From a virus (lineage: Duplodnaviria > Caudoviricetes), in the IMG/VR virus record IMGVR_UViG_2751185671_000004, positions 64,001 to 128,000 of that record: DNA of 64,000 nucleotides; one strand, given 5' to 3'. The notes beneath the pieces are model-generated. The model saw nothing but the letters and a program-made list of their open reading frames with translations, was not told where the DNA came from and ran no database searches. Shown one piece after another: positions 1 through 64,000 of this stretch (the stretch's first letter is position 1; each line of letters begins with the position of its first letter). The translations under genes were made by a program, and so were the position numbers.

Positions 1-10293: not shown

Positions 10294-10521
10294 CTAAAAT
10301 CGCATTAATATAGGCCGACGACGAGGTTTTCCTTCTGTATGAGCAATGGCTTGTCTTAGGTGCGCAATATAACGCTCTAAATCCCGCACATTGACTTCGG
10401 AAAACTCTGTCATACCAAAGTCATCGACTCGGACTTCCACTTCCCTTGCCCCTGTATTGAGCTGATGCAATGCTAACTCGGCTTCTTCTAAACGTTGTTT
10501 TAATATGACTAAACTCGGCAT
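10294..10521 (-). CDS. Head-tail joining protein gpW (lambda-type)
   Basis: 75 aa between terL and portal; AELALHQLNTG. Confidence 0.8.
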   Translation of the reverse strand: MPSLVILKQRLEEAELALHQLNTGAREVEVRVDDFGMTEFSEVNVRDLERYIAHLRQAIAHTEGKPRRRPILMRF

Positions 10522-10560
10522 AGTATTTTTTCTTGGTTATTTTACTTAGACAATTAAATA

Positions 10561-12546
10561 TTAAAGATAAGGATCATCGGCATGTGTAGCGCCACGTTGC
10601 ATGAGCGGTAACATAGAAGAAACAACACCTGATGATGTCTTCTTTAGTTTTTTATTATCCTTAATGGTATCCTGTCTTTTTATTTCCTGCTCACCCAACG
10701 CCTTTTCCATTCGCCGCCAATGAATTTCCTTAAAACGATCCAATCCATAAATAGTGGCAGCGGCTCTGGCGTAGATACGACAATCTAATGCTTCGTTGTT
10801 CCGCGTTGGATCTTTTTCCCAAACAGCTTTGGGATAGCCCTTAACTATTTTTATTATTTTCTTTTCAGCCGTCAGCTGCTTAAAATATTCTTCTCCGTAT
10901 TGCGGATAGAAACAGCTTCCATGGGGCGGTTTTTCATTTTTTTTACGTTGCTCATCCGTCAGTCTTGGCAGCTTCAACCAACGATACAGCTCTGTTTTTG
11001 CCACAGGGCCACTCACACCCCAGACACGCAGACCTTTTCGCTTGCCTCCAGTATCCGCTTTCGACACCCCTAAAATTAATGCCGTATCATTATCGCGTCC
11101 TTTGATGGCAACAGCCGTTCGTGGTTGTGATGCTCGAGCACCAACAGCGCCCCACACCGGTTGAGGATATTGACGTACCCAGCTATACACATCTTGTGTT
11201 GCAAATCCTGAATCCACACACATAACACGTATCGGTAATGTGGCACCCGTTTCTGTTGGCCAATCTTTCGCTAATAGCTTATCGAGTTTATTCCACGTTT
11301 TTTGTTGCGCCGTATCACCATCTAATACGTGGTAATCCACCGACCAGGAAATCTTATCGCGTCCCCACGCGACAATTTCACATTCGATTCTATCTCGCTG
11401 AACATCCACACCCGCTGTTAAAAAGAGACCACCTTTTGGAACGACACCTAGAGGGTAATCATCACGACGTTCATAGAGGCGTTCCCACTCCGGTGCATCA
11501 TACTCGTCCTCGTAAGCCTCACCTAAGACCGTATTAATAAACCCTTTCATTAAATCAGGATTTAATAGCGCCTTTTCATAATCACTGGCCACATCTTCCC
11601 AGCTGTACCAACCAACCGGACTGTAGAGGGAAGAAAGGTGATAGCCGCGTGTTGTATCATTTCCTTCTGAGGTGGCAATCCATTCTCCCTTGAGCAACAT
11701 GTGTGTTTTATGATGTTCGTAGATTTTTTCTTGGCAGTGCTCACAGATATAGTGAACACTTTTGTAGTTGCCTTTTGTCCAATGTAGTTGTGTAAATTTT
11801 AGGGATTGTTTAACACCACAATGGGGGCAAGGAACAAAGTAGTAGCGCTGATCAGAGGCTTCAAACTCCCGCAGAATTCGAGACGTACTTTTTACTGTTG
11901 GTGTACTTACCAGTAATATTTTTCGGCGACGTCGAAACGTAGCTGTTCTTCGTTCTACTAGAAATTGTGGATCACCTTCACCATCTAAATCACCTACGGG
12001 CCAGCCGTCAATTTCATCCAAAAATAAATAACGGGCGGACATGGAGCGTAAGCCAACAGCACTGTTAGCCCCAGTGAGAACTAACATCCCCCCTGGGAAA
12101 TCTTTACTCAGGATCGTATTGCCTGAATCACGACTGCGTGCTGGAGCGATGCGTGCACGTAATTCAGGACAATCATTAATAAGGGTTTCGATACGTTGTC
12201 GTGAATTACGTTTAGCCATCTCAACTGTCGGTGAAACGGCCATCGTAGGGCCAGGGGCAATATGGATGATGTATCCTAAGAGGTTGTTTCCTGTCTCGGT
12301 CCCGCCCACCTGGGCACCTTTCATAAATGTCACTTTCTCGATAGGCGATGACGGCGAAAGGGAATCCATAATTTCTTTTAAATAGGGGGTTCGCTGTGTT
12401 CGCCAACGCCCCGCTTCGTCGGAGCTTTTCGCGGGTAATACTCGGTATTTGTCTGCCCACTCTGATACAAGTAAAAGCGGATCGGGTGTGAGTCCATCAG
12501 ACCACGCCTTTTCAATATCAACAAAGCCATCATAATTATCGACCAT
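10561..12546 (-). CDS. Terminase large subunit (gpA family)
   Basis: KGAQVGGTE, LFLDEID, STPT, GVDVQ, RNNEALDC. Confidence 0.97.
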   Translation of the reverse strand: MVDNYDGFVDIEKAWSDGLTPDPLLLVSEWADKYRVLPAKSSDEAGRWRTQRTPYLKEIMDSLSPSSPIEKVTFMKGAQVGGTETGNNLLGYIIHIAPGPTMAVSPTVEMAKRNSRQRIETLINDCPELRARIAPARSRDSGNTILSKDFPGGMLVLTGANSAVGLRSMSARYLFLDEIDGWPVGDLDGEGDPQFLVERRTATFRRRRKILLVSTPTVKSTSRILREFEASDQRYYFVPCPHCGVKQSLKFTQLHWTKGNYKSVHYICEHCQEKIYEHHKTHMLLKGEWIATSEGNDTTRGYHLSSLYSPVGWYSWEDVASDYEKALLNPDLMKGFINTVLGEAYEDEYDAPEWERLYERRDDYPLGVVPKGGLFLTAGVDVQRDRIECEIVAWGRDKISWSVDYHVLDGDTAQQKTWNKLDKLLAKDWPTETGATLPIRVMCVDSGFATQDVYSWVRQYPQPVWGAVGARASQPRTAVAIKGRDNDTALILGVSKADTGGKRKGLRVWGVSGPVAKTELYRWLKLPRLTDEQRKKNEKPPHGSCFYPQYGEEYFKQLTAEKKIIKIVKGYPKAVWEKDPTRNNEALDCRIYARAAATIYGLDRFKEIHWRRMEKALGEQEIKRQDTIKDNKKLKKTSSGVVSSMLPLMQRGATHADDPYL

Positions 12547-13105
12547 CGAATGTTACGGTTATATCAGCCAGTTCAGAGAGATGTTGTAGGACATAGCGAT
12601 CCAGTAATGTGTGTAAGGTGTGTTGGTCGACCGCTAATTGTGAAGCCATTTCAGCAGCAATACGTGACGGCCATCGTTGCCATGCATCGCGCTCTTCTCG
12701 CGCAAGTCGAAACACATGCGCCACGGCTTTATCTCGATTGACCAGTTCTTTTTTTAATTCCGCTAATTTAACGCGTTGTGTCTGCGCTTTAAGAATCTCG
12801 TTTGCTGTCCGTGCTTGCACATACGTTGTTGTACTTCCAGGTTTTTCTTTCAGCGTATCGTCAACGGCGTCCATCGCCTCTTGAGAAATAGGACGCGACT
12901 TCGGCTTATTCGCTTTGCTAACTGTTTTCGATAGATTTGAAAAAGTAGACTCCGTATTTATTTGCCATTCTTTATCGGCTTTTTCTATATCGATGGAACC
13001 ATCGCTCTCTTTTGTAATACGACCTGTTTTTATAGCTTTGCGCACAGCAGTATCCGACACCCCACGGTGGCGGGCATAGGCACGAATAGAGATTCCCATA
13101 GTCAT
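12536..13105 (-). CDS. Putative terminase small subunit
   Basis: N-terminal HTH SIRAYARHRGVSDTAVRKAI; overlaps terL start. Confidence 0.8.
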   Translation of the reverse strand: MTMGISIRAYARHRGVSDTAVRKAIKTGRITKESDGSIDIEKADKEWQINTESTFSNLSKTVSKANKPKSRPISQEAMDAVDDTLKEKPGSTTTYVQARTANEILKAQTQRVKLAELKKELVNRDKAVAHVFRLAREERDAWQRWPSRIAAEMASQLAVDQHTLHTLLDRYVLQHLSELADITVTFDGR

Positions 13106-13248
13106 GTTCCCTGGATAAAAAATACATCACTCAAATGACGAAAGAAAGCAAGTCATCGTGACTAAAAAAACAATAAAAAACCACTTGATGTGTTCGGCAG
13201 TTGAAGGGTTAATGTCCCTACAAACACGCAATACAAAAGGCAAATATA

Positions 13249-13488
13249 ATGATTAATTTTGACGAACCCAAAAGCCCCAAAGCAACGTTTACCGCTAAAA
13301 AAAATCAGATTGATAAGGCGCTACAACGCCTGCAACAGCACAGCGATGAATTCTTTAACGTTAATCAAGACAAAATACATTGGGGACATGTGACCGACAT
13401 TACCGATTACGCCGAATTACTAAAGCATCTTACCGATAGAGTATTTAAAGAAGGCGAATATGCGCCAGGAAACGCGGCTAAATACTAA
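13249..13488 (+). CDS. Phage hypothetical protein
   Basis: RBS, IHWGHV motif, preceded by conserved motif. Confidence 0.75.
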   Translation: MINFDEPKSPKATFTAKKNQIDKALQRLQQHSDEFFNVNQDKIHWGHVTDITDYAELLKHLTDRVFKEGEYAPGNAAKY

Positions 13489-13497
13489 ATAAAAAGA

Positions 13498-14013
13498 ATG
13501 AGTATAAACAACATCATAAGAGAGCGGCTACAACATGTAGCCCTTCATCGTCTCAAACTTATGAGTAAAAATAAAGAGATATCTATCATGATAAAACTTA
13601 CAAATACACAAACCACCATTTTATCTAACGCGGCGCAAAGAGAAACAGGCTCGATTTATCCACTGCCGAACACTATCAATAAAGGCATCGAGTCGCGTGT
13701 TATTAACAGCCTGCTCAAAAAAAAATTTATTGACGAGAAGAACGGTGACCACACTATTAACGCCAATGGGTTTAAAGCCATTGGCCTTGCACCTAAGGAG
13801 AAAACTAGAACAAGCAAGAATGATATTATTCTCCAGCTTGTGAGCGCCAAAGAAGGGGCAACGCTTAAGGCTTTATGCGAGGCCACCTCCTGGCAGAAAC
13901 ATAGCGTGAGGGGCGCTATAAGCACTTTAAAATCTAAAGGGCATACTATTATTTCCTCTAGAGACAGCGATGGATCACGCAAATACACACTAAAAAAAGA
14001 CAACACGCATTAG
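13498..14013 (+). CDS. DUF3489-like winged-helix protein
   Basis: EGATLKALCEATSWQKHSVRGAIS. Confidence 0.8.
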   Translation: MSINNIIRERLQHVALHRLKLMSKNKEISIMIKLTNTQTTILSNAAQRETGSIYPLPNTINKGIESRVINSLLKKKFIDEKNGDHTINANGFKAIGLAPKEKTRTSKNDIILQLVSAKEGATLKALCEATSWQKHSVRGAISTLKSKGHTIISSRDSDGSRKYTLKKDNTH

Positions 14014-14095
14014 ATATTACTCCGTCATTAACCTATCCCAAAAAATATAAAAACAGCGCCTCATTTGCTTGATCTTAGCGGTAAGTGAAGCGTGA

Positions 14096-14491
14096 ATGAA
14101 GCACAATATTATGCTAAAAACAAAAGGAATGATGATAATGATATCCGAAAAAGAAAATCAAACAAAAACCATGTTGTTAGTTAAAAATAAAAGCGCCTAT
14201 CACACGGTCTATTGTTTTAATAATCACCACTATGATGACGATGCGCTGAGCGATATTTTACATCAACACTACAACACCCCCGAGCGTATTGATCAACTTA
14301 TTCGTAGTGGGAACATACATACACTATATCCCGATAGTATACGTCTATTTACACTTGGCCATAAACTCTATCACCCCCATATCACGTATAAGGATCTCGG
14401 TATTGCAGTTGACGAGGGCGTTAAAGCCAATGCTCACCATATGTATATACATTGCAATGAAGCGTGGCGGCACACAGCACTCACCATTTGA
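14096..14491 (+). CDS. Hypothetical protein, paralog of 14596 and 15697 genes
   Basis: VYC...LHQHYNT...LIRSGNI; true start probably slightly downstream. Confidence 0.7.
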   Translation: MKHNIMLKTKGMMIMISEKENQTKTMLLVKNKSAYHTVYCFNNHHYDDDALSDILHQHYNTPERIDQLIRSGNIHTLYPDSIRLFTLGHKLYHPHITYKDLGIAVDEGVKANAHHMYIHCNEAWRHTALTI

Positions 14492-14595
14492 TGAGGCTTA
14501 AATAAAGGCACTAAAGACTTGATGTGGCAGTCGGATAGCGCTTCGAGAATTGCATTGATAGTCTCATACAACAACATACAAGGGTAAAAATTCAA

Positions 14596-14946
14596 ATGAA
14601 AAATGCTGCCATTCAACACTTCATGATTGCTGTACAGGGAAAACACTCTATTAAGACAATATATTGTCACCAAGCATCGTCTTATAGTGAACGAGAAGTC
14701 GATGAGATACTAAAAAAATATTACAACTCTTATTCACTAGCACAGAAACTCATTAAGCAAGGCAATCTGATTTCGCTAAAAGAAGACTACGTAAGTACGT
14801 ATTTTCTACATGACAATAGAGATTGGAAAGAGTGCAAACCCAAAATCTGCCAAGATATGGCCAGCGTTATAGCATTAGCCATACATAATACGGCCAATAC
14901 CCTATGCCTTTATAGCGATAATACATGGAAAATAATGAGGTTATAA
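14596..14946 (+). CDS. Hypothetical protein, paralog of 14096 and 15697 genes
   Basis: IYCH...LKKYYNS...LIKQGNL...WKECKP. Confidence 0.7.
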   Translation: MKNAAIQHFMIAVQGKHSIKTIYCHQASSYSEREVDEILKKYYNSYSLAQKLIKQGNLISLKEDYVSTYFLHDNRDWKECKPKICQDMASVIALAIHNTANTLCLYSDNTWKIMRL

Positions 14947-14972
14947 AAAATCATATCGCTGTTGGTGTATCC

Positions 14973-15664
14973 AACATCGTTAAAGGATGAACGATTTTTA
15001 AGATACATTTACCCGGAGGCTAATGTTTAGCCTCTATTAATAAATCATTAAAAAATACAGCCGCGCTTCCTACCTAAATATTTATCTATCATTGACTTGA
15101 TGTGTTCTGCGAATGAGGCGTTAATGTCCCTACCAAAAACAACCCAAGGAACTATCACCATGACTGAATTACGATTAGCGCTTACTAATAAAGTGCTAGA
15201 GGTTATTTACCCAGAAGACCACAAACATTTCAAAGAATATATCGAATACTTTACCGATGATGACCTTAAAAATATTAACGATGCAGGACAATACAATGAA
15301 ATCTATAAACATAAAGCTGAAATTAAAGCAACCTTAAAAGGTTTTGTCGGGTCAGATGTATTTAAAGCGGAATATATTGCTAATACCAACAATTGGGCAA
15401 CTCAAGCCCATTTGTTAATAATTAAGAGGATGACAGCAATGCTCGATTGCTTTGATATTCATACACTCAATGCTATTGCGAATCGTAGTGTTGATATACC
15501 TAGCATCGTTAAAGAAATGGACGATGTCTAACGATACAGATATTTGGAGGCTAATGTTTAGCCTCCATCAATAAATAATTTAAAAATATAGCCGCACTTC
15601 CTATCTCAATATTTATCCATCATTGACTTGATGTGTCTCGCGAATGAAGCGTTAATGTTCCTAC
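14973..15664 (+). repeat. ~160-bp imperfect direct repeat (14973-15133 / 15503-15664) containing hairpin and promoter-like motif
   Basis: Shared ggaggctaatgtttagcctc hairpin and downstream cattgacttgatgtg motif. Confidence 0.85.
15160..15531 (+). CDS. Hypothetical protein
   Basis: AAGGA RBS before ATG 15160; track start 15097 lies inside the motif. Confidence 0.7.
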   Translation: MTELRLALTNKVLEVIYPEDHKHFKEYIEYFTDDDLKNINDAGQYNEIYKHKAEIKATLKGFVGSDVFKAEYIANTNNWATQAHLLIIKRMTAMLDCFDIHTLNAIANRSVDIPSIVKEMDDV

Positions 15665-15696
15665 TTAATTAAATAGCAAACGAAACGGAGATAACA

Positions 15697-16038
15697 ATGA
15701 GCACACGATCAAGAATAGCCATAAAAAAAGGGGATTTTTTTTACGCAGTCTATTGCCATTGGAATGGATATGACAATATAGGCGGCGTAGGGCCGACATT
15801 ACGAGAACATCATAATTCCTTTGATAAGGCAGACGCCCTCATTGCTTTAGGTAACCTATCTTATATAGAAAATAAAGAGGTCTGTGCGTATCACCGGGAT
15901 CGCCATGAACCCTGGAGCCGCTGCAAACCCCAATACGCTAAAAGTATGGAGCAATTGATAATAGCTGCCGAGAGAAACGACGCTAATTTTCTTTATGTCT
16001 ACGACGATAACCAATGGCAAACACACAAACTTTATTAA
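15697..16038 (+). CDS. Phage hypothetical protein (MSTRSRI...YCHWNGY type)
   Basis: GGAG RBS; YCHWNGY motif. Confidence 0.75.
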   Translation: MSTRSRIAIKKGDFFYAVYCHWNGYDNIGGVGPTLREHHNSFDKADALIALGNLSYIENKEVCAYHRDRHEPWSRCKPQYAKSMEQLIIAAERNDANFLYVYDDNQWQTHKLY

Positions 16039-16120
16039 TTTAATAATGCTTCATCTACTTGATCTAAAACGCAGATGAAGCGTTAATGTCGTTAGATAAA
16101 CAAATAAATAAGGCATTGAT

Positions 16121-16375
16121 ATGACAAAACTATTTGGCAAAGATACACTTAATTTAAACGAAAGACTGCGTTTGAAAAAGTTTACCGAAGAACTAGAAAT
16201 CATAACAAAAAAATATGGCGTCGTCTTAACGCTTTGTGACTCCGATAGCTCGGTTGAAATAACCTCGCCTAGTAACCCAGAACTTACTCATGTTGAATAT
16301 AATATAGAACCCTTTGATGGTGGCCTAACGCCAGTCAACTGGCAATTTTCGTATATTGACTTAGAACTCGAATAA
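16121..16375 (+). CDS. Hypothetical protein, similar to C-terminal half of 16493 gene
   Basis: FTEELEIITKKYGVVL vs FIEELTRLSQKHGVVL. Confidence 0.7.
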   Translation: MTKLFGKDTLNLNERLRLKKFTEELEIITKKYGVVLTLCDSDSSVEITSPSNPELTHVEYNIEPFDGGLTPVNWQFSYIDLELE

Positions 16376-16492
16376 ATATTTTCAGAAGCTGACCTTAAAC
16401 AATAATAATCGACTTGATGTGTCTCGCGAATGAGGCGTTAATGTCCCTACAGAAACACACACCTACCACCTAACTATAAGGATTTAACTACG

Positions 16493-16993
16493 ATGAGAAA
16501 ATACAACGCAGAAGAATTAGCCTTTATGTCCCAATATCATATAACACAACGTCAATTTAATTATATAAGCCTCCTGCTTAAAGATATGGAAGCGGCCACG
16601 GACAATATCTTCAATGTCGCATTACTCAATAATGGTATAGGAAAAGATATCAGGTTAGCGGCTTTAAAACTGCGGCCACAATTTTTAACTGATCCCTTTT
16701 GCGAGTTGAGTATTGATGAAAAGGGTTTAAAAGTAATACCGATGACTAGCGACACATACTCAGGCATAGAAAACGACACTGAAAAACATGTACAAAAAGA
16801 ACAATACTCGCAAGACGAACAGTTCAAAGCATTCATAGAAGAACTTACACGCTTATCCCAAAAACACGGTGTCGTATTACACGTTACTGGTGGTGTCACA
16901 TTTGTTAATCCAGGAGCACCTTGTTTGCACGACCTTCAGTATTCGAGTGATGCCACGAGTGGCGATTTGGAGCCAATCAACGGGTACGATTAA
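16493..16993 (+). CDS. Hypothetical protein
   Basis: AAGGA RBS, preceded by motif. Confidence 0.7.
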   Translation: MRKYNAEELAFMSQYHITQRQFNYISLLLKDMEAATDNIFNVALLNNGIGKDIRLAALKLRPQFLTDPFCELSIDEKGLKVIPMTSDTYSGIENDTEKHVQKEQYSQDEQFKAFIEELTRLSQKHGVVLHVTGGVTFVNPGAPCLHDLQYSSDATSGDLEPINGYD

Positions 16994-17225
16994 CCCAGGG
17001 ATATGCCATATTATTCTCTAAAATAAATATTTAATCCGCACATCGAATGAGAAATAAAAATATTAATAGAATAAAGGTTTTTTAAGGATAATGGTAAAAG
17101 TTCGCATTCCTAATGTGTGGGATTTTTCTAGTAAAAAAATAAAAATATATGCATCAATGACTTGATGTAGTCGTCGGAACGAGCGTTAATGTCCCTACAG
17201 AAACACATCAAGCGAGGAAATTAAA

Positions 17226-17504
17226 ATGGGCACATGGGCATTACCTAAAACAAAAAAAATCGCAAACGACTTACAAGTATTGATGAAAAAGCCAATACCT
17301 TGCAACCAAGCAACTCATCACTTAGTCGACATTATCGGCGACGATGATTTATACGATCTTCTCGATGAATTGGAGGGTGATTTTGATATACGCCCCATCA
17401 TTCGAGACTTTTTAAGCGAAGTCATCACACAGCGCATCGACTACAACAATAATGACTGGGATAAGGAAGCCCTCCGTATTTGCACACGGCTAACCTCACC
17501 TTAG
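17226..17504 (+). CDS. Hypothetical protein
   Basis: GAGG RBS, preceded by motif. Confidence 0.7.
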   Translation: MGTWALPKTKKIANDLQVLMKKPIPCNQATHHLVDIIGDDDLYDLLDELEGDFDIRPIIRDFLSEVITQRIDYNNNDWDKEALRICTRLTSP

Positions 17505-17507
17505 AGG

Positions 17508-18764
17508 TTAAGCCGACGTTACCTCTAGGCTGTTAAAGGTAAGAGAATCCAACAGCCTTGTCGCTTCCCCCCCTGAATATTCTTGCCAACGACGAATAAT
17601 AACGTCCACATATTTAGGATCAAGCTCTACTAGCCTTGCACGGCGGTTCGCTTTCTCACAGGCAATTAAGGTACTGCCAGAGCCACCAAACGGGTCTAAT
17701 ACAATATCCCGACTTTTACTGGAATTTCTTATTGCTTTCTCCACAAGCTCGACCGGCTTCATCGTAGGATGTAAGTCACTCTTATTAGGCTTATTAAAAA
17801 ACCATAGATCGGTTTGATTTCTATCACCGCACCAGAAGTGGTCGCTGCCCTGTTTCCATCCATAGAGAATCGATTCGTATTGCCGCTGATAATCGGAATG
17901 GCCTAATGTAAAATGATTTTTCGCCCAAATAATAAATGTCGACCAACGGCCACCGGCATCGCGAAATGCCTTTTGTAAGGTATCCAGCTCGCTGGAGGAC
18001 ATACAGATATAACACGCGCCTTTAGTTTTATCGAGGATATGCGTTAGCGCGTCTTTTAAAAATGTGTAAAAGCCCTCGCCTAGATTATCATTGAGTATAG
18101 GGCGACTATTAAAGCGTATTTTATCGCGCTGGTTGCTCCCATAATCCACATTATAAGGCGGATCGGTAAAGGTCATATCGACCAACTCATCCCCCAGTAG
18201 CGTATTAATATCCTCACGGCTAGTGGCATCTCCACATAATAATTTATGATCGCCTAGCAACCATATATCACCGACTTGACTGATCACACTTTCTTCTGGC
18301 TCAGGCACCTCATCCTCGTTACCCTGGCTATCCGATGCGCTATCAAAATCCAGTAATTCATCTAGCTCGTCATCCGAAAAGCCAATGATATCGAGATTAA
18401 ACCCTAGGTCTTTTAAATCATCAAGTTCCAAGGCAAGTAGTTCGTCGTTCCATCCAGCGTTTTCTGCGAGTTTATTATCTGCAATAACCAGCGCCCGTCT
18501 CTGTGATTCTGTTAGATGATCTAGAATAATCACAGGGGCTTTTTCAAGTTGTAATTGTTGTGCGGCTAGTAGGCGGCCATGGCCTGCGATAATCGTTCCG
18601 TCACTCGAGACTAGGATAGGATTAACAAAACCAAACTCGACAATACTGGCAGCGATTTGAGAGACTTGGGTATCGTCATGTGTGCGAGCGTTACGGGCAT
18701 AGGGAATAAGTTTTTTGAGTGGCCAGTGCACCACCGAATCTACAGCGATGTGCGCCATATACAA
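17508..18764 (-). CDS. ParB-domain N6/N4 DNA methyltransferase (beta class)
   Basis: PYARNARTH and AGHGR ParB-N; DPPY; VLDPFGGSGST. Confidence 0.95.
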   Translation of the reverse strand: MYMAHIAVDSVVHWPLKKLIPYARNARTHDDTQVSQIAASIVEFGFVNPILVSSDGTIIAGHGRLLAAQQLQLEKAPVIILDHLTESQRRALVIADNKLAENAGWNDELLALELDDLKDLGFNLDIIGFSDDELDELLDFDSASDSQGNEDEVPEPEESVISQVGDIWLLGDHKLLCGDATSREDINTLLGDELVDMTFTDPPYNVDYGSNQRDKIRFNSRPILNDNLGEGFYTFLKDALTHILDKTKGACYICMSSSELDTLQKAFRDAGGRWSTFIIWAKNHFTLGHSDYQRQYESILYGWKQGSDHFWCGDRNQTDLWFFNKPNKSDLHPTMKPVELVEKAIRNSSKSRDIVLDPFGGSGSTLIACEKANRRARLVELDPKYVDVIIRRWQEYSGGEATRLLDSLTFNSLEVTSA

Positions 18765-18834
18765 ACCTTAGTAAATTAAAAAAAACAGCAAGAAAAAATG
18801 AACGGTGAAGTAAATTAATACGTTATGTCGCGAG

Positions 18835-18949
18835 TGCGAACCTAAGTTAAAAATGCGAACCGCGAAGTGCGAACCACTTAACAACATCTATCGCTAGCGA
18901 AATTCGGCGGTCTTGCCGCCCGCATGGCGTCCATTTCTACCAAGTACCT
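18835..18949 (-). other. Putative cos packaging site (cosQ/cosN/cosB-like)
   Basis: Minus strand AGGTACT-N21-GGGCGGCAAGAC-CGCCGAATTTCGCTA resembles lambda GGGTCCT...GGGCGGCGACCT-CGCGGGTTTTCGCTA; three GGTTCGCA repeats follow. Confidence 0.7.
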
Positions 18950-19600
18950 TTTTGATATTTTTCGAAGGATATCGCAGACGTTCGGCGAAGTTTGTTTAAG
19001 TGTTATGAGCTGGTTTACAAATAAGACTGTGGTAATTAATAAAAGTTTCAATCAAATTAATTTTTTTCAAAACTAATATTAATTTAAGAAAATAGTAAAT
19101 AAATTACTGTAAAAAATAACGCGAGAAAAATATTCCACTAAACACAAATGTTACATATGTTTAATCCCATCGTAAATAATAAATCCCGCTCCTCCAATCA
19201 CTGCGATAAAGAATAAAATTAATAACGTGAAAAATGTTTGTTTAATCATGAGGAAGATCTCTGTGTGTAATTAACACCGTAAGTCCGAGTGTATAACGCC
19301 GCTGAAGCCTGGAAAGTGCCAGTATAACGGGGGTTCAATAATTTAATCGACTTGACCTAGGTTACCCTACTGCTTAGGTTATTAAAAATCTACAACCCTG
19401 TTGTATGAGCAGGTTACAAAGCAATGCTAACGAGCGTCATGCAGAGAAGCTTTTTCCTGCTAAATCACTAGGATGTTGTCATGCTGGCCTTAAACTCTAT
19501 GATATAACGTCGCTGACGCTTCAAAAGTGCGACTACAAGAGGTATTCAACGATTAACCCCTATCGACCTAAGCTACCCTACTGCTTAAGCGGCCAAAATG

Positions 19601-19960
19601 CTAAACCCCCGTTATTTGCGCAGGTTTTTGGGTAATCTCAATGATAGGGATATCAGAATTATTTTTCGTCTTAGGATACTTCCCAAAACGGTAATGCCAT
19701 AACGTACATTTCGTCGCTGGACATAATCGCGCTTCATGGGCTGATTTAGCACAGTCAAGGCATTCAGCACGAATGGCCTTAAGCGGTGAACGATAGCCTT
19801 CGGGTTTTTCTTTCCCATAAAATATATTCTTACCCATGCGATAGGTGTGTAACGGGCAGGAATTAAATTCACAATGTTTTACCTGAGTACGAGTTTCCGC
19901 ACAATCCAAGCATTTTTGTCGAATTGTTTTGATCGGTGATTTTCTAGCGGTAGTTTCCAT
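19601..19960 (-). CDS. Small protein with two tandem CxxC...C...C zinc-binding repeats
   Basis: SPIKTIRQKCLDC..C..CPLHTYRMGK and SPLKAIRAECLDC..C..CTLWHYRFGK. Confidence 0.7.
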   Translation of the reverse strand: METTARKSPIKTIRQKCLDCAETRTQVKHCEFNSCPLHTYRMGKNIFYGKEKPEGYRSPLKAIRAECLDCAKSAHEARLCPATKCTLWHYRFGKYPKTKNNSDIPIIEITQKPAQITGV

Positions 19961-19976
19961 AACTTTTCTCAGGCAT

Positions 19977-20010
19977 AAAAAAACCGCAGCGATAGTATCA
20001 ACTGCGGTTT
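19977..20010 (-). terminator. Rho-independent terminator
   Basis: AACCGCAG/CTGCGGTT stem with T-run on minus strand. Confidence 0.65.
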
Positions 20011-20120
20011 AATAATTTGTTAAATAAATATTTCGAGCGGTGCTTGCTGGTTCTTGTCTCAGGATAGGGCAAACTATACGCCCAAACGTCAAATTTGTCC
20101 CACCCGTTTTTTAAGACTTC

Positions 20121-20564
20121 TTACCAGGAGTTACCGCGACTTACCGGTACTTCTAAATTATCACTAATAGTCCTAAGCGCTTCATTCCAATACCGCTGTG
20201 CCGTTGTTTTCGGATAGCCCACCTCTCGTGCAATGGATCGCCACGACATACGCTGCGCCCTAAGCCAAATTAATTTACGCCGCTCTGGCTTATCGACTAA
20301 CGTAATCCAAGACAAGGTTTCTTCAGCGCGATCAATGGCATCGGGGAGTGGTTGTAATATCGTGTGTGTTTTAGTTTTTTCCATCCGAGCAATTTCACGT
20401 GGGGTGTATTTAATTTCAGGCCAATAATTTCTATGGCCTAATGATATATTTCCTGGTAACTTGCTTAACACGCTAACACACTCCTCAAAACGCTGTGCTA
20501 CGGTTTTATTATCCCAGCTACGCCGATGCATTAGTGTCTCCCTGTTTGTTGATCCTGCGCCCAC
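20121..20564 (-). CDS. DUF6362-like / sigma region 4-like HTH protein (possible late activator)
   Basis: RRKLIWLRAQRMSWRSIAREVG; end of replication operon. Confidence 0.7.
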   Translation of the reverse strand: MGAGSTNRETLMHRRSWDNKTVAQRFEECVSVLSKLPGNISLGHRNYWPEIKYTPREIARMEKTKTHTILQPLPDAIDRAEETLSWITLVDKPERRKLIWLRAQRMSWRSIAREVGYPKTTAQRYWNEALRTISDNLEVPVSRGNSW

Positions 20565-21016
20565 ATGAGCAGTCCTAGCGCATCTGCCTCGTTATCGTCA
20601 GCAGGTTCATAGCCTAAATTTTTAATATGTTTAATCATTTCGCTTTTGCTCGCATTACCTTTGCCTGTGATATGTTTTTTAATTGTCCCAACAGGCACAC
20701 CTTGGTAAGGAATATTTTCCTGCTCACCAAACGCGGTAAGTGTTGCTAAGAATCCGCCATACACATGCGCTGCGTCTGTCCCTATGTGCCGCCTCACCTC
20801 CTCGAAATAAATCACGTCTATGCCATCGATGGATGTATGTAAATCTCGTAGCCAAGCATTAAATTTTAAAAATCGCATCCCACCCCCGTCGTAACGACTA
20901 TGCTTGAAATTAGCCGTGCCGCTGATAATACATTCCTTCGACTGTGCCGCCCATCCAGTCGTTGTGCCGAGATCCAGTGATAATACGTTTAAATTATCCA
21001 TTATTTTTTTCTCCAT
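20531..21016 (-). CDS. RuvC-like Holliday junction resolvase
   Basis: LSLDLGTTTGWA, FEEV, DDNEADA. Confidence 0.9.
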   Translation of the reverse strand: MEKKIMDNLNVLSLDLGTTTGWAAQSKECIISGTANFKHSRYDGGGMRFLKFNAWLRDLHTSIDGIDVIYFEEVRRHIGTDAAHVYGGFLATLTAFGEQENIPYQGVPVGTIKKHITGKGNASKSEMIKHIKNLGYEPADDNEADALGLLMWAQDQQTGRH

Positions 21017-21282
21017 GATGATTTATATCGACTAGGATTAACTCGTTTTCCTGGTGCGGTATGTTTTTTACATCGACGGTTAAATGATTTAATTTTTAAT
21101 GGTGTGGTTGTTTCAAAGGGTGTTTTGCATTTCGCACAAGGTGTTTCCCACACTAGCAAAAAAGTTTTTTCTCCATTACGCACTTTTCTGTAAGGTTTTA
21201 TATGTTTCAGTCGATAAGATTGGTTATCGTAAATCAACAATGTCCCTAGATTAGGGGTTGTTTTAAACTCATGTATCGTCAT
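21001..21282 (-). CDS. Hypothetical protein with CxxC
   Basis: In operon orientation; WETPCAKC...RCKKH. Confidence 0.55.
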   Translation of the reverse strand: MTIHEFKTTPNLGTLLIYDNQSYRLKHIKPYRKVRNGEKTFLLVWETPCAKCKTPFETTTPLKIKSFNRRCKKHTAPGKRVNPSRYKSSWRKK

Positions 21283-21574
21283 CAGATCTCCATCATGAAA
21301 AGAATACCCCTATTTCAAGTAAGTTAGTAATACAAGTGTAACGTAGTATTACTAACTATACTTTAAGTATAGGGGGCTGTGTAGTTATCTAAAAAAAGTA
21401 GCTAAAGTCACGTAGCACTAAGGCTAACGACCAGTTTGTAAGGTAAATTTTTCTGTTAGAATGAAAGGCACTATATTTTATTTACAAGCCACTGATTTTA
21501 TTAAAAAAATATGTAAGCAATAGAATACAGAGCGTAAATGTAATCTTCAAAATGCAACACATTTTTGTGTATCT

Positions 21575-23761
21575 TTATTCATCATTTTCTGTATCGCTAT
21601 ATACCCATACATCAGGATTTTCGACGGGTAAGACTGACCCTGATTGGGCGCATTTATAGTGTGTTGGTTTGACTCTTTTATAAATAGTTTTTGTGTCTCC
21701 GGTATCATCATCAATAATATTTTTACTGGGTAGTCTCATATCCTCCACACACGCATAGCCGAACTTACTACGCGCCGCTTTAGGTAAATCATAATCATCT
21801 GTATTTTTAAAGAATTTAATCCAACCTTTAGTTGCATTAACATTTATGCGTTCAACAATAGTTCTATTGCCCCCTAAACCCTCAGTGCCTTCGAATTTTT
21901 CGGCAAATTGAGCAATGGTATACACTCGACCTTCTAGTGATTCGTCATAAATAAGCTGTATAATTTGATCTCGTTTTCTTATACGTTCAGCATCAAGTTT
22001 CTCTCCATGTTTTTGATTAACTAGACGTTCACTTTCAGGATCTACCTCTACCCATTGCCCATTTTTCTTATCGATGTATTTGTCTTTAATCCCTATACCA
22101 TTACGTAATTCAAAGGTAAGTTTTCGTATCGCTTTATTTTCCTCTGGTTTATATAACAATGCTCCTGTGGTGTAGTAACTACGTAAACTGCTCGCGCCAG
22201 AAAAAGATAAGAAGGGGTCTTCGATTAATTGCCGCTTCTGTATTTTTTTTGTGTGATGCACAATAACAATGCCAGCATTAGGATTAATTTCATCACGTAA
22301 TCTTTCGACACGCTCCTTTAAAAAATACATCATAGTGTTGTTATCATTTTCACCTGCGCCCTCTTCACCCCCATCAAAAACATTACGTAAGGGATCGATC
22401 ACAATAACGTCGATAGGTTCCTTCTCAGAGGCTTTTCGCATCAGATTTTTTACGGTACTGTAGCCCTCGTTATTTAAAATAAGGTTTAACCGAGGGGTAA
22501 TAAATAAATTATCGGACGCACGCCAGAGCATGAGTTCCTTCATATTCATACTTCTAATACGGTCACGCAAATAGTAATACTGCACTTCAGCTTGCAAATA
22601 AAATATACGTAATCGTTTTGTTGGCTTCAGTCCTATAAAAGGCTCACCTGCAGCCATATGCATGAGCAATGATAAAATAAAGTCCGATTTACCCACCTTA
22701 GGGGCACCCCCTAACACCATCATACCACCGGGGGTGAGTACGCGAGGCTCAATTAAATCATCTGGCGTAGGCGTTTCATCCGCAAGTATTTCACTTACCG
22801 TATATGCACGTGTAGGTGCAGGCACATCAATCGTTATCTTAGGTGTGTTTTTAATAAACTCGTTAACGTCGACACCGTCATCAATAGCGTCTGCCACATC
22901 CCACTTTTCCGGTTTATCTTTAGGGATGTCCAAAATACTCACTGAAAGCGCCCCTACAGCGGCGATAGCCCGTGCCGCATTGTTAGCATAGGTGCGTCCT
23001 GGTTCGTCGTTATCAGGCCATATCATCACGTGTTTGCCTTGAAGCGGCGACCAATCTGTTTTATCTACCAGTGTATTAGCACCTCCCATGGCTGTTGTTG
23101 CAATATTACCGGTAGCGGATAAGGCATCCGCGCACTTTTCACCTTCAACAAAAATAACGTAGTCGTTAATTGCGATCGCGGGCTGTTGATACAGTGGTCT
23201 TGGGTTTGGTGCCTGTTGTTTCCGGGCTTTTACATCCCAAGGTCTAAACTCCTTCCCGCCAGGAGGATCATAGCGGTACACACAAGCAATTAAATTACCC
23301 TCACTATCATGGTAATTCCATTTCGCTGTTACTGGACCTAAGTCATCCATTGGGGGTGCTTTTTTTCTTTTCGGTGTTGATGAAGAGGACGTCGGTGCTG
23401 TCCCCAACCACTGTGACATGGATTCAATGACACGTGAAAAATCCCGACGAATATCAAAGCCTTTATGATGCGCCCATAAATCAAAAATATCACCACTCTC
23501 ACCCGTCGCAAAATCATGCCATACGCCTGCTTTACTTCCGTGCAGCTCGATCACAAGACTTTTACCTTTATTACCGTCAATATCTCCCACAATAAATTGT
23601 TTTTGTTTCTCTTTGCCTTCAGGGAATAAATAGTTCAACACATGAGGCAATTGATCCAGTAAACGTGACTTGACCTCATGAGTTGAGAGTTGTGCCTCTT
23701 GCTCATCCGGATCGATTTGGTCATTCGCCGAACTAAAATCTAAAAAGTTATTAATGGTCAT
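21575..23761 (-). CDS. Primase-helicase (TOPRIM + AAA_25/RepA-type)
   Basis: VEGEKCADAL, WPDND, GAPKVGKS, VIVIDP. Confidence 0.92.
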   Translation of the reverse strand: MTINNFLDFSSANDQIDPDEQEAQLSTHEVKSRLLDQLPHVLNYLFPEGKEKQKQFIVGDIDGNKGKSLVIELHGSKAGVWHDFATGESGDIFDLWAHHKGFDIRRDFSRVIESMSQWLGTAPTSSSSTPKRKKAPPMDDLGPVTAKWNYHDSEGNLIACVYRYDPPGGKEFRPWDVKARKQQAPNPRPLYQQPAIAINDYVIFVEGEKCADALSATGNIATTAMGGANTLVDKTDWSPLQGKHVMIWPDNDEPGRTYANNAARAIAAVGALSVSILDIPKDKPEKWDVADAIDDGVDVNEFIKNTPKITIDVPAPTRAYTVSEILADETPTPDDLIEPRVLTPGGMMVLGGAPKVGKSDFILSLLMHMAAGEPFIGLKPTKRLRIFYLQAEVQYYYLRDRIRSMNMKELMLWRASDNLFITPRLNLILNNEGYSTVKNLMRKASEKEPIDVIVIDPLRNVFDGGEEGAGENDNNTMMYFLKERVERLRDEINPNAGIVIVHHTKKIQKRQLIEDPFLSFSGASSLRSYYTTGALLYKPEENKAIRKLTFELRNGIGIKDKYIDKKNGQWVEVDPESERLVNQKHGEKLDAERIRKRDQIIQLIYDESLEGRVYTIAQFAEKFEGTEGLGGNRTIVERINVNATKGWIKFFKNTDDYDLPKAARSKFGYACVEDMRLPSKNIIDDDTGDTKTIYKRVKPTHYKCAQSGSVLPVENPDVWVYSDTENDE

Positions 23762-23789
23762 AATAAAATGTGTGCTCCTTAAATCGTAT

Positions 23790-24134
23790 TTAGAATGGGA
23801 TATCGTCAGAATATAAATTCTGTAATCGTGTTGTGTAGGTGTGAATAATCGTGTGTATCAGTCCGTGTATTTCCTCTTTGGTATAGTCGAATAACGCTTT
23901 CTCAGAGCCGACGTTACAGACATAGGTAGCGAGTGGATTAATAACGGCTTCTCTTGCTATTTTTTCAAATTCGTTTTTTTCACTTTCTGTCACGATGATG
24001 CCTTGTGTAAAGTAGTGGTAATGAATATCTTGGCAACGCTTTGAGCAAAAACGCTGCCTCTTTAATGCTTTATTTGGATCTCGCCAGCCAAATCCACGTG
24101 ATCGGGCGCAGCAAATAGCACAGCAATAGGACAA
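23790..24134 (-). CDS. Phage zinc-binding hypothetical protein (DUF6511-like)
   Basis: CAIC...FCSKRCQ, C-terminal DDIPF. Confidence 0.65.
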   Translation of the reverse strand: MSYCCAICCARSRGFGWRDPNKALKRQRFCSKRCQDIHYHYFTQGIIVTESEKNEFEKIAREAVINPLATYVCNVGSEKALFDYTKEEIHGLIHTIIHTYTTRLQNLYSDDIPF

Positions 24135-26618
24135 CTACGCCACCTGCTCTTTTTGCTTAGCGGCAGTAAAAATAATGCGTTGAATATCGTTTTTATTAAA
24201 ATTAAACGCAATTAAACAACTAGCGTGATAACGCGTTAAACTAAAGTTATAGGTGTATGTTGTTGGTAAATACTTAAGCTGTTGTGGTGTCGCGGTTTCA
24301 TTGAGCCATTGACGCGATTTTTCGGCACCCCCTTCGGTTTCGTTAAGATTGAGCCAGTCATCACACGCAGCGATACATAACGTTCTCTCGCCAACGGACA
24401 GCAGTCGTGTGTGTTGTTGTCGAGCACCCGCTACCGCATACCAATGGCCATATAAATAAAAGGCGCCTGCCCACGCAGCAAACCCTGTGGCCATCATGGC
24501 TGTACTATCGTGGTAAAGATCCACCCATTTAAAACTAGAGCGTGAAAGTAAGTCGACCTCTGTCATGACAAAGTCACTGAGTTCAGCACGGCTATCATTA
24601 GCGGCGGCAGTATTGTCAACAGGAACACTGAAGGAATAACCACATAAGGGACACAGTCGACACCCTGCGGGTATAGCAGCATCACATTCAGGACACGACT
24701 TTTGAGGGGCATCCTCACCCACCCCCTCTCCTTCTAGATTAACGTCTTGTTCAAGCTTGCCGTGAATAAGCGAGCTAGTTCCAAAGTCCAAGATAATACA
24801 ATCTGTTTTGATAATGTTAGGATGCTCATTCGGATCGACCGTGCGGAGTCCTCGCCCCACCATTTGAATCATGGTGCCTTGATAACTGTTCGGACGTAAT
24901 AGCACCACACAACTGGTGGGGGTGTAGTCATAGCCTTCGGTTAAGACATCCACATTAACAACCACTTGAGATTCCCCTGACTCGTAGCGTTCGAGCCTTT
25001 CTTTGCGTTCTTCTTTGGTTAAGCCTCCATAAATAACTTCTGTATTAATCCCGCCTTTTTGAAACGTTGACGCCACATTCTTAGCATGACTGACCGTGGA
25101 ACAAAAAATAATTGTGGGCCGGTCTGACGCTTTTTCTTTCCAATGCTTTAGAACAGACTCATTAATTAATGTTTTATTCATGATGGCGTTAACGGCATTC
25201 ATATCGAAGTCATTGGCCGTTTTTTTCACTTGCGATAACTCACCTTGCGTACCCACATCAATCACATAGGTCACAGGTTTAACAAGATGGCCTGCTTGAA
25301 TTAATTCACCTAGCGTGATTTGATCGGCAACATTGGAAAAGGTATCCACCAACCCTTTTTTATCACCACGATTGGGGGTGGCGGTGACACCATATAAAGC
25401 AAGATCGGGATTCTTCGCTCGCGCCGCATCAATGATTTTTTGATAGCTGTCTGCTGCCGCATGATGAGCCTCATCGATGACCAATAAATCTAACGCGGGT
25501 ATTTGCAGTAAATTATTTTCTCGTGAGAGTGTTTGCACCATCGCGAAAGTGGTATCACCTTGCCAGGATTTTTCGTTCGCATCAAATACAGAGGTTGTGA
25601 GCGTCGGATTAACACGTAAAAATTTAGCCTTGTTTTGTTGTGTTAATTCGTCGCGGTGCGCCAACACACAGGCTTTAGCCCCTTGATTTTTTCTAGCCCA
25701 TTGTCCTACCAGTCCCGATAACATAATTGTCTTACCGCTATTGTGTGTGACAGTGAAATCTCCCATCACATACAAGTGATCCTGGTCGACCGAAAAACCA
25801 TAGTAGTCGCCTAACCCCACTTCATGCACGGTAAAGCCTGTATGTAAGACATTCTCCTCGTGAGCACTGTCGGCTATCGTCAAGCTATAGTAGGGTATTC
25901 CATTGACCGTTTTAGATGTAGACGATGGATATAGCCCTAAGCTACGGGAAATAAAAGTCACGTCATCCGCAAGCTGTTTTGATGGGGTAGAAAACGCACG
26001 GCAGCTTTTAACAGGGTTGCTATCAGAATCAATTAACCCTTCTAGGATAGCCCCACGTGTTTCTCGTGATCCTACTTTATAATGATGAGGAATCGGCGGC
26101 GGACAATGCATTAAGTGTTTGTCACCTAACAATAACCCGAATAAATACGGATCGACAGAAGGTGCTTCTTGTTGAGGAAAATCAATTGCTGTTCGGTAAA
26201 GTTTGTGTATGCGTTTAAAGGTAGCACTTTGTTCCAGATAAGCGCTCACACTAATATTCACAATGCTGTCGGTGACATTATCCGCTCGTTTATTATCGGG
26301 GATAACGTTCCCAGTTTTGACTAACGAAAGAATATGATCCTTATTGACAGTAAACGGCTCGCCTTTTAATGGACGTATCTCATACATCCTATTGGTTCCC
26401 TGATATAAACGTTGGACATGCCGAGGGCGACTATCTGGCCCCATAAGGGTATCGCCCACCTGAATGTCTTCGACAGGTTTTAGTGTGCCGTCATACATTA
26501 ATAACAATGTGCCGGGTGCATGACATCCTGTAGGTGCCACACCTAGTGTATTTTTGTGTTTCTCGAGCGCAGCGAGGCTCCGCTCGACAAACGTGGTTTG
26601 TCGAGGTCTTAGTAACAT
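24135..26618 (-). CDS. SF2 DEAH helicase interrupted by an intein
   Basis: APTG|...|SGKT, DEAHH, TATP, QMVGRGLR, C-terminal zinc ribbon. Confidence 0.93.
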   Translation of the reverse strand: MLLRPRQTTFVERSLAALEKHKNTLGVAPTGCHAPGTLLLMYDGTLKPVEDIQVGDTLMGPDSRPRHVQRLYQGTNRMYEIRPLKGEPFTVNKDHILSLVKTGNVIPDNKRADNVTDSIVNISVSAYLEQSATFKRIHKLYRTAIDFPQQEAPSVDPYLFGLLLGDKHLMHCPPPIPHHYKVGSRETRGAILEGLIDSDSNPVKSCRAFSTPSKQLADDVTFISRSLGLYPSSTSKTVNGIPYYSLTIADSAHEENVLHTGFTVHEVGLGDYYGFSVDQDHLYVMGDFTVTHNSGKTIMLSGLVGQWARKNQGAKACVLAHRDELTQQNKAKFLRVNPTLTTSVFDANEKSWQGDTTFAMVQTLSRENNLLQIPALDLLVIDEAHHAAADSYQKIIDAARAKNPDLALYGVTATPNRGDKKGLVDTFSNVADQITLGELIQAGHLVKPVTYVIDVGTQGELSQVKKTANDFDMNAVNAIMNKTLINESVLKHWKEKASDRPTIIFCSTVSHAKNVASTFQKGGINTEVIYGGLTKEERKERLERYESGESQVVVNVDVLTEGYDYTPTSCVVLLRPNSYQGTMIQMVGRGLRTVDPNEHPNIIKTDCIILDFGTSSLIHGKLEQDVNLEGEGVGEDAPQKSCPECDAAIPAGCRLCPLCGYSFSVPVDNTAAANDSRAELSDFVMTEVDLLSRSSFKWVDLYHDSTAMMATGFAAWAGAFYLYGHWYAVAGARQQHTRLLSVGERTLCIAACDDWLNLNETEGGAEKSRQWLNETATPQQLKYLPTTYTYNFSLTRYHASCLIAFNFNKNDIQRIIFTAAKQKEQVA
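25740..26525 (-). mobile_element. Intein (262 aa) with degenerate LAGLIDADG endonuclease remnants
   Basis: Starts CHAPGT, block B TVNKDHIL, ends VTHN before Ser; YLFGLLLGD and LEGLIDSDS. Confidence 0.92.
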
Positions 26619-26645
26619 GATTAAAATCCGTCGTGTGTTAGGTGA

Positions 26646-27368
26646 TTAACCTGCCCAAGGAGGACGGCCTGTGGATGTTGTCGTCTTTTGCTGACTCATC
26701 ACTTGTGGCGGTACAGTAGTATGGTGTTGTGGTAGAGCGTTCGTGTACGATGACACGTGTTGTTGCTCCTGTAGTGTTTGCTGCTGACCATAACCTACGT
26801 GAGATGTATTCACCGGCATAGTATTGTGCTGAGGCATAGAGAAAGTAACTGGCACATTCCCCATGATTGAAGCATAGTGTTTATTCTCTGGCGTCACCGC
26901 AACATGAATAATATTGCGCGGCTCATTATTTTCATCTCCCTTATCAATACCAATTTTTGCCACAAACTCAAGGCCATCTAAGTCCGCAAGACCCGTAATG
27001 GAAAGTGCTTGCATCGCATGATTTGAGAAATCGTCTTTCTTTATTCCACGGGCAGAGCATAAGATCGCTTTCACAAAGGCGCGTCCCATCTGCGACCATT
27101 TTTCGCCTTTCCGACTATGCAACCCCACGAGTGACCATATTTTTCGGCGAGCGTATTCCCCTTCTAAAATAATAAATTCACAATTTAAATATACGGCTCC
27201 CGTATCTTCACTCTGTGTGGCATAGTCGCCCGTCCAGCCCATATCAGGATTATTATACCCCCCCGGTTTTATTGTCATTCTCACTTTCGCTAAGGTGCCT
27301 TTAGGAATAATGTCAAAATCCACTTGATCATCGGCATCATTAAAATTTGTCCAGTTGTTATTCATCAA
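26646..27368 (-). CDS. Phage ssDNA-binding-like protein (DUF669-like)
   Basis: YLNCEFIILEGEYARRKIW; low-complexity tail ending PPWAG. Confidence 0.7.
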   Translation of the reverse strand: MMNNNWTNFNDADDQVDFDIIPKGTLAKVRMTIKPGGYNNPDMGWTGDYATQSEDTGAVYLNCEFIILEGEYARRKIWSLVGLHSRKGEKWSQMGRAFVKAILCSARGIKKDDFSNHAMQALSITGLADLDGLEFVAKIGIDKGDENNEPRNIIHVAVTPENKHYASIMGNVPVTFSMPQHNTMPVNTSHVGYGQQQTLQEQQHVSSYTNALPQHHTTVPPQVMSQQKTTTSTGRPPWAG

Positions 27369-27389
27369 ATAATCTATTCCTTCAATAAA

Positions 27390-28283
27390 TTAGTGTGTGG
27401 TGTTGCGTGTATTTTTAGGTTGTAACGGTGGTTGAGTGTCTAGATGTGCAGGCGCTTTAAGACCGTAGTCAAGATGGTGAACCATCATGTCTGCAGGCCG
27501 TTTTATTTTTTCCATAAGACGACCTAAATGCGGCTCTTCAATGACATCTAATTTGCGACTTCTATCCTTCGCCGGATAACCAAAAGGGTTTAAGGTATGA
27601 TTGATAAAAGCACGATAGGGGGTGCCGTCTTCAGAAGGCAGGTCTGCCATAGTAATGACCTGATCGACAATCCCAGGCAATTCTAATCCGGTTTTAGACC
27701 CTTCGATTTGTGGCTCAAAAACGCGACGATTAAATTCATCCACCTTTTCATCGAGTATTCCCACGAACCAGACACTTTTATTACGTGTATGCTGTAAGTG
27801 CGTTAACCATGCAATCATCTCCTGGCCGTGTAATCCGTAAGCACCACGAGTATCGGGTTTACCAGTGCGCTCACTAAAGGCTTGCGGTTGACCTTTACAC
27901 CATTGAAAACATAAACGACCGGCAACAGTAATCGAGTCAATAAAAATAATATCGTAGGTATTTAATTGTTCCGGATGACCATACTTTTTACAGACCGCAT
28001 TAAAGTGCGCTTCACTATAGGATTGTTCGTCACGCAGCGCGTAATTAGGCCCACCAATAAACACAGCAAAGTCTCGACACTCTTGCCATGTCTTGGGCCT
28101 AAAGGCATCACCATTCCAATCCTCCACGGCAAGATCACCGGCTTCGATATCAAAAAATAATGTGGACGATGTCGGGAGCGTTAACAGTAAAGAAGTTTTA
28201 CCGATACCACTTTTACCAAAAATACAGCCTTTAACACCCCGGTGCTGTGATCGTCGTTGCTCTGCTGTAATAAGAGGAAACAT
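27390..28283 (-). CDS. AAA_24 / Sak4-like ATPase
   Basis: GKSGIGKT, IFIDSIT, AKDRS. Confidence 0.88.
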   Translation of the reverse strand: MFPLITAEQRRSQHRGVKGCIFGKSGIGKTSLLLTLPTSSTLFFDIEAGDLAVEDWNGDAFRPKTWQECRDFAVFIGGPNYALRDEQSYSEAHFNAVCKKYGHPEQLNTYDIIFIDSITVAGRLCFQWCKGQPQAFSERTGKPDTRGAYGLHGQEMIAWLTHLQHTRNKSVWFVGILDEKVDEFNRRVFEPQIEGSKTGLELPGIVDQVITMADLPSEDGTPYRAFINHTLNPFGYPAKDRSRKLDVIEEPHLGRLMEKIKRPADMMVHHLDYGLKAPAHLDTQPPLQPKNTRNTTH

Positions 28284-28495
28284 TAAGCATGCACCTCCTG
28301 AGCTTTTTCACCGGTGCTTTTACGCAAAGACTGTGCTTCATACGCGATAATATCTTCCTCGCGATATACCACACGGTTATGTAATTTTAAAAAGGCAGGG
28401 CCAATCCCTTTTGATCGCCAATTCGCGATCGTGCTTTCACTTAAATTCCAACGAAGGGCAAGTTGTTCTTGATTAAGATGTGAGGCTAACGTCAT
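28283..28495 (-). CDS. AlpA/Xis-like HTH DNA-binding protein
   Basis: LNQEQLALRWNLSESTIANWRSKGIGPAF. Confidence 0.88.
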   Translation of the reverse strand: MTLASHLNQEQLALRWNLSESTIANWRSKGIGPAFLKLHNRVVYREEDIIAYEAQSLRKSTGEKAQEVHA

Positions 28496-28535
28496 AAAAT
28501 CTCCTACAGTATTCAGGAGGTATTATGAAGAAGCG

Positions 28536-28590
28536 TTTGTACTGGCGTCTAGTGGGCTTTGTACTGCAATTTGTACTGTAATTTGTACTG
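28536..28590. promoter_or_regulatory. Four TTTGTACTG direct repeats upstream of replication operon
   Basis: Copies at 28536, 28558, 28570, 28582. Confidence 0.7.
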
Positions 28591-28724
28591 CGGCGATTTT
28601 TTTTGAAAAAAGTCGTATAAATATATTGTATACGACTATTAATTGCACAAAATTAAATGGTGATAATATTACTTAACATTAGCTCCGGGTGAAAATTATC
28701 GTAGTCATAAGAGCCAGTTTTTAT

Positions 28725-29870
28725 TTAAATATTAAAACAATAATATCCTCTTTTAGGACTCACGATATAGTCTTCCCATTCCAACGAGTTACTAAATAAT
28801 GATTGCATGCGTGTTGCGCCACCTCTTTGTCCAGGTATTTTAGTTGCAGCTAGAATTTCTTTAGCCGGTAACTCCCAACGTCCTTTTTTGGCTTGCTCAT
28901 ACATATAACGAATCGCCAAAGGACGACGTTCGCCACCAATATACCAATCTGGCTTCCCTTTTATTTTTAAGATACGTCTCGCTGCATCATAGTGCACGGG
29001 GAGATAAGAGGCGTCTGATGTAACATAATCAAGTTTAAGGGTAGGTTGCGCGTGATTAACCTGACGTAGTGCCTGACTATCCACCGACACCTGGTGAGAG
29101 TTACCTGTCAACAATTGATAACGATAGGGCTTAGGGTATTGTATTTTTCCTACGTCGCTGATATTGAGAAGATAACGGGCAAAAAATACCGTATTCATTT
29201 TACGTGTATATAGCGTACTGGCCGTCACATCCGTTATCCCTGTTCTAGGATCGTAGACGATACTGACGGCTTGCGACCATGATTTAGAAAGTAATGCCGT
29301 GCGCCTATCAATGGGATAGTCATTGGCTTTGGGTAAGCGATTAAGGTACACAAGAATTTTAAAATTATAAGAATACTCTGAGAGTAAGCGCTTGACGACT
29401 TTTATATCAATATCCTCTTCAGCGTATCTCAGCATGCCCGCTAAACTGCGTTTATAGTGTACGAGCGGATTCTGACCTTCGTTGAGAGTCAACAGTGGCG
29501 GCAACTGAAATACCGTGGTATTCGGGTCAGAAAGGTGATCCTCTGCTAATAATACAGCGACGACTTCATGAAATAGCTGTTGATGGTGGACATAAAGCCA
29601 AAGACTTTGCTCATGTTCGTTGTGGATAGAATAAAATGTCTGCCGTTCTCCGTAAGACATCGCAGAATTTACTGAGGAAAGATCAAAGCGTTTAATGTTT
29701 TGAGCCACTAAAAAAATCGAGTCAGCCCACATATTCGCGGGATTCACACCGCCTTGAGTATCATGAGAAGCGGCTATTTTAGAATGGATAAGTGAATGAT
29801 AAGTATCGGTGTTAACAGCATGTAACAAACGCGTACACGGATCAAGAGACATAGGCATACTATCGTCCAT
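28725..29870 (-). CDS. Hypothetical protein, possible regulator with C-terminal winged helix
   Basis: 381-aa ORF upstream of AlpA-like gene; C-terminal AIRYMYEQAKKG...RGYYCF. Confidence 0.55.
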   Translation of the reverse strand: MDDSMPMSLDPCTRLLHAVNTDTYHSLIHSKIAASHDTQGGVNPANMWADSIFLVAQNIKRFDLSSVNSAMSYGERQTFYSIHNEHEQSLWLYVHHQQLFHEVVAVLLAEDHLSDPNTTVFQLPPLLTLNEGQNPLVHYKRSLAGMLRYAEEDIDIKVVKRLLSEYSYNFKILVYLNRLPKANDYPIDRRTALLSKSWSQAVSIVYDPRTGITDVTASTLYTRKMNTVFFARYLLNISDVGKIQYPKPYRYQLLTGNSHQVSVDSQALRQVNHAQPTLKLDYVTSDASYLPVHYDAARRILKIKGKPDWYIGGERRPLAIRYMYEQAKKGRWELPAKEILAATKIPGQRGGATRMQSLFSNSLEWEDYIVSPKRGYYCFNI

Positions 29871-30375
29871 GGTAAAAAAACGAATCTAATAAAGCGTAAA
29901 AATTTAAAAACCAACTACTGAAAAGCTACCACGACGTGATATCAGCATGATGCAAACAAAAAATAAATAATAAGAATCAAAACCAAATCGCTTTTATTTC
30001 ACTTGTTAAGTGTATTTCTTATTAAAAATAGAAAAATAAAAGCTTTAAAAAACCTCCTTAAAATTACTTTCTCTTACCAGCAGTTATATATTCTTATAAT
30101 GCAATACAGAGAGTTACTAATTGTCTTATCGCATCCCCCCTCATTTATTTCCTACAATAAGAACATCGGTTAATAACAAAGGTTCCTCACGCGTGACAAA
30201 CAACAAGCGATTACCTCACGACATGACTGCCGAAGAGCGGATAAAAGAAATTGCTGAAATACTATCAAATGGATTAATACGTAAACGATTTCAAGCATTA
30301 TATCAAAAAGGCAAGCGGATTCATGCAGAAAAGAAAGCTTTAAGCGCCAAAATATAGCGAAGACTAACTAACTGC

Positions 30376-30405
30376 TTGCTTCGTCTGCCTACCTGAGCGT
30401 ACATG
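30376..30405 (+). promoter_or_regulatory. Variant of the array motif (TTGCTT-N17-GTACATG) upstream of DUF2924-recombinase operon
   Basis: Same spacing and GAGCGT core as the 13-17 kb motifs. Confidence 0.6.
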
Positions 30406-30437
30406 GAAAACCTATTATCAACGCCCAAAGGACAGCC

Positions 30438-30920
30438 ATGCCGATAACAGAAACACCCCCTTCTACACTAACGCAGATTATGCAACTTGAAAGCATGACC
30501 ATGAAAGAACTGTTAGCTATGTGGCAGGAGTTCAACCCAACGCCACCCCCAGTACGCGCACGAAGCTATATTGAACGACGTCTAGCTTATGCATTACAAG
30601 TTAACGCGTTAAGTACCCAAGAGAAAAAAATAGTGGCTAAAAATACACAACGTATTGAAAGCATCAGTAAATCCTATGCACTCAATAAAAGCAAAAATAA
30701 ACAAGGAACTTATATTCCAGTACCGGGCACCATTTTGAAGCGGCTTTACAACGATGTGGAATACGAAGTGATTGTTCTATCAGACGGACAGTTTGAATTT
30801 CAAAAACAGCTCTATAAAAGCTTATCCAAAATTGCGAAAGAGATTACCGGTACACATTGGTCTGGGCCTGCGTTTTTTGGTTTGCGTAAGCCCAACACCC
30901 CATCGAAAAATAAAAAATGA
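30438..30920 (+). CDS. DUF2924 domain protein
   Basis: ERRLAYALQ, PGTILKRLY, YKSLSKIAKEITGTHWSGPAFFGL. Confidence 0.9.
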   Translation: MPITETPPSTLTQIMQLESMTMKELLAMWQEFNPTPPPVRARSYIERRLAYALQVNALSTQEKKIVAKNTQRIESISKSYALNKSKNKQGTYIPVPGTILKRLYNDVEYEVIVLSDGQFEFQKQLYKSLSKIAKEITGTHWSGPAFFGLRKPNTPSKNKK

Positions 30921-30935
30921 GCGAGAGAAAAATAG

Positions 30936-32294
30936 ATGAGCAAACATGTTATACCTAAACGCCGATGTGCTGTCTACACACGAAAATCCCACGAAGAGGG
31001 ACTGGATCAAGATTACAATTCTATTGATGCTCAAAAAGATGCCGGGCACGCGTATATTGCTGCGCACAGAAGTGAAGGCTGGATTTCAGTGAACGATGAC
31101 TATGATGATCCCGCCTATTCTGGTGGGACACTGGAGCGCCCTGCCCTAAAACGCTTAATGAAAGATATTCAAGAAAGTAAAGTTGATACGGTAGTGGTAT
31201 ATAAAATAGATCGCCTGACCAGAAGCCTCCATGACTTTTCGCAGCTAGTGGAGATATTTGAGCGAATGAATGTATCCTTTGTTTCTGTGACACAGGAATT
31301 TAACACGACTAGCTCCATGGGACGCTTAATGTTAAATATCTTATTATCCTTTGCACAATTTGAGCGTGAGGTCACAGCAGAACGTATACGAGATAAAGTG
31401 GCCTCGAGTAAAAGAAAAGGCTTATGGATGGGAGGTATTCCACCGTTCGGCTATGATGTTAAGGATAGGCTATTAGTGGTTAACAACAATGAGGCTAAGA
31501 CAGTCCGTCATATATTTTCTCGCTTTTTAGAGATAGGGTCAGCCACACTGCTTGTAAAAGAATTACGCCTTGACGGGATATCAACAAAATCATGGACAAC
31601 GAAGGATAATAAATATCGCCCTGGGAAGCCTATCGATAAAGGCTTTATTTATAAGCTTTTCCAGAATCGAACATACTTAGGTGAGATTGGGCACAAAGGC
31701 CAATGGTATGAAGGTAAGCATGATGCCATTATCGATAAGACACTCTGGGAAGCCGTCCATAAGAGGCTTGCTGAGAACTATAAGGCAAAAGGCAACACTA
31801 CGCGTGCTAAAGTTCCTTTCTTATTAAAGGGATTGCTATTTGATGCAGAAGGTCGTGCTCTCACCACGTCGTTTGCCAATAGTCGGCACAAAAATGGTAA
31901 ACGCTATCGTTATTACCTCAGTATACGTGATGCGAAAGAAGGCGCTGGCACTTCCGATTTAACCCGGTTTCCGGCCAGTGAAATAGAAGCTGCTGTGACA
32001 ACACAGGTCATGACTCTATTAAAGTCGTCAGAGATCGTCAAAGAGGTCACCACTATCGCTCAGGTTCACGACGATGAATTAGACGAAGCTATGGTAGCGG
32101 TAGCACTCACAAAGATGACGACTATTTGGGAGCAACTCTTTCCTGATGAGCAGGCACGGCTCATTCATCTGATGATTGAGAAAATTATTATCACCCCTGA
32201 TGATATGGATCTAAGGCTAAGAAAGAATGGACTCGAACAGCTGGCACAAGAAATAACACCGAAAACTTCGAAAGAGAAAGTGGTCAATGGATAA
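30936..32294 (+). CDS. Large serine recombinase (integrase)
   Basis: CAVYTRKS, SGGTLERPAL, VYKIDRLTRS, FAQFERE. Confidence 0.95.
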   Translation: MSKHVIPKRRCAVYTRKSHEEGLDQDYNSIDAQKDAGHAYIAAHRSEGWISVNDDYDDPAYSGGTLERPALKRLMKDIQESKVDTVVVYKIDRLTRSLHDFSQLVEIFERMNVSFVSVTQEFNTTSSMGRLMLNILLSFAQFEREVTAERIRDKVASSKRKGLWMGGIPPFGYDVKDRLLVVNNNEAKTVRHIFSRFLEIGSATLLVKELRLDGISTKSWTTKDNKYRPGKPIDKGFIYKLFQNRTYLGEIGHKGQWYEGKHDAIIDKTLWEAVHKRLAENYKAKGNTTRAKVPFLLKGLLFDAEGRALTTSFANSRHKNGKRYRYYLSIRDAKEGAGTSDLTRFPASEIEAAVTTQVMTLLKSSEIVKEVTTIAQVHDDELDEAMVAVALTKMTTIWEQLFPDEQARLIHLMIEKIIITPDDMDLRLRKNGLEQLAQEITPKTSKEKVVNG

Positions 32295-32715
32295 TCAAAC
32301 AATACCTATGTCTCGTATAATTGAAAGCAGCGACGGTTCCCTCTCTATAAAGATCTCACTTAGACCTAAAGTGCGCAGTGGCCGTAAAATTATTACACTA
32401 CCCGGTAACACAGATAGCGACTACCGCCCTTGGGATAGCGAACCCACGCCACTTCAATTAGCGCTAGCGAGGGCTTATGAGTGGGAGCAAAAACTCAACA
32501 GCGGCGTCTATGGCTCGATAAAAGAGTTAGCGAATAAAGAAGGTGTGGATAATAGTTACGTCAGCCGTATCTTAAATCTTAACATATTGGCGCCAGATAT
32601 AATCAAAGCGATTCTTGATGAAAATATATCCGAGGGGGTGACGCTCTTTACCCTGGGGGCGAATACGCCTATGGTATGGGAAGAGCAAAGAGTGAAGCTT
32701 GGTGTCACCAAATAA
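32287..32715 (+). CDS. Recombinase-associated HTH protein
   Basis: SIKELANKEGVDNSYVSRILNLNILAPDI; overlaps recombinase stop. Confidence 0.8.
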   Translation: MDNQTIPMSRIIESSDGSLSIKISLRPKVRSGRKIITLPGNTDSDYRPWDSEPTPLQLALARAYEWEQKLNSGVYGSIKELANKEGVDNSYVSRILNLNILAPDIIKAILDENISEGVTLFTLGANTPMVWEEQRVKLGVTK

Positions 32716-32941
32716 TATTAACTCCGCTAGTGGTGTTAACGGTTGCCACACTATACCATCAATAATACGTAGATGAAGAACCAAGCACACCCTTTTCAGG
32801 CCAAATATTCAAAGATAACTTTTCGAATCACTTTATGTAGATCATTAAATCACACAATTTTTTCCTCAATAGATTAGAATTGCAATCAAAACTCTATTTG
32901 ATGTATTACTAGTATAATACGTCAATTAAATTCCTGAAAAA

Positions 32942-33532
32942 TTAAGGTAGCTGTGATAAAGCCCAGTGCCCTCTCACAATATCACCATTGTTATCAACTG
33001 GAACTGAAGCCCAAGCACGAGTCGGTCTGTTAGTTCGCGGGCTACAATCCCCAACAATAGCTCGATATTTCCAACTTCCGTCATTTGCAATAACCACCAT
33101 AGACGAACCGACAAAGGAATAGCCGCTTGTGTTACCTGTATATCTATCTAATCGTTCAAATGCATTACTACATGCTATGTTCGAAGTAGGTAGCATTTTA
33201 TACGAGATTTGACGAGAAGCATTTGTATAAGTGTAGTCATAGGTAGCAATTGGTATTCCATCAGAGTATAACTTAATTTTGTAATCACCATTGCCCAGGC
33301 TTGGTGGCATTTCAGCAGTAATTTCTGTGTTAGAGAAACAAAAAGAACAAATTTGGAGTTGAACGTCTGATATTTTAATTTCTGGTATATTGTCATTATA
33401 TGTTAACCCTCGGCCTTGAATAATCAGTGTTGTTCCATCTGATGCAACCTGCTCAATAGATGTTCCTTCTATATCTAAAGCTTCACATGAAAACGCAATT
33501 CCTATTGTAAGATATAAAATTAGCTTAAACAT
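32942..33532 (-). CDS. Secreted hypothetical protein with IPT/TIG-like segment
   Basis: Signal-like N-terminus; TLIIQGRGL...SNTEITAEMP. Confidence 0.55.
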   Translation of the reverse strand: MFKLILYLTIGIAFSCEALDIEGTSIEQVASDGTTLIIQGRGLTYNDNIPEIKISDVQLQICSFCFSNTEITAEMPPSLGNGDYKIKLYSDGIPIATYDYTYTNASRQISYKMLPTSNIACSNAFERLDRYTGNTSGYSFVGSSMVVIANDGSWKYRAIVGDCSPRTNRPTRAWASVPVDNNGDIVRGHWALSQLP

Positions 33533-33590
33533 AAGTTTATTACCTTTTAATACTTTGATATTTTAGTAGATCAGCAATTGCTGTTTATAG

Positions 33591-34078
33591 CTATCCTGCA
33601 CAAAAGTTAAAGATAGGAGTCTTAGCGAAAAAACCATCACTAATCACTATCTCTTCGTTTTGATAGTTAAAAACAAGATTGCTCAATTTAACAGAAACTG
33701 TACTTTCCCATACAGGAGTTGTATCAATTCTCTTAATTCGCACATCACCATCTGACGCTGGAATAACTATTTCTTTATTAGGTTCACAGACAATGTCACT
33801 ACCTTGATACACGCCATAGCACAATTAATATCTTCATATTCATTTAAGCTGATGAGTTCGACAAACCTAGCGACATCATATTTACCAGACTTGAGTGGAA
33901 TTTGAACAATTAAAAGCCATCGGCTATCTGATGTCTTTGAATAGCTATGAAAACAGTAATTCCAAAACGAGACAAACTCTAGTGATTTAGAATTGGCAAT
34001 ATATGATTCGCGTTCTTCTAATGGTACGCAGCCGTTTAATATATAAAAAGATATAAATATTGATATCAATCTTATCAT
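33591..34078 (-). pseudogene. Probable frameshifted lipoprotein gene (two overlapping ORFs)
   Basis: LNGC lipobox-like start; ORFs 33767-34078 and 33591-33824 overlap in different frames. Confidence 0.4.
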
Positions 34079-34153
34079 TAGGAACTCGTTATCTTCATAA
34101 CAAAGAGCCAGATAACAAGTTCTTTGCTGTATACATTATTCGTTTTAGTAAAA

Positions 34154-34531
34154 TTATCTTACCAATTTAAGACAAGTATCCACAGGCAAACGATAACCGG
34201 TGATTATCTGTATTTGATTACAAGCTTGTCTTTTCGCCTCATTAAGTAAATTGTTACCCCATGGGGTCTCTAAAAGTAGCTTCATTTCTAAGTCGTCTTC
34301 CAGCATTTCATCTAGAACTATTAATAAACCCCAACTCAAAAATGTTATGCTCCCAGCCTCGTTTCCATTTAACCATGATTCAAATCTAGTAATATCTCTT
34401 CGAACACGTGATGAGTCAATATTATTTTCATCTACTGACCAAATTAACACTGATTCTTTTTGTAAATTATTAATCATAAATTTTTTCTTATGGGCTGAAT
34501 TACAATCAAAGATCAGCCGCAAAGCGGACAT
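34154..34531 (-). CDS. Hypothetical protein downstream of AIPR gene
   Basis: 15 bp downstream of the AIPR stop, same strand. Confidence 0.5.
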   Translation of the reverse strand: MSALRLIFDCNSAHKKKFMINNLQKESVLIWSVDENNIDSSRVRRDITRFESWLNGNEAGSITFLSWGLLIVLDEMLEDDLEMKLLLETPWGNNLLNEAKRQACNQIQIITGYRLPVDTCLKLVR

Positions 34532-34546
34532 TTAGTTAGACTCGCT

Positions 34547-36211
34547 TTACGAAAGTAGATCACTCAACGACTCAGCCTTTCCCCGAGCAACATCTTTTTT
34601 GAAAATTTGCAATAGTTTGCTTCTTAGATCTCTCAACTTTGTAGGACTTTTCAAATCACTTTTATAATCAAATTTATCGCCCATATTTTCAACCTCGTAA
34701 TTAAGATCCATAACAATTAGTTTAAGTATTGACTCTATCGCGTCCATAAATTTTTCAACTTTACCGTCATCAAAAAGTTCAGCTGGAGACCTCGAATAAA
34801 CCAAAGCCACTTCATCAGATTTTATTAGCTCTGAAATAACGGACATTAAAAAAAATCTAGTCAACCCATACTTTGATAACGGTGTTGGCTGAATTCTAGG
34901 AGTAACTATCTTGATCTTCTCCATGATCAAATAAAGAAATATAATCCGATAAGCCGTTACAACGGGACGAGCAAAAATATCAGAATATTTATCATCAAAA
35001 AGCCTGTATACTTGATGACATGACTCCGGCTCCATTAAGTCATATGCAAGTAATAACTTGCCCGCCTCTTCATTAGTAATTAATGTTGTACCTTCCGATT
35101 GTTCTTGTCCTCTCTTTATTTCCAACTCGTAAATTCCATTTTCAATGTGAGAGAACTCTTTCTTTAATCTCAACTGGACTTCGTTAGTAGACTTCAAATC
35201 CCTCGGTTTAATGGCGTTTTGATTATTGCTATTTATTGTAATTTTTTTGGAAAGTTCTGGGTTTTGAATTTGAATTACTTTTGCAATAACTCTCAAATCT
35301 TCTGATAGCTTATCGGATAACTTTTTAAACGTAGATATGCTTTGAGCTCCATTTACAACCACATAATTAGCTATATTTAAACTATCGCCTTTCAGTTCTG
35401 CTTTTTCACATAATATATTTATTCCGTTATGATAGAGCGTGAAGTTTTCATGCTCTTTCTTATCATTGACACTTTCCATTAACGCTTTATTAACTTTAGT
35501 ATTTCCCAAAGATTGCCTTACATTCTGTGAAAAAAGCGTTCCGTCATCTATACCCTGCATACCTATGAGTTCAAGAGCTTTAACTGGTAATATATAAGTT
35601 GTTGCGCGGTCAGACGTATGAAGTACAATTGGCGTGACATAGCTCGTATCAAAGACGTGCTCGCCTTCAATACCACCTTCAGCTTCAATATCAATATATT
35701 TACTAACAATTGCGCGCCTATCGTATACAGTGATAGAACTATCTTGTCTGACAAATTCTTCTCCATTCTTATCCAATGGTTGATTAGAAATGAACACCCC
35801 TTCTACTTTATAGCCCTTCGAAATCAGATCTTTCACGTTACTTCTCTTAAGAATTTTTTTTAATTCTTCATTTGCACCACCATCAATTAACGCTTGAACT
35901 GAATCGACGTCAGATAATTGTGTAATAGTTCCTGCTAATTCTCTAAGTGACGCATCACCAATTGAAGACTCTTTCTGTTTTATTTTTCCTTGAAGAACTA
36001 ATACTTTCTTAAGTGTATGTTCAACCACTAGACCATCTATTCCGCGATCGTTTGCTCTATCACATATGGCATCGTCCGCAGCGACGCTATCTAAGCGAAA
36101 TATATTTTCTAAGAACCAGTTTAAAAAGGCTATAGACTCCCCACGCCCTTTTTCCTCGTAGGAAATGAGAATTTTTTTTAAATTTACGTATTCTAATTCT
36201 TGTAAGAACAC
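34547..36211 (-). CDS. AIPR family protein
   Basis: DRGIDG N-terminal nuclease-like motif; LFSQNVRQSLG, YHNGI, VVNGAQS, NSNNQNAI. Confidence 0.88.
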   Translation of the reverse strand: MFLQELEYVNLKKILISYEEKGRGESIAFLNWFLENIFRLDSVAADDAICDRANDRGIDGLVVEHTLKKVLVLQGKIKQKESSIGDASLRELAGTITQLSDVDSVQALIDGGANEELKKILKRSNVKDLISKGYKVEGVFISNQPLDKNGEEFVRQDSSITVYDRRAIVSKYIDIEAEGGIEGEHVFDTSYVTPIVLHTSDRATTYILPVKALELIGMQGIDDGTLFSQNVRQSLGNTKVNKALMESVNDKKEHENFTLYHNGINILCEKAELKGDSLNIANYVVVNGAQSISTFKKLSDKLSEDLRVIAKVIQIQNPELSKKITINSNNQNAIKPRDLKSTNEVQLRLKKEFSHIENGIYELEIKRGQEQSEGTTLITNEEAGKLLLAYDLMEPESCHQVYRLFDDKYSDIFARPVVTAYRIIFLYLIMEKIKIVTPRIQPTPLSKYGLTRFFLMSVISELIKSDEVALVYSRSPAELFDDGKVEKFMDAIESILKLIVMDLNYEVENMGDKFDYKSDLKSPTKLRDLRSKLLQIFKKDVARGKAESLSDLLS

Positions 36212-36589
36212 TTATAGCTCCTGTCTATCAATAGTTATGAATTTTATCAAATGACACTTAGTTTATAGATCGCATTCCAGGTCACCATTCAGGGTCGTTT
36301 TCCACCTCACTCAATACAACATTTTAGCTGAAGCACTAAGCGGCTGCTTCGGACAATTTTCTGATCCAAATAATATCACCTTGTATATCCACTAAAGTTC
36401 AATTCGACGCCATATCTTTTTGGATGCCAATGCCAAAAAATTCCACTAAGTCGGGGGCTAGAAAATTAGAGTGCGCACTATTGAAGTCTATAGCGCAGAT
36501 ATTTTTAGTGGCACTCCGTTCTGCAGCTGAAAAATAAAAGCGAAGGCCAAAACTTTTACTAGTAGGATTAGAGGGCATTTGTTAGGTCA

Positions 36590-37141
36590 TTACCTATTCT
36601 CAGGGTGTACTTTTTCTTTAAGTATTTGGACTAGTTGCTCTGCACTTAAAGAATCTAAATAGAAGTTATTTCTCATCTTATTGAAAACCGTCAACATCCT
36701 GCGATAGCTATCTACTGATGGAAGGTGCGAATTAAAGTTTCTTCCTTTAAACTCTTCAAAGCGATCAAGTTGATTCACAATAAACGATGCAGTTCCCATA
36801 TAATCAGTTTCATTGTTGCCATCAAAACCTCTAAACTTTGGATCTTTGCCAAATGGTGATGCTTCTTTCTCAACATAAGCCCTATCTTCGTCATTAAGCT
36901 CGCCGTAGCTATACTCAATAAAACTCCACATATCTAGAATATCTAGTACTTCTTTTACGATTCCAGGTGTCTCTTGATTTTCAAAGGGGATACCGGAGTA
37001 TTTCCATGGTATACTCCACGTTTTATCGCTATATATTGCAGAACGAATAAAGTCAGGCTCAATTTCACCATCTACGTCTAAAGTATCATAAAGCTCGCTG
37101 AGCATTAACAGTATTAGTTTTTCACCATCTGTAATTTTCAT
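36590..37141 (-). CDS. YfbU family protein
   Basis: EKLILLML, VLDILDMW, FRGFDGNNE, NSH. Confidence 0.85.
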   Translation of the reverse strand: MKITDGEKLILLMLSELYDTLDVDGEIEPDFIRSAIYSDKTWSIPWKYSGIPFENQETPGIVKEVLDILDMWSFIEYSYGELNDEDRAYVEKEASPFGKDPKFRGFDGNNETDYMGTASFIVNQLDRFEEFKGRNFNSHLPSVDSYRRMLTVFNKMRNNFYLDSLSAEQLVQILKEKVHPENR

Positions 37142-37152
37142 TGTTATTTCCC

Positions 37153-37665
37153 TTAATTAAAGCGGGTTGTAATACTCTCTCTCTTTTCGTCAGAAAGAGT
37201 CTTTACGGTTGGCATAAAATCATTGATTTTGTAGTAAATACTTTTGCCTGCCGCCTTTTTATCTTCAAACGATTTAGCTTCAGACAACGCTTCTATGTCA
37301 TCATTTAAAGCCGCACACAGCTCTTTAGCTTTGTTATCAAAGAACTCTGTAAAGTGCGAGCTTTGCTCATTAATAAAGCGGGAGAACTCTTCTACCTCCT
37401 TTGCAATGCCTGCACAATTTACACCACGAAGCATTGTTGGGTTACATGAAGGCCCAACCTTTGAAACAGTTTTCAAAACCCTGCTCGTTTCTGCATGAAC
37501 TTGAGATACTTCAGCCAATTTTCGTCTGTCAACAATCTCATTTTTGACGATTTCGGCTTTTTTTGCGGATGTTGATGCCTTACTAGCTTCAACCCAAGCC
37601 CAGATCGCAGCACCAATAGAAGCAATGCTCCCCAGTACTGATACCCATTTTTCTATTGAATCCAA
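37153..37665 (-). CDS. N-terminally anchored hypothetical protein
   Basis: Hydrophobic N-terminal helix; follows a GTTAGGT junction. Confidence 0.7.
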   Translation of the reverse strand: MDSIEKWVSVLGSIASIGAAIWAWVEASKASTSAKKAEIVKNEIVDRRKLAEVSQVHAETSRVLKTVSKVGPSCNPTMLRGVNCAGIAKEVEEFSRFINEQSSHFTEFFDNKAKELCAALNDDIEALSEAKSFEDKKAAGKSIYYKINDFMPTVKTLSDEKRESITTRFN

Positions 37666-37693
37666 AACATTATCCTGCTTGACTCCTGATAGA

Positions 37694-37790
37694 ACCTAAC
37701 AGCAGGTTATGTCGGGATTCCCGAATATCCACTGCTGTTTTTCAATTAACATTCTAAGTAAAACCCCAACAACTTCAATGAGCAAAAAGA
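37694..37790 (-). repeat. attI/promoter-like element, copy A (related to 41205 and 42648)
   Basis: Minus strand ...ttaattgaaa...gggaatcccgacataacctgctGTTAGGT just before first gene. Confidence 0.45.
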
Positions 37791-38073
37791 ATCTACTTAA
37801 ACAACCTCTACTCGCAATAGTAAGCCTCTGTATTTAACGAGACTCTGGTGGTCTTTTACGCGAGCAGCAGAAGTTAGAATATCCATCCGTTTCGAACGTT
37901 CGCTCTTAAGAGTTTCTTCGTCATTCTAGCTTTTCCGCTAGTGGCCGCAAGGTGCAAACTCCCACCATCAACGTTATCATACAACTCATCTGCTATTATT
38001 TTATTCAGTGCCAAGCTTGATCCATTTTCACCTACTAAATAATAGGTAAAGTTAGGAAAACTTACATTTGCAG

Positions 38074-38760
38074 TTATAAATTCAAAGCTGTTTTAATAAG
38101 TGAGTAGTCGTCTTTAGTAACAAGCGCTTTCGCCCCCATATCTCTCACCATCATTTCTGGCCCTTTACAATGTAATTTTAGAGGGTTTCCTTCTTGAGGA
38201 ATAACTGCAAACAGTGGATGTTTTTCCTGAACACAGAATTTAGCATGCGTTGTTGTGCCGCTTCTAACATCAGATTCGACAATAATGGAACACTTAGATA
38301 ATCCGACTTGTATGCGGTTACGTGGCACAAAGTTTTGTCTACTCGCTCGAGCACCTTCTGGATGTTCTGAAACCCATAGACCACCAGATTCCAATATTTG
38401 GTAGCCTAACTGTTGATTGGCCTTGGGTTCCGCCGTATGTAAACCATGGGCCAACACAGCAATCGTGTTTCCAGCTACGTCTAGACACCCCCTATGGGCT
38501 TCAGCATCAATACCTAAAGCAAGCCCACTGACCACTGTCGCTCCCAAGCTAACACAGTGGCGAGCTATTCTATTTGTTATTTTTAAGCCATTAGTTGTGG
38601 CATTACGTGTGCCAACAATGGCCACACCTAGAGAAGACACGAGCAAATCTAAGTTGCCTCGAGCGTAAAGTATGCGTGGGGGACTCATGATATTACGAAG
38701 ACTGTCTGGATAATAATCAGAATCTTGGTCTATTGCATGTATTTCTGTATTTTGCTGCAC
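38074..38760 (-). CDS. DprA/Smf-like protein (ShosA-like antitoxin)
   Basis: VAIVGTR, VVSGLALGIDAEAH, RNRIQVGLS. Confidence 0.88.
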   Translation of the reverse strand: MQQNTEIHAIDQDSDYYPDSLRNIMSPPRILYARGNLDLLVSSLGVAIVGTRNATTNGLKITNRIARHCVSLGATVVSGLALGIDAEAHRGCLDVAGNTIAVLAHGLHTAEPKANQQLGYQILESGGLWVSEHPEGARASRQNFVPRNRIQVGLSKCSIIVESDVRSGTTTHAKFCVQEKHPLFAVIPQEGNPLKLHCKGPEMMVRDMGAKALVTKDDYSLIKTALNL

Positions 38761-38771
38761 AGTTGGCTGCT

Positions 38772-39326
38772 CTATCCTCTCATTGTTCTGCCTAACACTA
38801 CCGCGATTCTAACTAATGCACCAGCATCCGTTAATACATCAATGCCTGCTTTTATTGAATTAGTTGTTGTCGTTACATCGTCGAGTAGGATAACAGATCT
38901 ACCTCCAATCTTTCGTGCAATATCAATTGGAATAGCTGTCGATGCTAGTGCATCCTCTTTCCTCCGACTACCACCTTTGTGAGCCGCTAGCTTTGTCTTG
39001 GTGCGTAGGATTAAGTTATAATCGGGGTTTTGGACTGAAAACTCAAAGGATAGGTTCTTAATTAGCTTAGCGAAGCCTGCATGAGACCTACCGTGTGTTG
39101 ACGATGGAATCGTTGCAATAAAGACGGGTTGGCGACCTAGTCCTTTTCCGCGTAAGTAGGTAATAAGTTTGTTAGAGAAGACAGAAACGGCTTCATCTTT
39201 ACCGTCTTTAAAATCAAGAATCTGACGGCTATGAATATCAACAGAGCCTGAACTAACTGGATAGTAGTTACCCATTGCCACAATTGGAATACTCTTATAA
39301 AAATCAACGTGAAATACCATTTTCAA
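38772..39326 (-). CDS. Phosphoribosyltransferase-domain protein (ShosT-like)
   Basis: IPSST, VILLDDVTTT PRPP-binding motif; co-oriented with DprA gene. Confidence 0.8.
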   Translation of the reverse strand: MKMVFHVDFYKSIPIVAMGNYYPVSSGSVDIHSRQILDFKDGKDEAVSVFSNKLITYLRGKGLGRQPVFIATIPSSTHGRSHAGFAKLIKNLSFEFSVQNPDYNLILRTKTKLAAHKGGSRRKEDALASTAIPIDIARKIGGRSVILLDDVTTTTNSIKAGIDVLTDAGALVRIAVVLGRTMRG

Positions 39327-39538
39327 TCCGTTTGTCAGCTAACAATTAAGGCAACTTACCATTAACGAAAAAAACTTTGGCGACAAAAAGACTTTATTTG
39401 CGACTATATTGTTCACCCGTAGCAAATCTATCATCTAGTTACAGCTTTTAATAAATGTATAATGGCAAAAACATTAATGATTTAGCAATAGGGCAATCAA
39501 TGAATAAATTACGTATATTTTTAGGAGTTTGAAAAGGG

Positions 39539-40039
39539 ATGTTTGCAAAACTCCAAGCCTTAACATTAGTAATTACTATTCTTTTCTACTCTGAGATCTC
39601 ATTCTCGTTTACGGAAGAATATGATAAATGGAAAGCAGTGTATTTTACATGTAGTCGAGAAGAAGCAATAAAACTTCTCCAAAATCCTCAATTTAATAGG
39701 AATAGTATAATTGCATCCAAAAAAGCAAGCGATATTTGTACATTTAAATTAGGAAGCCCACCTCAGCGCTTGTATGATTTTGAAGAAGTCTTTTTTAAGA
39801 AGCTATCTAAAATAGATCCTAAATATCGACAAGGCGCAAAGACTTATAACTTCATCAGGGAATTGAAAAATTTAATTCGCAATGAACCCCTCTCAAATAA
39901 GACTCACATTCTTAATAAGGCACAAAAAATTTATAGCACAAATTTATGCCAAGATATTAATATGAGTTATTGCAAACCATCATTGTACATAGGATTGATT
40001 AGCAACTTAATTGACTCTTATCAAGACGTATTGAAGTAG
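39539..40039 (+). CDS. Secreted hypothetical protein
   Basis: Signal-peptide-like N-terminus. Confidence 0.55.
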   Translation: MFAKLQALTLVITILFYSEISFSFTEEYDKWKAVYFTCSREEAIKLLQNPQFNRNSIIASKKASDICTFKLGSPPQRLYDFEEVFFKKLSKIDPKYRQGAKTYNFIRELKNLIRNEPLSNKTHILNKAQKIYSTNLCQDINMSYCKPSLYIGLISNLIDSYQDVLK

Positions 40040-40146
40040 AGTTTAAAAAGACTAAATAGTAGTGATATGTTATAACTTGAATAGCATTTAAAAGACACTA
40101 AGCCTTGTTTATAACAGAGAACAACCATAAATAAGCTGTTAGGATT

Positions 40147-41052
40147 ATGAAAAAAAATAGGAAATATATCATGAAATTAGAAAAAGCTTTTTCAGAGGAT
40201 GTGAAGCTAAACATTACTGCCCGACAAGCAGACATGAAATTTGCTGAAGGAGTTATACAGTCAAAATTTAACTTCCAATGTCCGGGTAAAAACTGTGATG
40301 CACCCGTTACTTGCGCTAATCTAGATCGTCCGCTAGAAAAGAGAAAGCGTGACCCTTACTATATAATCGTTGGTGAACATAGCTCTCAATGCAATATAGC
40401 AAAAGATATTGATAATCAAAAGAAAGCCTCAAAAACAACGATGGATATATACAAAGATAGTGACGAGTATATAGATCATGCTATTCGAATAAATCTCCAA
40501 CCACCAAGTACAAAAAGGCTTGAATCAGGCGATCTTGCAAAGAATAGTGAATATAGTGAAAGTAGGATTAGTCGCGGGAGGGTGATAGCTGGAAAGCGTA
40601 AAATCCAGCGAACAAAAACACTTTCTTCATTAATCGACGCATATTTAGCAAAAGAATCATTGATCGTACAGTTACCAGAAACAGGGTTGATTGACCTCAA
40701 CAATCTATTTATTGAAATTAATGGGCAAAATTTAGCTGATTTTGAAGATGAATTTCGAATTTATTACGGAAAGGCATGGTTTAATAAAAAAGAGCATGGG
40801 TACTCTATCGTTTTCGATAAAACACTTACATCAGGTGATATCATTAAGCGCCCGTCAACCTATATTCCAATAAGTAAACTGGAAGTATCAGGTTTTAAAC
40901 GCTTTAACCTAGACACATTAGAAAGAACTGCCGATAACAAACCCAAGATGGTTTTTTTAATTTCAGAGACGGGGCCTAGAGTTAAAGATGGGCATATCAA
41001 TATATGGTGTGAAAGTCCTGAATATTTGGATTACAGATTGTTAGAAAAATAA
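40147..41052 (+). CDS. Hypothetical protein with N-terminal zinc-ribbon-like motif
   Basis: FQCPGKNC...EHSSQC. Confidence 0.65.
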   Translation: MKKNRKYIMKLEKAFSEDVKLNITARQADMKFAEGVIQSKFNFQCPGKNCDAPVTCANLDRPLEKRKRDPYYIIVGEHSSQCNIAKDIDNQKKASKTTMDIYKDSDEYIDHAIRINLQPPSTKRLESGDLAKNSEYSESRISRGRVIAGKRKIQRTKTLSSLIDAYLAKESLIVQLPETGLIDLNNLFIEINGQNLADFEDEFRIYYGKAWFNKKEHGYSIVFDKTLTSGDIIKRPSTYIPISKLEVSGFKRFNLDTLERTADNKPKMVFLISETGPRVKDGHINIWCESPEYLDYRLLEK

Positions 41053-41204
41053 TATGTAGAAAAACTGGACACAAATAAAGGGGGTACTTCTCTGTAAATA
41101 CTCTGTTTAGCAGTGTGTATAAACTCTTTCCTGGCATCTAGTTAAATATAGTGGCTTATTTTTTCTAGTAAATTTTTTTAAGTGTATTGTTGCACCCCCT
41201 TTAA

Positions 41205-41230
41205 CCTGTTAGAGTTTTATCTACAACATT
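41205..41230 (+). repeat. Exact 26-bp core of repeated element, copy B
   Basis: cctgttagagttttatctacaacatt identical to 42648-42673. Confidence 0.9.
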
Positions 41231-41325
41231 AATTGAAAGACCTCTGTGGGATAAACGGGAATTCTGACTAATATACTTATGTTTACTAAAGAACTCTACT
41301 CATTAACTAAGGTTAGGAGTGTGAA

Positions 41326-41559
41326 ATGTCGAATATCGAAGTTACTCTTCCAGCAGTAGATGGAAGTCTTTATTGTCCTCATGAGTTCGGTGAATCCTGC
41401 AAACTAGCGATTCATACCCTCATTTCCGATGATTTCGCGGCACCACCCCAAAATATGGTAATTGAAGTAAAAACAGAATCAGGAAAATCAGTAAAAGTCT
41501 ATGTACCTTATGATCGTAATCTTAACGCATCAGTAACTGTAGATGGTGAAGCACTATAA
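41326..41559 (+). CDS. Small hypothetical cassette gene
   Basis: AGGAG RBS; followed by attC-like site. Confidence 0.65.
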   Translation: MSNIEVTLPAVDGSLYCPHEFGESCKLAIHTLISDDFAAPPQNMVIEVKTESGKSVKVYVPYDRNLNASVTVDGEAL

Positions 41560-41619
41560 ACATGACAAGCCAATTAAACTAGGACGCCGTAAACTGCAGC
41601 CTTTGTTGGAACGTTAAAT
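41560..41619 (+). other. Degenerate attC-like site
   Basis: ACATGAC...GTTAAAT imperfect palindrome between two genes. Confidence 0.55.
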
Positions 41620-41644
41620 AAATTATGGATATATCGAGATAACT

Positions 41645-42094
41645 ATGAGTGATGGAATAATTGCCGAAGCACGTTATATTTGTTCAAACTGTGGTCATGA
41701 ACACACTTTGAGTAAAGATGAAATAATGTTTGAAGCAGAGTCTGCGTCTGAAAGAGGTATGGGAAAAGAATGCCAGTACACTGCTTATATTGATTACCCA
41801 TGTGATAATTGTAATGAAGATATACATTTAAAATTTGAAGCATGGGAATACCCTAACGGTATCCTTAATGATACTAGTCATGAAGCATCTGGGGCAAAAA
41901 TACTCGATGTCAGTTTTAAAACTTACCATCGACCACCTGATCCAGAAGAAGATAATTCCAGAGTATTGGGGGCAGCCGCAGGCGGGGCAATATTTGGCGC
42001 TTCGGTTGGCGGACCTTTTGGTGCCCTCATTGGCGGTATTGTTGGTGGATTAATCGGTGACTCTGTAAAAAATGGTGGCAAGAAGAATGGATAA
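41645..42094 (+). CDS. Zinc-ribbon protein with C-terminal glycine zipper
   Basis: CSNCG, CDNC; GAAAGGAIFGASVGGPFGALIGG. Confidence 0.75.
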   Translation: MSDGIIAEARYICSNCGHEHTLSKDEIMFEAESASERGMGKECQYTAYIDYPCDNCNEDIHLKFEAWEYPNGILNDTSHEASGAKILDVSFKTYHRPPDPEEDNSRVLGAAAGGAIFGASVGGPFGALIGGIVGGLIGDSVKNGGKKNG

Positions 42095-42440
42095 AGCCAT
42101 ATTCATACCTTCAGCCATTATTGGGGTCATATTGATAAGTATCTATGCATACAGATGTCATGCAGCAAAAAAAGAATTCAATCAGGCTGTCATGGTTAAT
42201 GCCATTCTTCAGTCAAGTGGCGTTGTGTGCGGTGCACTTTTAGTAGCCGGTACAATAAATGAAGATGCGAGAGAGCTTTTAAAAGAAATCGACCTTTACA
42301 TTTTCATTGCCGGGATGGTGATTGTAGCCGCTTCATTAAAAGGTATTTATTCGGATATATTTTTATCCACTAAGGCAAATGGTTCTAAATTACCTAACAA
42401 TGCAAGCAGTACGGACGCAAAAGGTCGCACCACCTATTAA
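42072..42440 (+). CDS. Three-helix membrane protein
   Basis: Three hydrophobic segments; overlaps upstream gene; reads into attC-like site. Confidence 0.7.
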   Translation: MVARRMDKAIFIPSAIIGVILISIYAYRCHAAKKEFNQAVMVNAILQSSGVVCGALLVAGTINEDARELLKEIDLYIFIAGMVIVAASLKGIYSDIFLSTKANGSKLPNNASSTDAKGRTTY

Positions 42441-42450
42441 GCTATTATAT
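42392..42450 (+). other. Degenerate attC-like site
   Basis: ACCTAAC...ATTATAT. Confidence 0.5.
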
Positions 42451-42647
42451 CAAATGAAGCTAATAGGTCATAGTTTGGTTTCTTGTTTGCGAGCAAAGTA
42501 GAGTTTCTTGATATTAGCATTCAAAACTAGTCTGATGTCTAATTAAGATTTAGTAGACTCACAGAGTGATAGTATGAAAGGCAATTAGCGGCTTACGTTT
42601 GCCAATCGAGGCTGTTTAGGTGTATTGTTGTGTTGCAACTCCTTGAG

Positions 42648-42673
42648 CCTGTTAGAGTTTTATCTACAACATT
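42648..42673 (+). repeat. Exact 26-bp core of repeated element, copy C
   Basis: Identical to 41205-41230. Confidence 0.9.
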
Positions 42674-42750
42674 GATCGGAAGGCCGTTGTGTATAACTGG
42701 AAATTCCCACTGGGGTAGTTTTACGCACCCTTATAATTCGGAGAGATAGG

Positions 42751-43032
42751 ATGAATTCTGAGAAATACAATAGAAGTATTAGGTTACTATGCCCAACATG
42801 CGGGTGTTCTGATTTTTCGTATGATGAGGGCGCGGATGAAACTATTCAGATTATGACCTGTGCCTTATGTGAAAGAGAATTAAACAAAGACGAGCTAATT
42901 CAAGAGAATAGCGAAAATATTGATGAGCACCTCTCTGAAATTAAGAAAGAGGTTACGGAAGGTATTGCTGATGAACTTCGCAAATCCCTCAAAAAAGCAT
43001 TTTCAGGTAGTAAAAATATTAGGATCAAATAA
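42751..43032 (+). CDS. Small zinc-binding protein (ECs_2282-like)
   Basis: LCPTCG...CALC; GGAG RBS. Confidence 0.7.
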   Translation: MNSEKYNRSIRLLCPTCGCSDFSYDEGADETIQIMTCALCERELNKDELIQENSENIDEHLSEIKKEVTEGIADELRKSLKKAFSGSKNIRIK

Positions 43033-43505
43033 TGCCAGTAACTATTGATGCAGGTGATATTATCGCTGGTTTGGCATTTCTCCTATCAGGCTATGCAACT
43101 TGGCAAACTGTTAGTTTTAACAAGAAGCAAAAATCTCTTGTTGAAAGCCAAGAGAAGTTAAACAATCTTCTATTAGAGAAGGGAAATGAGGACTCATTAA
43201 ATGAAAAAAGAGCCGATCTTGGAGCATCTTTCATTAAACTGGGCAGCAATAAATATCGGCTTAAAATTTGGAATAAAGGGGCTTCAACTGCTAGAAACGT
43301 AAAAATAGATTTTCCAGAGGGGAACGATGTAATAATTGATTCTGAAGTCACTGATAAATTTCCAATGGAAAGTTTAGAGAGACATCAGTCGGTCGAATTG
43401 ATAGCTGCGGTTCACATGCTGACCAAATCTAAGCATGTAATTCGGCTTATTTGGGAAGATGACGCTCAATCTCACAATGAAAAGCTGTCCTATCCAACAC
43501 TGTAA
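43032..43505 (+). CDS. N-terminally anchored hypothetical protein
   Basis: TAATG coupling with upstream gene; TM helix; IWNKGASTARNV. Confidence 0.7.
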   Translation: MPVTIDAGDIIAGLAFLLSGYATWQTVSFNKKQKSLVESQEKLNNLLLEKGNEDSLNEKRADLGASFIKLGSNKYRLKIWNKGASTARNVKIDFPEGNDVIIDSEVTDKFPMESLERHQSVELIAAVHMLTKSKHVIRLIWEDDAQSHNEKLSYPTL

Positions 43506-43507
43506 AC

Positions 43508-43579
43508 ATGTAACAAGCTCATGCTAACGGACTGGTTTTCCGCTGTTCTCCAAATCAGTCGTAAATACGAGCGCTATAT
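43508..43579 (+). other. Degenerate attC-like site
   Basis: ATGTAAC-aagctc...gactggtttt/aaatcagtc...gagc-GCTATAT palindrome right after stop. Confidence 0.6.
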
Positions 43580-44042
43580 AGAATGACCTCATTGTAAATA
43601 CTATACGTCATAGCTTGTTTTTTGTGCGACAGTGATGTGGAAAATGTGCACATTCGTTATCTCTACTAAGCTTGCTTTTGTGACAAAAAACTCTAGACGT
43701 CAGTCACGCGTCCAATATTTATGTATTGGACACTTACAACTATTCACAGAACCATTGCAAAAAAAGATGACAACTATCCGTGAGAGCAAACAGCTTAGGG
43801 AGCTTTTGATTGACACCAAAAGCATTACTTTGTCAGCATCACTTTATTTATATGATTGTTTTGCCTTTTATATATAGTCGGTATTCAAAACCAATCTGGC
43901 GCAGGATAGAATTTAAGTAAATGTAGGTATAGTCGTGCAGCTTCTTCGAGACGATCAGGGGCTAGGTGCTCTTATCTTATTGTTTGGTTGTTCGAGTATT
44001 CGTTTTAACTTTCAGTTTCCGCAGCAACGCTTTGTTAAGTAC

Positions 44043-44648
44043 CTACTTACCGTCGTCCCACGAATTCAAAAAATCAGCAAGAATATCGCCGTGGCAAGCT
44101 TCTGGTTTACAAAAACACCCCAGACGCTTTCCTGCTAATTTATACACTTCAGATTTTTCTTTGTTAGGAAATTTTTCATAGTCAAAATCGTATTTATATT
44201 TACGTATGACCTCGTTTCGATCATCTCCTTCACTATACATTGAGTAAGGGTTTCCCCAGTAAGAACCTCTTCCAATGTACTCATAATTCGGCGTACTCTT
44301 CTCTTTTTGGTATTCTGGCTCAGTTTTTATATTTACAACTCGTGTTATAGCAATACTAATAACTCTTAGCGGCTTACCGCTATCCTTTATTTTTTTTATT
44401 TCTTCTCCGAACTCTTCACCATCATCAAAAATAATTGCATGAGTTATATCGTCAGTTGTCCAATTAATTAATTTTATGCTCTTCAATTTTCCTGGGTTTT
44501 CATCACACAATCTCTGTATAAAATCACACGGATCGTTTGGATAAGTTAAAACAACATCTTTGAGACTTGAAGATATTTTCTCTACTTTTCTAGAAAACTT
44601 TGAGTAGCAATTAAATAGTTTTGGATAAAGAATTAATACTGTCGCCAT
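44043..44648 (-). CDS. DUF4326 domain protein
   Basis: YIGRGSYWGNPY, LAGKRLGCFCKPEACHGDILA. Confidence 0.88.
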   Translation of the reverse strand: MATVLILYPKLFNCYSKFSRKVEKISSSLKDVVLTYPNDPCDFIQRLCDENPGKLKSIKLINWTTDDITHAIIFDDGEEFGEEIKKIKDSGKPLRVISIAITRVVNIKTEPEYQKEKSTPNYEYIGRGSYWGNPYSMYSEGDDRNEVIRKYKYDFDYEKFPNKEKSEVYKLAGKRLGCFCKPEACHGDILADFLNSWDDGK

Positions 44649-45100
44649 TAATACAAATGCTTCACTTTTAGATCTAATTCAGAATTCTCATTAAGGTACT
44701 CAACAACAAGCCTCCTATGACATAAATGCGGTTCATGCTCACTACACAATAAGCAACCTTGATCTAGCAATGCAGGCTTTACTGACCTTTCTATATTTCT
44801 TTGCCCCATAAGATTTAGAAATTTATCTTCATACTCTTCCCAGGGTATTTCACCTTTTTTATAAGCATTCAAGATGTCTTTTGTTGGAGCAAGCTCTGGA
44901 ACATGCACGTAATCCGTATTACAAAGCTCTTTTAAGAAAAATCTAAGGTCATCTCTCTTTGCAAAACCGGCAAGTTGAGAAATATTGTTTAATCGCACAT
45001 CCAAAAGTGTACTTATTTCTGATGTGCGAATGAGGTTAAAGAATGTTTCTGCGTTCTTTTTAGTAAAACCAATCGTGTATATATCTATTTCATTAGCCAT
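44648..45100 (-). CDS. DUF488 domain protein
   Basis: IYTIGFTKK, LLDVRL, CLLCSE...CHRRLV. Confidence 0.9.
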   Translation of the reverse strand: MANEIDIYTIGFTKKNAETFFNLIRTSEISTLLDVRLNNISQLAGFAKRDDLRFFLKELCNTDYVHVPELAPTKDILNAYKKGEIPWEEYEDKFLNLMGQRNIERSVKPALLDQGCLLCSEHEPHLCHRRLVVEYLNENSELDLKVKHLY

Positions 45101-45800
45101 AGCTTCTTATCTCATCGTGAAACCTTGGAAATGTATAGATTCCGTTAACCTGCAACCAGTATCCATTCCTCTCTCCAATAGCCCAGACTCTACTTAATCC
45201 CACTCTTAGATAGACTGAATCCTGTTTATTTATTAAATCAGTGACCTCGTGTAGCCTATCATCATTTTGGTGCTTTTTCGCATAGTCATGAAATCCCCTA
45301 TCAGTGATTGAAAGATAGTTGTACTTATGTCCACTATCATCTGTGAAAGAAGCTTTAATTTTTCCTGGTTTAAACTGGTCTTCATGAATGCTTAACTGAC
45401 GTGGCAAGACCTTAATCGTGATTATTGAACAATTTGCCTCTTGACCGTAGGGAATATGTTTCTGATTAGAATCAAAATCAATACCAAAACCTTGTGACAC
45501 AGAATCACTCGATGAGTTTTCTAGTATTTGAAGGAACTGCTCACCATTGCATGCACCATAAAATTTTAGGTCGGAATAACTAGCATCCTCAACATGAGGA
45601 TTATCTCTATTTTGCTGCAAAGAAATATTCCCTTTCAAGATTGCACCAGGATGAATACCTAATTCCTCACATTTAGTGCTTTTTAAATAAGGCATTGGCC
45701 GGAAACATTCGCCTGTCTTCACATCAATTACGGCTGTACAGACATTATCACCGGTAGAAAACCTTGTTAAGTCTGTGATTATTACTTCTCTCATTCTCAC
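45093..45800 (-). CDS. Dual OB-fold-like protein
   Basis: CTAVID...FRP, PHVED, LSITD, LRVGLSR...LQVNGI; typical DUF488 partner. Confidence 0.65.
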   Translation of the reverse strand: MRMREVIITDLTRFSTGDNVCTAVIDVKTGECFRPMPYLKSTKCEELGIHPGAILKGNISLQQNRDNPHVEDASYSDLKFYGACNGEQFLQILENSSSDSVSQGFGIDFDSNQKHIPYGQEANCSIITIKVLPRQLSIHEDQFKPGKIKASFTDDSGHKYNYLSITDRGFHDYAKKHQNDDRLHEVTDLINKQDSVYLRVGLSRVWAIGERNGYWLQVNGIYTFPRFHDEIRSYG

Positions 45801-46249
45801 TCCTTAAGCTTAATTTTTTGTACTCTAGTTTTCAATTTTGATGCACAAGCTACCAGAGAAAAACCCAAAACAAATAATATAAACATTATTATTATTAGAT
45901 TTCAAAGTCGCAACTTACTCATAGCAGATATTAGGTATTAGGCAAAATTTTGAGTATGTAGCATGTTTTATTGATTATTTCGGCCTGTCAATTAAAAATA
46001 ACTCATCACAAAATCAAGGACTTTTATATGCATAGAAATACTTTCCTAATCTGATAAGCGACTATAACAGGCAAGTTAAGCATATATAATTCTTCGTGAA
46101 TGTCTAGGTTAACTGACGTCAAAAGGCTTAATTCGATATAGAACTAAAAACTACAAGCAGATGCACCACATTGATGCATAACAACTTTACCAATTCTTAC
46201 AAGGACTTACCACTAAGCCTAAATACATCACAGAAAGGGTTTGAACCGA

Positions 46250-46304
46250 GTTCCCTCCCCTCCACCAATAGATAAAAGCCAACCCCTATCAGGTTGGCTT
46301 TTTT
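46250..46304 (+). other. tmRNA/tRNA 3'-end-like att remnant (...CTCCACCA) plus terminator
   Basis: cctccacca followed by AGCCAACC/GGTTGGCT-T6 hairpin; no full RNA gene. Confidence 0.4.
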
Positions 46305-46862
46305 ATGCCTGCCCCCCGCGCTACAGCCCAGTAACGGCAAGGGTTTGCGGACTTCGGCTATTTTTTAATCCCGGACTTCATAGCATCAAATTCTCTCTTC
46401 TCCCCTATATTCTCTCTCACTATGCCACGCACCACTTTCGAAGTCCGTCGATGACGAAAAATTATTTCCTTATAAATCAATAACTTAGCGACGGAATTTT
46501 ATGATGGTTTTTTGAGGGCAATGGCTACCCAAAAAGAAATACGCAAACCTTACTCAGAACGGAGAAAACCAGAGGGGTTTATAGTTAGCTAAACCAAAGA
46601 GGTAATTAACTGTACTAATAAAAACCAAATACAGCCCATAGATATAAGGAATAAAATCAATATATTAAGAGTATTTTTCAATCTTATTTTGTACTAGAAG
46701 AGAGATATCAGGCATAGGTTTATCATTCATTCATTTATTGCTAGGTATGGAAGTAGCAACAAACCTATATTAAGTATATTTCCACTCAAGAGAAAAGACT
46801 AAATATCAACCATAGGAATTGCTCAGTGGACAACAATGTGGCCACTAATCAGCAACCCTATT

Positions 46863-46890
46863 ATTTTAAGCTGCCTATACGGCAGTAAAC
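46863..46890 (-). CRISPR. Solitary type I-F repeat, degenerate (3 mismatches)
   Basis: GTTTACTGCCGTATAGGCAGCTTAAAAT. Confidence 0.8.
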
Positions 46891-46962
46891 ATACTGGAAG
46901 CGCTAGTCTGCCTACCTGAGCGTACATGGAAAACCTATTATCAACACATCCAAAGGCCAGCC

Positions 46963-47448
46963 ATGTCGATAGCAGAAACGCCCCCTTCTACACTAACGCA
47001 GATCATGCAGCTTGAAAACATGGCAATGAAAGAACTGTTAGTCATATGGCAGGAATTCAACCAAACATCACCCCCAGTGCGAGCAAGAAGTTATATTGAG
47101 CGGCGTCTGCCTTACGCATTATAAGTTAACTCGTTAAGTGCTGATGATAAGAAAATTATTAAAAGAAATACACAACGTATTAAAGAGATTAGCCAAACAT
47201 ACGCAATCAATAAAAGTAAAAATAAACAAAACACTTATATTCCAGTACCGGGCACCATTTTGAAACGACTTTATAACGATGTGGAATACGAGGTGATTGT
47301 GCGATCAGATGAACAGTTTGAATTTCAAAAACGCCCTTACAAAAGTTTATCCAAAATTGCGAAAGAGATTACCGGTACACATTGGTCTGGGCCTGCATTT
47401 TTTGGCTCTCGACAATCTAAGAAAATAGTGAAAAAATCATCAACATAA
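46963..47448 (+). pseudogene. Second DUF2924 copy with in-frame TAA at 47122
   Basis: Close DNA similarity to 30383-30890 starting at 46906; CAA>TAA. Confidence 0.9.
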
Positions 47449-47608
47449 AAATAATATTAAATGCTAAAATATTTTGGTATCAAGGTTACACAAAAAGGTG
47501 TAGTCACAAAGACTTTACCTATAGTAGGAGGCCTTATTGGAGGTGGCTGGAACTATATTGAAGTTAGTGTAATAAAAAAGAACAATTTCATCTTTTGAAG
47601 CAAACTAA

Positions 47609-47674
47609 GCATAACAAGTTGCTGATAGATACAAGACTACTGTGCTTCAGTTTTTTCAAAACAAGGCGTTATAT
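47609..47674 (+). other. attC-like site after a gene fragment (47461-47598, LPIVGGLIGGGWN, EcsC-like C-terminus)
   Basis: GCATAAC...GTTATAT; next ~150 bp resemble 43575-43720. Confidence 0.55.
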
Positions 47675-47954
47675 CGAATGATCGCACTGTAGATACTAAT
47701 GTGTCATAGCTTCTTTTTTTGTGCGGCGGAAAACTGAAAGAAGCACACGCTCGTTATCGTTGACTAAATATCTGCTTGTGATAAAAAGTTCTAAACGCCA
47801 ATCATACTTCCAATACTGACCAGTACTTGACTTAATGAAGGATATTAATTCACAAAAATAAACTGCAGTGAATAGTTAAGTGTGTGTCCACAATAGTTTA
47901 GCACAGTGAAAATTATCCTTCATACCCAGACACACGCTTAGACCAATTTTCGAC

Positions 47955-48729
47955 GGTTTTGTCGCATACCGGACTTTTGAAATTTTACCCTTTATACTGC
48001 CGGTTCATATTTAGCCACTAGTCTAAGTAGCCAATGATCATTTTGCAAAGTGTTCGCTGGTACTGCGCTTATGCACTCGGTTACCGAAATATTGATGAGA
48101 TAATGGCTGATCGCGGAACTGACGTTGACCACAGTACTTTGAATTGTTGGGTAATATTCTACGCGCCGAAATTAGAAAAGCTTTTCAAAAAAAGAAGCGT
48201 CTACCCGGGAATAAATGGCGGCTTGATGAGACGTATCTCAGAGTTAAAGGCCAGTGGAAATATTATTGTGCCGTTGGTAAACATGGTAATGCCGTTGACT
48301 TTTTACTGACCGCCAAGCGTGATAAGAAGGCGGCTCAACACTTTTTCGCAAAAACGGTTAAACACAATGGAAAGCCCTGCTTATTAAATATTGATAAAAG
48401 CGGCGCCAATAAATCAAACATAAGACAATTCAGCCAAGGTAACAATGAGCGTGTTAAAATCTGTCAGTGTAAATATTTAAACGATGTCATTGAGCAGGAT
48501 CATCGGCGAATTACAAGACTCTCCCGCTCAATGCTTGGCTTTAAGAATTTTCATTGTACACAAAAAACATTGGCAGAAATTGAAGTTGCGGTAATGATCA
48601 AAAAAGGGCAAATGAAGAAAACTATTGCTAACGGTCTGTAATGCACTAAACAATTCTATGCTTTGGCTGTGTAAGCCGCAAATCCCCTTTTAACTTTTGA
48701 CGCCGAATTAATTAGTTGCGACGAAAATT
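47955..48729 (+). mobile_element. IS6-family element with frameshifted transposase
   Basis: IRs ggttttgtcgca / ttgcgacgaaaa; WRLDETY, IEQDHR; split ORFs 48034 and 48144. Confidence 0.88.
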
Positions 48730-48799
48730 TTTAAAAACACCCAATCAAATAATGTTTGGGATCAAACCAATAATTGCACTAGCGAGTTGAATCTACATT

Positions 48800-50248
48800 A
48801 TGAAAGACAATATATTTAGAAACAAAAATAAATGGTTTTACCTTTTCTTAATGATGTGTATTACCTTCTTTAGCCTTCAGTCTCATGCGGGGAGTAAAAA
48901 GTTACGGTTTGGTTCACCTGAATCCGCAGGAATGGATTCAGAAAAAATTAAGCAGGTTGCTCAGAACCTGCAAGTTCTTGTCGATGAAGAACGTTTGGCG
49001 GGTATGGTAACCATCGCTGCGCGTCATGGCAAAATAGTTCATTACGAAACCATGGGCTATCAGGATATTGCGACAAAAACACCTATGGAAAAGGACACCA
49101 TCTTTAGAGTGTACTCTATGTCTAAACCGATAACCGGTGTCGCGATGATGATGTTGTTTGAGGAAAAAAAGTTTCGTCTTTCAGATCCTGTCGAAAAATA
49201 CATTCCTGAATTTGCTGATATGCAAGTTTATGTGGGTTTGGATGATGACGGTAATATGATCACTGAACCTGCTAATAGCAGCATAACCATTCGTCAGTTG
49301 ATGAATCACACTGCTGGTTTTGGATATGGCACAATGATGGGCAACCATCCTGTTCATGTTATGTTATCAGAGGCAAATAATTTTGATGCTGACTCCAGCT
49401 TACAAGACATGATCACTAAAATGTCTACCGTCCCTCTTTTATTTCAGCCCGGTACAAATTTCTCTTATAGCGCATCAGTAGATATTCAGGGTTATCTTGT
49501 AGAAAAATTGTCTGGTCAGCGTTTTGGTGAATTTTTGCAAGAACGAATCTTCGAGCCACTGGAAATGAATGATACCGCTTTCTATGTTCCAGTAGAAAAA
49601 CATGATCGCCTTGCAGAGGTTTATCATTATGACATCAACAGTAAGCTGGTAGAACAAGAGTTATACGGCAATGTTATTCGTTTTAAAGAAGAGCAAATGC
49701 TGGAAGCCGGTGGTTGGGGCCTGGTTTCAACCGCGATGGATTATTTAAGATTTTCACAAATGTTACTCAACGGCGGTAAATTAGATGGCGTAAGACTTTT
49801 AAAACCAAAGACTGTAAGGATGATGCGTACAAATCAGCTCCCGGAGCATCTGGTTAATAATTTGGATCCATTGCTTGGTGGGCAGCCTGGAGCAAGTTTT
49901 GGGCTTAATTTTGGCATTGTTGAAGATCCTGAAGGTAACCCGGTTGGTGGCTATTCTAAAGGGGAATACTATTGGGGTGGAGCTGCCGGAACCTGGTTCT
50001 GGATTGACCCAGTTGAAGACTTGGTTTTCGTTGGTATGGTTCAACAGTTTGCCGGTCAGCCCCAAATTCCTGATGTTAGAATGATATCGAAACACGCGTT
50101 CTATCAGGCAATTACAGACAGTGAGTCTGATGACGACGATACAGACAGTGAGTCTGATGACGACGATACAGACAGCGAGTCTGATGACGACGATACAGAC
50201 AGCGAGTCTGATGACGACGATACAGACAGCGAGTCTGATGACGACTAG
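48800..50248 (+). CDS. Secreted serine hydrolase, beta-lactamase (class C-like) family
   Basis: Signal peptide, YSMSK (SxxK), LMNHTAG, FSYS, YYWGGAAGT; acidic repeat tail. Confidence 0.92.
   Translation: MKDNIFRNKNKWFYLFLMMCITFFSLQSHAGSKKLRFGSPESAGMDSEKIKQVAQNLQVLVDEERLAGMVTIAARHGKIVHYETMGYQDIATKTPMEKDTIFRVYSMSKPITGVAMMMLFEEKKFRLSDPVEKYIPEFADMQVYVGLDDDGNMITEPANSSITIRQLMNHTAGFGYGTMMGNHPVHVMLSEANNFDADSSLQDMITKMSTVPLLFQPGTNFSYSASVDIQGYLVEKLSGQRFGEFLQERIFEPLEMNDTAFYVPVEKHDRLAEVYHYDINSKLVEQELYGNVIRFKEEQMLEAGGWGLVSTAMDYLRFSQMLLNGGKLDGVRLLKPKTVRMMRTNQLPEHLVNNLDPLLGGQPGASFGLNFGIVEDPEGNPVGGYSKGEYYWGGAAGTWFWIDPVEDLVFVGMVQQFAGQPQIPDVRMISKHAFYQAITDSESDDDDTDSESDDDDTDSESDDDDTDSESDDDDTDSESDDD
50113..50245 (+). 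repeat. 27-bp tandem repeat x5 (TDSESDDDD)
   Basis: tacagacag(t/c)gagtctgatgacgacga. Confidence 0.95.
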
Positions 50249-50270
50249 ATAGAGGACTACCGGGTTTTGT

Positions 50271-50695
50271 GGTTTTGTCACATACCGGACTTTTGAAATT
50301 CTACTCATTGTACTAGCGGCTCGTATTTAGCCGCTAGACTAAGTAACCAATGATCAGTTTTAAATCTCGCCACTATCCCCAAGAAATCATTCTGCAATGT
50401 TTTCGCTGGTACTTTGCCTATGCACTGAGCTATAGAAATATTGAAGAAATGATGGCGGAGCGAGGCATTGATGTTGACCACAGCACCTTAAATCCTTGGG
50501 TTATATTCTACGCGACGAAAATTAGAAAAGTCCTTTCAACAAAAGAAGTGTTTACCCAGAAAGAGATGGCGGCTTGATGAGACTTATCTCAAACTTAAAG
50601 GCCAGTGGAAATATTATTATCGTGCCGTTAATAAAAGCGGCGCCAATAAATCAGACATAAAACAATTCAACCAAGACAACAGTAATCGTGTTATG
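50271..50695 (+). mobile_element. Truncated IS6-family element
   Basis: Same left end as 47955 copy; MISFKSRHYPQEIILQCFRWY; frameshift and deletion. Confidence 0.85.
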
Positions 50696-50848
50696 AACTA
50701 CCTTTAACTCACTAGACGTTTTTTAGGCGAGAATAATACGTTTGTTCATACTGATTTGACGGCATGTTATCACAGTAACTGTGATGACGTGTGGCGTTGT
50801 AACACCATTTGCAGTAAGACAACCACAGTCCTATATAGACTACCAATC

Positions 50849-50877
50849 AAAGCCACCTTCTATGAAAGTGGCTTTTT
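50849..50877. terminator. Rho-independent terminator-like hairpin
   Basis: AAGCCAC/GTGGCTT-T run. Confidence 0.55.
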
Positions 50878-51001
50878 ACTTTTTTCCTGTGCTTAACAAC
50901 CGAGTAGTGTCGATAGCTTTTAACAAGATGGCCAGTTTAAGTGTACTACCATCATTGTTCTATATATCGTCCAGTATTTGCAAGTTAAAAAGTATTGACT
51001 T

Positions 51002-51310
51002 CTAGCGTTGAGGGCGTTGTATGATGTTAAGGATCTCTCGATCACTAGGACGTAGTTGTTCTCTAGTTCTTCTTCGAACAGATGATCTTGTAGTTGGTGT
51101 ATTTGCCTCAGGATGAGAATTTTGTATCAGACTTTCGATGGCATTTTGACTAGGGCGCGACTGTGTTTCGTGAGTTCGTCTACGAACACTATAATTCAGC
51201 AATGGTTCCCTAGCGGTAGTTCTTCTATGACGATTTGTATTTGTATTTGTATTTGTATTTGTTTGACTTACGGGTCGATGTGAACTACGTGATGATCTGT
51301 TTACTGGCAT
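51002..51310 (-). CDS. Arg/Ser/Thr-rich orphan protein
   Basis: AGGAG RBS on minus strand; TNTNTNTN repeat. Confidence 0.55.
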   Translation of the reverse strand: MPVNRSSRSSHRPVSQTNTNTNTNTNRHRRTTAREPLLNYSVRRRTHETQSRPSQNAIESLIQNSHPEANTPTTRSSVRRRTREQLRPSDREILNIIQRPQR

Positions 51311-51886
51311 TAAAACTCCTATTTTATAATATTAATGTCGATCTGTAAGTATGCTATTAGCGGAAAAAGTTCTTAAAATCGACATCATATTATTTGGGAT
51401 AAGGTAAATATACCAACCAACTTAATTTATAGCGGCAGAAAATAATGCACCCGCGCCTATAAAATCAGCTCTCGATAAAAGTTAATATTGTAGAAGTAAT
51501 AGATTAACTCTAGTTAATGTGAGCTTTGTATCAATATCATCTACTATTTTTTTTGTTAAATCGTGCTATTTTCAGTGTGTTGTATTTGTCAAACATACGA
51601 AACTCCAAAATCAGTAAAAAAGTGTGAGTTATAATCGAAAAACAAACCAAAATAGACTCTAGCTAATATATTTTTAGAAAAAATTTGGAGCATTGAAATA
51701 GGCTTATTACTATTAGCACGTCATTTACTGTAATTTATATTGAAATATTCTCAAACTTTTAGCTGAGTATAATTACTCATCATATAATTTAAAAAAATAA
51801 GAGAAAAGTATTTATGCCCATCAGGTATTCCAGGTGCTTATTATTGTAATAAAGGTCATTGCGTCAACAGACTTATAGACAACAGA

Positions 51887-52588
51887 ATGAGGGAAAGACA
51901 CAATGATTATCATCACAGTCATTCAACACAATCAGTTTTTCCTTCAACTCATAATTCGTTAACTCAATCGCAACCTTCGTCTATAGCGTTGAGATTACGC
52001 TTGAAGCCAAGCCCAACAAAAGCTAGCGCTAGCTCGTCATCTAGAATGTCAAGGTCGACACAGATAGGAAAACAAATTTTTGATAAATATTCTCCCTCGC
52101 AATTTACTTCTCTTCGTAATGATCAAAAATCTTATTTACGATCTTACTATGATTATATGAAATGGCCTCATCATTCGAGCCTTGAAATAAAAAGATTAGT
52201 CAAAAGAGACTCGTCTGAAGTAGAAGATCTTCTTGGTCAGAAGAGACAACATCTCTCCAGAAAAGAAAGCGCAAAGTTATCTCGATTAGCCAGCGGTCGA
52301 GACAGCTATAATAGTTATCTATCGAAGACTAAAACAACATTCACTCTGAGAGAACGGCAATATGCACGTGAATACTTAATATCAAAAGGTAAAGATATAC
52401 CATCTGTATTTGCGAAGGAAAGATATACAAGAGATGACGCAACTGCCAAGCCAGCGGCATATGATAGCGCAGACTCTCGACGACAAGCCTCATATCGATA
52501 CGAAGCTCGGAAAGCAGCGGAAAGATCTACAGATTCAGCAAAAAGAGCAAAATTAAACGATCCGAATTGGTGGGCATACTTACAGTGA
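51887..52588 (+). CDS. Basic Ser/Arg-rich orphan protein
   Basis: 233-aa ORF in AT-rich region. Confidence 0.6.
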   Translation: MRERHNDYHHSHSTQSVFPSTHNSLTQSQPSSIALRLRLKPSPTKASASSSSRMSRSTQIGKQIFDKYSPSQFTSLRNDQKSYLRSYYDYMKWPHHSSLEIKRLVKRDSSEVEDLLGQKRQHLSRKESAKLSRLASGRDSYNSYLSKTKTTFTLRERQYAREYLISKGKDIPSVFAKERYTRDDATAKPAAYDSADSRRQASYRYEARKAAERSTDSAKRAKLNDPNWWAYLQ

Positions 52589-52652
52589 TAGTAATGTTAT
52601 CAAATTACTTATTTTTTGATAAATGAAAAAATATAAGTTTAACGTTAACATT

Positions 52653-52680
52653 TTTCTAAGCTGCCTATACGGAAGTGAAC
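52653..52680 (-). CRISPR. Solitary type I-F repeat (1 mismatch, in stem)
   Basis: GTTCACTTCCGTATAGGCAGCTTAGAAA. Confidence 0.88.
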
Positions 52681-52900
52681 AACAGTAAAAATCCCCAGTG
52701 GACTTTAATTTCTGTGACTTAATAAAGTCTATAAAATAATATAGCAATTGGTGTAACTCTGCGTTTTTGAACTATAAGACAGAATTAGCTTTCTACTTAC
52801 TCTTGAATTTATAAGATTAATTACAGGGAACCATTTTTTTCTTTATTTCACATATTTATTACTATTGTAAACACTGCAACTGATTTTAAAAGAGAAAACA

Positions 52901-53614
52901 ATGCCTAGACGTATAGATCGAAAAACAAGCCCTTTGATACCTCTGCACCATAAGCATTTGACACTTAATAAGAGGTTGAGGCACACAGAGCCAAGACCTC
53001 CAGTAATGCACCGGCGCCGCTCGTTTCACCACACGGCTCCAGAAACTAGAGCATTAAAAAGGCGGCATTCCCATAATCGTACAAGGCCACAACCTAGACC
53101 ATTAATGCAAAATCAATTTTTTAAGTGGCCGGTGAAGAAAAGAAGCAGAGAATATGATAACGAGACTATAGGTCATGCTAGAGCACCTGCTATTAGAGGC
53201 CGCAAAATAGATCGTTTGAGTAACGAACAGCTCAAGCGTCGTGAGTTAACATTTCATAATGGTAGAGTTTTTGACTCTAAAGGAAATCGATTTGATACAC
53301 GTGATTCGACAGAAAAAATGATAGGTAGGCCACGAGTGAAAACTGACAAGGCAAACTTTATTATGACAGGGAATGGAAAAATCCGAGTAGATAAACATCC
53401 GACCGTTGGCAAAAGGCATCATACGTCTTTAGCAAGAAAAGGAGGTGCTGTCGCAGGTGCTGGTAAAATAGCTGTATATAATGGTCATTTAGTCGATGTT
53501 ACAGATGAGAGTGGCCATTATAAAACTACTCGTAAAATGATGAAAAATGTGGAGAGGCAATTTAAAGAGAATGGTATAAATACTACAGGAAAATTTACCC
53601 GTTTTTTTAGTTAG
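52901..53614 (+). CDS. Basic protein with C-terminal HxS...AG...SGHY domain (toxin/effector-like; motif shared with plant IQM proteins)
   Basis: HHTSLARKGGAVAGAGKIAVYNGHLVDVTDESGHYK. Confidence 0.65.
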   Translation: MPRRIDRKTSPLIPLHHKHLTLNKRLRHTEPRPPVMHRRRSFHHTAPETRALKRRHSHNRTRPQPRPLMQNQFFKWPVKKRSREYDNETIGHARAPAIRGRKIDRLSNEQLKRRELTFHNGRVFDSKGNRFDTRDSTEKMIGRPRVKTDKANFIMTGNGKIRVDKHPTVGKRHHTSLARKGGAVAGAGKIAVYNGHLVDVTDESGHYKTTRKMMKNVERQFKENGINTTGKFTRFFS

Positions 53615-53693
53615 ACAAGGTTTGATGATATACCCACAACTAAGAATTAATACTAGTTAAAACGATTGTCACACGTAATTATTTTGAAGCAAT

Positions 53694-53726
53694 AAAACCC
53701 TTAGTAAATTTTTTATCAAGGGTTTT
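53694..53726. terminator. Bidirectional terminator-like hairpin
   Basis: AAAACCCTT/AAGGGTTTT. Confidence 0.55.
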
Positions 53727-53790
53727 GTTCTTTAAAGATAATGAAATACTACAGAATTTTCTCACATAAAAATGGAGTTTTAAATAGATA

Positions 53791-53818
53791 TTTCTAAGCT
53801 GCCTATACGGCAGTGAAC
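53791..53818 (-). CRISPR. Consensus type I-F repeat adjacent to leader
   Basis: GTTCACTGCCGTATAGGCAGCTTAGAAA. Confidence 0.93.
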
Positions 53819-53950
53819 AATACAAAAACCACAATAAGCATCTGATTATTAAAGAACTTTTATGCTTTTTAGCATAAATACCCTTTTTTATTTTCTTACA
53901 TCAAACCCACGTAAAATGCGGACTGTGGTGATACTCGAAAAAAAGGGTAC
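53819..53950 (-). promoter_or_regulatory. Type I-F CRISPR leader
   Basis: IHF consensus AATCAGATGCTTA (53835-53847); ACCCTTTTTT/AAAAAAGGGT inverted motifs (53880-53889, 53939-53948). Confidence 0.8.
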
Positions 53951-54569
53951 AACCGAAGAATAGTGTAAATGAACAATTACTCATCTCACAAAGACTAAGG
54001 TGACAATATTTATACTAACAGCTTGGCACCTATATTTTCATTCTGAGCGCGACAAACTCTCATTTACACCAGAGGCCTTTAAAAAAGTATCTTCTAGTTT
54101 CACTTAAGAGCCAATATGAATGCAGGATAATAATAAGTTAAGTTTTTCACAAAACATGTCATATGATTGGTGCATACTCAAATATGTATGATAAAGACAC
54201 TAGTAATTTGCTGGCTTTATATAAGACTCACTCTATATCAATTCAATTTAGCTGAAGTATTTTCAATCTATTGTGACTTACGTGAAAACTTAAGCAGCTT
54301 CACAGTCTCACATAAAAAATATAACAGAGAATAATAATAAAGCTTATCGATGAGATGCATCATGGGATCGCACTATAGAATTACACATTACTTTAGAGCC
54401 CTAACGCCAGGAATTAAAAAGGTCTTACGTATTTTTGGTAATTAAGCGACGAATGCCTCGGTGAGTGTTGTCGCACGATGGGTAAAATCGGGGTATATCC
54501 CTTGCGATAAAGTATAGGAAGTGATGCTGTTGGATAGCGCCGATTTATTGGCAAAGTTAGGCCATTACA

Positions 54570-55001
54570 GTGTTTTTGGTATCGAGGTTAATGCGGTGCA
54601 TTATACCCATCCCTATTAAGTTCCGTTTTCATAATTCTCTTGAAGAAGGGCAACTGTTGCCTATTCCCGATCTTATCGTCGACTACGGGTGTATGCTGTT
54701 GAGTGAAAAGTCTTACCGTATTTTTTACGCAATGCTGGCAGAGCATGGAGAATTCTTACCCATCTATTCCGGCAATACACGAGCTTATCTTTATAACCCG
54801 CTAAAAGTTGCCAAACAATTTAATGGGCTAGATATAAAAAAATCTACAAAAAATGAATATGAATACGATAACTATCTCGGGATTTATTGCCGACACGATT
54901 TTAGCGACACGGTGATGCGTCATAACTTGCGCGGTATTGTTTTTGAAGAAAACATTGCTTTGTCATTTCCAGCAGACCCGGCAGTCTTGGCCGAAGACTA
55001 A
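54570..55001 (+). pseudogene. Probable 5'-degraded hypothetical gene
   Basis: Plausible C-terminal protein sequence with GTG start and no clear RBS. Confidence 0.3.
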
Positions 55002-55470
55002 TAATCAATAATCTATGGGGGAGCAAGACCAAGGAAGACGAACACTCAGCAAGGACGCTTTTTTTATCTGTTACACATTACGACCAAAGTCGCATACGCG
55101 GCACGAATTATCACAACCTACATTTATAGTTAACATCAACATTATTCACATGTTCATGAGTTATTCATGTTTCTACGTGTAAGGAGCTATGTTGTATGAA
55201 AAAAATTCATATAGCTAATATGTCACCTAAAACACTGTATTTTAATACACCTTATGTTAAAATTTTCGACAAGTTAGTGTTTATTTTTCCATATTTTTCT
55301 CGAATAACGCGGTGTAATTTTTTAAAAAAATATATTGATATACCGTGTTTTCGCAAAGGTTTAGGAAGCCGATATTTAACGTTTAAGGATACATCACATG
55401 TTTATCGTCCAGTAAAGTATTTAATCCCAACGACACATACACATAACATACCTTATGGTGAGGTATTTCT

Positions 55471-56991
55471 GTGTGCTTTTCATTTATACAAGGAGGATGT
55501 ATGAATCCCTCTCGCCTTACTATTTCTTGTTGTTCTTTTATTTTTGTGAATATAGAAAAGAAAAGGACATATAACTTAATCAACAAAGCTCTTCTATTCG
55601 TCTGTTTTTTTTCGATGACTTACACTTTATCTCGTCCTGCTTATGCGGATATTGTCCCTTTAGATATTTCTCTAGGCGTTAATTACGATGGCTATATTTC
55701 CAATGCCGAGGCGAGTCATGCGGCATTATACGATCCACCTTCAAGTTGGGGATTTGTCAGTCGAGATGTTGGTCGTGTCTTTGGCGAACATCAACTGGGC
55801 TTTTGGGGAACCTATAGTTGGGATAATCAGAGTGATTCTGGTTTACCTGTAAGTGGTGAGTTATCGACTAACTACGGTATTTTTCGCCTTAATACCTCAC
55901 GTGACGCAGCACCTCAAGCGGGCTTTGTACTGCCACCGCAAGGATCAACACCACAACTTTCAACACACCCCAATGTTGTGCGAGCACATCGTCCTCATAG
56001 CCCATCGCTTGAGCATCCTGGTGCTGCTGTTGACGTTACTTTACCCATAGAGCAACACGCCCGTTACGCCTCCATTAATTTTTTAATGTCAGGTAGTGGC
56101 AATAAAACAATGCTCTATGCCCTTTACGACAATGGGCTAGGAGATGTGGATCGCGTATTGATTTATGACTCAATGGGCATCCCTGATCCGGAAGTACAAG
56201 AGATCGGGTTTCCTGAACCAAGAAGTGTCAGCACGAATAATCCGGATCTTGTTTCTGCGTTGAGGATGGATAATCGCTGGGAGAATTATGAGGGGCGCTC
56301 TCATATTCGTCCAGGCATTACCCATATTTGGACATTTGCTTCCCCGTTAGCGCTTGACTCTTCACGTACATTACGTGGATTTACCTTAGCCGTTTATAAC
56401 GAAGATATTTGGAAAGCACGCTCCGCATTTATTTATGCGGCGTCGGCGGATCGACTCAACGTGCCTGCCCTCAGTTCAGCGGCGAAAGCCACCACCATTG
56501 CTGAAGATGGCTCACGCTATGTCAGTACGCATAATAATTTATTACGAAAAATTGATAACAATGGTGCTGAGCTTTGGTCACAGTCGTTAGGACTAATTAA
56601 TAGCGAACCGCTCATCGGTGCTAGTAATACATTATTTGTCGGTTCTACCAATGCTCATGTATACAGCATTAATGCCGACGCAGGTAATGTGTTGTGGTCA
56701 GCCGATACACAAGGCGCGGTTGCTGGTCTTGCCTTTAATAATGAAAAAAATACAGTATTCGCCATTACTCAAAATGGTTGGCTTTACGCCTTCGATTTAA
56801 ATGGTACTGAACTGTGGCGTTTACGCCTTAATGTATCGGCCAATGCCACCGTCAATGCTGCCCCCATCGTTTCCCCTGCAAGTGCACCCACGGATTATCT
56901 TTATATCAAAGATAGTGAAGGACGTTTGTATGCAGTGGAGCCTGCCAATCCATTACAGAACAGGGAGGCGAGTGTCGTATGGGTACGTTAA
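55471..56991 (+). CDS. Secreted protein with C-terminal PQQ-like beta-propeller repeats
   Basis: Signal-like segment ending PAYA-D; GAELWS, GNVLWS, GTELWR repeats; true start uncertain. Confidence 0.8.
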   Translation: MCFSFIQGGCMNPSRLTISCCSFIFVNIEKKRTYNLINKALLFVCFFSMTYTLSRPAYADIVPLDISLGVNYDGYISNAEASHAALYDPPSSWGFVSRDVGRVFGEHQLGFWGTYSWDNQSDSGLPVSGELSTNYGIFRLNTSRDAAPQAGFVLPPQGSTPQLSTHPNVVRAHRPHSPSLEHPGAAVDVTLPIEQHARYASINFLMSGSGNKTMLYALYDNGLGDVDRVLIYDSMGIPDPEVQEIGFPEPRSVSTNNPDLVSALRMDNRWENYEGRSHIRPGITHIWTFASPLALDSSRTLRGFTLAVYNEDIWKARSAFIYAASADRLNVPALSSAAKATTIAEDGSRYVSTHNNLLRKIDNNGAELWSQSLGLINSEPLIGASNTLFVGSTNAHVYSINADAGNVLWSADTQGAVAGLAFNNEKNTVFAITQNGWLYAFDLNGTELWRLRLNVSANATVNAAPIVSPASAPTDYLYIKDSEGRLYAVEPANPLQNREASVVWVR

Positions 56992-57017
56992 ATTCTAAAA
57001 ACGTTGTTCACCGTAGC

Positions 57018-60000
57018 ATGAATAAAAATGATCATATTTTTGCTGGGAGCTTTTTAGCAATGAACCTGCATAATCTTAAATTTTTTCACTATATTTTATT
57101 ACCATTATTTTTTGTCTTTAGTCCATTCGTAAGCGCACAACAATCCTATTTTAATTTTCTTGATGTGGAGAATGTCAGCGGATCGGGTTCCACAGCCACT
57201 TATACCGATACTAATGGCACTTACAGAATTTCTTATTCCTTCCCATTTATCCCTAACATCGATGCAACACGCTTAACGGCAACGCGCACCTTTAATGGCC
57301 AACAAACACGCTTGGATTTTGGGTACGTGGATGGTGAAACACGCACCATTACGCTCAACCATGATAACGGTGTGTATCGGTATTATGCTGAGTCGGAAAT
57401 TAATGATCATGGTGATCCTGATGGTGGCGGAACGGATATTGATCTCATCGGCACTATTACGGTCATTCGTCAACTAGGTTCCATGGGAACCATTTCGTTA
57501 CCCAACTACTGTATTAATAGTTATACCGTTAGTTGGCCAGCGGTCTCAGCAGCGAATCGTTACGATATTGAAGAATCTTCTAATGGGGGGAGCACATGGA
57601 CACGTTTAACCAATCCGGCTGGCGCAAGTGCCACCTCAATTTCACGACCCGGCATTAACACCGGCGAAGAACGTCGGTATCGCGTGCGCGCCTATTATGA
57701 TCAACAACCCAACACACGCACGCCATGGCAAACTTCTGCCCGTTGCCAAGGGAATATTAGGCCGAGTGTTTCATTGTTCTCTCCTAGCAATGGCCACTAC
57801 CAATTATTGAACCAAGTACTTCTACTGTCAGCCAGTGCGACCGATACCAACGGCTCCGTCTCCTACGTGGATTTTTACCACGGCACAACACGTATTGCCC
57901 GTGATACCAGCGCACCGTTTACCGCTCAATGGACACCCACACAATCAGGTGCACAAACACTGGAGGCTCGCGCTACCGATAACCATGGCGCCACCACACG
58001 TTCAACCGCTATCACGGTCAATGTGCACACACGCCCCACCGTATTTATTAATAGTCCCGCACCTAACACACAATTTGATGTGGGAGACAGTGTGTCCATC
58101 GGCGCAACCGCCAGTGATGATGGCACCATCACCCAAGTACAGTTTTTTCGCAATGGCAGTATCATCAGCACCGATACCAGCGCACCTTATACCGCCACGT
58201 GGACAGTCTCCGCTTCGGGTTTACATTCCATTACCGCACAAGCCACCGATAATCACGGCATCACCAGTGCTTCTTCGCCAGTCGTGGTGATTGAAGGGAT
58301 TGAACAAACCGCACCTAATTCAGCACCGACAGGATTAGCGGCAGACACTGGAGTAAATAACAGCACCGGGATTTACACACTCAGCTGGAATGCAGTAACA
58401 GATGCGAATGAATACGAGCTACAAGAATGCCGTTTAGCGACCTGCAGCGATGGCGATTTTACCCGCGTGATTCGCTCCGCCAATCGTGCCGCCTCTTTTA
58501 CCGGCTTAGGCAATGGCAGCTACACCTATCGCGTCAATGCCTGTAATGATGTGGGGTGTTCAGCCTTTAGTGCCCCTTATACGGTGACTATCACCTTACC
58601 GGTACCACAACGCCCCGGCCCCACCTATTTAAAAACTTCAGCAGTATGTGCCAACGGTGCTACCAGTGGCCAAAGCACTGGCGCTTTCGAGATCTGTTGG
58701 GATGCGGTTACAGAAAACCTGGATCACTACTTAGTGGAAGAACAAATAGGGACTGGCCCTTGGCAGCAAATCGCCAATCAAAGCGCAACATCACTTGTAC
58801 TTAATAATAAAACCACCAATACCTATTCCTATCGTGTGCTGGCCTGTAATGATCAAAACGCCTGCAGTACGCCTGGAGGGATTTTATCCGTTAGTGTGAT
58901 TGATACTCCGGTGATTTACAGCGCATCACTCGCTTGCGATGGCACCTGTGTGTCGATTGCTGGGACGGGCTTTGATACGAATACGCAAGTGGCTGTGAGT
59001 TCTATTACAACCAGCCCGTTAAACCAAACGTTTAGTTCACCTGAATTAATCGTTAACAACGATTCCCTGCAATTGCCTATCGATGATGCCTTGGTGATTG
59101 ATGCCTTAAATAACCTTGGCGGTTTGTCATTAGCGGTGGTCAACACCACCAATAATAATCGCGCGAGCACACAGGTCTATCCCAATAATGCATCACCGGA
59201 ACCTGCCGTCAATAGTGGGCCACCTACCATCAGTGCTAACGGGATTATTTATATTGGCCGTGGTGATCAACTGTATGCCTATGACAGTGCCGGTACGCTT
59301 ATTACGGGATGGCCAGTGGATATTCAAGAACCGATTACCACCCAGCCTGCCCTTTCTGTGAATGAAAATACCGTCTACGTGGGCGGCGGTGATCGCCACC
59401 TTGTGGCGGTGGGTGGCGCTGAAGATGTACTCAGTGGCCAAATCCATTGGCAATTCCCCGCAGCAGGCGCGGTGGCTTCACCTCTAGTAGATCAATATGA
59501 CTTTGTTTACGCGGGTGCGATGGACAGCCGTTTCTATTCCCTTGGCACCGATGGCCAGGTTCGCTGGACATATAACGCCACTGCCGGTATTGCCGAAAAG
59601 CCAGTGATTTATGGGGATTACAGTCTGTCCTTTAGTTCTGTGGATGGGCAATTGCATCAGCTACGGGCTGGGGTGATCGGGCCGGAGCAACTCAACTGGC
59701 AAAGTATCGATCAATCCTTATTGCGTGATTATTTAAGCACTGTTGGCGAAGACTTTGAGCAGTTTGTGGTGGACGGTTGGGATGCTACCGAACTCTTTCA
59801 AGTGGGGCGTTTATTTGAAGGCTTATTGCGTCGTCATCCTGATAAAGAAACACTCACATTCTGGACCTATGCCTTACTGCCAGATTATGGCGCGACCTTA
59901 GAAGAGGTGACGGAAGCCTTTTTAACCTCTGATTCCGGTGTTGCCCTTTACGGCGGTTTAACCGACTTCCTCTATGTGGGTGCTCTGTATGAGAATGTGT

Positions 60001-63000
60001 TAAATATTACCGAGTGGGTGGATACACCCGAATATCAAGCAGACCTCGCAGCACTCACCAGCGGTGCACTTACGCGCACGCAATTAGCCATGCAGCTAGT
60101 CGGCAGCGAAACCTTCTCTACCCGCGTTGACCAAGAATTACTGCGTATTTTCCAAATCTTTTATGGCTTTTGTTTAGAAGCCAATTGCGACTTTTTACTG
60201 GACAGCGATAACGATGGCCTGGGCGATCAGTGGGAACTCACACACTTTGGCGACCTCACCAGCCAAAGCGGTGATGGGGATGCCGATGGCGACGGCTTGA
60301 CTAATTATCAAGAGTACTTAGCCAATAGCAGCCCTGCCTTGGGCGCACCGGATGCAGCGCCTTTGCCTGCCAGTAAACCGGAAGATCCTGATACCAGCAT
60401 ATCCGATGCCATCGGCTCTATTGAAGGCCAGTTTCGGGTCAATGAGCAGGGTTCTGCTACCTACACGATTCCCATTACCACGATGGCGGGCACCGCCGGT
60501 GTTGCCCCGAGTTTTTCTTTGCATTATACCAGTCAAAACAATCGTGGAATTGCGGGCAAAGGCTGGGGGCTAAGTGGTTTATCAAGCATTAGCCGCTGCC
60601 GTCAGACGCTAGGACGCGATGGTGTTGCATTGCCGATTACCTGGGGAGAAAGAGACCGCTTTTGTCTGAATGGCCAGCGCTTAGTACTAACCTCTGGCGC
60701 ATCCTATGGCGCTGTAGGGGCGACCTATAAAACTGAAATCGATAGCTTTATTACAGTCACATCTGTTGGCGGTAGTGCGGGTGCTCCAGAGTATTTCACC
60801 GCTGTGGCTAGAGACGGTTCCCTCACTACTTACGGTTTTATTGAAGGTGACAACAATGCCCAACAAAGGACGTTCGATAACGCACATACGCTAATGTGGG
60901 TACAAAACCAATTTAAAGACAGTGTGGGCAATCGTATTGAGTATGTGTATGCACAAACAGCAGGTAATGATCATCGAATTGCTTCTGTCCATTATGCTTA
61001 CGGTAATGGCGATCAAGCCAATGCCGCCGTCTTCTTTGATTACGAAGACCGTCCTGATATTGAACGCTTTAATTTAGCCGGTTATGCCTTTGAGAGTACA
61101 AAGCGACTCGCGGCTATCCGCGTACAAAATACAGTGAATAAAACACCTAGCGAAGTGCGACGGTATGATCTCAACTATGCGCCGTATCCCGCTGATGCCC
61201 ATGTGCAAACCAGCCTCTTAGAAAACATAGAAGTGTGCGCCGGAGATGTATGTTTACTTCCAACAGTGTTTGCTTGGACACCGTCAGGGGAAGGACAAGA
61301 GCTTACGGATTTTGACACCACAGAATTTAGCGATGCCGGTTTGCTAGTAGACTATAAGTTTGCCGATTTTAATGGTGATGGTGAGCAGGATATTGTCTTT
61401 TTACATACCTCGCCAATGGGCGATCAACAAACGGTCAACTATGCCATGTCTGTGGCAGGCGAACTTGTCGCACAACCGTTTGCATCGGGAAGAACGAGTG
61501 AAATTTTACCTGATGTTGTTGGCGGTAGCTTTTTCTCTCGTGCCGCTGCTCAAATTCTAGTACTGGACTACAACGCTGATGGGCGTATGGATCTCGCCAC
61601 CTATAGCGCCAGTGCTGGGGGTTGGCAGCTGTATATATCGACGCCCACATCGAGCGGTTGGCGGTTAAAAAATCTTGGTGCAGACCATTTCCTAGATGCG
61701 AATTCCACATTGCTTTTTCTTGATATTGATAGCGATGGCTTATCCGATGCCGTATATCTTAACCGTCAACAACAGCGCTTAATAATAAGGCGATTAAAGC
61801 CTGGCAACGGTGCTATCGAGAGCGATACTTATTTTGCGTTCGGTGCCGAGGAAAGCTTTTCGATTGATCCTCCTGCAGGTATTGAAGATGATATCGACGA
61901 TGTTGATCAAATTGCCATCGCTACGGGGGATGTGACAGGTAATGGGCAAGCCGAACTGATGCTGCGCTACCGCTCCATTCACGAGGAACAAGGGACATTC
62001 CAGTTTTACTATCATATATACACCTTCGGTGAGAGTGCATTGCTTCCTTGGGGCAGCAGTATTTATTTAGAAGAATTGGAGCCAAGCACCACCGCACCGG
62101 AACAGTTTCCCCGTGTTAACCTTCAGGATCTAAATGGCGATGGCCTCGCCGACCTCACCTACTATTTTAAAGGACGGCTGAACTATTGGATAAATGACGG
62201 TTTACAATTTGGCACGAAGCAATCATTGTCTATTCGCGGGCCGAGTATCGACGACTATGATCGGGCGCCCACGTTTGTCGACTATGATAATGATGGCGAT
62301 CTCGACCTGATATACCATGCGTTTCCCACCGCCAATATTCGTATGTATCGTTGGGATATTCACACACACGCATTTTCCATCGATACAGAAAACATTCGAC
62401 GCGGTGTGACGACAGATCCTGAAGAGACTAACCGAGAAAACCATATCTTCTTTGATAGTAATGGCGATGGCCATCTGGATTATCATCGCTATCGCAGTGA
62501 GTCTGGTCGGTTGTTACGATTTTTAAGCACCCAGTCCAGCCCTCGCCATGTGATGACGCAAATAGAAAATGGCTTAGGAGGCATTACGGAGATTAGCCAT
62601 GAAGCCCTTGCGAAAAGCTCTCATTACCACCGTATTGACGTGGGCGAGACACGGGCAACGCCACCCAATGCATTATGTGCCATTTGGGGAGAGTCCTTTT
62701 TAAATACCTGCCAAGACTATTACGCCTATGATACCGGGCAATTTTATAGTGAACTTAACAGCAACTGGAGTGAACATAACTCCCTAGGGAAGTATCAGCC
62801 GGTATTGGAATTCCACGGCTCTTTGCCCATCGTCACATCCATTTCAAGCTCCGCCCCTTCGGCAGGAGCAACGCCAGGTAATATCAATGCCGAAGCCATG
62901 AGTACCATTGCTTATTTCTATGGCGAAGCCAAAATACAAGCGGCAGGGATTGGCTTTTTAGGGTTTGAACGATTAGCCACCTTGGATCAGCAAACGGGAA

Positions 63001-64000: not shown

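Follow-up and report, generated by a model that had tools for sequence, protein, structure and literature searches.

A conserved promoter-type element of DUF3489-encoding temperate phages appears to head small gene cassettes and to mark the joints where they swap

We analyzed a 64,000-nt stretch of viral DNA (the window), which comes from a prophage in a marine bacterium and in which the same 31-base promoter-like signal stands before seven units of small accessory genes. Judged from sequence comparison, this motif appears to be a conserved element of promoter type shared by DUF3489-encoding temperate phages, which form a widespread family in Alpha-, Beta-, and Gammaproteobacteria, and to mark the joints where gene cassettes swap. 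The family is large and unstudied, and apparently WO-like. We favor, with a probability of about two in three, an element private to this phage family that was copied as promoter-plus-gene cassettes, which are swapped by recombination.

The pattern CTTGATS-N17-GTKAATG had seven exact matches in the window, all on the + strand (pattern search; starts at 13184, 14068, 15096, 15627, 16058, 16413, and 17161), versus 0.01 expected, and none of 100 shuffles reached seven. The matches lie in an array, a 4.3-kb block of nine small genes (g1 to g9) between terS and a ParB-methyltransferase gene, with a GC content of 0.37 to 0.40 versus ∼0.45 in the surroundings. Compared with simpler relatives, the array is an insertion between the methyltransferase gene and terS. 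Its features are as follows.

12536..13105, - strand: terS (terminase small subunit), left border, divergent from motif copy 1 (phrog_57, E 6.6e-31)
13184..13214, + strand: motif copy 1, heading g1-g2; ancestral, family-wide copy (same element before g1 in relatives)
13249..13488, + strand: g1, 79 aa (phrog_14596; homologues in relatives)
13498..14013, + strand: g2, DUF3489 protein (PF11994, E 2.3e-17); conserved start probably the ATG at 13588
14068..14098, + strand: motif copy 2, diverged, with -10 GTGAAT, heading g3 (position weight matrix [PWM] score 28)
14129..14491, + strand: g3, 120 aa, weak phrog_1987 paralog
14518..14548, + strand: decayed motif copy before g4, -35 half only (position, similarity)
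14596..14946, + strand: g4, 116 aa, phrog_1987 paralog, missing from sibling arrays
15002..15133, + strand: composite repeat 1 (132 nt), with a hairpin at 15015-15035 (-12 kcal/mol), an AT-rich stretch, and motif copy 3
15096..15126, + strand: motif copy 3, within the first composite repeat
15160..15531, + strand: g5, 123 aa, no family matched
15533..15664, + strand: composite repeat 2 (132 nt), with a hairpin at 15545-15567 (-15.3 kcal/mol, z -4.7) and motif copy 4
15627..15657, + strand: motif copy 4, within the second composite repeat
15697..16038, + strand: g6, 113 aa (phrog_1987, E 4.1e-27)
16058..16088, + strand: motif copy 5, heading g7 (exact match)
16121..16375, + strand: g7, 84 aa
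16413..16443, + strand: motif copy 6, heading g8 (exact match)
16493..16993, + strand: g8, 166 aa, no family matched
17161..17191, + strand: motif copy 7, heading g9 (95 to 98% identical to the siblings' g9 promoter copies)
17226..17504, + strand: g9, 92 aa
17500..17529, unstranded: hairpin between the convergent g9 and methyltransferase genes, a possible two-way terminator with weak statistics (17490-17550, -16.6 kcal/mol, z -1.75)
17508..18764, - strand: ParB-N/N6_N4 DNA methyltransferase, right border (Pfam-type domain match; phrog_498)

All seven copies point in the same direction as the gene downstream, and from the end of each it is 32 to 50 nt to the ATG of a small + strand gene that has a Shine-Dalgarno sequence. 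Both terS and terL, which flank the array, are on the - strand, in agreement with the initial annotation, which had placed the copies before the ribosome binding sites of short genes opposite the late genes. It had also counted eight copies, and this too was borne out, with seven exact ones at the fixed N17 and a degenerate eighth, whose start is 14518 rather than 14516. The eighth retains CTTGATG and has TTCGAGA as its -10 half; its PWM score of 2.9 is equaled or exceeded at 224 genome positions, and we call it a decayed copy solely on account of where it lies and of 36 nt that resemble the 17143 copy. TCCCTAC follows four copies on the 3' side (13184, 15096, 16413, and 17161), and TTCCTAC follows the one at 15627. 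The two composite repeats are 86% identical, and these two of the seven units are the ones with a clear upstream hairpin, in both cases without a U-tract; it is absent before the other copies.

With respect to the genes themselves, the g6 homologue lies directly 3' of DUF3489 in relatives, and the predicted structure of g6 had no PDB match. A g7 query matched the C-terminal half of the g8 homologues of two sibling elements, P3 and C3 (39% over 57 aa), relating the C-terminal part of g7 to that of g8. For the anti-defense or host-takeover role proposed earlier for the array genes, PADLOC, Pfam, PDB sequence and fold searches, and the ESM Atlas returned nothing.

We then compared the motif with known promoters. 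The -35 hexamer is TTGATG or TTGATC in all seven copies (4/6 match to TTGACA), and all of them have a 17-bp spacer, the same register as in TTGATA-N17-TATAAT of relative L061. The -10 hexamers are GTTAAT and GTGAAT, and GTTCAT or ATTCAT in relatives, with T instead of A at position 2. At the homologous place, Rickettsiales-type relatives have CTTGATA-N15-GC followed by TATAAT, TATACT, or CATACT, a canonical sigma70 promoter with its 17-bp spacer, and one of them (L060) has a canonical sigma70 promoter directly before its g9 homologue; the GTTMAT of the motif therefore appears to fill the -10 slot. Sigma70 can hardly do without an A at -11, and a simple sigma70 consensus scan called none of the motif copies. 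Because GTTAAT and GTTCAT lack A at position 2, we rejected an ordinary canonical sigma70 promoter, and activity with the host RNA polymerase alone is doubtful. Thus, of the sigma70-like promoter suggested initially, the geometry was retained but the ordinary sigma70 identity was not. We infer that transcription starts at the motif copies and that RNA polymerase would require an extra specificity factor there, the latter because of the aberrant -10 and of a conserved GAAGC just before it.

A simpler possibility is that ordinary weak sigma70 promoters were duplicated along with their genes, without any special factor and with conservation reflecting common descent. The upstream regions are AT-rich in this genome, some relatives carry the canonical version, and the -35 box, which also occurs as TTGATA in the family, varies in sigma70 fashion (TTGATG, TTGCTT, TGGATT, TTGGCT, TTGTCT) at a 17-bp spacing. 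However, the block GC(G/A)TT(C/A)ATG is nearly unchanged across three proteobacterial classes with hosts of ∼38 to 65% GC, in which flanks and spacer have fully diverged, and drift would not keep a -10 so poor, without the nearly essential A. We therefore regard this possibility as unlikely, even if the similarity of the copies within one genome may come as much from recent duplication as from selection.

The distribution of the motif points to the phage family rather than to the host. In the 7.1-Mb genome, 18 of 20 exact matches, and all of the best 22 PWM matches, fell within four related, sibling prophage-like elements, and no host gene carried the motif in either the exact or the PWM search. 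In IMG/VR, the strict pattern occurred in 77 stretches, and an open reading frame (ORF) of at least 40 aa followed 73 of 88 strict matches at a median offset of 34 nt (interquartile range, 28 to 40 nt). The family consensus is CTTG(A/C)T-N16-GC(G/A)TT(C/A)ATG, and the motif is found ahead of g1/DUF3489, of the DUF2924-recombinase operon, and of many small ORFs. Prophages of Cellvibrionaceae, Hahella, a methanotroph symbiont, Burkholderiales, Micavibrio, and Geminicoccaceae carry it in front of g1 or DUF3489, and two relatives have arrays of their own (G056, with at least 11 units in 8 kb, and G124, with 7 units). The view of the array as a modular regulon under one signal was thus upheld for the motif-plus-gene units with promoter geometry but not for a signal special to the array, the motif being an old element of the phage family.

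The same distribution bears on the idea that the copies are promoters for an alternative sigma factor of the host (ECF type, sigma32-like, or other) that the phage family uses. Promoters of ECF (group 4) sigma factors, such as that of EcfG (GGAAC-N16/17-CGTT), combine an AAC-type -35 with a CGT-type -10, and the motif shares with them a two-block layout, strong conservation of both blocks, and a CGTT in the -10 block, the typical ECF -10 core, at a similar distance from the upstream box. The sigma32 promoter reads CTTGAA, 13 to 17 bp, and then CCCCATNT, the first part of which CTTGAT resembles. Hosts in the Rickettsiales possess very few sigma factors, and the canonical sigma70 version is the one used by their phages. 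On the other hand, the -35 CTTGAT lacks the ECF AAC, there is no host regulon with the motif, and Pfam and PHROG scans of neighboring phage genes found no ECF sigma gene or sigma domain. Sigma32 itself was rejected, since alignment to CCCCATNT places a CAT-containing octamer without the C-run 18 bp away. Alpha-, Beta-, and Gammaproteobacteria would also all have to recognize the same sequence, and altogether we find such a host factor quite improbable.

Our candidate for the extra factor is encoded by the phages. The g2 product is a DUF3489 member (63.3 bits versus PF11994, with a gathering cutoff of 29.5), and its predicted structure has two tandem winged-helix domains (pLDDT 88) with MarR/TFE/RPC34-type matches. 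A g2/DUF3489-like gene was present in 44 of the 77 motif-bearing IMG/VR stretches and, by whole-record search, in 6 of 10 further records; the other four appear to be chance matches, because three lie inside a long open frame and one has no gene after the motif. Among the phage records checked, all true carriers of the motif encode DUF3489 behind one of its copies, and g1 was excluded as the reader of the motif. We tentatively put forward the DUF3489 tandem winged-helix protein as the best candidate, on less than even odds. It is present too in relatives with canonical promoters, so its link to the motif may mirror shared ancestry only. At the recognition helix, gammaproteobacterial motif-type phages have HTVRG or HSVRG and the Micavibrio type has HTVRG/HTVRS, versus HTARG/HTARS/HTTRS in canonical-promoter relatives, a weak lead that is confounded by phylogeny.

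The same protein could instead act as a repressor. The copies would then be operators, in which a phage repressor (e.g., DUF3489 or a different DNA-binding protein of the phage) binds the GAAGCGTT(C/A)ATG block and sets the accessory genes and the recombinase operon as one switch, with the real promoter overlapping or adjoining the block. In this direction point the conservation of a 13-nt block far beyond what a sigma70 -10 needs, the partial palindrome ATGAA-GCG-TTCAT in relatives, the invariable position behind one copy of a gene with a predicted DNA-binding-type tandem winged-helix product, which would fit autoregulation, and, weakly, the recognition-helix difference. However, all 14 copies in this genome break the palindrome (TTAAT), the element lacks symmetry and always faces the same way as the gene downstream, no other conserved promoter-like sequence lies between block and start codon, and the homologous site in Rickettsiales-type phages is a canonical promoter. 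We consider operators possible but rather doubtful; they would be compatible with a private promoter-type element if it were promoter and operator in one.

We next examined gene content in the four sibling elements of the same genome. They differ in gene set and order, with breaks at the motif, which substantiates the earlier suggestion that units are gained and lost by recombination. The window has the order g1-g9; P2 has g1 g2 g3 g5, a 348-aa gene on the opposite strand, and g9; and P3 and C3 have g1 g2 g3 g6 g7 g5' g8' g9. Homology blocks between siblings begin 10 to 25 nt before TTGAT, and the replacement joint in P2 retains a truncated g6 and a decayed promoter. Promoter copies have also been exchanged between cassettes: g5 proteins share 93% identity between siblings and their promoters 67%, versus 83% and 81% to promoters of other cassettes. 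Tracts of homology at the junctions span tens of nucleotides, a length expected of homologous but not of site-specific exchange.

A string of small, mostly function-unassigned genes, each with one repeat and with content that varies between relatives, recalls an integron, and a variant of the motif accompanies the recombinase operon. The repeats might accordingly be sites for site-specific recombination (integron attC-like or for the serine recombinase) or an RNA leader or processing signal, all the more as CTTGCTTC variants are able to form a GCTTCA/TGAAGC hairpin. We hold this to be highly improbable: such hairpin potential is missing from the CTTGAT copies, including all those in the window, the tract lengths speak for homologous exchange, and simple relatives have a single copy at the head of conserved operons. 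An integron cassette array was rejected, as the promoter-like repeat precedes each gene at promoter distance, with no dyad in the motif and no attC-type dyad on the 3' side, and a large serine recombinase, not an IntI, was the sole recombinase found.

The operon of this recombinase lies outside the array.

30375..30405, + strand: variant motif CTTGCTT-N17-GTACATG, 32 nt before DUF2924
30438..32715, + strand: DUF2924, large serine recombinase, and third recombinase-module gene (phrog_11806, phrog_95, phrog_14161)

The variant, which had been reported at 30376, has a low score on the PWM derived from the copies in this genome but fits the family-wide consensus. It is identical in all sibling prophages, the CTTGCTT form of the -35 is common in relatives, and Micavibrio-type phages have a counterpart, CTGGAC-N16-GCATTCATG, before DUF2924.

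We propose that CTTGAT of the private element serves as a sigma70-type -35 box with GTT(C/A)AT in the -10 slot 17 bp downstream, where RNA polymerase would be helped by an extra specificity factor, possibly the DUF3489 protein. In simple relatives, a single copy would drive a small operon, g1-DUF3489(-g6-g9), pointing against the lytic genes, and a weaker variant would head the DUF2924-serine recombinase operon. In the prophages of this genome, the element would have multiplied until nearly every accessory gene became its own promoter-plus-gene cassette, leaving seven active-looking units and a decayed one in the window. Homologous recombination between copies could then swap, delete, reorder, and re-promote cassettes, so that the block would act as a hyperplastic accessory region.

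Two features of lambdoid phages invite comparison. Morons (the Hendrix/Juhala concept) are accessory genes with their own promoter, and sometimes a terminator, between conserved modules. The array resembles them in its insertion between conserved genes, in its low GC, and in an orientation often independent of the lytic operons, and putative terminators accompany only some of its units; in contrast to the unrelated individual promoters of morons, it has one homologous, family-specific element in a contiguous array. The CII-dependent promoters PRE, PI, and PaQ of lambda have TTGC-N6-TTGC around a poor -35 and a usable -10. They too are defective promoters with one activator site that head the integrase gene and transcripts against lytic genes, whereas here the -35 is good, the conserved -10 is aberrant, and no CII homologue was identified.

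The promoter-early stem-loops (PeSLs) of T4-type lytic myoviruses are described as strong sigma70-like early promoters with a stem-loop, associated with mini-circle formation (Arbiol et al. 2010, PMC2839356; Comeau et al. 2014, PMC4122927). PeSLs likewise form short conserved promoter (plus stem-loop) cassettes repeated before small nonessential ORFs in a hyperplastic region, and recombination between copies yields insertions, deletions, and replacements among close relatives, the joints here lying at the motif; the upstream hairpin and motif of our two units may form a PeSL-like terminator-plus-promoter joint. The array differs from PeSLs in residing in integrated temperate, apparently WO-like prophages with a serine recombinase, in its noncanonical -10, in having a stem-loop in only 2/7 units, and in an element that, in three proteobacterial classes, also heads the conserved operons of DUF3489 and of the recombinase.

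We found seven exact copies of the promoter-like motif CTTGATS-N17-GTKAATG in the 64-kb window (at 13184, 14068, 15096, 15627, 16058, 16413, and 17161), all on the + strand, with 0.01 expected by chance and none of 100 shuffles giving seven. Each copy ends 32 to 50 nt upstream of the start codon (ATG) of a small gene on the + strand that is preceded by a Shine-Dalgarno sequence, and this bears out the array of motif-plus-gene units proposed in the initial annotation: the repeated motif is real and well defined. The array and its neighbors are as follows.

13184-17504, + strand: array block of nine small genes, g1 to g9
Left of the array, - strand: terS/terL (phrog_57, phrog_15)
Right of the array, - strand: ParB-N6/N4 methyltransferase
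g1: phrog_14596
g2: DUF3489 protein (PF11994, 63 bits)
g3, g4, and g6: phrog_1987 paralogs
g7 and g8: C-terminal part common to both

Since both neighbors lie on the - strand, the block opposes them. The further copy that had been called degenerate starts at 14518, with CTTGATG intact and the -10 half gone; 224 genome positions score equal or better by PWM, and its location, along with a 36-nt similarity to the copy at 17143, is the only ground for counting it as decayed. A 132-nt repeat (15002-15133 and 15533-15664, 86% identical) has one motif copy embedded in each of its two occurrences, and both contain a stable hairpin (-12 and -15.3 kcal/mol) that lacks a U-tract.

DUF3489 was the sole Pfam match among the array genes, and g5 and g9 matched no family in Pfam or PHROGs. 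Searches for defence families with PADLOC returned only marginal matches for g1 to g9, the best being DpdA for g4 (E 8.7e-4), and sequence searches of the PDB with the cassette proteins gave no match. For g6, a fair model (pLDDT 79) had no Foldseek match and no VIA Z above 4.2, and ESM Atlas searches with g6 and g9 were uninformative. Pfam, PHROGs, PADLOC, PDB, Foldseek, VIA, and ESM Atlas thus gave no functional lead for the cassettes, which may be moron or exclusion genes active in the lysogen or anti-defence genes active early in infection. The array had no DNA match by blastn among 50,697 phage genomes.

The motif is specific to a phage family as a whole, not to this one array. Of the 20 exact matches in the 7.1-Mb host genome, 18 fall in four related prophage-like elements, as do all of the top 22 PWM matches: the window, two more elements on the same chromosome (P2 and P3), and a contig, C3. 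The three siblings of the window element are located as follows.

C1:~1862-1882k: sibling element on the chromosome
C1:~1934-1956k: sibling element on the chromosome
Contig C3, 71.7 kb: sibling element

Judging by the methyltransferase at its end and DUF6362 at its start, contig C3 is apparently circular.

Relatives' loci from other species were fetched with the methyltransferase as anchor. They showed the same phage backbone in Cellvibrionaceae, Hahella, Microbulbifer, Aliikangiella, and a Bathymodiolus symbiont, as well as in Burkholderiales, Micavibrio, Hyphomicrobiales, Geminicoccaceae, and Rickettsiales. In simple members, g1-DUF3489 are the sole genes of the methyltransferase-terS interval running against the lytic direction, sometimes with g6-like and g9-like genes directly after them. 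The window-specific pattern, too strict for other species, had no match in 61 such anchored loci, and direct-repeat searches in them showed nothing; the motif was recognized through the upstream regions of g1 and then with a relaxed pattern. Upstream of g1, the relatives' dialect reads (C/G)TTGATA-N15-GCGTTCATG, and distant alphaproteobacterial members carry CTTGCT, CTTGGC, or CTTGTC, then N16 and GC(G/A)TTCATG. In Micavibrio-type phages, g1 follows DUF6362 and has one copy before it, and another copy precedes DUF3489.

Multi-copy arrays of 3 to at least 11 units were found in a Burkholderiales MAG (L016), in the genomes G056 (L070/L071) and G124 (L072), and in L081 and L106 from IMG/VR. The G056 prophage, from another genus of the host's family, packs at least 11 motif-plus-ORF units into 8 kb and has a second unit cluster ~25 kb away, and G124 has seven units on both strands. 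The strict form occurs in 77 IMG/VR stretches, and an ORF of at least 40 aa lies downstream of 73/88 strict matches, at a median offset of 34 nt. Our literature search found no paper describing the motif, only a DUF survey for DUF3489, nothing for DUF6362, and DUF2924 in connection with prophages only in Wolbachia genomics papers.

We then compared the arrays of the four siblings, which are composed as follows.

Window: g1 g2 g3 g4 g5 g6 g7 g8 g9
P2: g1 g2 g3 g5, 348-aa gene on the opposite strand, g9
P3 and C3: g1 g2 g3 g6 g7 g5' g8' g9

Gene content therefore varies between conserved motifs, the outcome that the initial annotation had asked about, with the siblings differing in both cassettes and order. 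Blocks of homology start 10 to 25 nt before TTGAT and end just past the last stop codon of the unit. In P2, what is left at the replacement joint is a decayed promoter together with six codons of g6. The 348-aa gene that takes the place of g6-g8 there (L074:2376-3422, + strand, corresponding to C1:1878376-1879422, opposite to the array) matches no family in Pfam or PHROGs. Between the window and P2, the g5 proteins share 93% identity and their promoters only 67%; each of these promoters instead resembles that of another cassette (83% and 81%). The g1 and g9 promoters are 95 to 98% identical between siblings. By these identities, promoter copies have also moved between cassettes. C3 and the third chromosomal element share an 8.5-kb array-plus-methyltransferase segment at 100% identity, with 76 to 97% over the remainder, which reflects either recent exchange or an assembly effect.

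The probable identity of the motif emerged from Rickettsiales-type relatives, where the corresponding site, ahead of the DUF3489 or g9 operon, carries the following elements.

L061: CTTGAT-N16-GC-TATAAT
L060: CTTGAT-N16-GC-TATACT
L019, L032, and L034: CTTGAT-N16-GC-CATACT
L063: CTTGAT-N16-GG-TATGTT

L061 has a textbook TTGATA-N17-TATAAT promoter, and in L060 the TATACT version directly precedes a homologue of g9, which in the window is headed by the seventh copy. AAGC before the -10 is also kept in the TATAAT, TATACT, and CATACT forms. Alignment with these elements puts GTT(C/A)AT in the -10 slot and CTTGAT in the -35 slot, an assignment fixed by the canonical sigma70 counterpart. Across the family, the -35 block varies much as sigma70 -35 boxes do, and the -10 block, together with the GAAGC before it, is near invariant in hosts ranging from ~38% to 65% GC. 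The A at position 2 is the most critical base of the sigma70 -10 hexamer; the motif has T at this position, and for this reason a simple sigma70 consensus scan called none of its copies. On sequence comparison, we conclude that the motif element should be a promoter by position and descent, and that recognition of its -10 block probably involves more than sigma70 on its own.

Other readings of the motif were set aside. The sigma54, sigma28, and sigmaE consensus sequences, compared by eye, have the wrong geometry. An RNA hairpin between the two motif blocks is not a general feature, as only CTTGCTTC variants form one, and an integron/attC reading finds neither dyad nor IntI.

The initial annotation had also placed a motif variant before the DUF2924-recombinase operon, and this held up. 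The features concerned are the following.

30375: CTTGCTT-N17-GTACATG, 32 nt before DUF2924
30438-32715, + strand: operon of DUF2924, a large serine recombinase, and a third gene

The site is the weakest match, with a low score on the PWM derived from the copies in this genome. All siblings carry it unchanged, its CTTGCTT -35 variant is common in G056 and G124, and CTGGAC-N16-GCATTCATG precedes DUF2924 in Micavibrio-type phages. From these three observations we take the link between the motif and the integration genes to be real, even though it involves the weakest match.

Besides the array and this operon, the prophage encodes on its - strand Sak4, an SNF2 helicase with an intein, a primase-helicase, RuvC, DUF6362, and the methyltransferase. 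Several further features were observed.

18833-18875: three (G/A)TGCGAACC repeats just upstream of the ParB-methyltransferase gene, which could be a ParB-type or packaging-related site
19601-19960, - strand: 119-aa ORF with two zinc-ribbon-like CxxC...C....C repeats, without Pfam or PHROG family and absent from the relatives' loci
24135-26618, - strand: SNF2/ResIII helicase with the intein near its N terminus (Hom_end_hint, residues 32 to 129; Hom_end, residues 176 to 259)
28283-28495, - strand: small, excisionase/AlpA-like HTH_17 gene
28558-28592: three tandem TTTGTACTG repeats, which could be an operator or iterons, between the HTH_17 gene and a 381-aa gene (28725-29870)
46963-47448, + strand: broken extra DUF2924 copy, 81% identical and cut short by a stop codon after codon 53; of the 30375 variant it retains the -10 half, preceded by a different upstream half; it adjoins a transposase-like ORF (48144-48641), and looks like the remnant of a further related element

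Which protein might read the motif? No host gene of the 7.1-Mb genome carries it by PWM, which argues against the regulon of a host alternative sigma factor. We rejected g1, as phrog_14596 is absent from three whole genomes with motif-bearing prophages, and comparison of gene content within 10-kb flanks showed DUF6362 in both motif-type and canonical-promoter phages. All motif-bearing loci that are long enough encode DUF3489 downstream of a motif copy. Of the 77 motif-bearing IMG/VR stretches, 44 include a g2/DUF3489-like gene, and 6 of 10 further IMG/VR records, searched whole, have one elsewhere on the record. The matches in the other four of these records, which apparently lack DUF3489, are probably chance matches, three of them lying inside long open frames and the fourth having no following gene. 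The g2 model, predicted with confidence (pLDDT 88), places two winged-helix domains in tandem and has matches of the MarR, TFE-alpha, and RPC34 types. This makes DUF3489 the best candidate for the reader, as an activator, a specificity factor, or an autoregulating repressor. In gammaproteobacterial motif-type phages its recognition helix is HTVRG or HSVRG; the Micavibrio type has HTVRG/HTVRS, and canonical-promoter phages have HTARG/HTARS/HTTRS. This difference may link DUF3489 to the motif type, but it is confounded by phylogeny and is only a lead.

We tentatively propose, with a probability of roughly one in eight, that DUF3489 is a phage promoter-specificity factor that would read GAAGCGTT(C/A)ATG and let the host RNA polymerase open promoters lacking the -10 adenine. 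If so, a huge phage family would possess a private transcription channel for its lysogeny-side and accessory genes. The motif also offers a simple sequence tag for finding accessory (moron-like) genes in these very widespread and almost unstudied proteobacterial prophages, which are related to Wolbachia WO-type phages. It poses a sharp question, namely, how transcription starts from a good -35 box and a strictly conserved -10 box without the essential adenine. Relatives in which this site is a perfect TATAAT supply a natural contrast, and the four sibling arrays of this genome add ready material for study. The canonical sigma70 counterpart, the four-way sibling comparison with its cassette permutation and promoter exchange, and the exclusion of g1 together with the tightened DUF3489 association all appear to be new.

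The function proposed for DUF3489 and the fold of its model resemble those of the winged-helix initiation factors TFE and RPC34. The cassette behavior has its parallel in the promoter-early stem-loops (PeSLs) of T4-type phages, for which the same shuffling is described (PMC2839356, PMC4122927). Both systems have in common a modular shuffling mediated by promoters, which thus shapes not only lytic T4-type phages but also temperate ones, here with a noncanonical, family-specific promoter.

Follow-up and report, generated by a model that had tools for sequence, protein, structure and literature searches.

The locus described here is, with a probability that we put at roughly 70%, an orphan type I-F CRISPR array in decay that insertions have broken up, and one of three paralogous copies of a segmental duplication in a genome of 7.1 Mb. 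Both ends remain, the leader with the first repeat and the terminal repeat with the trailer; of the internal repeats one is left, its hairpin broken, and all the intervening sequence is non-CRISPR DNA. As judged from sequence, the three repeats are probably what is left of an old cas-less array: its first repeat, its last and one from the middle. The front end appears still able to take up normal spacers, which argues for a decaying array and not for a new gene-capture device, and we regard the locus as a clean worked example of array decay, and not of a new mode of acquisition, leaving genes in the place of spacers. A sequence-only reading of the window (i.e. the whole 64-kb stretch of DNA analysed) had offered three alternatives: an array that captured gene-sized inserts, solitary repeats producing decoy or regulatory RNAs, and an array disrupted by insertions. 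The last of these fits best, supported by the paralogy and by the mosaic interior, while the first two are left without positive support.

Repeats, leader and trailer

A search of the 64-kb window for the 28-nt I-F repeat with up to three mismatches returned exactly three copies, all on the minus strand (Table 1); a match was found in 0 of 100 shuffles. Their number, orientation, positions and mismatches (0, 1 and 3) had been correctly given by the sequence-only reading, as had the gaps between them, which measure 1110 bp (first to middle) and 5762 bp (middle to terminal) instead of the ~32 nt of a spacer. All three score above the gathering score (35) of the Rfam family CRISPR-DR4, with 49.1 bits for the first, 37.7 for the middle and 39.1 for the terminal repeat, and the type I-F repeat form (28 nt, 5-bp stem, 5-nt loop) is found at this locus. 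The first repeat is identical to the repeats of array C from the same genome. The hairpins of the first and terminal repeats have an energy of -8.6 kcal/mol each, and the G8T substitution changes that of the middle repeat from -8.6 to -1.9 kcal/mol, a value not better than those of shuffles. Each repeat is solitary, with no other full or partial repeat within 100 bp, and the window as a whole contains, as had been noted before, neither a repeat-spacer unit of 60-nt period nor any cas gene.

Table 1. Features of the interrupted array, in window coordinates
Feature	Position	Strand	Description
Type I-F leader	53819-53975	-	alignable with the array A-D leaders of this genome
First (leader-proximal) repeat	53791-53818	-	0 mismatches; perfect I-F consensus of this genome
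60-nt stretch after first repeat	53731-53790	-	includes a degenerate copy of the 3'-terminal ~40 nt of the 237-aa gene
Bidirectional intrinsic terminator	53694-53726	.	10-bp stem; between first repeat and convergent gene
237-aa gene	52901-53614	+	basic N-terminal half and polymorphic-toxin-tip-like C-terminal domain; convergent with array
Middle repeat	52653-52680	-	1 mismatch, G8T in stem
233-aa orphan ORF	51887-52588	+	3' end 64 nt from middle repeat
102-aa orphan ORF	51002-51310	-	low complexity
Partial IS6-family copy	50271-50700	+	IS6 transposase N-terminal fragment
482-aa serine hydrolase	48800-50248	+	beta-lactamase fold; PF00144, E 1e-69; bracketed by two IS6 copies
IS6-family element	47955-48700	+	split transposase, PF13610 DDE_Tnp_IS240; overlapping ORFs of 91 and 165 aa
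Decayed DUF2924 gene	46906-47448	+	PF11149 in two pieces; nonsense codon 54
15 nt between DUF2924 remnant and terminal repeat	46891-46905	-	possibly the 3' rest of a spacer
Terminal (third) repeat of ancestral array	46863-46890	-	3 mismatches
Trailer	46187-46862	-	common to arrays A, B and plasmid contig C3; 84-85% identity downstream of array B/array A terminal repeats

The leader with its IHF site and inverted motifs, proposed from the window alone, proved genuine. An AT-rich stretch of ~155 nt directly upstream of the perfect repeat can be aligned with the leader of each of the four regular arrays (A-D) and has in common with these leaders the inverted motifs ACCCTTTTTT / AAAAAAGGGT and an IHF-like box AATCAGATGCTTA, the identity to the leaders of arrays A and B being 88-92%. 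At the opposite end, the third repeat and the ~700 bp that follow are homologous to arrays B and A, i.e. they form a degenerate terminal repeat with its trailer, and this repeat ends in CTTAAAAT, as does the terminal repeat of array B. Two of its three changes (A25 and T28) are common to the terminal repeats of arrays A and B. They are thus inherited features of a terminal repeat, and the 0-1-3 series of mismatches does not reflect progressive decay, contrary to the suggestion that decay increases with distance from the leader. The homology to DUF2924 ends 15 nt before the terminal repeat, and these 15 nt show no significant match to any spacer. A T-rich flank of ~10 nt before the middle repeat was considered as a remnant of a leader and rejected, with only 8 of 15 positions alike in a T-rich sequence.

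Paralogous arrays and related strains

The genome contains arrays of 50, 24, 15 and 9 repeats, the present locus, and a leader with one 20/28 repeat (~C1:1720693-1720870), and it displays every stage of array decay. Together with arrays A and B the present locus forms a set of three paralogous orphan arrays. In genome coordinates, the segment 1756778-1764030, which ends at the first repeat, matches 1982868-1994059 (array B) and 1838030-1843936 (array A), so that the leader, the first repeat and 7 kb upstream have a counterpart upstream of both arrays. The segment 1770932-1771634, with the third repeat at its start, corresponds to the terminal repeat plus trailer of array B and to the array A trailer; the homology to array B starts exactly at the third repeat and continues into the trailer. 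By this paralogy, a single ancestral array had its two ends at what are now the first and last repeats.

The previously suggested scan of the genome for I-F cas genes and further solitary repeats revealed, besides the leader with the 20/28 repeat, a single cas operon (C1:3190499-3199185), located outside the window and 1.43 Mb from the locus. It comprises the only copy of cas1 in the genome (C1:3190499-3191485). The cas1 and cas6f frames match Pfam families, the remaining ones agree in size with cas2-3 and csy1-3, and all reading frames are full-length. Spacer 2 of array A is identical to spacer 4 of array D, which indicates that repeat-mediated exchange between arrays occurs in this genome. 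A search of the mini-array at C1:3071894-3072022 for CC-flanked targets returned only chance-level seeds.

One relative is L021, a near-identical strain from a Tara metagenome, in which the leader is followed by six perfect repeats with five unique spacers of 32-33 nt, and then by the same repeat/gene junction as in the present strain. Spacer 2 of L021 matches C1:2846319-2846350 at 31 of 32 positions, with a CC PAM. Five canonical spacers, one of them matching a CC-flanked genome site, suggest that spacers can still be acquired at the leader-repeat stub. In nature, it seems, a leader with one repeat only, distant from the cas genes and with foreign DNA behind it, has begun again to take up spacers in the normal way, a point of some wider value. 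The Cas1-Cas2/3 complex of the single distant cas operon would serve the stub in trans. L021 is the only close strain, and its contig stops before the middle repeat. It is 99.5% identical to the present strain over the 237-aa gene, and towards the leader 64 differences were counted over 1351 nt (BLAST identity 95.3%). We considered separate histories for the two sides and rejected the idea; the leader-side differences cluster in three patches/indels and so allow no conclusion on this point.

A second metagenome contig, L019, contains the repeat/60-nt/terminator/gene arrangement beside a degenerate repeat in a different neighbourhood. This degenerate repeat is leaderless, with only ~20 nt of leader-like sequence kept. 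The repeat with the 60 nt is 92% identical to that of the present locus and the 237-aa gene 77%, while the only other gene in common with the L019 organism shows 91% identity. In the third homologue, L020, no repeat is present within 126 nt after the gene. Searches of metagenome and genome collections did not return the junction 23-mer, no part of the 9.5 kb has a match in same-genus genomes, and a near-identical copy of the trailer-side genes is absent from public contigs, L024 having just the three-gene operon in common. For the purpose of inferring decay, paralogous arrays in one genome and one metagenome strain suffice, and they guard against over-reading similar loci.

DNA between the repeats

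The 60-nt stretch following the first repeat has no match in phage, IMG/VR or metagenome collections, and its resemblance to the 3' end of the 237-aa gene extends over positions ~27-60 after the repeat, i.e. outside the guide position. The fold predicted for 53680-53818 (139 nt, minus strand) has an energy of -31.4 kcal/mol (z -4.8) and places a hairpin before a U-run; the terminator is conserved in both L019 and L021. The product of the stand-alone 237-aa gene resembles the C-terminal tip of a 3687-aa Rhs/YD protein encoded by the same genome (28% identity), and a profile search with it yielded 1448 relatives, mostly C-terminal domains in long proteins. It has no match in Pfam, PADLOC or PDB sequences, and its family is absent from the GTDB species representatives and JGI metagenomes searched. 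The AlphaFold model of the toxin-like domain is confident (pLDDT 90), and a Foldseek search with it returned nothing at E < 0.001. The best VIA-align match, human phosphohistidine phosphatase, was rejected as a basis for naming the fold, being too weak (Z 4.8). The L021 allele carries an in-frame stop at codon 181, which fits passenger DNA and not an integral part of a CRISPR locus. A mobility gene, terminal repeats and a target-site duplication are all absent from the 1110-bp unit.

The 5762-bp interval is clearly a mosaic from multiple events, composed of mobile-element debris without an intact element. The 233-aa ORF has no match in Pfam or PADLOC, and among 5.8 billion proteins it matches itself alone. 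The partial IS6 copy is 80-86% identical to the copy at 47955-48641, and the more complete element has IS6 matches on plasmids. The serine hydrolase between them ends in an acidic tandem repeat, with 27-nt tandem repeats at 50086-50253. Four paralogues of the decayed DUF2924 gene in the genome remain alike beyond the point where this copy breaks off, i.e. the break point is internal to the element and is not an element end. An intact DUF2924 copy (30438-32294) is followed by a large serine recombinase; the remnant by the terminal repeat lacks its own. No intact recombinase or integrase was found between the repeats, nor an integrase combined with attL/attR within the repeats as in the prophage PhiAP1.1.

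Under the decay reading, which the earlier list had included and which draws its two ends from the A/B paralogy and its interior from the decayed IS6 copies, the nonsense-bearing DUF2924 gene and the orphan genes, the interior would have come via several insertion, recombination and deletion events. The cargo would consist of orphan ORFs, the IS6-bracketed hydrolase, the prophage-type DUF2924 remnant and the toxin-tip-like gene, which would have a promoter and a terminator of its own. Transcription from the leader would read the first repeat and halt at the bidirectional terminator ~100 nt further, giving at most a handle-tagged RNA without a recognisable target in this strain, and the middle and last repeats would be relics with no role. 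Several points count against this reading. We infer the insertion events and do not see them, since no relative with an uninterrupted array was found; full 28-nt repeats abut non-spacer DNA, with the 15 nt before the last repeat as the sole candidate for a spacer remnant; the 1110-bp unit lacks signs of mobility; the recurrence of the repeat/60-nt/gene junction in L019 could mean that the repeat travels with the gene; and the spacer common to arrays A and D points to repeat-mediated exchange between arrays.

Spacer and array dynamics have been reviewed (PMC8047081), and Tn7-like elements inserted in arrays have been described (PMC11837452). Like other interrupted orphan or degenerate arrays, the present one is cas-less, retains a leader and a degenerate terminal repeat with trailer, has an interior broken by IS copies and prophage debris, and belongs to a genome with several co-oriented arrays and a single cas operon. 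Unlike them, it keeps in this strain only three repeats and no spacer, and one of its intervals is occupied by an intact toxin-tip-like gene that could apparently be expressed and that shows no recognisable mobility function. It also resembles a minimal CRISPR locus (leader and one repeat), with nothing array-like behind the repeat and with five canonical additions at that place in L021, but it is a relic found in nature, not a locus that was engineered, and its acquisition is deduced from the comparison of strains.

Gene capture and functional RNA as alternatives

An alternative that we regard as unlikely is that CRISPR repeats act as recombination or integration sites, through which repeat-flanked gene-sized pieces enter arrays and move between them, the 237-aa unit being one such cassette. 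This could come about by homologous exchange from repeat to repeat, by means of a site-specific recombinase with a repeat-like att site, or through off-size integration by Cas1-Cas2/3. The 1110-bp unit is indeed bounded by two full repeats and occupies the leader-proximal position, but neither a donor copy nor a circular form nor an empty site was found, and none of the relatives found lacks the unit together with one repeat, L021 keeping the junction with five normal spacers in front of it. The recurrence of the arrangement in L019, beside a degenerate repeat and among other neighbours, speaks for movement, yet it is equally explained by a decayed descendant of the same old junction, and the L020 homologue lacks the repeat.

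The exchange of a unit between arrays A and D is in line with this alternative. Precedents are known in Tn7-like elements that target repeats (PMC11837452) and in PhiAP1.1, a prophage of Streptococcus pyogenes that integrates into CRISPR repeats of a type II-A system, with the repeat as attB (bioRxiv 10.1101/2020.10.09.333658). The present locus resembles the latter in kilobase DNA between repeats, in erosion of the array over time and in the remnant of a prophage-type recombinase module by the terminal repeat. It differs from this II-A case in that neither an intact integrase nor an attP/attB relation could be demonstrated, the inserts are mosaic, and the junction lies 15 nt from the repeat; moreover, the interval contains no integrase, and the DUF2924 remnant, broken inside the element, has lost its recombinase.

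Also against this alternative, I-F Cas1-Cas2/3 measures prespacers of 32-33 bp. All 99 spacers examined (from the four regular arrays and L021) passed the 26-39 nt length filter, those of arrays A, B and L021 being 32-33 nt long, and no cas1 lies beside the array or within 1.4 Mb of it. Capture of gene-sized inserts mediated by Cas1 is unsupported, and the multi-event origin of the 5762-bp interval tells against capture in general. A further form of the proposal makes the I-F repeats portable recombination sites, so that the toxin-tip gene with its promoter, terminator, repeat and ~60 nt travels and lodges between CRISPR loci, L019 being a second independent landing. We consider this a long shot; were it true, arrays would double as cassette platforms, and CRISPR arrays would be linked to gene capture.

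Highly improbable, in our judgement, is that an RNA made of the first repeat and the 60 nt, driven by the leader and ended by the terminator, has a function, either processed by Cas6f to a crRNA-like regulator or decoy or as an antisense transcript. As a guide it would direct the Csy complex in the manner of the crRNA-like CreA/CreR regulators (CrePA, bioRxiv 10.1101/2024.01.05.574328; see also bioRxiv 10.1101/2023.03.03.530964), as a decoy it would titrate Cas6f/Cas7f like the Racrs (PMC10651486), and as an antisense transcript it would control the toxin-like 237-aa gene. Small RNAs with 5'-CUUAGAAA ends at 53790 would be expected. The leader and hairpin are intact, the terminator lies ~100 nt downstream, and the 139-nt RNA folds well (see above); besides, mature CreA sets a precedent with an 8-nt handle, a 25-nt guide and no 3' hairpin (bioRxiv 10.1101/2024.01.05.574328). 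However, a genome-wide search for targets of the three pseudo-spacers (CC plus the first 14 nt, up to two mismatches) gave counts of 5, 6 and 3, within the shuffled-seed controls, and CC-flanked seed matches do not exceed these controls at gene promoters either. The best local matches cover 8 of 10 seed positions, and none of them falls in a promoter region, be it that of the 237-aa gene or that of the 233-aa gene. Targeting of the CreA/CreR type was rejected, as PAM-proximal promoter complementarity with 5'-CC was not found. The stretch alike to the gene's 3' end is not at the guide position, and the hairpin of the middle repeat is broken. The origin of the post-repeat sequence from an old spacer in common with array A was likewise rejected (best local score 12, P = 0.12 vs shuffles).

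The higher conservation of the repeat with the 60 nt than of the gene in L019 might suggest a constraint on the RNA, but with the other common gene at 91%, the non-coding identity of 88-92% is about the neutral level, the unusual divergence being that of the 237-aa gene. L021 has five spacers between the leader and the 60-nt stretch, and its copy of the gene has the stop codon. The locus shares with the Racr and CreA loci single I-F repeats, none with another within 100 bp, a cognate I-F host and, in one case, an adjoining toxin-like gene. It differs from them in that its two outer repeats descend from the ends of an array, in that no guide-promoter complementarity bears a PAM, and in that it lies neither in or beside the cas operon, which is 1.43 Mb away, nor on any recognisable virus or plasmid. 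By definition, Racrs are carried by viruses and plasmids and have their own promoter (PMC10651486), whereas the first repeat here stands behind an ordinary array leader. A decoy or regulatory role, as the earlier reading had proposed, is not supported.

One observation that a decoy could account for, by aiding tolerance of the host's own self-targeting spacers, is the presence in the genome of three perfect, CC-flanked self-targets. Their tolerance means that interference must somehow be held off, and it makes this genome a candidate host for undiscovered I-F inhibitors, a second point of some wider value.

The leader, the repeats and their paralogs

The window corresponds to C1:1753821-1817820 of a 7.1-Mb genome (G000; 41% G+C, four contigs), read on the minus strand, the minus strand of the window being the plus strand of the genome. 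A search allowing up to three mismatches found exactly three copies of the 28-nt type I-F repeat in the window, all on the minus strand, where the sequence-only reading had placed them, with 0, 1 and 3 mismatches and gaps of 1110 and 5762 bp, as it had given; none of the 100 shuffled controls yielded a match, and all three repeats exceed the gathering score of Rfam CRISPR-DR4. The I-F hairpins of the first (leader-proximal) and last repeats fold with -8.6 kcal/mol each; the middle repeat has a stem change, and its fold (-1.9 kcal/mol) is no better than that of shuffled sequence. The proposed type I-F leader is also borne out: the ~155 nt that precede the perfect repeat can be aligned with the leaders of all four regular I-F arrays of the genome (A-D, oriented like the three repeats), hence these elements are a true leader and first repeat.

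Repeat loci and genes discussed in the text (window or genome coordinates)
Feature	Position	Strand	Remarks
First repeat	window 53791-53818	minus	perfect 28-nt match
Middle repeat	window 52653-52680	minus	G8T
Last repeat	window 46863-46890	minus	three changes
237-aa gene	window 52901-53614	plus	convergent, between first and middle repeats; relatives P0002, P0003, L021:93-806
Serine hydrolase, beta-lactamase fold	window 48800-50248	plus	tandem repeats 50086-50253
Array A	genome, from 1843906		9 repeats
Array B	genome, from 1994032		15 repeats
Array C	genome, from 2626438		24 repeats
Array D	genome, from 3199316		50 repeats; follows the sole cas operon
Degenerate three-repeat mini-array	C1:3071894-3072022	minus	locus L022, about 5895-6023
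Leader-like stretch and one decayed repeat (20/28)	~C1:1720693-1720870	plus	outside the window

In BLAST against the same genome, the 7 kb that end at the first repeat are 83-92% identical to the region upstream of array B and also match, in part, the region upstream of array A and the plasmid contig C3. Similarity to array B (84%) starts exactly at the third repeat and covers the terminal repeat and trailer of that array; the match to the trailer of array A begins about 200 nt beyond that point. The terminal repeat of array B has the same CTTAAAAT end as the third repeat, whose A25 and T28 also occur in the terminal repeat of array A. The paralogous flanks and common terminal-repeat changes mark the first and third repeats as opposite ends of a single ancestral array, and two of the three "mismatches" of the third repeat as inherited terminal-repeat features rather than, as had been proposed, decay increasing with distance from the leader. 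The upstream flank and the trailer of this array family also occur on a segment of the plasmid contig (C3:23372-33907), separated by about 8.3 kb and with no leader or repeat; this is a fourth copy of the segment whose array was lost, or else a copy that never contained one.

A scan of the genome for I-F cas genes and other solitary repeats, as earlier suggested, revealed a single cas operon, 1.43 Mb from the three-repeat locus. Pfam recognizes cas1 and cas6f in it, and the remaining open frames are of the lengths that cas2-3 and csy1-3 should have. Beyond the regular arrays and the three repeats, a whole-genome covariance-model scan detected only two stray repeat loci. One is a mini-array with short spacers (19 and 26 nt), a second repeat whose hairpin is preserved by paired changes (CTACC...GGTAG) and a GC hairpin downstream; it is a better candidate for a crRNA-like regulator or decoy than the three repeats are, and no convincing CC-flanked target of it was found. 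The other is a leader-like relic, 73% identical to the leader in the metagenome contig L021. Three spacers (18 and 31 of array D, 8 of array B) match their own genome at 32/32 with a 5'-CC PAM, at C1:2845710-2848355 and C1:3030460-3033479, both outside the window; four more spacers match these sites with 1-4 mismatches, one PAM being mutated. Since the genome targets itself although the cas operon frames are full length, interference is probably blocked, e.g. by anti-CRISPRs on the targeted elements.

Contents of the two intervals

In the 60-nt stretch after the first repeat, the final ~40 nt of the adjacent gene recur in degenerate form, and a strong bidirectional terminator lies between the first and middle repeats. 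The 237-aa protein encoded there is a member of a large family, so far without a name, of C-terminal domains of toxin type (1448 profile hits); in its C-terminal half it shares 28% identity with the tip of an Rhs/YD protein of 3687 aa encoded by the same genome. The domain, often terminal in proteins of up to 7249 aa, is characterized by the motif HH[ST]SL ... AGxGK/E ... SGHY, with Lys in the AGE motif of the 237-aa protein and Glu in most relatives. No relatives were found in Pfam, PADLOC or PDB; the structure model is confident (pLDDT 90) and matches no fold clearly, its similarity to phosphohistidine phosphatase being weak (Z 4.8). The gene is not followed by an immunity-type ORF.

Between the middle and last repeats we found a 233-aa ORF without relatives anywhere searched, a 102-aa low-complexity ORF, and two IS6 copies (one partial, one frameshifted) flanking the beta-lactamase-fold hydrolase. 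These IS6 copies are diverged, and the arrangement resembles a decayed composite transposon; the C-terminal end of the hydrolase comprises at least five 27-nt tandem repeats encoding DSESDDDDT. A DUF2924 gene contains a nonsense codon and has lost the serine recombinase that follows intact copies. Alignment with four paralogous DUF2924 regions indicates that this copy stops at an element-internal point 15 nt before the last repeat; these 15 nt could be what is left of a spacer, and match no known one.

Relatives in metagenomes

No similar sequence was found in genomes of the same genus, and among 5.8 billion clustered proteins just three are related to the 237-aa protein. L021, a Tara metagenome contig from a sister strain, is 99.5% identical over the gene and displays the same leader, six perfect repeats with five 32-33-nt spacers, the identical post-repeat sequence, and the gene, with an in-frame stop at codon 181. 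Its spacer 2 matches C1:2846319-2846350 of G000 at 31/32 with a 5'-CC PAM, in an element also matched by five array D spacers. Canonical spacers ahead of the same junction, together with the PAM-flanked match, suggest that this leader and repeat served canonical I-F acquisition when foreign DNA already lay behind them. Similarity of L021 to the window ceases 39 nt ahead of the gene start, and the contig stops short of the middle repeat.

In L019, a contig from the same sample, a solitary, degenerate repeat with the 60-nt stretch behind it (together 92% identical to the window locus) is followed by a miniature inverted-repeat element, the terminator and the gene, whose protein is 63% identical; no leader is present beyond about 20 nt. 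The miniature element (L019:846-1010, ~165 bp) has terminal inverted repeats CTCGATTCCGAGG and duplicated TTTAAA. Since the single other L019 gene has a counterpart elsewhere in G000 with 91% identity, background divergence looks like about 90% identity, with the toxin-like gene (77% nt, 64% aa) apparently the outlier. The third contig, L020 (protein 65% identical), is similar over the gene and roughly 80 nt of promoter sequence and has no repeat in the 126 nt after the gene.

Origin of the locus

With paralogous flanks at both array ends and a mosaic interior, we favor, with a probability of about 70%, the proposed array broken by insertions: a fossilising orphan array, left with its two ends and a single internal repeat around lodged genes and mobile debris, its leader-repeat stub being still competent for acquisition. 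This kind of object is already known. The distant cas operon would be used in trans, and the leader transcript would end at the hairpin terminator; the order and mechanism of the insertions we infer.

Repeat-directed capture of gene cassettes, by repeat-by-repeat recombination or by integration into repeats, is an unlikely alternative. Spacer 2 of array A (about C1:1843994-1844025) is identical over 32 nt to spacer 4 of array D, which provides evidence for exchange of repeat-spacer units, as the two arrays differ in repeat variant; mobile elements are known to integrate into CRISPR repeats (bioRxiv 10.1101/2020.10.09.333658; PMC11837452), but no donor, empty site or integrase was found here. 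Cas1-mediated capture of gene cassettes, also proposed, we consider unlikely: cas1 is not nearby, all 99 spacers of the regular arrays and L021 pass a 26-39 nt filter (those of arrays A, B and L021 are 32-33 nt), the 5762-bp interval is plainly multi-event, and the predicted presence/absence polymorphism was not found among the relatives located. A decoy or regulatory RNA function is very improbable, as CC-flanked seed matches of the sequences directly following the three repeats do not exceed shuffled controls genome-wide or locally, the middle hairpin is broken, Racrs are described from viruses and plasmids, downstream of their own promoters (PMC10651486), and CreA guides match a promoter adjoining a CC PAM within the cas locus (bioRxiv 10.1101/2024.01.05.574328), whereas here the cas operon is distant.

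Elsewhere in the window, 44043-45800 (minus) harbors a three-gene operon (dual-OB protein, DUF488, mSLOG/DUF4326), of which the middle product has a match (E 1e-67) to PDC-M45C, a candidate defence family in PADLOC; the operon is a mobile unit, 75% identical in the metagenome contig L024 with different flanks. Positions ~1-33000 comprise a prophage with lambda-type portal and large terminase, a module of DUF2924 and a large serine recombinase (30438-32294), and a helicase (24135-26618) split by an intein with a homing-endonuclease domain.
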